DNA of 52,698 nt from Nemertoderma westbladi (GCA_032718475.1 JAUCBJ010007401.1:1-52698), one strand, 5' to 3'. Counted from the stretch's first letter, positions 1 through 52,698 are shown. Numbers and translations are program-made. Notes: generated by a model not told the origin, from the sequence alone.

Positions 1-362
1 TTGTAACTTCCGAGCACATTGATATTCTAACATCATTCCAACCATACATGTCATGAGCGGTTGGGTGGCAGCTGACAGATCCAGTAGTTGGTATAACCAT
101 CATGGTGTTTTCCCAAAACGAATTGGGAAGAGTCGGAAAACCCAAACTGAGAAACAAAGATTCAGCACTGCGAAACATGCGGTCACTGGTGAACCCCTGT
201 TCCACCATCGCATTAGTTACATCTAAGGAAGCAACACCCGGGAATGGGTTTAACAGGTCTAGTAGGCCTTCCCATTGGTTCACGTAAATGTTACCCAATA
301 GATGGGCGGGGATAAGACCCTCAATAAAGTCTACGTTCGGATAAGTTGCTTCTAGTTTCCTC
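1..362 (-). CDS. ACE-family (peptidase M2) gene, internal exon; runs off the window start
   Basis: tttacag acceptor at 365-363; translation RKLEATYPNVDFIEGLIPAHLLGNIYVNQWEGL...LDVTNAMVEQGFTSDRMFRSAESLFLSLGF...FWENTMM...SCHPTAHDMYGWNDVRISMC matches the ACE motifs IPAHLLGN, FW..SM and VCH..AWD. Confidence 0.93.
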
Positions 363-794
363 CTGTAAACAATGAAAAGAGTTGTTACAATATATGAGAT
401 CTATATTGTAAACAACGTAAGAAACTGTAAGCTGGTTCAGGTATGATTGATTGAATCATTGTAGTAAGGATCCTGTCTACTCTAATTCAATTAATTAATG
501 AATCTGGTATATACGTAGCTAATGCATGCCCTGTGGCAAAGGGAGGGAAACTGGACGCTATAAAAATGCATCCCTCTCCAGGGGAACTTGGACGCAAATA
601 ACAGCTATTTACGAGCAAATATATAACTGTAACCTGTTCTGTTGTGTTTAGTTTATTGTTTTGGTTAAAATAACGTTCCACTGTAACCTGCTCCTTTCCC
701 TAAATTGAGAATTTAACATTGAGGCGGGATATTAATTCGCCAAGGCGGGTTTTTCGCCACCCCCCCCCCCCCCCGTCTCCCCTGTGGAGATAAA

Positions 795-1130
795 TTACTT
801 TCGGCGAGACTTAGCGCACAATTATAATTAGTAAATAGCGCAAAATTTCATATCCGTCTGTCTGTCTGTCTGTCCGTCTGTCTGTCCGTCTGTAATAAAA
901 AATTCATTCGTAAATAACTTTCGAATATTTTAACCATTTCAACCAACTTTTGTATGGGCATACTAGAGAAAACGTTCCAATATTTTTGATAGTTACGGAC
1001 AAATACCTCTCGAACTTTTGACTCCAGATCAAACCGAACTTGTTTCGAACTTGCTCAAGTTTGCGTGCTGCGTGACGTCCCACGAACGTGTTTTACAGTG
1101 AGTCAATGAGTTTACCTTTTCGGTACAGAT
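795..1130. mobile_element. Probable Helentron/DINE-like non-autonomous repeat in an ACE intron
   Basis: (GTCY)n tract ccgtctgtctgtctgtctgtccgtctg at 855-892, typical of such elements; boundaries approximate. Confidence 0.4.
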
Positions 1131-1153
1131 AGATGTGTAAGAATTAAATTAAC

Positions 1154-1332
1154 CTGGTATAAGTGTGCAGTTGAGAATAGAGTGGCTTCACCTCATTCCA
1201 CAACCTATCTATTAGTAACAAGAACTCATTGTCTTCCATGTCATAAGAACTTCGCAAATAATATCCGTAGTCCGAATATCCGTTGCGCTGGGAGGCTGTA
1301 TTTACTTTGTCAACATATTCGGTAAAGTACGG
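1154..1332 (-). CDS. ACE-family gene exon
   Basis: AG/GT bounded; PYFTEYVDKVNTASQRNGYSDYGYYLRSSY...LWNEVKPLYSQLHTYTR resembles ACE N.AAR.NGY.D.G.YWRS.Y...PLY..LHAYVR; phase joins the 362 exon. Confidence 0.93.
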
Positions 1333-1617
1333 CTGCAATGAAGGATATTAAATATCAAATATTTAAATTAAATAATTAATTACTTTCTTATTTACAATTT
1401 AATTTAGTCAATTAAATTAACTGCACAAACCCTTGGAGAAAGCAATTTAAAATAAAAAACTGAAATGATTGATAATTAATACCGACAGGAGTACAAAATT
1501 GCGAGAACCTTCTGTACAAAAGATATTGAAAACTGAACTTAAAGAAGTTCACTTTATAATAATAACAATTATCATTATTAATGATAAGTCTTTCTAAATG
1601 ATATCTAACAAGCAGAC

Positions 1618-1753
1618 CTGTATGGAATGGAATGTCCCACGCAGACCGTCCCAAGCTGCCGCCAACACGTCCGGATCTGTAGAACTTCCGACTAAATTCT
1701 GTATGGATCGGGAATCCATGCAGCTATCAGTGAGACCGCATACGTTGACACTC
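1618..1753 (-). CDS. ACE-family gene exon
   Basis: AG/GT bounded, phase-compatible with both neighbours; SVNVCGLTDSCMDSRSIQNLVGSSTDPDVLAAAWDGLR resembles ACE AKVC...C...S.D..ELL.AW.GWR. Confidence 0.88.
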
Positions 1754-2242
1754 CTGGAACGATATGTTAATTAATTCTCATTGAGAACTTCTGCTATTGT
1801 ATAGTGAGACAACAAACGAGGATATTCAATATTAAATGAATAACGGGATTTGTCGTAGCACTTTTGTAAATTTTCCCTTAAAATTTGTGGAAAATCGGTG
1901 AAAATTTTAGCTGTAAATTAGATGTGGAACTTTAATGTGAATTACTTTGGGGCTAAATAATCCACCATATATAGACCACCATATCGCTTCGACCTCCGCT
2001 CACCAATCTCTACGATGGGATTATCACCTTCTTAATTCCTTTGTGAAAGGCCGGCCCCTAATGAAAATTAATCTAGGGAAGTCTACCTCCTATAACATGA
2101 ATTACTGTAGAATGATGAATAATTAGGGTTGAGACAGGGAATGTATCCTTCCATCTTCTGATTGATCTCATTAACTGTTTCGGTTTATCAAGTTGTATTT
2201 TTTGTATCCAAAATTTAAATTTTAGTTTCATGTAGAACTTAC

Positions 2243-2366
2243 TGAATAATCGTAAACATGCTGTTCTTTAATTCTGAGATATCGCTTAACTCTGAGGCTT
2301 CGTAATCAATTCCTCTATTTGCTATAAGTTGTAACATTCGTAACTTGTTAGCCGATCTAATATGAT
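2243..2366 (-). CDS. ACE-family gene exon
   Basis: ttttgtttag acceptor and gtaagt donor; NHIRSANKLRMLQLIANRGIDYEASELSDISELKNSMFTII, phase-compatible with neighbours. Confidence 0.82.
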
Positions 2367-2507
2367 CTAAACAAAATATTATAAGGTAATTAATAAATAG
2401 TGATTACTTAGGTACCGAACAATATTTTTGTTTGAATGAATAAACCAAATATGGACTTAAAGTGCTTCCTATAAGCTCAGTCACTATCTTATTCCATGAA
2501 TACTAAC

Positions 2508-2694
2508 TATTGTTCTCCCTGAGGATAGCCTTGGCTTCCGCTTTTAGTGTTGCTATTAGTGTTGAGTATTCGCTAGCAATTGAAACCCCTGCTGCATGGG
2601 TATCCGCAGCCATGTTTATTGTGAAATTCCAATTTGCCCCTGCCATCTTCGCTTCAGCAGCCGTCACAGACCGGTTGTATTGAGAAAGCCATCT
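2508..2694 (-). CDS. ACE-family gene exon (N-terminal helices)
   Basis: RWLSQYNRSVTAAEAKMAGANWNFTINM resembles ACE FL..YN......ANWNYNTN; gttagt donor at 2507. Confidence 0.85.
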
Positions 2695-2878
2695 CTACAA
2701 GTGAAAAAAAAGCGATTGATGATGAATAATTATTTTAGTTTTTTCATAGATTTCTTGATTGACCTAATAGGCTATTGCTATCGCCATTAATCCAAAGAAA
2801 GCAAAAGCAAGCAAGTAAACAGTCGGTAGAGGCCGGAGGCGACCCTACGGTTCCTCTTTCTCTGTAGGTAGGTCCTTG

Positions 2879-4080
2879 TGTAAAAGCTTTTGTGGGATAA
2901 CTGATTCGTTTGCTTTGCTAACCAGTTCCCCCCAGTCGCTGAATACTCTAAAAAGGGATATCTAGCTAGAATAGTGCAAGCTACCGGCTGATTGGCTGAT
3001 TTGCTGTGCGAAGGGATCTGGGTGCTGTTCGATCGGCCAACCAGCTTAGGGAGGTTGCCTCAGCCCTGTTTGCCGTATCGGCCAATAGAATTTGAGTTGG
3101 CGTTGATTTTGACCTATCCCAGAGCTACTGAACTGAATTTCCTATCTGTATGCTCATCCTCTGTGTTGGACGGGAGTTTCGGGGAATAAAGGTAGTTGGT
3201 ATCCTCGTATAGAGTAGTAGTCATTGTGTTCATTGTTGTAGTTGTTGTGTTCCCATTTTTCGCCAGACCACCGGCTTTTGGGAAGAACTCTAGTAAAACT
3301 GCTTAAATTATTGAAAGTATAACTGTTATCTCACTAACTAATCTAACTCACTATTAATCATATGATTCTCCCGAACTTTACTTATGAATTATATTATTTG
3401 TACTGTTATTTACTGTCAGTTATTAATTGTATCGATTTGTTGAGGAAATATTACCCTTTGGAGAATACTGATAAATCACCCAAAATTCCCAATTTTCTTG
3501 ATACACTACAGGTTAGAGAGACAGGCTATACATAACAATTGCGATTTATATCAATGTGGTGTGTATTGAATCTAATGTTATTTAGCAGACCCTACATGAG
3601 TCAATTGCTGCTCTCTTTATGTGTGATCAAATTTACTGACGGTCGGCAGAATAGTGTGCATGATTGTGATTGATAACAAAGCATTTCCTAAAGAATGCGC
3701 CTTATACTTTAATCATAAGCATTATCGTTGTGTTTAGTATAAGTCCTAGCTCTGTTTAAATAGATAGAGCGCCACGTCCTAAAGGAACTGTTAATATTTC
3801 CCGAAAGCCAATAATATCTGTCAGAAATTAATTATTAACGATCAATCGAATAATACAGTAGGTTTACACTGCAATCTTACACTGCAATAATAAAATTTAA
3901 GCAGCCGAATTCAGCCTCCCGGGTGTATCCATCGGGTGAATGATCGCGCATGGGCTGGCTTCGGTTAATGTTTTGTTTATTAGCATAAAATATTGTCGTA
4001 TGCTAAAGGTGTTTTAATTAACTAAAAGACATATAAATTTTGGCAGGTTAAACTGCTAAAGGTCTTCAAAAGCGCGAACA
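2879..4080 (+). repeat. 5' LTR (1202 bp)
   Basis: Starts TGTAAAAGC, ends GCGCGAACA; aligns end to end with 20262-21452; AATAAA near 3889. Confidence 0.95.
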
Positions 4081-4092
4081 ATAACAGTTATA
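4081..4092 (+). promoter_or_regulatory. Non-canonical primer-binding-site position (ATAACAGTTATA)
   Basis: Directly abuts the LTR CA; no TGG; exact reverse complement of LTR 3318-3329. Confidence 0.55.
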
Positions 4093-4135
4093 GATCTTAT
4101 TGCAGTAAGCAATAAGGTTGCAAAATACCGTAGTG

Positions 4136-4278
4136 ACCGGTAACCCTGAACCGGTACTTCTGTAGGTCAGTAGGCCCAACAACCTGAACCGGTACTGCTG
4201 TAGGTCCGTAGGTCCAACTGCCAGAACCGGTACTTCTGTAGGTCTGTAGGCCCAACTGTCCTAACCGGTACTGCTGTA
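4136..4278 (+). repeat. ~38-39-bp tandem repeat, about 4 copies, in the element leader
   Basis: Unit approximately aaccggtactKctgtaggtcNgtaggYccaac. Confidence 0.85.
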
Positions 4279-4440
4279 TAAGTACATTAGTATTATTCGA
4301 ATTTGATTAGTGCATACCGGTAGGCTGTTTAAGAGATTAGGGACTGTACACCCCTTGTTTCTTTTGGAGCTTACTTATTTCTGTTGGTTTTATTTCCTAG
4401 TAAGTTAATATTGAGCTGAAGACGTGTAAGTCTGCTCAGA

Positions 4441-5025
4441 TTACTCAGATATTTTGTAGGCTGAATTGCTGTCTGACTGTTGTTGGGTTTGGAGAGATTA
4501 TGGCGTGTGTAGAGTTTGTCTGATAAAGTGCCGTTAGTAAGTTGGGGCAGCCATATGCTGTAAGGTCAATCCCCTCTTAAAGAATAAGTCGTACTACCGT
4601 GTTAGAACGCATACTAACTAACAGTTTCAGAATCTGCATATACTGTAGTTTATTTAGGCTTGATCGTGGTCTGCCAGCATTTTGGCCTGTGTTTGTTTGT
4701 GTAGTCTGTTCAGGTACCGTAATAGTTATTACTCAGATATTTTGTAGGCTGGATTGTTGTCTAGTTATTATTAGGTCTGAAGAGATTGCTGTGTGTGTGG
4801 AGTTTGTCTGATAAAGTGCCGTTAGTAAGTTGGGGCAGCCATATGCTGTAAGGTCAATCCCCTCTTAAAGAATAAGTCGTACTACCGTGTTAGAACGCAT
4901 ACTAACTAACCATTTCAGAATCTACACGTACGGTAGTTTATTTAGGCTTGGTGGTAGTCTGCCAGCGTTTGGTTTGTATTTTGTTTGAGTATTCTGTACG
5001 GGTAGCGTAATATTTATTATTCAGA
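4441..5025 (+). repeat. ~288-bp direct duplication in the element leader
   Basis: ttactcagatattttgtaggctg at 4441 and 4729; gagtttgtctgataaagtgccg at 4512 and 4800. Confidence 0.9.
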
Positions 5026-5959
5026 GTTTATGCGATTATTCGCAACATTCATGTCCCCAAGTTTATCTCTACAGTAATTGTGCTTGTTATACATACCGTT
5101 ATAGTTAAATTAACCCCGGTACTACACGGGCTGCTTGGCGTAGGACAAGACTGGTGACTTTGTGCTCTGGTCACTCCAGCAGATGCCGTGGTTCTTTTAA
5201 CTGTTCAAGTATATTTAACTACTGATTATTTGTTGTACCAGTACTTGTATCTAATTTAGGGTTTAGTGTACAGTGCTTCCGAGAGTAATTAGTGTGTAGG
5301 CAGTATATTTGTGTTGTAAAGTGGTTGATAGGCACATTCGTTAGCTCTATTAACTTCTGGGTAGGAACACTCCGTGATACATAACGTAGTACCTATAGCG
5401 ATACGGTTATAGGTCGTCAGGCAGTGGTATTTTCCTATCTGGACAGTGCAATATATTTACTACTACTTATTATTTCAAATACCGTAGTACCCTGTCCGTT
5501 GTAATAACCAGAAATCTAACCCTTTGTTAGGCTGGTTTGTAGACTTCCTGTAAAATTACCCTAAAAAAAAAATTTCGTACGTAATATTTTTGTTGTGTTT
5601 TCAATTAGAGAATTAATCTCACCCGTATCGTAAGTAATTTGTAGTATTAAGTAACTTAGGTAAATTAGAATTATCTGTTTTAGTGTCTCAATAAGTAACA
5701 CTTCACTGAGAGCGCACAGCTTCTGTGTAGTGACTTCCCCAGAAATAATAACATTTATTTCAAATATTGAAAAAACCCATTTAAACGGGTATATATCTAT
5801 TATAAATCAACTCAAACGATTTATAAATAGTAGGCCTGCAATACAACAACTAGGTCTCAATATCAGTTGGACTACTGCTTAAATAACGGTAATAAAGTAA
5901 GTTAAAGTAACCAAGTAACCCTAAAATATTCAGAAATTCAATTATTCTAAAAATAATTG

Positions 5960-6215
5960 ACATACCGGTACTTACCATAGGCTTATTATATTTATTTCTA
6001 TAAATTTGAGCTGAAATCATACCGGTATTCTGTAATTAATTCTAGTTCATAATTATACTTATATATACTATAAGTGTAAGCTATATACCGGTATTCACGA
6101 TAGGCCTATTATATATTTATATATATTTGTGCTAAAATTATATACCGGTACTCTGTGACAAATCTAGTCTGTAATAATACTTATATATATATTATAAGCA
6201 TACCGGTATTCTAAT
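5960..6215 (+). repeat. AT-rich ~120-bp dimeric repeat built around TACCGGTA
   Basis: Five ATACCGGTA motifs about 57-65 bp apart with alternating similar spacers. Confidence 0.75.
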
Positions 6216-6346
6216 ATATTGTATATATATCACGTTAAACCGAGTAACGGTATCGGTAATAAATCGCTAAGCTTGCGGTCATACTGAATTACCAGACTTG
6301 CTTTAACTGAAACTATAGTAGTAGACATTCAACTGTATAGCTAAAC

Positions 6347-9300
6347 ATGTCTGACACTCAGCAAAACCTGTCAGACAGTCTGATCGATACAACCATCTGT
6401 GACACAGATAGGAGTGTGGAGCGATTAAGAAAGGAGTTCAGCTCACCTCCTACTGCAAGAAAGGTCATCCCTCCAGTAGTATCAGACCCTAGGCTAATCC
6501 ACCATAGGTCCATCATAGGCACTCGGGCACAGGTCAAACGGAACCAAGAGGCAGTTGTCCTATCGCAGCAACATCTTGGTCAAGAACCTACTTCCCAGCG
6601 ACCCGATAGCTCCAGTACTTCGGATACTGTAGAGCTGACCCCCGAACGCGGAGTGCAGATGGCTGCTACAGTCTACTCGGACCCCCTTCTTACCCTTCCT
6701 GCTGCAGTGCTAACTACTATATTCATTGCGGTGGAGGAACATCAAGCCGACTGGGCGAGAAATAAGCGAGCGACCCAAGATAATTATGCGGGATACGCCA
6801 GGGAAGAATTGATGTCTATTGTCGAGTCACAATGGAACTTTCCCGGACTCGGACTCCCGTTGGATCTGTCCGAGGCTACTTGGGAAGATATATACAGGAT
6901 GGGAGTGGCTAAAGATACAATGGATCCAGCTGTTTGGAAGAGGTCGGCAGCAGGATATGTACAGGGATTCTTCGGCTCCTTGGAGCGATTGGAAGAACAA
7001 CTGTTTCGACAACCCCAAGGACCTCAAGAGCAGGAAGAGCTGCTATACCAAGTACGCGAAAGAACCCTACGCATTCGACTAATCCTATCAGCCTTTGAGG
7101 AAACTTCCAAAAGAAGACAGGACACGTCGCTGCAGGTTGCTGTCAAAACTTGGTTCCATCGGGTAGGTCTCAAAGTACAGGAAACGGCCCAGTGGAAATC
7201 CCAGCTGGCTGAGAGATCAACCTATGAAGAACAAACTGATGTCACCCTTTCTCAAGCGGAAAGCGAAGAGACCGCCGAGAAACCGCGAACTAGAGACGCT
7301 ATCGACATTTATCTGTCTGACTATCAGCGATTCCTAGGAGACGAAGAGTTGAGGAGACGGCTGTCTGGACTTTCCCCTAATAGTGAAGGAACCAAGCTTG
7401 TGTTGGATTCAATCGATGCCGAAATGTTAGCTGCAAACCAAGCTGAATTTGATGAAAAAATCCGCCTCACTAGAGTCCGAGAAGAACAGGTAAAGAAAGA
7501 ACGGATAGAGAAAAGAAAGGTGGCAGCAGCAGCGGCGGCAGAAGCAGAAGCCGAAAGAAAGGCGGCAAAGGCAGAAGCCGAAAGAAAGGCGGCAGAAACA
7601 GAAGCCGAAAGAAAGGCGGCAAAGGCAGAAGCCGAAAGAAAGGCGGCAGAAGCAGAAGCAGAAAGAAAAGCAGCAGTGGCAGAAGCAGAACGGAGAGCTT
7701 CTGAGGAGACTATCCAACTGGAGTTGGAAAATCTGCAAGAGACGCAAGACAGTATAAATAAACAGTTTACTGCTAATCAAATGCAGATGATGAGAAAATC
7801 TACTCCCAAGCGCCAGGGATACACATCCTCGGAGGAAGGCGAGACCACCGATCCTGAAGGCGGAGGAAATAGATCTCATCTAAGTAGGCGTAGAAAAACA
7901 TCTTACCGTCGCAAATTGCCTGATTTGCCCCCAGCTGTTAGAAGACAGCTAGCTAGCACAGACTTGAGTAGTATAGAACCTACAGCACAAAGTATTAAGG
8001 TCAAAAGACTCCCTACAATAGTTGATGAGCCTGAAATAATTAGGCCTGTCGTTCCCAAAGTCACTTCTGTGTTAGAGACCCCTGTACTTCCAGAGCTTAA
8101 CTCTAAATTCCCTTTACATAGTACTACACTGCCTGTACCCGGTAGAACAGTCCAAGAGAATATCCCTGTCTGGATAGCAGAGAGAGAAATCAAAGATTTG
8201 TCTCCCGTCGTCCCGCGTCAGCCCGCTACTATGTTGGCGACTCCCGCTTCGGCGGTTGAGTGGGTAGAAGAGGGATGGCGGGGGATGAATCTCCTGCTAG
8301 GACAGATGCAGGAGACTGTCCACCAACTTAAGGGAACAGTGAGGGAAGGTAGAGCAGAGTTGCAAGAAGTGCAGCAAAGTATCGCACTAGAACGCGACAA
8401 ATTAGTCAATATCCAAAAGGGCATACCAATACCCCATGTAACATTGTGTCAACCTGTTAGGTCTGAAGTACTACATGCGCAAGGTGTGGAGCCTACACGC
8501 ATCTATACTGCTAGTGAAGTAGAAACTCCTATAGCAAACCCTATTAAGGGTGATTATACGCCTGTTGCTAATGATATTCCCTATAGACCTGATAATAATC
8601 CAAGGAATTTATATACCGATAATTCGATATTAAATAACATGATGGCTCAAGAAAGCTTTACGCGTCAGATGGCTAGAACAGAAGCCCGCCAAGCGGTCAA
8701 AGTGGGAGAGATCGTCAAATTCAATGGAGATGAGATGAAATGGTTACCTTTCAACGAATATTACAAAGATAGCATACAGAACTCTGTACTATCTAACGGA
8801 GAGAAACTTAGATTCCTCATCAAGTGCTTGGAAGGACCTCCCAAGTTAATGGCGTTAAAGTTTATTGGACATCCAGATGGATTAAGACAAGTTTGGGATA
8901 CATTAAACATCAGGTATGGTAACAAGGATAACATAGCTAAGTATTTGTATGCAAAATTAGTAGCCCCCCGACACTTCCTTAGTAACGGGATTATAGAGTT
9001 TTCCGATGAAATTCAAGAGATCTGTAGACAACTGGACTGGTTAGGTAAGTCGCATGAATATCAGAGTTCCATGGTTATTAGAGCCGTAGTCTCTACTTTA
9101 CCAAAGGGTGGAGTATGTACACGCTGGGACAAGAAAGTGTTGTACATGAATGAACAACAACGACGAAGTCCTACCATGGCTGATCTCATGTCTTTCTTAG
9201 ATGGTGAAGTAAAACTACAACTCATCAAGCAGTCCAGAGAGAAAACATCGGAAAATAAGGTAAGTGAGAAACCCACTTCTAGGAGAAGAGTAACACCGGT

Positions 9301-10438
9301 GTGTTACACTGACGACGGCGAAAGCCAAGCTTCCCAAGAAGAGGACAGCGGGAAAGACACAGACCGATCTTACTATGTTGACAAAACCTCAAAGGATGTA
9401 AGTAAATACAAGGCTCGAAACAACGATAGGAGAGATTAGGTTGCCAAGACCCCTCCTCAGTCTCCTAACAGAATGCACCGAAGAAAACCCGAAGAAAAAA
9501 CGAGAGTGCATCAAGTTACCCAAGGTAAAGTGAGTAACATAAAACCTAACTGTGCGCTGTGCGACGGGACCCACCGTTTGAGTGCGTGTGCTGAATTTCT
9601 AAAGAAATCCCTTGTAGACAGACGTACAGTCGTGTGGGACAAGCGGTTATGCTATAATTGCCTCAGACCAGGACATCAACGGCGAACCTGTTACTCAGAC
9701 ATAAAGTGTGCAAAGTGTGGCGCGAAACATCACATCTTGTTACACAGTGAGTTCGAACGAGACAGACAGAGTCAGGTAAGTGAGCCCGAACTACATGTCC
9801 AATTTAGTGACGTAAACGACACTGATCAAGAGTCTGAGATGGAAGGATTCTATACTGACGAATTCTCCGACGCCAATGAATCCTGTTATCTAATAAATAC
9901 CGCAGTGTATCGAGCACTTACTTACGAAAAGGACATCAACGATGAGTTTCCCCCAACTACTTTCACCAAACAACCATCTTGGAAAGCTCCAGCTTCCAAC
10001 GTAGGAATCAGAGAATTTCCTGTAGTTCAGGTAAGAGTTCACGGTCTTAACAAAAGCTACATAGTGAACGCCCTCCTTGACTCCGGCAGCACAGGAACAT
10101 TCATCGATCAAGAACTAGCCGAAGATATCTTTGCTGGACAACCCAAGTTCCGGACTAAATTGAATATGTCAGGAATTATGCAGGTTTGGAAATCTACCCT
10201 AACGGCAGATTACTATGTAGGTGTGTTGTCCACCCCCCAGGATCAGTTAGGAACCCAAGGCATAAGGTCAGTAAAAATGGTGGCTATAAAGAACTTTGCT
10301 ACTACTCAAGCAGACCTTTATAATTGGGACGAAGATGAGAGCATCCAACATCTTAAGATACCTCGATTCCAGACAGATTATCCTGGAGTGCAAATACTCA
10401 TCGGTCAAAACGCGCACGAGGCGCTCGAAACATTATAG
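6347..10438 (+). pseudogene. gag: BEL/Pao Gag-protease region, interrupted by TAG at 9437-9439
   Basis: DUF1759-like KFNGDEMKWLPF...LSNGEKLRFLIKCLEGP; knuckles CALCDGTHRLSAC, CYNCLRPGHQRRTC, CAKCGAKHHILLH; protease ALLDSGS; ORFs at 6347 and 9473 share a frame. Confidence 0.93.
7530..7700 (+). repeat. 24-bp coding repeat (AEAERKAA-like, about 6 copies) in Gag
   Basis: gcagaagccgaaagaaaggcggca repeated in frame. Confidence 0.9.
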
Positions 10439-13400
10439 AAACGGCCTGCTCAACCACAACCATTGCAAACCTATGCGGTAAGAACTAGAGTAGGTTGATA
10501 CTTTACTGGCCCTTCCCGTAGAACTCTCGAAGAGAGAATGCCATACGAACAAATATATCAAGTAAACGATTGGGAAGTGGAAAGCAGTGAGGTGGACGAA
10601 CTAACTGAAGGAACACCATACTCCTCAGATAATGACGACATCTACCAACTCTTCGATGAAGAGAACACAATGGACCTACTTACCGAAAACCAAACTTGGA
10701 AAAATCAGGTGAATCTATGTCAACTGATTCGCCCATCGGAACCCATTACTTACAATGACGAACTAAACGATGAGATAGAGCGCTACAACGCTAGAACTCG
10801 GGACGAACTAGCCGTACGATTCTTTACCCAAGAATTGGTAGAACCCAATTCATACGACAAAGCCCTGTCGATAGAAGAAGAAAGAGCCAAGCAAATCCAG
10901 GAAACAACCACACGTTTTTTAAAAGATCAAGGTAGATATGAAATCGGACTACCCTTCCGAAAACGGGAACCTAGATTTATAAATAACAGACCCTTGGCTG
11001 AGAAAAGAATCAATCAATTACATCGACGTCTTACGGCAAATGCTTCAGCTAAGGAAATGTACCAAACTCAGTTGAAGAAATTTATCACAAAGGGATATGC
11101 GGAGCGAGTACCGGAAGGAACTCCAATAACTGAAAGAACTTATTATCTAACACATCATTACGTTCCCAAACCCGGTAAACCCCATGAAGTACGGGTCGTA
11201 TTTGATGGCTCCGCCCTATATATGGGCCAATCCCTCAATTCCGAGTTGTTACCAGGACCCAACTTGCTCCAATCTTTGTTGGGAATACTTTTAAGATTAA
11301 GACAATATTCCATCGCGTTCGCCTCCGATATAGAAGGAATGTTCTTACAAGTCAAGGCGTTGGATCGTGATAGAGACAGCCTAAGATTCCTGTGGTGGCC
11401 TGAAGGAGATCTCAACCAGAAACCGGTAGAGTACTGGATGACCATCCAGGCTTTTGGGATTATATCAAGCCCTTCAAACGCCTGCTCAGTGGTTCGTACC
11501 ACTGCGGATGACAACCGGGATGCCTTCTCCAAAGAGGTATAACATCAAATGAGACATATACATGGACGACAATTTAAAGTCCCTTCCATCAGTAAAGGAA
11601 GCCATTGATGTCGCGAAAGGAACGGTTGAGTGTTTGAAAAGAGGTGGATTTCGATTGACAAAGTTCACCAGCAACTCCCGTGAGTTTCTGGAAGCAATAT
11701 CTGTAGAAGACCGGGGATCAAAAGACCTCGACTTAATACATGACGATCTTCCGGAAACCAAGACGCTTGGCTTGAAGTGGGACACAGAAAGAGATATCCT
11801 GTTTTTTCAGTTAAAACAGAGAGATAATCCAGTTCGGACCAAACGGATTTGTTTAAGTATTCTGAGCACTTATTTCGATCCCTTGGGATTTATTAGCCCA
11901 GTTATATTGATTGCTCGGAGTTTAGTACAACAAATGTGGCTTGAAAACCACTCGTGGGACGATCCACTCAAGGGAGAACTATTAAAGAAATGGATGAAAT
12001 GGGAGGACTCGCTACCTGCCATCGAGAACTTTATAATTTCTCGTTCATATTTTGGTCATGTTCTCCCTACGTATTCCTATCAACTCCATGTATTTGGAGA
12101 TGCCAGCGATATGGGAATCGGTATAGTAGCATACCTGCGAGTCGAAACTCCGGATGGAATCAAAGTTGCCTTGGTTACCTCTAAGGCATTGATTAACAAC
12201 AAGCTTAAGGTTCCTCGGGCGGAGTTAAAAGCCGCTTTATACGCTACAGCTATCGGCCGGAATGTAACAGAACAGATCGATTATCCACTGGAGAAAACTG
12301 TTTATTGGACCGACGCTTTACTTGTATTGGAATATATAACGAATGAAGTCTGTCAGTTCAGCGTCTTTGTTACTAACAGAGTGGCCATTATTCTTAGTCG
12401 CACGACGATAGATCAATGGAGACATTGCCCTGGTACGATTAACCCAGCTGACATCGCCTCCAGAGGAGCCACTCCACAGGAACTGATAGATACTCCTGAC
12501 TGGTTGGGTGGACCCGACTTCCTGAGCAAGGAAGAGGATGAATGGCCTCCTCACCTTACTACGGCTGAGATTAGACAAGCCAAGGGAGCGGAGAAAGTCA
12601 AACCCAAATCTCGGACAAGTAAATCGAAGTTATTTAAACCAACAATCGATCTATCTGTATTACATACTGCCGAAAGCGATACTTCGGATCCACAATAAAG
12701 CCATCACATACTTAAAGAGATGTTTTCACCATCACTACTCCAGGACGCAGACCACTAGTGATCCTGCTCCAGTGACATCTGCGCAAGTTCATGTTATTAA
12801 AGATCTACCTAAGTACAAGATATCAGACCGGTTTCTAAAGGAGAAGATCAGTTACCAGGAGCATGAAGAAACTAATAAGCAGCTACTGAGACTCCTGCAA
12901 CGCTATGAGGATTCTGATAGGTATTTTCTGCTGTTGAGAAATCCGCAGATGCGCTTAAGGGATCGCTTCTCTAGCACAATGATAGATGGGTTAATACGTG
13001 TTGGAGGAAGGCTTACCAACGCCCCATTATCCTTTGATACTAAATTCCCTATACTCATTAGTAATCTTGAAGTACAAATCAAGATGATTGTAGATGTTCA
13101 CAGTAAACTGTATCATGCCGGTAGAGAACGAGTTCTTAGCGAAATTCGAACTCGCTATTATTTTCATAAACCACGTAGAGCTCTGAATCAAGTTCTTAGG
13201 AACTGCATACCTTGTAGGAAAGCATTCAGTAGGCCTTTAACACAGCGAGAGGCAGAATTACCTAGGGAACGAGTAAGCTTTTATGAACCACCCTTTACTA
13301 ATACTGGTGTGGATTTATTTGGCCCTATTGAAGTATATCGTGCTAGAACTATAGTCAAGAGATGGTGTGTAATCTTTGTCTGCATGACTTGTAGAGCTAT

Positions 13401-14310
13401 CCATCTCGATATGGTGAACGACCTATCTACTAACAGCTTCGTCTTATGTTTACGACGACAGATCGCTCGTTTCGGAACTAGCAACACGATGAGATCCGAT
13501 AAGGGAACGAACTTCATTGGTGCCAACAACGAAATTCAGGCTTACGTAAAGGACTGGAATCAAAGACAGGTGGACGACCAGCTACGGATAACGGCGTCTA
13601 GCTGGACCTTTAACGCCGCCGACGCCCCTTGGTGGGGAGGAAGTTGGGAGAGATTAATTCGAAGTGTCAAGACCGCATTTCACTTTATAGTGCCGTGTCG
13701 CGCATATCTCACCGACGAACTTCTGCGGACGTTAATGGAAGAAATCGCTGCCTATCTTAACGAGAGACCGCTTATGCCAGTCTCATCGAGTCTCGACTCC
13801 CTGGAAGCGCTAACACCCGCGCACTTCCTACTTAAGAAACCTGTAGCCATGCTCCCACAATCCGAGATTGCCGATGGAGATGAATACTGTCGTCGAACTT
13901 GGCAGCTTATGCAGTTGCTATCCCGTCGTTTCGCTGACCATTTTGAGAAACATTATCTGCCCACGCTACAACTTCGAACTAAGTGGTTTGCGCAGCAGGA
14001 AAATGTCAGCGCCGGAGACATGGTCCTTATTGTAGATCCGGACCTTCCACGTAGACGGTGGCAGATAGGTCGTATCATCGAGACGCACATCTCGGAGGAT
14101 GGTCTAGTGCGCTCGGTAGAACTCGTCGTAATGCGGCGTAACTTCAAGAAACCCAGCATAATCTTTGAGACGCAACAACTCAATCGCCCGGTTGGTCGTT
14201 TATGTTTGCTGGAAAGAGACCGGGAACTCTCCGGAAACTATGGAAGGCAAGAAACCCTTCCCACGACCACCTCCCTAATACCTCAAACATCTAGGGGCTC
14301 TTCAACGTAG
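10439..14310 (+). pseudogene. pol: BEL/Pao Pol (RT, RNase H, integrase), disrupted
   Basis: RT RVVFDGSA...LNSELLPGPNL...DIEGMFLQV, YMDD at 11559; RNase H LHVFGDAS and VPRAEL; integrase H-H-C-C, GVDLFGP, SDKGTNF, GGSWERLI; stops at 10436, 10496, 11550 and frameshifts near 11540 and 12700. Confidence 0.95.
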
Positions 14311-15927
14311 TACGTCTGGAGTGGGTGTATGTCAATATTATTTTATCTATTTTTATTACATTTTATATGTAAATGTTATTATGTACGTTATTATAATCGT
14401 TTTTATTTAATTTTATTTAGTAAAATGTTATTTTAGAATATTTAGTAAATTAGTGCAATATATTAGTGTTTATTACGTATTTAATTACTTATAATATATT
14501 TAGTGCGACGGCAAGAAATAATTATTTTCTCTTTCCTTACTGTCCGTATTATATTATAAATGCGAGACTATAGTAAGATGACATGTCAGTACTTCTTAAA
14601 GTACAATAAAGCCACTACTATATTTAAGTATTATTGGTAGGCAGAGTATTAGGAATGCAAAGTTCAGATCCTCGTGTCTCGGCTAAACCAAGCTCTGGGT
14701 AGACCTTGGAAACGACTTGCCTCTTCACACTGACATTGCTTCGTGCGATATTGCTCTTCTACCTTATAACAAATAATACATATAGTAGCGTGATGTCCCT
14801 CTAACAGTAGCGTAAATCGCAAATAAATCTGTTAAACTTTTTGACCATCTGTAATTCTAGTCGATGGAGATATCGTGGCACCCACCGATATACTTGAAAG
14901 ACAAATTCTAGAATCAGTGGTTAACGTCCCCAGACAAGTTCTGGAATAAATCGGTGCTCATCCTAAATATTAATTTAATATTTATTAAAATCTGTAAAAT
15001 CCCGATCCTTTAAAATTTCTAGTCAATTAAGATATCGCAGTATTTACCGATATTCTTAGAAGGACTATTTTATAGAATTAAGGATCCTAAGTCCCCAGAT
15101 ATGCTCTGGAATAAAATTTGTGTCAATTTAACATCAAATAATAAAATTCACGGGAATAAATTTAAATTCATATTCAAATGAATTTCATAAATTGTCATTT
15201 TGTGCAATTTATAACATTCCCAAAAGTCCAGTAATTAATAGATCATGGGAGCGGAGATTCATATTGAGTGTACTAGAGTGCGAGAATCTCCAACATATAG
15301 TCAATAGCCTATAAAATTTATGAAATCATGCATAAAGAGGATATTGACAATTAAAGAATTACTATTAAATAGCATCCCAGATCTGTATGCATGAGAATTA
15401 CCCTAATTCTACCGCTAGTTTTCCATAATGTCACCATGGCAACACCCACGCTAGAATTAGAAGCAAGTTAAAGGAAAAATAAAAAGCTTGCCCCATTGCG
15501 TAGCATAAGAGTATACATAGCGCACTATTAGTATCCAAGAATACATAGTAATAACGTGACATTCTGGAAGACACTGATTAACGGACAAATGGCCTGCATG
15601 TGTGCAGTAAGTAATGATTGTATGGAATTTGTGCGTTTATAGGTGAATGTTACTACTAAAGTGTGTTTACAGTAGCTAATCGCAATTGTAAAGTAGCCCT
15701 AACTCTACCGAGATAACCTCAAGTGGATTCAAGCCTTTGGGACGGACAGTGGTGGGACTTGTGCCGGTTATCGTTGTCGTGCTGTTGCTACATGTTGGCG
15801 CAAACACCGCGACGACGGTACATCGGCGCTGAGAAACCCACTGTCCGGGGGCAAAGACTAGTAGGCAGCAACGCCCGCTTGCCTAAATATTAACTCATAC
15901 TGATATTAATAAACTCAGATAGCAGAT

Positions 15928-18900
15928 ATGACGGAATTGATAGAAGATGACCTTGGTATTAGAGAGCGATATACTCTACCTTTACAAGCGTTTGTGGATA
16001 GCTTGATACGCGGTGAAGCCGATCCGACTATTACGGAGGACGATGGTCGTTATATCGAACCGCCGATGTCCCAGGAACAACTTACGCGTGAATTGGACTA
16101 TAGAAAATTCACCGCTCGCTATACGAATCGTAATGGTATGTATATGGACTTCTTAACTACCGGCCATCCTACCGATTTACATGATACGGAAGATGTAGAC
16201 ACCGAAAGGGAAATGGTTTTATTTAAATATCATGCCCAGCGGAATCGTAATGATAAACCGAGAATAGAACACGAGAACTCTATTCGCAACCTACTCGACA
16301 GAGAAAACGTTGAAGAACCCGATAAGCGCATCAACTTCAACGACTACTTGGAATTTTTGAGAGAAACCTATCTCAATATTGCCAGTCAACAGAACCTAGA
16401 GACTCGATATCCTCAAGGTATACATCACGATCCCATGGTAGAACTCAAACGACTCTATTTCACCATGATGTATCTTACCTCAGATCGTCCACTGCCTGTT
16501 GTCCCGGACAGCTTTGAACAAATGGAAGAGTATTGCAAAACTGGAGAACGATCACCTGCGTTTCCTCTGCAGGACGTACGTCTTTGGTATTATTGTGACT
16601 CATGCCCTAGACCTAACCAGCAAACGGAAAGACATAAACATCCGCGAAGACGTTGTGCTAAACACAGTTTTACGCGTTATACTTACGGGAGTTTCGAGCG
16701 AAACCTGTTCGACGTATCACCTACGATCGCCCGTCTAAAACGATCGCTAAATAAACCCATGATCAGAGTTCCGGAATACTCGGTCAGGCCTCCTCATTCC
16801 CCAGTGAGACCTCAAACTCTTGATCCTAACAGTATCACTGATCCTCCCGAGTTATACTCACTGTTCAAAGATTTGGTGTTACCCGAGCAGTTAATTGGTG
16901 GTGTTCCAGCGGTAGGTTCGTTAGATATTCGACCATCCTATTTAACCGGATTGGGACGCGGGCATCTAACATCGCCATTTAATCCTTACAATCGGCCAGG
17001 ATTAACTCCGATACAACCTGCCACGGAAGTCGAGGAGAGTGTCATCAGAAACGCTTTAGACGCCATCCGACAGAAAATCGGAAAGGGAACACAGGATTTT
17101 CTAGAGAAACGTAAATTACAGCAGCAGGTCCAATTGGTGAAAGAGTTAGCCTTGCCGCAGTTTGATAGAGAAATCCAAAACCTCGAAGAGGACATCGAGC
17201 TTGGACGTACGTATTCTCTACAGGAGTTTCTAGAAGAACGCTTACATAAACAAGCGGAGGAAAATCAACTAGAGGAGAAACATACGGAAATGGATGAGAG
17301 AGAAGAAGCCGCTTTAGCCCAACCCGAAGCTCAGATACTCATAACCGATCTCTACTCTAAAACCGTCCGTCATCCCTCGATGGTTCCGCATTTCGGAGAC
17401 AAACTTTTTGCAAAGATACAACCCCAACCGGTTGATATCAGCATAAGATCGCAAAATCTTATCGCTGACGCTCCTATGTTACAGCGTCCGCCAATCGAGG
17501 CCGCTCGAGTTGATGGTATACTCGTTGAACCTCCGGACAATCGAGCGGATCTTGTCCGTCGTATGGTACACAATGTCAACTTACGCGCTAGACCTTTACA
17601 GAACTCTTTTTATGGAATTAAAGACCACCCTTATTACGTTAATCTGACTCAATATTATATGGTCAAACCAGAAGATCCGATGCATAATTTAAAGTTTCTA
17701 CCACTAATAAATCCTCTGGACATTGTCGAACTCGAACAATTACAAAAACATCTGGATCAGTTAGTAAAGGTAAACTCATTTCGAAAACCATATAACGTTT
17801 CTCGAATAGAGAAGGATACAGAACCTCCTTATAATCTAGATGGATTTATTAAAACTCGATTAGTCCATTGGAATCTAGACGTATTATTCGAGGAGGAGAA
17901 GATACAAAGATATGGAAATGTGGAGACGTATACCACTCGATACATGAAGTATAGTGATCTCCCTGACGCTAATCAATGCGCCACCTTGTGGCATCCAGTA
18001 GGGATGACCCTCGAGAACGCCACCAAAGAGTGGAATGAAACTCTTAATATCATTGAGATGTATGGCGTTGTTACTTACGATAACGAAGGTAGCGTTCCAA
18101 TCGGAGAATTAGGAACTACGCGCATGATACACATACGCGGATTAGCTGGTTCCACTCACGTGTTTACGCGAGCGTGTTCCGACGTGATAGATTATTCCTT
18201 TGAAACTCTCACCGAAACGCAAAAGAATCTCCGACATGGACAATTCGAACTCGCGCAGCGTTACGTCATTGATACCGAACGCAAACCGGCCATGGGTATC
18301 GATGGATCGATGTTACCCCAGCCCGTTCTCGAGATGTTATTCAACGAAAGAATCATTAAAATCGGCTCAGCTGTTTACGGAGATCTCCAAAACGACTTTC
18401 GGAATATGGAAAATATCCCCTATCCTTTCGTGGATACTCAGCTGATAGCTCCTTGGGCCGAAGGCCGAGGTTTCTTTCGCACCATGTATGCTAATGCGTC
18501 TAGCAACATTACAAAGGTGCAACGAACTTCCATCGGACATCTTGCTTTTCAGGAATACGGATGGAATTTCAAGGTCGGAAATCCCATCAACTATCAACAA
18601 GTATACGGAGACCATTATGCTCGATTATACTTTGACGGACCGTTGACCACACCTGGCGCCGTGTATAGCTTCATGAGTGTTCCACTCCGCCCCTCCTTAG
18701 CTATCTACACGATCTTCGAAAACACCGCACTTTCCGGTTGGCTAGCCGATGTGTGCAGTCGTACTATACGCGCCCATCCATTAATACTTGGGACCAAACT
18801 CGCTAAGCTAGATGAACATAATAAATTCATCCGCTTTGAATGTTTCCGACGATTTTTAACCCCGTTTCGCAACGTGGATAGCCAATTCAAAGACCGCGCT

Positions 18901-19974
18901 TTGACCAAGCTCAGCTTAAGAGACTCGGCTGCGGAGAAGTTAGATAGCGCTGGATTTGCTATTTTCAAAGACATTTGTATAATAAACCTGCACTCCTCTG
19001 TTATCCAAAGACCTCGAATCCCCACAGGTTATTCTGTCGTGGAAATTCAGACGGTAGGTCCACTTGAGGAGACAGCCATGCCTACCTCAACTATACAAGG
19101 GGAAGACGAACCCATATGTTTAGAATCTGAAGAGATTCAGCCCCCCACGTCTCGGAGTAGCGATAGCGACTACATATTGGAATGGTATCAAGGTCCACAG
19201 TGTCTTACTGCGTATGATTATCGCCATGCCAATTATGTTTCTCAACAACGTTGTCGGCTGTGCGCATCGAGAGACCATATTACGTCTATGGACACCAACG
19301 ATCTCTGTTCCTATTTCCACGAGCAACCGTCGATGGAAATCTATTGTGCATATTGTCGGCTTAATAATTTGCACATTTTTGCTGTCTGCCCCCAATTTAT
19401 GACTCAATGCCATCATTGTCAATTAAAAGGACACGCCAGCTTTGATTGTCCCTTTAATCATGATTTAGAGAGTGTAGATGAAATGATTGTACTACGTTAT
19501 ATCAGAGCTTGGGAAGCGAACGCTGATTTACATTGTGATTCACGCCATCGCTATTACCCTGGACGCGCTTACGAAGGAGTTTATGCGTTCCATCCTTATT
19601 TGTTTGCCTCCGTCGAGCAGAAATCACGCCTATCGAGTTATGAACTACTGAAGCGCGTTGGAGAATGTATTTCAACCAAATATGTACGCAAATTTCTCAG
19701 GAGCATTAATCCGAGTGACATCTATTCTTACAACTTAATAAACTTTATCCGTCAAGACCCTGCCTATGGAGACTTATTTGTCAACTCACACCCCGAGTTA
19801 CAGGAAGTATATCGACGGCCTTACGAGTACCGAGCCCGCGAACGCGAGTTGGAAAGAACCATTAAACCAAGGAAGTTTCTGACTGCCTATGGCCCACCCA
19901 CGGCTCTCGTTCAGACGACTCTTAAAGGACCCGTAAGAGCAGCCGTCTTAAAACGCGCTCTCAAAGGTCATTAA
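15928..19974 (+). CDS. Accessory 1348-aa ORF: putative DEDDy (WRN/EXD/Mut-7-like) 3'-5' exonuclease domain plus CCHC zinc knuckles
   Basis: Uninterrupted 4-kb ORF between pol and the 3' LTR; ExoI VVTYDNEG, LPQPVLEMLFNERIIKIGSAVYGD (ExoII), FVDTQLIA, SIGHLA, PLRPSLAIYTIFE (ExoIII-like); knuckles at 19252-19449. Confidence 0.75.
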   Translation: MTELIEDDLGIRERYTLPLQAFVDSLIRGEADPTITEDDGRYIEPPMSQEQLTRELDYRKFTARYTNRNGMYMDFLTTGHPTDLHDTEDVDTEREMVLFKYHAQRNRNDKPRIEHENSIRNLLDRENVEEPDKRINFNDYLEFLRETYLNIASQQNLETRYPQGIHHDPMVELKRLYFTMMYLTSDRPLPVVPDSFEQMEEYCKTGERSPAFPLQDVRLWYYCDSCPRPNQQTERHKHPRRRCAKHSFTRYTYGSFERNLFDVSPTIARLKRSLNKPMIRVPEYSVRPPHSPVRPQTLDPNSITDPPELYSLFKDLVLPEQLIGGVPAVGSLDIRPSYLTGLGRGHLTSPFNPYNRPGLTPIQPATEVEESVIRNALDAIRQKIGKGTQDFLEKRKLQQQVQLVKELALPQFDREIQNLEEDIELGRTYSLQEFLEERLHKQAEENQLEEKHTEMDEREEAALAQPEAQILITDLYSKTVRHPSMVPHFGDKLFAKIQPQPVDISIRSQNLIADAPMLQRPPIEAARVDGILVEPPDNRADLVRRMVHNVNLRARPLQNSFYGIKDHPYYVNLTQYYMVKPEDPMHNLKFLPLINPLDIVELEQLQKHLDQLVKVNSFRKPYNVSRIEKDTEPPYNLDGFIKTRLVHWNLDVLFEEEKIQRYGNVETYTTRYMKYSDLPDANQCATLWHPVGMTLENATKEWNETLNIIEMYGVVTYDNEGSVPIGELGTTRMIHIRGLAGSTHVFTRACSDVIDYSFETLTETQKNLRHGQFELAQRYVIDTERKPAMGIDGSMLPQPVLEMLFNERIIKIGSAVYGDLQNDFRNMENIPYPFVDTQLIAPWAEGRGFFRTMYANASSNITKVQRTSIGHLAFQEYGWNFKVGNPINYQQVYGDHYARLYFDGPLTTPGAVYSFMSVPLRPSLAIYTIFENTALSGWLADVCSRTIRAHPLILGTKLAKLDEHNKFIRFECFRRFLTPFRNVDSQFKDRALTKLSLRDSAAEKLDSAGFAIFKDICIINLHSSVIQRPRIPTGYSVVEIQTVGPLEETAMPTSTIQGEDEPICLESEEIQPPTSRSSDSDYILEWYQGPQCLTAYDYRHANYVSQQRCRLCASRDHITSMDTNDLCSYFHEQPSMEIYCAYCRLNNLHIFAVCPQFMTQCHHCQLKGHASFDCPFNHDLESVDEMIVLRYIRAWEANADLHCDSRHRYYPGRAYEGVYAFHPYLFASVEQKSRLSSYELLKRVGECISTKYVRKFLRSINPSDIYSYNLINFIRQDPAYGDLFVNSHPELQEVYRRPYEYRARERELERTIKPRKFLTAYGPPTALVQTTLKGPVRAAVLKRALKGH

Positions 19975-20250
19975 ACCCCTCCCCACCGAAGTGGAAGTCG
20001 ACCAACCCGGTCACTTCGACCGGCGGATATACCGATCGTAATCCCATACCTTCTGATGCAATCATATTGCACCCTTCACCCAGGAGTTATAGCCCTCCTT
20101 GTAAAGTGGCTCGCCCCAAAGAGAAAAGGACTCTTGCTAGCTTTAAAAAACTGCGTAAACGCCGTCCGCGCAAGAAAGACTAACTGTTTAGAGTATTTTT
20201 ATATTTTAGAAACTGTGATTTTGTATATTTTATAGACTTAAATCCCATTT

Positions 20251-20261
20251 TCTGGGAGCGG
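20251..20261 (+). promoter_or_regulatory. Short polypurine-tract-like site
   Basis: tctGGGAGCGG immediately before the 3' LTR TG. Confidence 0.55.
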
Positions 20262-21452
20262 TGTAAAAGCTTTTGTGGGATAACTGATTCGTTTGCCTTG
20301 CTGGCCAGTTCCCCCCCGGTCGCTAGAATACTCTAAAAGGGATCTATAGCTAAAATAGTGCAAGCTACCAGCTTATTGGCTGATGTGCTGTACGAAGGTA
20401 TCTGGGTGCTGTTCGATCGGCCAACCAGCTTAGGGAGGTTGCCTCAGCCCTGCTGTGCCGTATCGGCCAATAGAATTTGAGTGGGCGTTGATTTTGACCT
20501 ATCCCAGAGCTACTGAACTGAATTTCCTATCTGTATGCTCATCCTCTGTGTTGGACGGGAGCTTCGGGGAATAAGGGTAGTTGGTATCCTCGTATAGTCA
20601 TGTAGTCATATGATTCTTTATATGATTCTGTTGTTGTGTTCCCATTTTTCGCCAGACCACCGGCTTTTGGGAAGAACTCTAGTAAAACTGCTTAAATTAT
20701 CGAAAGTATAACTGTTATCAATCAATCAACTAACTAGTCATTCTAAATAACTCATTATTAATTATATTGTTTGTACTGTTATTTACCGTCAGTTATTAAT
20801 TGTGTCTATTTGTTGAGGAAATATTGCTCTTTGGAGAATACTGATAAATCACCCAAATTTCCCAATTTTCTTGATACACTACAGGTTAGAGAGACAGGCT
20901 ATACATAACAATTGCGATTTAATCAATGTGGTGTGTATTGAATCTAATGTTATTTAGCAGACACTACATGAGTCAATTGCTGTTCTCTTTATGTGTGATC
21001 AAATTTACTGACGGTCGGCAGAATAGTGTGCATGATTGTGATTGGTAACAAAGCATTTCCTAAAGAATGCGCCTTATACTTTAATCATAAGCAGTATCGT
21101 TGCGTTTAGTATAAGTCCTAGCTCTGTTTAAATAGATAGAGCGCCACGTCCTAAAGGAACTGTTAATATTTCCCGAAAGCCAATAATATCTGTCAGAAAT
21201 TAATTATTAACGATCAATCGAATAATACAGTAGGTTTACACTGCAATCTTACACTGCAATAATAAAATTTAAGCAGCCGAATTCAGCCTCCCGGGTGTAT
21301 CCATCGGGTGAATGATCGCGCATGGGCTGGCTTCGGTTAATGTTTTGTTTATTAGCATAAAATATTGTCGTATGCTAAAGGTGTTTTAATTAACTAAAAG
21401 ACATATAAATTTTGGCAGGTTAAACTGCTAAAGGTCTTCAAAAGCGCGAACA
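20262..21452 (+). repeat. 3' LTR (1191 bp)
   Basis: TGTAAAAGC...GCGCGAACA, homologous to 2879-4080. Confidence 0.95.
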
Positions 21453-21522
21453 CATAGTATATATTTCCTATTAATTCCCTTATCTAAATTCCTATTCCCA
21501 TTCACAATATTAATTTAATTAA

Positions 21523-22817
21523 CCCTATTAAACCCGGGGGGGGGGGGTCAATATGACCCCCCACCGTGGTTTTTTTATTATAATTCTGAAACAAACGCAG
21601 TTGGGAATCTGAAATTTTATGACTTTTCCTAAAAATCTATTGTCTTCCTAGTAGTGAAAACCGTTTTTAAAAATATTTGGTACTTTTCGAGTTATAGCAC
21701 CATTTTTTAACCCTACTTTTGGCACTTTTTTTGAGACGTTTTTTGAAAATTACATTTCATTAAATATTAATTGTAACATCTCTATTTTTCATTTACACCG
21801 GTTTTTTGGTGTTAGATTTGATGGAATTCATATAATTTGATTTAGAAATTTCAAACTTGTTTTTTTCGGTGGGTGCCAAATTTTGGTGCCAGCACCAAAT
21901 TTTGAAATAAGTCAATTTTGTAAATTGATCGTTTGAAACTTGTTTTTTACGCAATTGGGGTTTTTTGGGTTTCTGGATTCGATGAAATATATACGAGTTG
22001 CACCAAGCGTATCAAACTTGTATTTTTCGGTGCTGTGTGCAAATGTTGGTGCTAGCACGAAAATTTCAAAATCAATTCAATAGATAAAATTGCTTGTGAC
22101 AATTTATTTCTTGCGTTTTAGAAGTTTATGGCAGTTCTGAATTCAATAGAATATATAATAATCGAATTAGACCTCTCAAACTTGTATTTTTCGGAAGTGG
22201 GTGCAAAATGTGGTTCTAGCACCAAATTTTGAAAACCATCAAATGTATCAATTGATTGTGTCACCTTGTTTATTGCGTTATACGGGTTTGTGAGGGTTCT
22301 GAATTCAATGGAATCAGTAAAAATTTCATAAGAGTTTTCAAACTTGTATTTTTCGCCAATGGGTGAAAATTGTTGTGCCAGCACCAAATTTTGGAAAATA
22401 AGCAAATTGATCAGTAGATAGTATCATCTTGTTTCTTGCGTTATACGGGTTTATGAGGGTCCTGAATCCGATGGAATCAATAAAAACAGCACTGGACATC
22501 GCAAACTTGTGCTTTTTGGTGATGGGTACGAAATTTGGTGCTAGCACCAAAATTTGCCAAATTACGCCGGAAAATACAAGTAGCAATGATCTGGCATATT
22601 AGAAATGTATTCCATTAGAATCAGCGCCCTCGAAAACCTGAAAATGTGAATTTATAGCATCGTATAAGTGAATTAAAAATTTTGTGTTCTAACTGAAATG
22701 TGCTGGTTACTTGTTTTTTTCATTTTTTCCTACGCAGAGAGGACTAAACAGCAGAGAACATTATAGTAATCATATAGTTTTTTAATATTTTCCAATGTAT
22801 TTTGCACCCCAGAAAAC
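21523..22817 (-). mobile_element. piggyBac-like non-autonomous element, truncated copy
   Basis: TTAA|CCCTATTAAACCCGGG terminus; reverse-complement match to about 42150-43441; other end missing. Confidence 0.85.
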
Positions 22818-23169
22818 AGTACCCTCCAACCAATAGCAATCCATACAAGCGATATTAAATTAATTAGTTTATTTATTTATTATACCTGTTTTTCCTGTCC
22901 AACACGAATATGAACTTGTGAACTTGAATTTGAACTGGGGTTAAATTATAATTATATAAATGCGGCACACTAAACATGAATTGAAATTGGACATGGCATG
23001 AATGTTTTCTTGAATGAATCCCCATTCATTTCAACCTAGTTTTAAATGAATCCCTTGATCAACGGGATTCAATACAACCCAGGTTTAAAAGAAGTCTCTG
23101 GGTTTAAATGATTCCCGTAATAGGCTTACTATTCCTCAGTTATATTTCTCCTCAATTCTATTCCTCAGT

Positions 23170-26100
23170 CAAGCTCAAGTCGCAACAGCAACTGCTTACC
23201 CTGAGGACACCGTCGCATGCGCTAGAGGTAGCTGGGAAGGCTGTCTGACTAGATGACGGGCAAAGCCTTCCGAACAGAGCTCCCTTCACTTCGGTCCAAC
23301 GGACTTCACCAACCTTTTGTAGAGGCTGCAACAAGCCGTACTGGTACCTAATGAGCCTGAGGAAACATGAACGGCATTGTAATAGATTCCAAATATCATA
23401 GACTCTAACACTGTTAGAGGAACTGCCATTCAATGAGGTGTGGGGGCCCTCTACTATCGCTGACAATGAAACGGGGACCTCCATTGTTCTTTGAAATGTG
23501 GAAGGAGCGAAAAGTACAATAGAAACTACATGTGATGACACATTTTGTACAACTGACATCCTTCTCCTAACTGAAACCCTAGACGAGGATCTTGATATTC
23601 CCTCCTTTACTTGCGCCAATGTACCCTGTAAGAAGGGGAACGCTGGCAGGCCACATGGTGGATTAACAATAGCGAGCAATACACGAAATGGTGGGAATAC
23701 GAACTGTCACCATAAAAGCGAGAATATAATTGCGGCTTCCCTCCCAGGACTCGAAATAATATCCTCATGCTATAAACCAGAAACAGATGTAACTGATATA
23801 TTACTGGATCTCATTAATGTCATCAATGATATACGTGCGCATTCCCCTGCTCCGCTGCTGCTTGCTGGGGAGTTTAACTGTCGCCTCGATGGAGACAGTA
23901 CCCGGGGTGACCTCCTATGCGATGGCTTACTGGGTACAGGTCTATCCTGATACATCAGTGACAGATGCTACGGTACCTACCTACCTATGCTGGAATGGCC
24001 AGAGTGTCATTGACCTCGTGTTCGTTGACACCCCTCTACTTGACCTCGTTGATGATTATGTTAAACCAATCGTAAACTGCAAACACCAGCGAGTATTTAT
24101 TAATCTATCGATAACTCCCCCCCCCCCCCCCCCCCGTTCCAGATTGAAACAATCCGGGATATAAACAGCGCATGCGACTATATCACCGAAGCCCTACAAG
24201 CTGCATCCGTCCCCCGCCAACTGAGAAAATCTAAACCTTGGTTCACAAAAGAATGTTATGATTTACAACGACCTGTAAATGCGAGCCACGCCGCAGTCCG
24301 CTCACAGCCAAGCGATATAACTCGCCTCGAATATTCTGAGCTGACGTATACATATAAAACTCTTTTACATTCTTAGAAGAGGATATATGAGGCCCAGCAA
24401 GAACAAAAATTAATAGACCGTTGTGAGGCTGATATAACAGAGTTCTGGAATATAACAAAGGGTAAATGAGAGAACTCTGCACCCCAACAGGTTGCAGCAG
24501 AGGACTGGGCAACTCACTTTGACAACCTACTGAACAGAGCTGTTGATACCCAGCTACCCGACCTTCCTGATCAACCTGTTCTGGAACTCGACCGCCCAAT
24601 AGATGCGGCCAAGGTCACTTCATCCGTCAATGGAAACAAGAGCCATAAAGCGGCGGGCCCCAACGCGACCTCAAACGAATCATTAAAACTCGGTCTCCCC
24701 CTACTATTACCATTCCTCCTTGTGCTTTTTTTCCACGTGTTTCGCAGTGGCCCAGGTGGCTGGTTAACATCAAATCTCCTTCCACTCTACAAAGATAAGG
24801 GGCCAAAGTCGTCCCCGAACTCGTACCGCAGAGTCGCGCTCCTATCATGTCTGCTAAAGACGTACACGTCTAAACTCTTTAACAGACTCTACAGCTGGGC
24901 GGAAATTAGCGGAGTCCTACCGGTATGTCAGTTCGGCTTCCGGAAGGGGAAATCAACCATACAGGCCGCTATGCAACTCCATGCACATATCCGGTGTGCG
25001 TTGAGTTTACCACGTGGTCACTTCTACAGCGTATTCGTGGACTTCTCAAAGGCATTTGACTCTATCAACCGAAGGAAACTCTGTCTTAAACTCTCAATAC
25101 TGGGTCTTAGTCGTACTTTTATAGCAGCAATATGGGCTATAATCGGATGCAACTTTGTCTGTATATGCCTGGGGATATATTTAATTGAGCCCATAACTCA
25201 AATGATTGGCATAATCCAGGGTGATAAACTTTCCCCCCTACTCTTCAGCCTATTTGTTTCCAACATCCCTGCTGTTATATTAGCTGCAGGCTGCTGTTTA
25301 TATATGTACGCGGATGACGTCGCGATTACTGGTAACATGATCACTGAGGTTCAAACCAGCCTCCTAGAGTACCTCCTGGCATACTGCAAAGAAAATGACC
25401 TCGTCGTCAATAAGGCGAAAACGAAGGCGATGTAATTCCACCGTGGTGGCCGCCTCTGCAGAACCGACATCCTAGTCTACAATGGATCCCCCCTGGAGTT
25501 CGTCAACTCCTTCGAGTACCTCGGGGTTGTCCTCACGACAAAGAACTGCGCCACAGGTCACTCTACAAACACCTACACAAGCGTGGGATATCAGCCTGTA
25601 TGTGATTGGCAATTAAGGTCAATTTCTAGTTCATCTCCATGACAACAGCCCAGCGTCTATGGAAGCTCGTTATTCTACCAGCGACGACCTACGGCTGCGC
25701 TGCGCAGTCTTCGGCGTAGTTCCATCGAACGCTGACTCGCTGAACCACGTCGTAGTGGTTCGAGCGTTCTATTGGAAAGTGTGATGCGGGGTAAGTAAAT
25801 ACGCCTCCACCACGGCAATACTAAACGCAGTCGATCACCCTTCAGAGAACGGCGAGCTCTCCCTCCTCGAACTCACCGGCTATAGATGCCGTGCGGCAGC
25901 CCAATTCATTTCTAACGGCTCGCACCACAAGCTATGCCTCAGCAAAGGGTGCTGGAGACCGATGCCCACATGTATCTGCCGTCTCTGCGACGGTCCGGCG
26001 ACGGACAAGGACCACAGCCTCAGTTGTACTGGCATCCCAACTCTCTCAACAACATTTAAACGTTCCCTGTTCCTTTACGCCCTAAACGACTTTTAACTGA

Positions 26101-26353
26101 ATCGATATCTATTTTAATAAAAAAAAATATTTTTTCTTTTATTTCATTTCATTGCACCACCCTTTTTAATATTTTTTTAAATTTTGCAATGATAATTTAA
26201 TTTAACTCAACTAATAGCACCTTTAAACGTATATTTACAATTACATAACATTATATTTACAATATTTTATATGTGTGATTCCTACCATCCTAACTTGATT
26301 TCATGTTCCTGTTTCATTTATACACCATATGTTGGTAATAAAGTTTTAGTTTC
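23170..26353 (+). mobile_element. Decayed APE-RT non-LTR retrotransposon (clade unresolved), probably 5' truncated
   Basis: APE motifs (NVEG, LLTET, GRPHGG, LAGEFNC, SVIDL); RT QFGFRKGKST, FVDFSKAFDS, QGDKLSP, YADD; Cys/His-rich C-terminus near 25920-26030; ATTCCTCAGT duplicated at 23160-23169 and 26354-26363. Confidence 0.9.
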
Positions 26354-26847
26354 ATTCCTCAGTTATTAGTATTGAAAATTATTTCATTTTTTAATCATCG
26401 GACTACATTGGCCACCAAAAACACCCCTCTTGCAACAATTTTTTCATTGCCTCCCTGCGTGTGCGCTGGTTTCGCCACAAATTTCATTGCCTTCATATGA
26501 AATACTTTAATTACAATTTTTCGTTCTTTCAGGTTCTCAATGCAGCGTACTTTTTGTATTGCCAATAATTCTTCGTAAAACATTTATCTGAATCATGTTC
26601 ATATTATATTACAGAATAAGCATTTCCTATACGAAAATTAGATCTTTTGCCTTTGTCACTTCCAACATCAATTGGGTATATACGAGTTTAAATAATAACA
26701 ATATTTAAATCATTGTGTGCAAAGTGGCACTTTGCAGCGAAATGACCCGAGTTTATTTATGTACCAAGCGAGCGCAGCGAGGGAGGTTTACATAAATAAA
26801 CAAGGGTAACGCTGAAAAGTGACTTTTGCAAGCAATGATGTATGAAT

Positions 26848-27419
26848 TTTGTTAAATTATGTCAACTTATCAGCGTTCGGTATGTGAAAAAAGGATTTTA
26901 TGGTAGCTCATTTAAACATTTTAATCATGTACTATTTCGAATATAAGATAATTTTATTAACAGGTACACAGTATTAATTATACATTTAAATCTAATTAAA
27001 GTTTATTGTTTATCCTGCATGGATGTGATAAATCTTTGATCCATCGTCGAATAAGTCACCGTCTGTGTCCGTTCAGTTTTACTGAACACTGTCGCCATAT
27101 TTTATTTGCTCATTTTCTCTAAAATGTATTCTATAGGACGTATGGAAAACAGTCTTAACATGTTAAACAATTATTTACATACAGTAGCTAGTCCCGTCAC
27201 TTCAAACTGGACGCACGCATTATGCAAACAGGTACTGCATTTTTTGAATAAAGAAGCACACATTAATACAAATGGAAATGATACATTCTGGAATACGGTA
27301 ATTTAAGTTGTTTCCATGTCATTGATTACTTTGCATCGTCCCGTCCTATAGGCCGCAACGGTGCAAAGTAGTACTTTGCAGCGTTATAACGCTGTTAAGT
27401 TGACATAATGTAACAAAAT
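26848..27419. mobile_element. MITE-like element with ~31-bp imperfect terminal inverted repeats
   Basis: ttttgttaaattatgtcaacttatcagcgtt versus aacgctgttaagttgacataatgtaacaaaa. Confidence 0.55.
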
Positions 27420-28231
27420 AGTTTATTTCATCGAAATCTTTGTCCCTCATATTTATTTTACAGTCAGTAGACTTTCAGAATGCGAAAGACGAACGTTTCA
27501 CTTTCTCGTGATCTTTAGTATAAAACTACTTAAGGAAACAATCAGATCTTATTGAGAGTAAATGTAAATATATAATATACATAGGTTAATATTTAACCTA
27601 TGATATCCTTGAAGGGATTCATTTCACCGGCGGATGTCATTTCAACCAGGTTGTTATGACTCCCCAGATCACTGGGGAGTAATTCTAAACGGGGTTTCAT
27701 CAACATGGTCCTCAATTATTAAGAAATTTGTCTTTTTTAGGTGATGGACCGTTGGTACGCAAAGGGTCAAAGAAAATTAACAAAAACTAAGAAAGTATGC
27801 CTACTTGCTAGTATATCCCCTTCAAAATTGATAAAAAAAATGTAGTGAAATGGCGAACTACAGAGTAGTACGAAACTTTTATATTTAAAAATACAAACAT
27901 TTTGTTGTTTTGAAATTGAAATCTTCATAGGTGTTTTTTTTTAATTTTCGAGTTCCAAAAACTTTACTTTACATTAGTCTCGAAATACTTTATCGTATAT
28001 TGTAATCAACACTGCAATCCTTACCGCCTGATACAGGAAACAAAGACAAAACCGGTAACCGACGCAAAATTCGTTCTTTGCAAGTCAATGAAACAATTAT
28101 TATTAATCAATATAATTTAATTAAGTTACATAATGTTCATTCCTCTTTACTTGTATCTTCTGGAACCACATCCAATGAACTTTGTGGAGAGGTAATTGTT
28201 CTATAAGCTTTTGAAACTTTTGGTAATTTAC

Positions 28232-28340
28232 CTTCTCGTCTTTCTTCTGTATTGAGTGTACTTCCTATTGATGCGAAACAGGAAAGCAAACACGCCAGAC
28301 AAACGATGCAAGCCAAAACTGTGTGTCTACAAAACCCCAT
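28232..28340 (-). CDS. Candidate first (signal-peptide) exon, possibly of the ACE-family gene
   Basis: MGFCRHTVLACIVCLACLLSCFASIGSTLNTEERRE followed by AG|GTAAAT donor; same strand as the ACE exons, which lack a start. Ends in phase 1 while the 2694 exon starts in phase 0, so an unseen exon would be needed. Confidence 0.45.
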
Positions 28341-28611
28341 CACGTTTTAATCAGATTTGCTGCGTGTATGGTTTGTTTCTGCACGCTGAATAGCAGCAGA
28401 GAGTCAGAAACCAGCAATTAAGAAATGAAACTATTATAGCCAAGACAACAGCATATGCTTCCATGCAGGTTAATCTAATTATTATATAAGCTAAAACATC
28501 ACAAAATTTTTATTGACATTGGTGAATGCTCTGGTAGAATGTTCTAGTCCTAGTTCCTTGCCTAGTAGTGCCTAGTGAATTATAGGGCACTACTATACTG
28601 TAGTAAGTGAA

Positions 28612-29240
28612 CCCATAACAGGGATTTCTTTGTAGAAGCTAGTTTTTACTACTTTTTTTAAATCTTCCATCTCATAATAGCTATAGTTTAATAAAAAAAA
28701 GTGTTCTAGAACACATATTTTTTGTTCTAGAACATTTAAAAAAATTATTTGAAATTTATTAGAAATTATTTGTTATTTGTAATAATTGTTTATTTATCTA
28801 TAAACATTAATAGCTACAAATTTTCAAGCTACCTATTGATTTTGCAAGTTAGCTATTATTAAAAAAAAAGAATTATTTGGTATGTGTAGTAAATTGTTTA
28901 ATAATTATCTATAAACATTAAAGTTAGATTCTAGTTGTAAAGGAAGTATAAAAGGAAAGTATAATTTTGAAAAAAAATTTTTGTTTTTTAATAAAAGCCA
29001 ACTTGCAAAATAACTACCTAGACTGAAAATTAGTAGCTATTAAGGTTTATAGATAATTAAACAATTTATTACTCATAACAAATAATTTCTGAAAAATATA
29101 TATTTTTTTTAATGTTCTAGAACAAAAAATATGTATTGCACAACATTTTTTTTTTTTTTACAAAAGTATAGCTAATATGACATAGAACATTAAAAAAAGT
29201 AGCAAAAACTAGCTACTACAAAAAAAATCCCGGATATGGA
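28612..29240. repeat. Foldback element, imperfect inverted arms of about 300 bp
   Basis: gggatttctttgtagaagctagtttttactac...gttctagaacat mirrored by atgttctagaac...gtagcaaaaactagctactacaaaaaaaatccc. Confidence 0.75.
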
Positions 29241-31291
29241 TACACATAATAGTGCCGGTAAAGTGACTCGCCTGCCTTCGATGCTACTTATAGGGTGCAG
29301 GTTCAAAATTTAGTCATTCATCATTCTAGAATATATAACACAAGACAACAATGCCGTTTTAATTCAACTAGGGGGGTAGCACTCCCCTATTTTGGAAATT
29401 GACAAAAAAGTTTTATTATTCTATCATGTGCCAAATTTAATGGAGATTTCAAATCTGCAAGCAGTTTTCTAATATCTTATTTCAAACTCAAGTTATTACG
29501 CAAAACGTAAGAGCTAGTCTGATTTTTGTAAAGCCTTCGAGCAGCACTATATTTTACAATTGTGCGGGGCCCTTTTCATAAAAAAGGCTCTCACGGTATA
29601 GATATGTATAAAATTGCTAAAACGTTGTTTTACTAGTTATCTGTTTAGCAAGCATGATAAATTTCGTTGAATTTCATTCATTTTTCATAAAGTTATTGAC
29701 GAACATAGAAAATTGGTATTACTGTATCTAAAATCGCGGGAAGGTTTAAATTGTTTCTTAAACTTTAAACACCTATATCTCAGAATGACGTTTTTCATGA
29801 AAAAGGCTATTTCTCCGCCAATTTTAACTCAAATGAGTGGAAATTTGGTACATTTGTTAAGATTACCCTTGTCCATACTTATTCTTAACAAATTTCGTTG
29901 AAAATGCCCTGGAGCCATTTTCTATCAAAAAGGCCAAAAAAAGCCCTTTTTTGGGGCCTTTTTGTTCTAAAAAGGCTCCAGAGCATTTGAGGCAAAATAT
30001 GTTAAGAAGAATTGGATGCAGGGTTCTTCTGAACCTATAATCCAACTTTCGACAATTTTCAACAAATATTGGTGGAGAAACAGCCCTTTGGCGCAAAAAT
30101 GCCATTTTGGCCATTACGGAGCCATTTTGGGGCCAATTTTAAAAATATTTGGTTTGGCTATTCTCAGACGTTGTTTAGTAGCAGAAAAAAATATTTTTCA
30201 CCCAGTTTTATGGTTCAGATACACAAAAATGTGAGGTTCAATTTGGGGGTGCTACCCCCCCCCCCCCCCCTTAAATTTTTTTCCAGTAGTCGTTGGATTT
30301 AAGTGCAATGGCATGTGAATAAAAAAACCTCAGAGCGCAATTTTACTTAAAAAAAAGAATATTGGACGACCGGTAAGATATAGTGATTTTAATGTTGGCT
30401 CTTATTTATAAGACGCAAGATAAGTAGAATTTCTGACAACACCAAACAGTGACAACAGTCGGTTACACTAGAAAATTGGTAGCTATTATTTTTTTAGAAC
30501 GTTGTAGTGATCTAAAATTACTAACTGCAATATAATATAGTTGTATATGTTCTAGAATTGAGGTGCAGCGTTTCCAATTATTGTACTGATGCTGACTTTT
30601 GTTAAATAATTTAATTTTCTGGAATGTTGATTTATTTGAGTAGAGAGCAACTCAACTGCATTAAATGATTTGAAGACAAGTGCGCCTTTCAGTAAAGTTC
30701 CTATAATGTGCGTGGATTTTGCTTAATAAATAAGTGCGTGGATTTTGCTAAAATTCCAAACCAACAACCTTTTGTACCTCGATGCACTTTCAACGCATGT
30801 ATTAAAATTGATGGAATTACACCAAAAATATTTACACACTTTCTTACTTTGCTTTTTACACCGACGGGAAAAATCATATTCAATGCAATCCTATGGGTTA
30901 ATTTTTCTCGCGGTTAAGGAAAAGTATTCCATTTTCTCCCGGTTATTGTTTAAATTCGGGCGATTTTTTGTATACGTCTAATTTTCTTTGCAAATTTAAC
31001 TGCGTCTAATTTGTTACTATAAAGATAACATCGCGATTCCAAAATTATTTTTATTTCTCTGTGGTTATAAACTAAATATACAACACCAAATAAAAACCTG
31101 ACTTGTAATATAGATAATTTGATAAAAATAGAAATGCGTCATAGAAATTGCAGATTTCCGATTACTCATTCCATTCTTTCAATTAAATTTACTTTTTCTT
31201 TCATACGTAAAACGAATTCGCCTACTATAACTATTAGTAATAGATAATTAAACAAGATAACTAGTCATGTCTTAATGAAATATTCGTCAAA

Positions 31292-31525
31292 ATGTTTCTA
31301 ATATTATTGATATTGGTGTTATTTGACTTGACTGAAACATCTAGTGCAAAGGATAAAGAAGATAATAATAAGAAGGAAGATAAAGAAAATTCATCACCGG
31401 CAAAGTTTTGGGGACTTTATTTGACCGCCATGATACTTGTTGGGGCGGTATGGATCGGCAGTGTAATTATCGAGAGTGGACAATATATCAAACAACACAA
31501 CAGCAAGGGACGCAGAGATTCATAG
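31292..31525 (+). CDS. Possible small type-I membrane protein (signal peptide, charged linker, one TM helix)
   Basis: MFLILLILVLFDLTETSSA-KDKEDNNKKEDKE-FWGLYLTAMILVGAVWIGSVII; caaaATG context; no recognised homology. Confidence 0.4.
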   Translation: MFLILLILVLFDLTETSSAKDKEDNNKKEDKENSSPAKFWGLYLTAMILVGAVWIGSVIIESGQYIKQHNSKGRRDS

Positions 31526-31714
31526 AAAAAAAATGAAATGGACGAAAAGTTTAAGTGTTGGAGTTTAAAGTGCAGAACAATGGGAGAACGAATAACGACA
31601 AAATATGAGCAAGTAGAAGAGTGACTGTTTCTGGAGTCTAAGTAATTATTTTATTTTTATGAACCATGTAATACAGCAATTTCTTCAGCTTTTCACGATA
31701 TATAAGTCATACAG

Positions 31715-32110
31715 AAATCTCGGAAACTTGAAGTCCAATTGTTTAGAGCAGCAGTAGTTCCAGTACTCCTCTATGGGAGTCCATGCAGGGCTCTAACTGC
31801 TGAGGACACCAAATCTCTGGATAGCACATTTACAATAATGCTAGGTCGGGTTCATTGTGTCAAGTACAATACACATATTTCCAACCAGACACTATATAAC
31901 ATTGAAGGTGTCTCATTGGTTCCCCCAAGCTTGACACTAGAACAAAGCCGCCTCCGCTTTGCAGGACATTGCTTTCGCCGTGAGGACCAGCCAGTGCACA
32001 ATCTTGTGCTTTGGCAGCCTCGCGGAGAAAATAAGCATGGTGGACAGCCCATGACTTTCGTGAGACGCCTCCTAAAGATGCGGTTGAAGATGCGGTGCGG
32101 CGGTACAACT
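31715..32110 (+). mobile_element. RTE-clade LINE 3' fragment
   Basis: LFRAAVVPVLLYGS...HISNQTLY...RLRFAGHCFRR...VLWQPRG, the post-RT region typical of RTE elements. Confidence 0.8.
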
Positions 32111-33174
32111 TTGTTGATAAGCCGGCATAGCATTCGTAATGCACGCTGCATTGGGCTTGCCAATTGTGAATTACATGGTGGTGACAAATTGCATTTGTTA
32201 AGCTGGCATAGCATCTCAATATTAAGCAGTTTCAATGCAGCAGGCCGATTATAGTAGTAGTTGTAGTATAGCAGGAGTTAGAATCAGGAGTTATCGGCAA
32301 CAGGAACAAGTCGGGATTTACGTTAACACACGCAGTACCATGTGGGTCAAATGTGACCCAAATAGTCTCTGACTTTAACTCGGTAGCGTAAACGCGGCCT
32401 TACGGATCATGATAGAGCCATCGAGCACATTTGTATACTATGGGATGAACCAGTTCTGTAGTAGTGGTAGTGGTAGTAGTAATAGTCGACTCCGCTACCC
32501 TAAAACAATGTAGTTAGCATGACACCCGATGATAGGGTGTAAGGGAAATTGATTATTATTCTGGAAGTCAAACTAACTGAATAGCTTTCTTTATGTCCAG
32601 TAGTGGAGGTGAATGTCTCGTATCCATGGAAAGGGCTTCCCTACAATTCTAACAATGCAATGAAACTACTACTATTAATTTCCCTTCTTGGCGTTACCGG
32701 CACGTTACTTATGAGTATATTAACTATTAATTGCTCATAATCGTATTGTCCATAAATAATGTATTCTTATTAATATTTTAATTATTATAAACTTCTTATA
32801 ATCACAACGCAGTTTCTTGCGGCAGTATAGTATTATTTTGTTATTTCGCTTTTGTAGAGTAAAATTTATGATAATCACTGCGGGATATAAAGTGTCCCAT
32901 AGAAAAACATAGGATTATTATTTATTTCATGAATATAACCTCAATCAATTTTCAGGAATCAAATTAAAATCACACTTGGCTTATAACATGAAAAAAAAAT
33001 ACGTATAATATTATGTATAATAAACCTCTCTCGCAAATGCGTAAAAGATTAAAAAAAAGTTGAATTAAACTAAAACACCATTTTCATTCAACCCTCTTTT
33101 GAAATTATTTTAAATTATACATCGTATTTACGTTTAAACAGTTTAACCCAATAACCATAAAACATTTGTGAACA

Positions 33175-35146
33175 GGCTCATTCCAAAGTAAAGTACGAGA
33201 CATTCGTACACAATTTTGAACTTTGATTGCCTGTACAATGTTATCCACAGCACATATGTGCACAAAATTGTGCTTCGATTGAACTTTCGAATATCAGCTT
33301 TGATTTCGCGAAGCTTATGGCGGGACTTAGACACTTTTGAGAAAACACCAGCTTGTCCAATTAAGGTAAAGTACGGATTCGTACGAAATGGTTTTTTTTA
33401 TTTTATGATTTCAATTCTAAAGTTTAGCGAATTGTGCGCAGGTACGGTGTTGAGTTGATGTTTAGGATAAAGCTGTATTATTAAGCTTAAATAAAAATAT
33501 AAATATCAGACGAATTGCTACATTGCTAATTTTTTACAGTGTGGTGTGTGTGGTAAAGTATGGGACATTGCTAGGTAAAGTACGGGACCTGTACAATTTT
33601 ATGGTCAAAATGGTCTCTTACACTTAATCTAACAGTAATTTCTGGATAATTAGTGATAATAAAGTGCAACTAAGTATTTCCAACCAAGATATGGATGCAA
33701 AATGTGGGGCGACCCACAAATTGACCCGAAGTCTTAGCATATGGGTGCCGTTGAGGAGTTGTCTGTCATCTGTCTAATTTTTGATCGCTAATATTGTATA
33801 ACTCCTGTCATTTATAGATGAAATTAAACCAAACATGGTACGTATGAAGTCTGTCAAAAGTTTGGAAAGAATCTGAGGTTTAATGAATCAAAGGTCACAT
33901 ATCCGACAGTCTGTCTGTTGGTACCGATAGTTTCAAAATTTTGATAAAAACCGAAATAAGTCCGCCAATCATTGATGAAATATAACCAAACTTGGTACAC
34001 ATGTAGTCTGTAAAAAGTTTAGAAATTCTTTCCATTTTTCTGAAAATGTATCAATTACTATACTTACCGATCTTCTTATCTGCTAAAATAAACTACATTT
34101 TTTGAAGTTTGTTGTAAAGTACGGGACTTTACATGCATAAACTCAAAGATTAGTTAACTGAGGAATGTTTCTTAGTTCAAATACATACTTCTATGCTTCC
34201 CCCTACTATCACCCTAAAGCATTATAACACTCCTGCCCTCCAGGTTTCATATATTACATTAATAGAGTGCACTGAAATGTAATCGCCATTATAATGGTAA
34301 AGTATGGGACAATTTTCAATTGGCCGTCATGATGTTTCTAGGGAGTAGATTATGAAACTACAGGTAATTGTTTCTTAAGATGACGCAACACAAACGAGCT
34401 TTGCATTCCACTGGGTGATAGGGCTGATCTGAGTTAGAGTACTTCTCTGTGTATAAAAAAAAATTTAACTATTTTTTGGTAAAGTATGGGATTTCTTGAC
34501 TGAGGAATGATTCTCAGTTCAAATATAGACTCATATTCTTACGGCCTACTATGGCCTTAGAGTATTATAACAATCCTGGCTTCACATACATTAATACAGT
34601 GCACTAATATAATCGCCATTTTAATGGTAAAGTATAGGACAATTTTCAATTGGCCGCCATGATATTTCTGAGGGAGTGAAGATGAAACTAATTGTTTTAT
34701 ACGATGACGCAACACAAACGTGCTTTGCATTCCACTGGGTGATTAGGCTGAGTTACATCTCTGTGAATAAACTAAAAATTTCACTATTTTAGGTAAAGTA
34801 TGGGACATCACATGATTAAATTTATAGATTTAATTACAAGGGAATGAAATACATAATTCGAAAATGGGTTTGTTTTTGATTTGGTACATGCTCAGAAATG
34901 TTAATTTATTGGTCATGGGAAGTGCCTACTGGAAACGAAACTTTTGCACACTTTTATTCACATTTTGTGCAGAGCAGGTGCATAATTTGTAATTCGACTA
35001 TTTTTAAGAAACCACCTGTGTTGATACAATTTTTAGCACTGAATTCATGAAGTACGATAAATTTCGACCTAAAATAAGTATAAATTAAAAGCTACATCTC
35101 ATTTTTCGAAATTAGTGGGGAGGTTGACCTTTTCATGAAATGAGCC
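33175..35146. mobile_element. Non-autonomous DNA transposon with internal repeats
   Basis: Ends GGCTCATTCCA / TGAAATGAGCC; GTAAAGTAYGGGAC-like motif about 9 times; ~330-bp internal duplication within 34150-34810. Confidence 0.55.
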
Positions 35147-37886
35147 AAAACATTTTACATTTATTTTCAATTAGATTTATGTGAAATAATTATAGAGTTC
35201 AGTTGTCACAAGTCTAGTAAAATATCTGTTTGTTTAATGTATTTGTTAGGTCCAATTGATTTACCGATATATCAGTCCCTTTTCCACTATAACCAACTCC
35301 ACTACCTTTTAGAATATACAGTAAATTAATAAGCAAGTTCTCATTATTGATGGGGAAAATTGTTGTTTTTTATAGTATTATATATATATGAGTGCAGTAT
35401 ATATACAGTGCAATTGAGAATAGTTCAGCACGGAGATAGTTGGAGCTGCTGCCTTTTCCTTGTGTATATTAATTTAATAGCCTCATTAATTACACGGGTG
35501 TCACCAGTTATACAGGTTCTATGTTGTTTTATGTGTGTTGATGATCTTTACTGCCGTGTATAAAACCTCATAAACAAATTAATCCAATGGCATTTTGCAT
35601 TATTAAATAATTGATGCACCGTGAACGAATGGGATGTAGAATTGTAGAATGTGTCGAAATAAAAAACACAGAAATTTCTTAAACTAATAATTCAACCAGT
35701 TCTATGAATATTAATCCATTTGTTACATAAATTATTTATTAATTTGTTTGGTAAATGACTGAATAAATTTCCTCCATTTCATTATCTATGATTGTCATTA
35801 ATCTATATCAATATACAATAAATGAGACCCCATTACTAGTGGCCCCTTTCAATGTAAACAATATCACCCTAACTTACTTCCATAACGTCTACTAGCTATA
35901 ATTATAATAAATTCGCCATGTGGCGGCATTAAAGTTTCTACCTAATTGTTAAACTGGACCCTCGTAACATTACGGTAACGGAAGCAATTAATAAATAACT
36001 CTGACATACTTTGACACCCTAACCTGTATAAGTGTTAGGCCTACCTCATTGGCCGTTGCAGTTATTGTCCTGGTTTCTAAGAATTATCATCATTAATTTC
36101 TTTATCCTAATAAAGTTACGTTGTTACACCTGTATTATTGCTGTAATAAATCTACTAAAATTATGATAAATAATATTATTGTTTGCTTCTCAGGAATTGC
36201 TTATCGATTAGGCCTTGTATGTATATAGTTATTCATTTTTGACACACTAACTATGACTGTTTGATTATAAAATTTTTTTCCAATGTACATTAGTACAACT
36301 ATCTATGGACTTTTTAGAGATTGGCCTTTTTCACCGTTGTTTAAATCTATTCGCGAATGTTTGAATCTATTCCGTAGTAAGAGACCTCCTGAACGGGCTA
36401 TAAGTCTCAGTTCAATGTGCAATGTGGGTCTCTCAAAATGTGGGTAACACAACGGCATTCCTAAAAAGGGTCAAACGGTCTTTGCGAGATCAATTTATTC
36501 AAGGTTGTTATGAAAACTATTAAATTATATAAAGGGACAGTATTTATATTAAAACGGCATTTGGGGATGAGGAATATCTGTCTTCGTTGATGGATAACAA
36601 TGGTTTATGGTAAACATTAGCCTGGTTTCGTTGGACGATGGGACCGCAGAGTTGTAGAGGAGCGTTTATGTAAAATGTGCAATATGCATTGTGTAAAGAA
36701 CTAGTACCGTTTTTTGTTAGTATTTCCCGAGTACTCAGATACAAGACAGATTCACCTCCATAATCGTTACTGCGAAAAATTTTCCGAGTATAAATTTAGA
36801 TTTAATTTCCCAAACCGAATGCTGTCAGGTGACAAAAAAGAACGTTGCCTTGTATCTCAATAAAGCTTTTGCTAAACGGGACACTGTGTTGGGTAGGGTG
36901 AGGGAGCAATGTAATTCTTAGATCTGCGATTAGCTATACTAAATATAGTCTGACTTACTTTATGTAGTTGACAAGTTACGATATTATTGTCCCCTTCCTA
37001 ACATATTAACCGTTGTAATGGCAAGATTTATAGACGGTCACCGCTCTATCCAGGTATTTTCCTGGAGTAGTTGGTCTTTATAGGGGCGGGTCAAGGTTTA
37101 TGGTGCTTTCAAAGTACTGAAGGAAGATATAAAAATGAGCTACGTTCATTAAGAAATTGTTTCATTTCTTGAATAATGGAGCAAATTGATAGCATGTCAA
37201 TTTCCCATATTGTATGGAATTGAAATATATTCAAATCGATAGGATTGTGGTTGATCGTTATATGCAATAATTGATTTAATCGTTTTCGATTGAGGTCATG
37301 TGTTCATTAACGTTACATCATGAAAGGACGGCGGAAATACGTTATATTAATATAATATATATCATTAGATTAACATATTTATGAATGAGTTATAAAACTA
37401 CATTTTGTAAAAGTAGGGTGACTTTATCCACAATGTGTATCTAAGTAGGTACTAATATTATTATTGATATAGATTTGGATATGGATTGAATGACGGAGTG
37501 ATTGACTGATATACCTATATCTATTCAAATATACAATCCGCTCATTGCTATCATTAATTTAGATCCTATGGTGATAAAGGGAACTTTCAAATATTTGAAA
37601 CTATTTTGCGTATGATAGGTGATGAAATTCATTGTTGTGACCCACATATGCCTTTTGCTTTAATTACTTTTTAAAACTACTTTATTATAAATTTACTTCA
37701 CCGACGTAGATACAGTTCATCTACATTTTTGCTTATTATTGGCGTCTTCAACGAATTATTAACTAATGTAAATTAGGCAGGCCTCTATGAATTAATTCAT
37801 TTCTATAGAACAAAAGGTTGTTTATAATAATTATTATCTTCAAACAATCATATAATATTTAGCAATGCCTATTTGTGGTAAAATTA

Positions 37887-38300
37887 ATGCAAAACTTAGT
37901 TACCTACTCTAGAACAATTACCACAATGAAAGAAGACGGCGATGTCATTGGAAATGGTACTGGTCTTGGTACAGGCAGCAATACCGGTACTGATAATAGA
38001 TCAGCATGTGTAACTGGAATAACACGGTCACGGACGAACAGCGCAATGAACCTAAGTCATGAACCCATAGCGCCCAATGAGATCGTTCCATTGATAAGGA
38101 CGTTGTACAAAAAGTACACAGCTGGTCAGACTGTATCGAATGCGAAACTAACACAGAGCCGTAATAGGGCAAAGTCATGGCAACCTCCCGGAAACGACAA
38201 TATGGATAAAGGGATATGTTCTAAGTATGAGAGTATGGACTATGAGACATTCGAGAGTGCTATATTCCTTAATGATCGCATTGACAAAGGCTACAAACAT
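37887..38300 (+). CDS. CLCN6/7-like chloride/proton exchanger, N-terminal coding exon
   Basis: SKYESMDYETFESAIFL resembles ClC-7 LKYESLDYD..ENQLFL; gtaagt donor at 38301; start may be ATG 37887 or 37926. Confidence 0.75.
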
Positions 38301-38713
38301 GTAAGTAACTATAATTATATTGAAGGCGGCTGTACTATGTGGGGCGAGTCAGAAATGCGAGCCATCAATCAACGGGAATAATTATACTAAGGTTGATTTC
38401 CAAATGGGTGTATAGGGAATGGCTTGCAGTTTTGATGCATGAAGTCTCCCCTCCCTTGTATGACTCTGCTGCATGTAATTTTTTTAAGCTACTTAGGGGC
38501 CGTGCACATATGATGTGGGATTTGTGCACAATTTGTGACTTGGGGAGGGGGGCTAGCTATGTGACGTCAAAATAGCACTTTGGTTAACAAATAAAAAGCA
38601 CAACACCAACATCAACAGCCAAAATGAAAACTATTTAAGTAATCGCGAATCGAGGGGATGAAGTGTTAATTCTAAGTGGCGATAAAGATCGAGAACACCT
38701 ATTTGACCTATAG

Positions 38714-40837
38714 GGGCTGTTGCGCTGTCAGTCAGAGAGGTAACAGCCCATGGGGTAAGGATTTACCCATGGGGCGCTAACTATCAGATAGTCTGATACC
38801 AACTGTCAGACAGTCTTTTTCAACTATCAGATAGATGATCGCCCAGTTACAAGTTGCCTGATAGTTGTATTTTTTAAACCCCGAGTGTCGTTGACGGAGT
38901 CTGTTACTTCCGAAATCGTTGATCGTGGTGCCGGTGCCGGAATTCTGGCTTTGATTAAAAACACTGAACTGCTGAACGATGGCGGAATCTACGAAACCCG
39001 GCCGGATTCCTAATCCGAGGAGGCGACGGAGTAAATTAAACGTAACAATGAAACGATCGCGATGGACAATGGACTGATGGAGTCTATTCAATGTATCCAG
39101 GACGATACGATGGTGGTGGAGTCTATTACAGTATTAAACACGCAACCAAAGCGATCAGACGATGGCGATGTAATCTACAAAACAGAGAACGACAGGAAGG
39201 CGTTATTAAACCCAGTAAGATGGTGCATAACGAAGCGATCGAGACGGATAACGGAGTCTATTACAGAATTAAACCTGGAACGAAGACGGTGGAATCTATA
39301 GGCCTAAACCTGGAACAATGCGAACAAGGTTACTCTAAAGTTAGACTAGACCATAGACTGGTTTGTGAGATTAACTTGCCAATACTAACTCAATACAATT
39401 TGCTTTCTTCGAATTCCTAATAATATGTTTTAATCTTAATAATAAATTATTCAATATCAATTATTTTATAAGTCTTGTCAATGTATAAGATTGCTAAAGA
39501 CTAAAGAGCTAACTTTAGGAAGATCTGCCTTATATTTTTAGAATTATTATAATTAATTTTTGTTATGTTTATAATGAATTGTATCTTTTGACAGACTACT
39601 TGATGTGTGACCCTGATAATAAAATTAAATGGTGCCGAAATATTTTCACTTACTTAAGTGCAGGGGGGGGGGGGGGTGCAATCAATATTCTTCCCTCTCC
39701 AGGTGAAAATCGACGCAAATAAGTGAGTGATCTTCCACAGTAAACCCTTCCACTCTGTTTCCCAAGTTGCCTTGGTTCCCAATCGACCACTGAAGGATGA
39801 AAGCCGGGGTTGGGCTAGGCTGCAGCATTTAAAGCACTGTGCCCAAACAGTACTGCCCCATCTAGGGATCGAACATTGAATATTTGAGATTGCATAAGAT
39901 AGAGTATTGAATATCTTTGGCCGTCATCCCGTTGGTGACTGCATTGGCAACCATTTCGACAGTTTCGATTGGTTTCGGCTCTTCAGTCCCTGAATAGACC
40001 GATGGTCGGCGTGGTTGCTGTCCCCATGACTGAGGCTGCATTATCAACCAAAATTGCCATCTCCAGGTGCTGGAGCAGAAACTGGTGTGACCGCGGTTCG
40101 TGGGTGGCACTGTGGAGACGAGCCCCGATCTCCCGGAGGAAGGTGGATGCCTCTGGACCAGGGCGGCCAAAGGTCTCAAAGGCCACGGGGTGAAATAAAT
40201 GGCCCCGGTCCATTAGGTCGCGATACTTAGAGTTTTTAGTGCGCTCCGCCCCCTTACTGCCTTAGCTGAGTGCCCCTCGGCAATGATGGTTTGTTGAAGG
40301 TGGCTGGGGGCCAGTGGATCTAGTAATAATTAACGCAAAGATATGATTAGGTAGGCCTACGTGATATTACTGTATTAATTTCTCAAACCAAACCTCCATT
40401 GACGTCAAATCAAGCGTCAAATATATCCAATTTCTCAATCCATACTAATCCGTATGTAATAATGCAGTAATGTCAGAATGTACACTGTAATGCAATACCG
40501 GTAATGTCAATGTCCAACCAAACAATGCGTTGAGTGTTATCGGACCAGCCTCCGAGAAATGTTAGGCTAACGGCACCTCGCTCTGTTGCATCAGTTTTTG
40601 TAGTGGTCAGGTTGTTCCAGGCTACCAGAATCCGTTAGGCCTAGTGCATGATATAGAATCAGCACATCCTGACATCTGTGCAATTCCTGATCTCAGGCGA
40701 GCATTTTACAGATGGTGGTCTAATTTATATGGTCTTGTACCGCGAAACCGTGTATTATTTACAGATGTAGGCTAGGTCCCAGAGGTAAATCCTTACCCCA
40801 CGGGCTGTTACCTCTCTGACTGACAGCGCAACAGCCC
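38714..40837. mobile_element. Nested element with ~54-bp near-perfect TIRs
   Basis: gggctgttgcgctgtcagtcagagaggtaacagcccRtggggtaaggatttacc and its reverse complement at 40784-40837. Confidence 0.8.
39983..40320 (-). mobile_element. 3' fragment of an RLE-type (CRE-like) non-LTR retrotransposon
   Basis: PLAPSHL...KNSKY...FHPVAFETFG..GPEA..FLREIG.RL...LLQHLEMAILVDNAASVMGT matches the C-terminal RLE region. Confidence 0.75.
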
Positions 40838-41678
40838 TCTCTCTAATTGACTGGGTAGATAAGGACGAGGTAGAGTTAGACCCAGGAAGTGGCACAATAG
40901 TCGATCGTATACCTGGTGCACTTCAGGTGATCGATGTCGAAACTCAGATGTTGTAGTCATTGTGAAAAGCTGAATTAATGAAGTATTAATTGCCATTTAG
41001 TATTTAACATAATAATTTCAAATTTAACATTTTGTATTAACTATATACTTGGTATGTTTTGTGACATAACTTTCAAGGGGGGAGGGGGGATTACAAAATT
41101 CGTGACAGATTGTGGCAGAGGGGGGAGTGGGGTCGAAAATCGTCAAAAAAAGCGTGACATCATTTGTGCACGGCTCCTTAACCATATATTCCACTTTACG
41201 AATCAACAACTTTAATAACTCGCTATAATCCGTTTAGAAATTATGGTTTAACGTTATGTCGATGGCCACCACTAACCAAGCCAAACCACTATGCCACTAC
41301 CGTATCCCTTACAACTTGGTCTATACATGTCTTAGCCAGTTGTCCATGGCAACGTCTACCTTGTACTGGTTGCCAGAGAAATAGATCTGGTATGACCTCG
41401 TATTTAATGATCCAGCTTGTGGCCTAAGTGGCCCTAAATGCTAGGTAGTATGTGAGGGAATAAGACCCCATGTCATATTTTATTGTTTTCATATTAATAT
41501 CAAAATCCCTCTCAAGTCGTGGTTGTCTAACAGTTTCTTTGGTTATCATCTTACAAAATAATCATCATCAGTATTCAAACTCCGCGTATCTAATTTATAT
41601 AATTGACATATATAATATAAGTATATATAATAGTATTTATAATTAAATATAAGATATTGTGTATTTATTGTTTTTTAG

Positions 41679-41818
41679 GTTGTTATCACCAATATATACC
41701 GATGGCTTGTATGCTTTGCAATAGGAATCACAATCGGAATCATAGCAAAATGTTTGAGCATTTTAACAACATTTTTATTCCGTCACAAAATCGCGCTAAT
41801 TCTCAGCATTAATTCAGG
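41679..41818 (+). CDS. CLCN6/7-like gene, next exon (first TM helix)
   Basis: ttttttag acceptor, gtgagt donor, in phase with 38300; VVITNIYRWLVCFAIGITIGIIA resembles ClC-7 RWVICALIGILTGLVA. Confidence 0.8.
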
Positions 41819-41898
41819 GTGAGTCACAAACTCAAATAATTAATTATTTCATTATTCACAAGTATATATAATAATAATGGTATAGAATAATAATTTAA

Positions 41899-43441
41899 CC
41901 CTATTAGTACCGGGCTACAAAATGCTGTACAAATACCGGGGGGGGTCATATTGACCCTTCCCTCTAAAATCTACAAATATTAACGAAAACGTCTGATTTT
42001 TTGTTTGTACGTAGGTATCACTAGTCTGGGAAAAAATTTCGAAAAAATGTACTGGGGTGGTAATATTGCAGCACCAAAATTACAAGTAGTGCACAATTTT
42101 CACAAAATTTGAAAGTTACATTTTTCGGGTAATTGTTTTTCAATACAGGTTTTCTGGGGCGCAAAATACATTGGAAAATATTTAAAAATGATATGATTAC
42201 CATAAATGGCTATTTAGTCCTCTATGCGTAGGAAAAAAATGAAAAAAACAAGTAACCAGCACTTTTCAGTTAGAACACAAAATTTTTAATTCACTTATAC
42301 GATGCTATAGATTCACATTTTCAGGTTTTCTAGGGCGCTGATTCTAATGGAATACATTTCAAATATGCCAGATCATGGCTACTTGTATTTTTCGGCGTAA
42401 TTTGGCAAATTTTGGTGCTAGCACCAAATTTCGTACCCATCACCAAAAAGTACAAGTTTGCGATGTCCAGTGCTGTTTTTATTGATTCCATCGGATTCAG
42501 GACACTCATAAACCCGTATAACGCAAGAAACAAGATGATACTATCTACTGATCAATTTACTCATTTTCCAAAATTTGGTGCTGGCACAACAATTTTCACC
42601 CACCGGCGAAAAATACAAGATTGAAAACTCTTATGAAATTTTTACTGATTCCTTTGAATTCAGAACCGTAACAAACCCGTATAACGCAAGAAACAAGATG
42701 ACACAATCAATTGATATATTTGATGGTTTTCAAAATTTGGTGCTAGCACCACATTTTGCACCCACTTCCGAAAAATACAAGTTTGAGATATCTAGTTCGA
42801 TAATTATATATTCCATTGAATTCAGAACAGCCATAAACCTCTAAAACGCAAGAAATAAATTGTCACAAGCAATTTTATCTATTGAATGGATTTTCAAAAT
42901 TTCGTGCTAGCACCAAAATTTGCACAAAGCAACGAAAAATACAAGTTTGATACGCTTGGTGCAACTCGTATATATTTCTTCGAAACCAGAACCCCAAAAT
43001 ACCCCAATTGCGTAAAAAACAAGTTTCAAACAATCAATTTACAAAATTGACATATTTCAAAATTTGGTGCTGGCACCAAAATTTGGCACCCGCCGAAAAA
43101 AACAAGTTTGAAATTTCTAAATCAATTTATATGAATTCCATCCAATTGCTAACACCAAAAAACCGGTGTAAATCAAAAATAGAGATGATACAATTAATAT
43201 TTAATGAAATGTATTTTTCAAAAAACGTCTCAAAAAAAGTGCCAAAAGTAGGGTTAAAAAATGGTGCTATAACTCGAAAACTACCCAATATTTTTGAAAA
43301 CGGTTTTCACTACTAGGAAGACAATAGATTTTTAAGAAAAGTCATAAAATTTCAGATTCCCAACTGCGTTTGTTTCAGAATTATAATAAAAAAACCACGG
43401 GGGGGGTCATATTGACCCCCCCCCCCCCGGGTTTAATAGGG
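41899..43441 (+). mobile_element. Complete piggyBac-like non-autonomous element (1543 bp)
   Basis: TTAA at 41895-41898 and 43442-43445; TIRs CCCTATTAGTACCGGG / CCCGGGTTTAATAGGG; ~120-bp internal subrepeats with TTTGGTGCTAGCACCAAA palindromes. Confidence 0.9.
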
Positions 43442-46400
43442 TTAAGTCTTGTATTTAAGTAAAGATACCATGATGACAACATCCGACAGCCTAAACTACC
43501 GCGTCATTTAATGTTTAGTATTAATTTAGGAAATAATGGAACTGGTTATAGTGTGTAACCAAAATATTACTTAGTCGATGGAGAACTACAATGACAATTA
43601 TTGAAAAAACAATCATATTCAATAGAAAAGTTTACATACTGATGGAGTGATGCTACCTTCGTAGATCGTAACAGCCAATTACAATTAGAGTAACACTTTA
43701 GGCATGAGGTTTGTAACCATTGGCATATAAAGATCTCTAATCAATTATTCTTACTTAAATATTAATGACATTCTAATATAATTGTTCTGATACATCTCAA
43801 CTCTATAATTCCTTTAAATTTGTAATGAATTCCTAAAGTAAAGCCCGTGGGGAGTTTAGTATATAAGTAGTACAACCCTCGTATATATTTTTTGTTGCCG
43901 TTTATAATGCAACAAATGGATCGCAATCCCTCCCGCCCCCTAATGATAGGGAAAATTAATGATGCAACCTGTTGCTTTAATATTTGAAAGGAGACACCAC
44001 CCATAAGGTGTGCCATTAGACATAACTATACATATTCATAAAGTATGGAAGCAGTAAATCCAACAAATATAGTCCAGGTTCAGCTGTCAACAGTGCATTA
44101 ATCTTTGAAAATCGTGTAAGGCAAATTGACGAATTCAACACGTCCAGCCATTAGCAATTATTATGTAAATTAATGTAGTGAATTGTTGTTGGGAAAGACA
44201 TGCAATAATGCGTTTGATTAATATACTTTGCACAGTCCGACCATCGAGCTATAGTGAATTTATTTTGGGTATGCACGTAAAATGACAATGCCACTACTCT
44301 AAGATGAAACGTATTGTTAGACTGGGTCCGGGGTCCCGCAAGATATTTACTGATTTTATATCAGACGGGCTAAGCCAAGGACCACATTCAGGTTATTTCG
44401 AATGAATCTCAGCAAATCATTCCGGGTACTTGATAAAAATCTGTCTTCATTGTTACCAATGCGTCTCTGCAGTGCACTGTGTCATCTGACTTGCAATTAA
44501 TTACTTTCACACTTCAAAGTACAGCCGAGTATCTAGTTCATTAAATAACGGGATTCTGATAGTAATAATAGATGCGTTGGGACTCTTTAAATTGATCATT
44601 AAATTTTCTAGGAAAAATGTGCAGGGAAACATAGTAGGGGATTTTGCATGGGCCTCTGATCATGTTGGATGAGTTGTTGCTATTGTAATTACTTTATGGT
44701 TTCAGATTGTCTGTGTGCCAATCGCTATCGGACCTTTAGTGTTAGATCAATTTATAATGATGTTTGTTATTAAGCGAAAGCTAAATGTTGGCTAAAGAAA
44801 TTAGTAATCGTCGAGGTAACACCCTGTTCATTGTACACGATTGTTCGGAAGTTACCAGATAATTGTTAGGAATAAAAATATATCCCTTCTTCTTATATAT
44901 GGGAATGGGCTGTACCAAAGCTACAAATAGCCCCTGCCCAAACAGCAAGAAAATGTCTAGAAAACAAAATCAGGTTAACAATTATTGTTTTAGTTATAAT
45001 TATTGACAGTAACCAAGCGTGCTTGGCCATACAATAAAGACTTGTTAATATAATAACCAAATTAACCCCATCAGTTCAGCCGTTTTTTTAGGACGGTTCT
45101 AGCCCACTTCGGCAACTAACATACTTCACTTATGGCCATCTCGAAATACATTCCTATTTAATGGAATCTAATCTAATCTCTAATACAATCGAATATCTCC
45201 TCGGTACTTTCCAAAGTACCCAAAGACGATCCAAAGTAAGACTTTAATTAATTACTTAATTAATAACAATTGTGGTCCTTTAATTTAGTGCTGTCACTAC
45301 TAATGTAGTACTGTCACTCAATTATAATTTCCCTCGTCTGAGGCGTATCTTTCCCTCTAAAAAAATACATTCCTAGCATTACAACTTTTGTATCTACAAT
45401 ACCAATGATGATATTGTAGAAAAGGACGAGGACCATAAAAGCTTTAAAGTGCTAATTATGAACAAAGGCGAATCTAATGTTATTTATTAGTGGGGAATTA
45501 TTTATAATTATGCACTTGAACTTTCTAGAATAACATTGTAACAGGAATGCATGACATGTTAATTATAAACACTTTTGCATCTCGTACTAAATTAGCGTAG
45601 TGGATAACACGATCGATTATGAATGTAAGGGGCCACTTGTTCGATTATGACATATTTCATTTTTGTAAGTTTTAGAATTGTGAAATAGACTAATTAATAA
45701 ACTGAGCTAAAACGAATATTATTCTAATTAGGCCCGGGTGCACCCGGCAAAAAGTTATAAATCTCTAGCCCCCCAAAAACTCATATATGGGCTGTTTTAA
45801 ATTTAGCTGACTGCAAAATGGGTCGGGTTGTCTGGATAAAGGGGTAACCTGGGATCCAGAATCGAAGAATTTAGTTTCTGGTGGTGCCCTGATAGCCCAT
45901 TGGCGACCTCCTCTCCTACTGCGCCTGCAAAGGAACAGTGGATTGAAAACTGGCGATTGACTATGCACCTGAAAAGGACTCGGAATGCGCTGGTAGCAGT
46001 GGACTCGCAGAGGACCGACAGACCGCGAGCCAAACCGCTTTGCATTCGTGATACTGATTCCGAAAGGGATCTCTCGAATGGCGAGCAGACATACAGAGGG
46101 TCTACTTGCGACAGACAAAAGTATGTAACTATGAGCCTGGAAAGGACTCGGAACACACTGACAGATTCCTGAACCAAGCCGCCTTGCATTCCTGATAACC
46201 GATCCTGAAAAAGATCAGGAAGGGCGGGCAGACATGCGAAGGGTCTACTTGCGACAGACTAGTTTTCGGTAAAAGTATGTAACTACAAGCCTGGAAAGAA
46301 CTGAAAGCTGTTGACCCTCGCCTGACCGACTGACACTGACCGAACAGACGGGTATTAAACTTAGTTAGGGTAGATCAAAGTCTTATAAAATAAAGTCAGC

Positions 46401-46712
46401 AGTACTATAAAGTAAATAATTATTTGGTTATTTGTACCTTTGGTTTATTAACTCATTGCGAATATTTGGTGTTATTATTGTTGTGAGGAAGCCTGCAAGT
46501 TTTGAATCAAATCGTCTAAGAGTGTGTATACAGAGGAATAAATTTATGTTCAACCAATGTTTACATTATTTTCACAACTTGAATCTCACTCAAGTTCTCC
46601 CCCACCCACAATAATTCGGTGACTTGTATTAAGCTCGTAAGGAGTTACAAGGAGCAGTCGTATCTCGCAGGTAGGAAAGCGCTGCGGATTACGAAACCAA
46701 AGTTATCACGAT

Positions 46713-47009
46713 ATGGTCAACTTTCATAAAGACAATAGGAATCCCGCTTCAGAACCGCAGCCTCTGCCTGCAAAGACTAATAATTACCAAAGAAATAAAC
46801 TCCAGGACCAAATACGTGAACAAAGAGCTCGAGTGCTGAAGGAGCATATGGAAAACGAGTGCGCCCAATTACAACTTGATAAAGAAGCTTTAACAAAGGC
46901 AATGGCGAAGCGGCGTCAGGAAATGGAAGAGGAAATGCGAAATAAGGAGGTAGTGGCGCAGAAGATGGTCCAAAAGATAAGTATGGACGATGACAAGTGG
47001 ACGATGTAA
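46713..47009 (+). other. 98-aa coiled-coil ORF, possibly a gag remnant
   Basis: E/K/Q/M-rich helical composition; preceded by a GC-richer repeat-containing segment (about 45770-46610); no diagnostic motif. Confidence 0.25.
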
Positions 47010-50000
47010 TAGTTAAAATGATAGTGTGACCGGGTGGATTGCTGATACCCAATGTAATTATGTATGCCGGAGAGAAAAAAGCAGCAACAACTGGTGGTAA
47101 TAATCCAGACTTGATAATATCAAAAATATTCAGGTAAAATCAGTTTATTTATGAGGGCAATGCATTATCAGTAGCAACCCAACGTTACATCAGTCGGAAT
47201 GATAAATAAGCTTATCTTATGCCAACCAGCTCTCTGCTCCGTAGGTATAACCTTATTATAAAAAGAGAATTACAAATTTCCTTGAATTTGAAATTCAAAT
47301 AATCTCTGCGAACAGCGGGTTGGGGATATTTGCGGACATGTGGTTGCGGGAATTAGGTTCAAAGCAACGAGAGCCCGTTTGAGTTGCAGTGAAGTGCAAA
47401 CATGGTAATGCAATCAATGTAGCAAGCTAGCAACTCAATCCCGGCTGATAAACCCCTGGGGAATTCATTTCCGCAGACGTTTACCGGCAGATTACCAAAT
47501 CGAGTTTGCCTGATTGGGCAGGCTGCAAGGAAAATTAGAGACTTATATTTAAGGTATTCGTCAATTTGTTGCTGATAATTATCTGTGCTGATTCCATCTT
47601 GAATGAAGTTGGGAATTGTAAATACAATAATTAAATGAAAACAAATTTTTAAATTTGTAAGTTACTTACTTAAAGGTAAATAATATTTATTTGATGATTG
47701 TTGTATTTGTATTTGCGAATATTCCGTGATCAATGACGAAGATTTTGTCACATGAAAACTCCTGTGACGAAAGGACAGTTATAAAATGTATTTAGTTATC
47801 TTCCTCCTTATAAATAGAATTTTAAAGATACAATTAATGAAAAAGTAAGAAGTATAACACTAAATATATCTCTATACATTCATTATATGTATCGATTACT
47901 GGGTGATTGTAGCTTAGCTAGTCATATGGCGTTTGTCTGTCTTCCCGACCAGTGCCCCAGTGTGTATTAAAATGCAAAAGTACTGAAATGATTTGCACTG
48001 CCGACCGACTTGCAAACTCGATATTATTTCATGTTTAAAGTGAACAGAATTAAAGAGAAAATAAATGATGTTATTATATTAATAATACAAATAGTTTCTG
48101 TTCACAATGAGTCAATATTGCCTGAGAAGAACACCCTGCGAATTTTCTTTTCTATATATGAAGTTGTTAGAATACAGTACATTAAGTTAATTACCAGCCA
48201 GGTACTTCAACAAATTGACACAGTAAATGGAAGGTGAAGAAATTAGAGTAACCCGTTTCACGTGAGAGCATCGGAATTGGACAGGTTATAAAAGGTTGAT
48301 TCTTCTTCGTAACCGCATAAAGGTTAGTTAAATACAAATGGAATTTCCACACAATTCTCAGTTTTCTGGAAAATCATTCATTTAGAAGACTTTGGAAACC
48401 AACTGCTCCAAGGGGCTTGAACTTTCCCTGACCCCTTTAACTCTAAATTAAATGTCTGTACATTTACGCCCTGAAAATTGTTTGATTTGGCTACTTTGAC
48501 AGCTCGCGGAAGCAGCAGAAATTAATATATTACCAGATAAATTAGAATTGATCACAATGTGTGCATAGATGATGGATATACATCTATATAAATGACCGAT
48601 TTTAAGGATAATATAAAACTGATGTTCAGCTGGCATCATAAATTAACGTACTTTCCAAGAACATTTTAGAGGAATATTTTAACAATTATATTTTAGTTAG
48701 CCATTTTCCAATATATCAGATGAACCAGATGTCCGTATTTAAAAAAAATTTATTTGTGTGCATTGTGCCTTTACTTTACGTCGAGCCGTGTGTCTTTTAC
48801 GTTTAATAATTCAATGTTTAATCATCCTCTTGGATGTAAAATTATTTATAAATAATAAATATATAAAATATATAAAATATTTATAACAAAATTCTTTGTT
48901 CCCTTAGCGAGTAGGTTCTCTGAGGTGGTGAGACCAGTGGTGAGTGACTTTAAATTAAGGTTATTGAGGCTGGAGTAAATGTCACCATGGCCACGACCGC
49001 CAGGGGATGGATGAATTTATGATGTGGAGAGGTGTGGATGAATTGGACGTGTAGTAAACTGCATTGTTAAACATGACCCACCGTGCCGTGCTGATATGAA
49101 ATACTGTGTTATCTTCCATCAACCATGGTGTTTACTTAATATTTTGTTAAAATATATATTTTTCTCTATAAGTGTATAATTAATATAAAGAGACATTTAT
49201 GGCTTCTAAAATGAATTATTATGGCAGTAAGATTAATCATATAGTTGGCTCGTTAGTATTATGTACCCAGGAGGGGGGCTGGCTTCATAATCTGACAGAA
49301 AATTAATGCGTAGCTTTGTAAAGTATTCCCATGCGTAGTCAGTAGAATAAGGGTGGGCAACTTACCGTATACCGTATACCGTACTACCGTATAACTTACC
49401 GTATACCAGGTGCGGTGCAGTTCGTAATGCTTAATGTGGAACAGAAAGATTCTGCAATGTGATTGGATGTGGCTGAATGGACGAAGCCCTGGGATTATTT
49501 GTGTATAAATTATCAAAAGATGGAACATTTACATACTCCTGTTTTATCAAACCTGTGTTTCTCAGATTTTTGTAAAAATATGATCCGAAATATTTCTAAA
49601 CTTTTTTCGTATTGTAATTCTAAATTTACTGACTCATATTTCGTCAAATTCAATTCTTTTCTTTATATTGTGTTAATTTTACTTCCAAGAAAATGATTCG
49701 TTGTGCCACAACAATTATTTCTAATTCTTGTATTAGTTAGTTACCTTCCAGTTATTTCCAGTATATTGACATGTGATGAAATATAAATTTAAATATTTAT
49801 TTATTATTTTGTAATGATCCATAATGTCGACATACAATTTTCTGATTTATCGCTCGAAATTATTTAATATTCGTTAAGTAATTAGATAAGAGCTGCATCT
49901 AATTAAAAAACTGAATGGAATACAATTTATGGCCATACAATGTGTTCTAATCATAGAACATTTGAAAGAAAATTCTAAACAATAGAATCTCACAATACTA

Positions 50001-50505
50001 GGATATAAAGAGCAGGTTGAATTTCTACAATGAAAAATATATTTTAAGATTTAATTCAGCTGAACGTATATCATTATGTATTTTGTTATATGAATTCATT
50101 ACTTTTAGTCAAATAAATACAAATAGTAGTTGTAGTATGGCAATCGGTCAATATGGCCTATTGGCATTATGGTCAATATGGCAAATCGAACCAACCCAAT
50201 GGATAACATAATAAGTGACAATTAAATTTATAAATAATTAAATAAATTACTAACAGTAAATAATATAAGATGCAAATATAAATCATAAGTAGCATATCAG
50301 ATATATATAATAAATTTACGTAATCCCACAATTAATAACACAGTAATTCATAAAATTTAAAATGAGTGGAATTTAGGTTATTAACATTTATGATATACTT
50401 TACATAAAATATATATTAGATAATTTGTGAATAATTATTATCATCTAATAATATATTTAAACATTCCTTGTATCGTATTCCTGCGTTCATTTTTCTGGAA
50501 CAATA

Positions 50506-50973
50506 ATGGCTGAGCTATCTGATATCGAGATTAGTCGCTTGAAACAGGCTTTCCGATCCTATGATTGCGACAACAGCGGAAACATAAGTACCCTCGAACT
50601 GTTACCCTTGATGCAATCCTACGGTATAGATGCCAGAGAGGAAGAGATTAATAGCTTCCTTAAAGCCCACGATAAGGATTGCGATGGATCGTTGGACTTC
50701 CAGGAACTTATGGATGGCATGAAACCGATTATAGTGGCGCATCGCATCCAGGTCGAGGGATTGTTAGCCGCTTTTAATCGTTTTGATCGCGACAAGTCTG
50801 GGACGATCTCACACGGAGAACTTCTAGAAGTGATGGCCGACCAGAAAGAGGATGTCTCTAACCTCGATATCTTAAGGTTCTTCAAGGAGGCGGATGTTGA
50901 TGGTGATGGAGAGATAAACTTTATGGAATTTTCTAGAATGATGTGCTGCATGCGTCATAGCAGCCACTACTAA
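50506..50973 (+). CDS. Calmodulin-like protein, four EF-hands, intronless
   Basis: Loops DCDNSGNISTLE, DKDCDGSLDFQE, DRDKSGTISHGE, DVDGDGEINFME; MAELSDIEISRLKQAF start; too divergent to be canonical calmodulin. Confidence 0.93.
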   Translation: MAELSDIEISRLKQAFRSYDCDNSGNISTLELLPLMQSYGIDAREEEINSFLKAHDKDCDGSLDFQELMDGMKPIIVAHRIQVEGLLAAFNRFDRDKSGTISHGELLEVMADQKEDVSNLDILRFFKEADVDGDGEINFMEFSRMMCCMRHSSHY

Positions 50974-52188
50974 ATATTGATAGCGAATACTAAATCATGT
51001 GAAATATTTTGTATGTTTAGATATAATTTAGAATAGTTATTGTAAAATCATAGAATTAAAATTTTTTCCAAAATTAGTGTTAAAACATATTGTAATCTGT
51101 ATTGAAAATTGATTTTTGATGAAGTCTCTCTATATCATGTTCAATTATTATTCATTTGACAATTTTTACACTGTAGGAAAATTCGCTTAGAATTAGTTTC
51201 ACTATGTCAAACTATATTAATATTTAAAGTAGTTATTTATAGGTTCTCTAAAATAACTGAAACTGAAACTGGATCATTCTTTTTTTAATAACGTGTTTTA
51301 TTAATTTCGATTATTTAACAAGTATATTCAGCAGACTAGATATTGTATGGCTGCAGCCAATCAAAAACATGTCCTAAACATAAAAGTAGTGCAAAAGGAT
51401 AAGTTAAAGGGGGGAAATCACTTTTATCGATGTAGATAATCATTATTTATGAGGGGAAAAGCAGGACTCCCTGATCATTTCATTGTACACTTTCGATTCT
51501 TATGTGTGCACCTCACCGCTGCCAAAAGTGGTCTTTGGGACCCGACCGGTAAGGATAACTTCGGAGCTGCAGGCCAGCTCACAGTATTAATTCCCAGAAC
51601 CTATAAACAAAGTGATGTTGTTTAGTTGTAGATTCGAACATTACTCATAAGGATTTGTCCGTTTATTTAACTACTCTGACAATTTCACCAGTAGTGGGCT
51701 CTGAGCTGGTCTTGGCAGCATGTCTTCCTTCGGACATTCTTGTTGATGCACTGGGTTAGATCGATAATGTAGACCTCATCTGAAAGGAAAAATGTGACGC
51801 TGCCATCAGCCACCATGCAATTACATGAGCATGTCAAGTAAGGTAAGACCGAGTGTACGGGACTTAAGGGCCAAAAAATTAATAATCCGGCTGTCTCATG
51901 TCTCGTCTCTATGTGGCCACTCTACAAATGATGCTGATGATGCAGATGCTATTCCAAATGCAATGATGCTATTGGTGCTATGATGCTGACTGTTCGGGTG
52001 TCAAGGCTATGTTTGGTGACCACAAATATCCTTTTCCTTAAAGAATCTTCAATATCGTTTAAGCTGTAAAAAAATCGCATCCAATGCAATATTTGTTAAA
52101 AAGATTCGTTATTTATATCAGTGCAGATTGTTGCCAATATTAATGGAGATATAAAAGTAACACTGTTGTCGAGGCATGACGTGCGAAA

Positions 52189-52698
52189 AATGTTCAGCTG
52201 TAACTAATCGGCAAACAATGTTTATCTGTAACTAATCGTCAAACAATGTTCAGCTGAGACAAAACGGCAAACAATGTTCAGCTGTATCAAAACGGCAAAC
52301 AATGTTCAGCTGTAACTAATCGGCAAACAATGTTCAGCTGTAACTAATCTGCAAACAATGTTCAGATGTAACAAAACGGCAAACAATGTTCAGCTGTAAC
52401 TAATCGGCAAACAATGTTCAGCTGTATCAAAACGGCAAACAATGTTCAGCTGTATCAAAACGGCAAACAATGTTCAGCTGTAACTAATCGGCAAACAATG
52501 TTCAGCTGTAACTAATCTGCAAACAATGTTCAGATGTAACAAAACGGCAAACAATGTTCAGCTGTCACTAATCGGCAAACAATGTTCAGCTGTAACTAAT
52601 CGGCAAACAATGTTCAGCTGTAACAAAACGGCAAACAATGTTCAGCTGTAACAAAACGGCAAACAATGTTCAGCTGTAACTAATTGGCAAACAATGTT
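52189..52698. repeat. 28-bp minisatellite, about 18 copies, runs off the window end
   Basis: aatgttcagctgtaactaatcggcaaac with variant aatgttcagctgtatcaaaacggcaaac. Confidence 0.95.

Follow-up and report, generated by a model that had tools for sequence, protein, structure and literature searches.

The element

The window, meaning the whole 52,698-nt stretch of Nemertoderma westbladi DNA that was analysed (GCA_032718475.1 JAUCBJ010007401.1:1-52698), contains an LTR element spanning 18,574 bp, with the following parts:

2879..4080, + strand: 5′ LTR (1202 bp, TG...CA)
6347..9439, + strand: gag (DUF1759, E 3e-12), containing a 27-bp repeat and closed by an in-frame stop
9440..10438, + strand: Gag nucleocapsid knuckles and a piece of aspartic protease
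10499..12698, + strand: reverse transcriptase and RNase H (Peptidase_A17, E 5e-37), interrupted by stops and a frame change
12526..14310, + strand: integrase (Integrase_H2C2, DUF5641), in a frame different from that of RNase H
15928..19974, + strand: ORF3, 1348 aa, stop-free and intact, between the integrase ORF (end 14310) and the 3′ LTR
20254..20261, + strand: short purine-rich tract before the 3′ LTR
20262..21452, + strand: 3′ LTR (1191 bp, TG...CA)

By its predicted proteins the host element is BEL/Pao-type. The order is PR-RT-RH-IN, Gag has three knuckles, the LTRs are bounded by TG...CA, and BEL-specific domains are present, with DUF1759, Peptidase_A17, DUF5641 and Integrase_H2C2 all scoring over the curated Pfam cut-off. 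These features, and a third gene ahead of the 3′ LTR, are common to Belpaoviridae with an env-like third gene (PMC8742986), but here the third gene is not env-like and the 18.6-kb length is nearly double the 4.2–10 kb of that family. Their 18-nt primer site for tRNA-Arg or tRNA-Gly is missing as well, and the element is therefore filed solely as BEL/Pao-type, via its proteins. The original prediction had put ORF3 in the env position of a BEL/Pao element, and its place between integrase and 3′ LTR, next to BEL-type proteins, agrees.

The gag-pol of the window copy is broken into five ORF pieces. The LTRs are unlike in their left parts and identical over the final 349 bp, with differences unevenly spread (p 1e-7), and the flanks of the element, CCTTG and CATAG, are no duplicated target site; most LTR elements have one of 4–6 bp (PMC12440569). 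The 5′ LTR is likely recombinant or mis-joined.

ORF3 and its relatives

ORF3 can be divided as follows:

15928..17994, + strand: N-terminal part, ~690 aa, with no family match
17995..18777, + strand: DEDDy exonuclease-like domain, aa 690-950 (D718, E720, D819, D836, Y927, E931)
19252..19449, + strand: three zinc knuckles, aa 1109-1174
19495..19632, + strand: conserved tail after the knuckles (E..A...R.R....G), of no known family

At its own composition ORF3 would be stop-free by chance with a probability of ~1e-33, which bears out the intact 1348-codon frame inside the LTRs that had been claimed. The absence of a transmembrane segment was likewise rightly called: none is present, the top 19-residue Kyte-Doolittle mean being 1.37. 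Env features were rejected from the sequence. The N-terminal 620 aa found nothing in Pfam or ESM Atlas. The exonuclease motifs, whose residue numbers had been given correctly, are VVTYDNE (714-720), KIGSAVYGD (811-819), FVDTQ (834-838) and AIYTIFE (925-931). All three predicted CCHC knuckles exist, but just the third (1161-1174) is the canonical CX2CX4HX4C; the others read CX2CX4HX9C (1109-1127) and CX2CX5HX4C (1140-1154). With the family profile, HIV-1 nucleocapsid was the top PDB match of the knuckles (E 1.6e-4).

The deep representative search for relatives used aa 621-1271 as query. Three unnamed proteins of 575–650 aa (P0001, P0002 and P0007) share the domain, the three knuckles and the conserved tail, so that ORF3 belongs to a protein family, and all three are missing its N-terminal ~690 aa. 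A profile built from them, with the window excluded, matched ORF3 as the sole one among 878 stop-free stretches (E 5.5e-14). All four members, diverged as they are, have the same D, E, D and Y in the motifs, at an overall identity of 20–28%. The contigs bearing the relatives are no longer than 11.5 kb, and these proteins may come from genes that are not part of retrotransposons.

A putative, remotely related DEDDy domain

Five converging hints from sequence comparison identify aa ~690-950 as a putative remote DEDDy exonuclease-like domain. Among 18,950 NCBIfam models, aa 640-1000 had two matches only, both RNase D (E 0.0026 and 0.017). Comparison by hhalign with 78 RNase D domains gave 91%, E 1.1e-6, over 150 columns with three motifs in order; the score of 47.3 bits compares with 15.1 for the reversed profile and a maximum of 29.0 in 100 column shuffles. 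When the family profile was run against the PDB, EXD2 was the sole non-knuckle match within that same region (E 0.11). Two of the three matches in 201 bacterial genomes fell inside the domain, both RNase D, and PF01612 was found in 25 of 30 ESM Atlas matches (0.92). Bacterial RNase D was also the only match in a metagenome scan, and one RNase D appeared in a plasmid search at E 9.

Every library-wide match of the domain is weak, under curated cut-offs. The Pfam check that the original prediction proposed came back negative: PF01612 had no match to the ORF3 protein, and P0001 reached 11.9 bits against a gathering threshold of 23.6, so the domain is a remote relative and not a filed member of PF01612. 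Word-index protein searches with the ORF3 region and with alignment A1 found nothing; they are weak negatives, since the A1 search missed P0002 and P0007, which are present there. Single-sequence searches of PDB, PHROGs and phages were blank or noise, and locus scans with ORF3, RNase H and the three relatives found no relative in viral and prokaryotic collections.

D718, E720 and D819 line up with their RNase D counterparts, and 44 of 44 alignment rows have these residues. The last acid is E (E931) in the window ORF3 and P0001, giving a D-E-D-E(y) motif in the former, and D in P0002 and P0007. In some alignments (MAFFT, some domain boundaries) a rival PL-x6-Y register, Y913..S917, lacks the acid, and S917 in the last-acid place would mean a dead site. 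The proposed DEDDy-like domain is supported, its register at the last acid being slightly ambiguous.

AlphaFold without RNase D seeding (three sequences) yielded no reliable fold (pLDDT 30). A model seeded with an alignment that included 40 RNase D domains, and was picked for its register, reached pLDDT 64 and pTM 0.65, with core blocks at 80–92, and is compatible with a DnaQ-like fold. It matches Nibbler EXO, RNase D, NrnC and WRN at Z 13–14, and its matches include I-factor RNA-bound Egalitarian, EXD1, and the Pol I and WRN exonuclease domains; because of the seeding these matches are circular, not independent evidence of the fold. Since the top structural matches are tied, no donor subfamily can be named. 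The order and spacing of ExoI, ExoII, DTQ and PL-x6-Y-x3-acid are shared with RNase D, Nibbler (EXD3, Mut-7), WRN-exo, EXD2 and Egalitarian. Identity to known DEDDy domains is 10–21%, ORF3 has two insertions of 20–30 aa, and unlike the RNase D/Nibbler/WRN group it has knuckles in place of an HRDC domain.

Family carriage and a probable spliced message

ORF3 is carried by the element family. The element including ORF3 has 30 of 30 bins covered in all four sequencing runs, and ORF3 has no terminal repeats of its own; both speak against the nested insertion that the original prediction named as a refutation. Among the contig pieces listed, 15 of ORF3 hold 636 substitutions and 5 gaps over 5,700 nt, and 32 of the LTR hold 337 substitutions and 74 gaps over 3,966 nt. 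The ORF3 frame is preserved in copies 10–19% apart. Among the differences listed for the ORF3 of the window copy, 7 of 10 are non-synonymous; this copy therefore drifts. CpG is 1.26 in ORF3 versus 0.71–1.04 in gag-pol. Deletion forms inside ORF3 also occur (joint 16290>19100); as an exon-skipping form this joint was rejected, being out of frame and not GT-AG.

Two splice-like sites connect the LTR with ORF3:

3511..3512, + strand: splice-donor-like site CAG/GT, joined to 15713 in run X5
15712..15713, + strand: splice-acceptor-like site AG/, 215 nt upstream of the ORF3 start codon

Among the joints listed, one run of four (X5) has LTR position 3511 joined to 15713 at GT-AG, which 0.5% of random joints read. 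The acceptor reads GAG instead of YAG; the same joint could also be left by a deletion at an AG microhomology. Run X5 has 32 A>G versus 14 T>C changes (p 0.011; p 0.05 against the other runs pooled), an excess that hints that X5 may be RNA, its DNA label being a guess. We consider it likely that the joint, seen in this one run, reflects a spliced ORF3 message, as for env. Bdelloid ORF3s typically come from spliced messages (PMC5408684).

The primer site

3318..3329, + strand: candidate self-primer, 12 nt of the LTR that are perfectly complementary to the primer-site position
4081..4092, + strand: primer-binding-site position, complementary to LTR 3318-3329, without TGG
4093..4119, + strand: predicted 11-bp hairpin right after the primer site

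No TGG of a tRNA primer site occurs in 4081-4130, the 50 nt from the LTR end. The 12-nt complement lies at offset 0 from that end and was equalled in 2 of 5000 shuffles; published self-priming elements are recognized by at least 10 complementary bp within 0–5 bp (PMC6317226), a range into which the window element falls. The duplex of 3318-3329 with 4081-4092 is present in both the minimum-energy and the centroid fold, and sequence cover drops ~100-fold past 3329. Family variation begins directly after both 12-mers: of 12 listed indels, four are at 4093-4096 and none is in 4081-4092. No listed change lies in either 12-mer, and no compensatory pair appears among those listed (a further 106 substitutions and 19 indels are unlisted). 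A primer built by splicing is unneeded, the 12 nt being contiguous and junctions adding just 2 nt, by several donors alike.

We read the primer site as a putative Tf1-like self-priming signature. In Tf1/sushi, Tcn1 and TAR (PMC4600332, PMC6317226, PMC7175516) an LTR-complementary primer site likewise directly follows the LTR, with 11 nt in Tf1 versus 12 here; those elements are Ty3/gypsy or Ty1/copia, whereas ours is BEL/Pao-type, and no exonuclease gene is described for them. Neither the self-complementary primer site nor the LTR–ORF3 joint figured in the original prediction, and both bear on its functional proposals.

Known exonuclease cargo

The Juno and Vesta LTR elements of bdelloids are of the Gypsy type. 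DEDDy exonuclease ORF3s downstream of pol have been published for bdelloid Juno1/2 and Vesta2/5 and for Athena/Terminon (PMC5408684), so the degree of novelty implied earlier is not supported; new here are the BEL/Pao host, the knuckles and the size. The bdelloid ORF3, too, is a separate non-env gene after pol, without transmembrane or coiled-coil env features, and has an RNase D-like DEDDy domain with an intact but altered tetrad (PMC5408684), DEED versus D-E-D-E/D here. Its LTR-element carriers differ in having GPY/F integrases and 159–551-bp LTRs, and belong to another LTR superfamily; the text of PMC5408684 mentions no triple knuckle or 690-aa extension. The same functional guesses are made there for the bdelloid genes.

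Dada (DEDDy, PMC3706591) and KolobokD (DEDDh, PMC9587614) are also mobile elements with a captured DnaQ-like exonuclease. They are DNA transposons, however, in which the exonuclease is inside or beside the transposase and DNA-end processing is proposed. The literature search brought up neither an exonuclease ORF nor self-priming for BEL/Pao; subscription papers and Repbase lie outside it and may list such cases, and the spelling 'bel pao' probably misses the slash form, 'Pao' being the better search.

Function of ORF3

The position of ORF3, its intact frame, its motifs and the relatives with the same two modules are observations in which we have high confidence. A spliced transcript beginning in the 5′ LTR is the likely message of ORF3, which probably encodes an active 3′–5′ ribonuclease; catalysis is rather probable because the acidic residues and the tyrosine persist at 20–28% overall identity. 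Nibbler, Mut-7 and EXD1 have roles in small-RNA pathways. Anchored to single-stranded RNA by the nucleocapsid-like knuckles, the enzyme would attack guide RNAs, or the precursors of these, at their 3′ ends and so turn Nibbler/Mut-7-type trimming against the host, whose small RNAs silencing the element would be shortened or destroyed. As a whole, this chain from spliced ORF3 ribonuclease to small-RNA counter-defence is the most likely function, held at somewhat less than even confidence. DEDD exonucleases have been taken up by LTR elements and Penelope-like Terminons (PMC5408684, which also supplies part of the small-RNA background) and by the Dada and KolobokD DNA transposons (PMC3706591, PMC9587614). 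A general anti-host role would fit better than a single replication step, because these exonuclease-carrying elements share no priming chemistry. Against it, the Dada and KolobokD papers propose DNA-end processing and not counter-defence, and DEDDy ORF3 has no clear link with copy number in PMC5408684.

The primer site suggests another role, unlikely though possible, as a primer-maturation enzyme: the element would self-prime with 3318-3329 paired to 4081-4092, the loop would be cut, and particle-borne ORF3, brought in via its knuckles, would trim the 3′ overhang to the 12-bp duplex, at which reverse transcription starts. The missing TGG, the rarely equalled offset-0 complement (within the PMC6317226 range), the duplex in both folds and the onset of listed variation right after both 12-mers speak for it, as does the trimming of structured RNA ends by RNase D-type enzymes (PMC5408684); yet the Tf1 self-primer is made by RNase H alone (PMC7175516), ORF3 is a separate gene outside Pol, and compensatory changes are absent among those listed. 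We give slightly less credence to the idea that ORF3 lacks catalysis and, as Egalitarian or EXD1 do, serves as an RNA adaptor: the domain, together with the knuckles and long N-terminal part, would bind RNA, leave it uncut, and transport or package the 17-kb genomic RNA. The D-to-E change of the last acid, the competing dead register, the 690 extra N-terminal residues and the Egalitarian and EXD1 matches of the seeded model fit such an adaptor, but none of the four diverged members has lost the D, E, D or Y, and two have the canonical D as last acid.

That ORF3 is a proofreader of reverse transcriptase permitting an 18.6-kb genome, by analogy with the coronavirus exonuclease, is very improbable. 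The element is nearly twice the 4.2–10 kb of its family (PMC8742986) and the seeded model matches Pol I and WRN exonuclease domains, but the sequence matches indicate RNase D, an RNA enzyme, no contig with a relative exceeds 11.5 kb, and the bdelloid carriers have not been reported to be giant. Least probable is a passenger, whether a nested insertion, a captured host gene without a role, or motifs of chance likeness. The unduplicated flanks CCTTG and CATAG, the higher CpG and the deletion forms would suit a passenger; coverage alongside gag-pol in every run, a frame intact across copies 10–19% apart, the joint to the element's own LTR, the lack of terminal repeats and the five DEDDy hints argue against one. 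The boldest combination is also unlikely: a giant, tRNA-independent BEL/Pao lineage that would have swapped env for a spliced, particle-borne exonuclease, finishing its own primer and guarding its 17-kb RNA, from a new exonuclease-knuckle family across several animals.

Previously, a nuclease gene in the env position had been described for one rotifer group. That another LTR superfamily carries such a nuclease, intact and apparently env-like in its expression, suggests that capture has happened repeatedly and brings a real benefit. With a small, soluble domain, four natural variants, clear catalytic residues and the 12-bp duplex as defined candidate substrate, the question is directly testable. 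If the target is the self-primer, this would be a new way of starting reverse transcription; if it is silencing RNA, ORF3 would be a transposon enzyme against piRNA/siRNA defence, of a kind suspected for a long time but seldom traced to a particular protein.

Element structure and classification

The retrotransposon (2879-21452, 18,574 bp) is assigned to the BEL/Pao type because of its proteins, in keeping with the original prediction: all four Pfam domains above cut-off are of this type, namely DUF1759 (gag), Peptidase_A17 (RT/RNase H), and Integrase_H2C2 and DUF5641 (integrase). It differs from the ICTV profile of the family (PMC8742986) in size, lying outside 4.2-10 kb, and in having no tRNA primer site. 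Read along the + strand, the 5′ LTR is followed by a leader of 2.3 kb and then by gag, knuckles and protease, RT and RNase H, and integrase. A 1.6-kb stretch lacking any long frame separates integrase from ORF3, and 287 bp and a purine tract lie between ORF3 and the 3′ LTR.

Principal features of the element
2879-4080, 5′ LTR, 1202 bp, direct repeat with TG...CA ends
15928-19974 (+), ORF3, 1348 aa
20262-21452, 3′ LTR, 1191 bp, direct repeat with TG...CA ends

The gag-pol region of this copy is broken: stops fall in frame at 9437, 10436 and 10496, and the reading frame switches near 11550 and again from RNase H to integrase. The flanks (CCTTG/CATAG) show no duplicated target. Differences between the LTRs are limited to the left 853 bp (2879-3731 versus 20262-21110), where all 46 substitutions lie, while the final 349 bp are identical, an unevenness with p about 1e-7. 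Both observations make another copy the likely source of the 5′ LTR's left part, through recombination or mis-joining. Tandem repeats of 38 and 288 bp occupy the leader (4145-4278, 4440-5025), and gag has a 27-bp repeat (EAERKAA, 7534-7690).

Primer site

The 50 nt behind the 5′ LTR contain no TGG. The first 12 bases after it (4081-4092) are the exact complement of LTR positions 3318-3329, a length reached in 2 of 5000 dinucleotide shuffles and sufficient for a candidate self-primer under the criterion of PMC6317226. The 12-bp duplex forms the closing stem in both folds predicted for 3318-4140, an 11-bp hairpin is predicted directly behind the primer site, and family variation starts right after both 12-mers, the drop in coverage past 3329 being partly due to a rare LTR variant of this copy. 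A splice-built primer is unneeded, the complement being contiguous. The site bears the sequence signature of Tf1-type self-priming, as described in PMC4600332 and PMC7175516, in a BEL/Pao-type element.

ORF3 and its relatives

Re-checking the translation confirmed the predicted frame and all residue numbers, and no membrane segment was found, as had been anticipated. Three CCHC knuckles had also been claimed; three are present, but only the third has the CX2CX4HX4C spacing, the first two being CX2CX4HX9C and CX2CX5HX4C. Their spacing differs from that of the element's own Gag knuckles, and their best PDB match with the family profile is HIV-1 NC (E 1.6e-4). The N-terminal ~690 aa (15928-17994) gave no match and are missing from the three relatives described below; a C-x2-C...H...C cluster at aa 223-246 may bind zinc. 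The end of ORF3 is overlapped in another frame by 85 codons without a stop (19926-20183, +), the last of which encode a basic run resembling a nuclear signal.

When aa 621-1271 were searched against 1.84 billion representatives, two proteins came back, P0001 (E 2.8e-7) and P0002 (E 8.6e-5), and P0002 as query found a third, P0007. These relatives (575-650 aa; longest contigs 9.4-11.5 kb, compared as proteins only) share one layout: the nuclease-like domain comes first, followed by a linker that varies, then three knuckles and a conserved tail of short length. Their profile, built with the window excluded, matched only ORF3 among 878 stop-free stretches (E 5.5e-14). The four proteins form an unnamed exonuclease-knuckle-tail family without a Pfam model.

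The original prediction placed DEDDy-like nuclease motifs in ORF3. Pfam, named there as a check through PF01612, gave no match; RNase D matches in other searches support the motifs. Of 18,950 NCBIfam models, two matched aa 640-1000, and both describe RNase D (E 0.0026 and 0.017). RNase D also accounted for two of the three matches of the four-way family profile in 201 bacterial genomes. Against PDB that profile's sole non-knuckle match in the domain region was EXD2 (E 0.11), and 25 of 30 ESM Atlas matches carried PF01612 (0.92, 155 shared features), by the Atlas's own rating a lead. Profile-profile alignment of the trimmed family with 78 RNase D domains (91%, E 1.1e-6, 150 columns) spanned ExoI, ExoII, DTQ and ExoIII in order and scored 47.3 bits, against 15.1 for the reversed and at most 29.0 for shuffled controls; RNase D having been picked after the earlier matches, this tests coverage, not discovery. 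None of these weak, independent searches is proof singly, but because several agree ORF3 very probably contains a DEDDy-type domain.

The tetrad reads D718, E720, D819 and E931, with Y927. Alignments with other boundaries prefer the rival register Y913-x3-S917, while the closest relative and the trimmed alignment favour E931, a position holding E in P0001 and D in P0002 and P0007. Structure prediction from three sequences gave no usable fold (pLDDT 30); adding 40 RNase D domains, with boundaries chosen to give the E931 register, raised this to pLDDT 64 and pTM 0.65, and the top structural matches, Nibbler EXO, diDNase/NrnC, RNase D, Klenow and WRN, tied at Z 13-14. The seeded model is compatible with a DnaQ-type DEDDy fold but is no independent proof of it. 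Judged by its residues, the domain is probably catalytically active.

ORF3 within the element family

We mapped four runs, each from a different study, to the element; every run covered 30 of 30 bins, in identity bands from >99% to <90%. ORF3 might have proved a nested insertion, which the original prediction named as its refutation; ORF3 itself is not bounded by terminal repeats and is covered with the whole element in all four runs. Among the contig pieces listed, a selection from >119,000 for ORF3 and >9,000 for the LTR, 15 inside ORF3 carried 636 substitutions and 5 gaps in 5,700 nt, and 32 on the LTR carried 337 and 74 in 3,966 nt. None of 12 listed indels fell in ORF3, and none of 15 listed joints (there are 161 more) removed the whole of it. 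Deletion forms lacking most of RT/RNase H or integrase (10638>12409, with 5-bp microhomology; 12598>14173/14175) occur in all four runs and are possibly a widespread non-autonomous subfamily keeping gag and ORF3.

One contig joins LTR position 3511 to 15713, 215 nt upstream of the ORF3 start. The skipped 12,201 nt start with GT after CAG and end in AG, as do 0.5% of random joints. Env messages are made by such LTR-to-gene splicing. The joint appears among the listings of one run in four, X5, whose assignment as DNA is a guess. The acceptor reads GAG, and the joint may instead be a deletion at AG microhomology. ORF3s are typically made from spliced messages, according to PMC5408684.

Rest of the window

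Features outside the element
2-400 (-), host angiotensin-converting-enzyme exon (Peptidase_M2), 2.5 kb from the element, pointing to an animal host
21522-43443, ~22 kb with piggyBac-like ends (TTAA-CCC...GGG-TTAA) and inverted arms of ~1.3 kb that contain 163-bp subrepeats; a single giant foldback element or a pair of copies in inverted orientation
23495-25435 (+), broken non-LTR retrotransposon (RVT_1, E 1e-27), endonuclease-like piece upstream
38714-40837, 2.1-kb small DNA-transposon derivative, lacking a long frame and ending in terminal inverted repeats of 60 bp
50506-50973 (+), intronless calmodulin-like gene, four EF-hands
52189-52698, 28-bp satellite, 18 copies, continuing past the window end

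Possible role of ORF3

The original prediction knew of no such architecture in BEL/Pao elements and left its novelty unverified; DEDDy ORF3s are already on record for LTR retrotransposons of bdelloid rotifers (PMC5408684). Within the open-access literature, Repbase being outside its scope, we found no paper on an exonuclease ORF3 or self-priming in BEL/Pao. New here are the BEL/Pao superfamily as carrier, the exonuclease-knuckle-tail family, the element's length, the GT-AG joint, and the occurrence of such an ORF3 together with a primer site complementary to the LTR.

We propose that the LTR promoter would yield a subgenomic message and from it a soluble ORF3 protein, which its nucleocapsid-like knuckles would keep on single-stranded RNA while its DEDDy site stripped nucleotides from 3′ ends. 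Trimming of the element's self-primer is a possible but rather unlikely task for such an enzyme; somewhat less likely still, ORF3 is a non-catalytic adaptor. Proofreading is improbable, and slightly more so is a mere passenger or a chance likeness of motifs. The Dada and Kolobok papers (PMC3706591, PMC9587614) suggest a role in processing DNA ends; the paper on rotifers saw no clear copy-number gain and doubted a silencing role (PMC5408684). Both speak against the target that we nevertheless favour, tentatively, namely host silencing RNAs. ORF3 is not fused to Pol, which argues for that target. So does the action of animal DEDDy exonucleases on small RNAs. Finally, related exonucleases have been taken up by LTR and Penelope-like elements (PMC5408684), Dada (PMC3706591) and KolobokD (PMC9587614). 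These differ widely in replication chemistry, a spread that would suit a broad action against the host better than a part in a single replication step.
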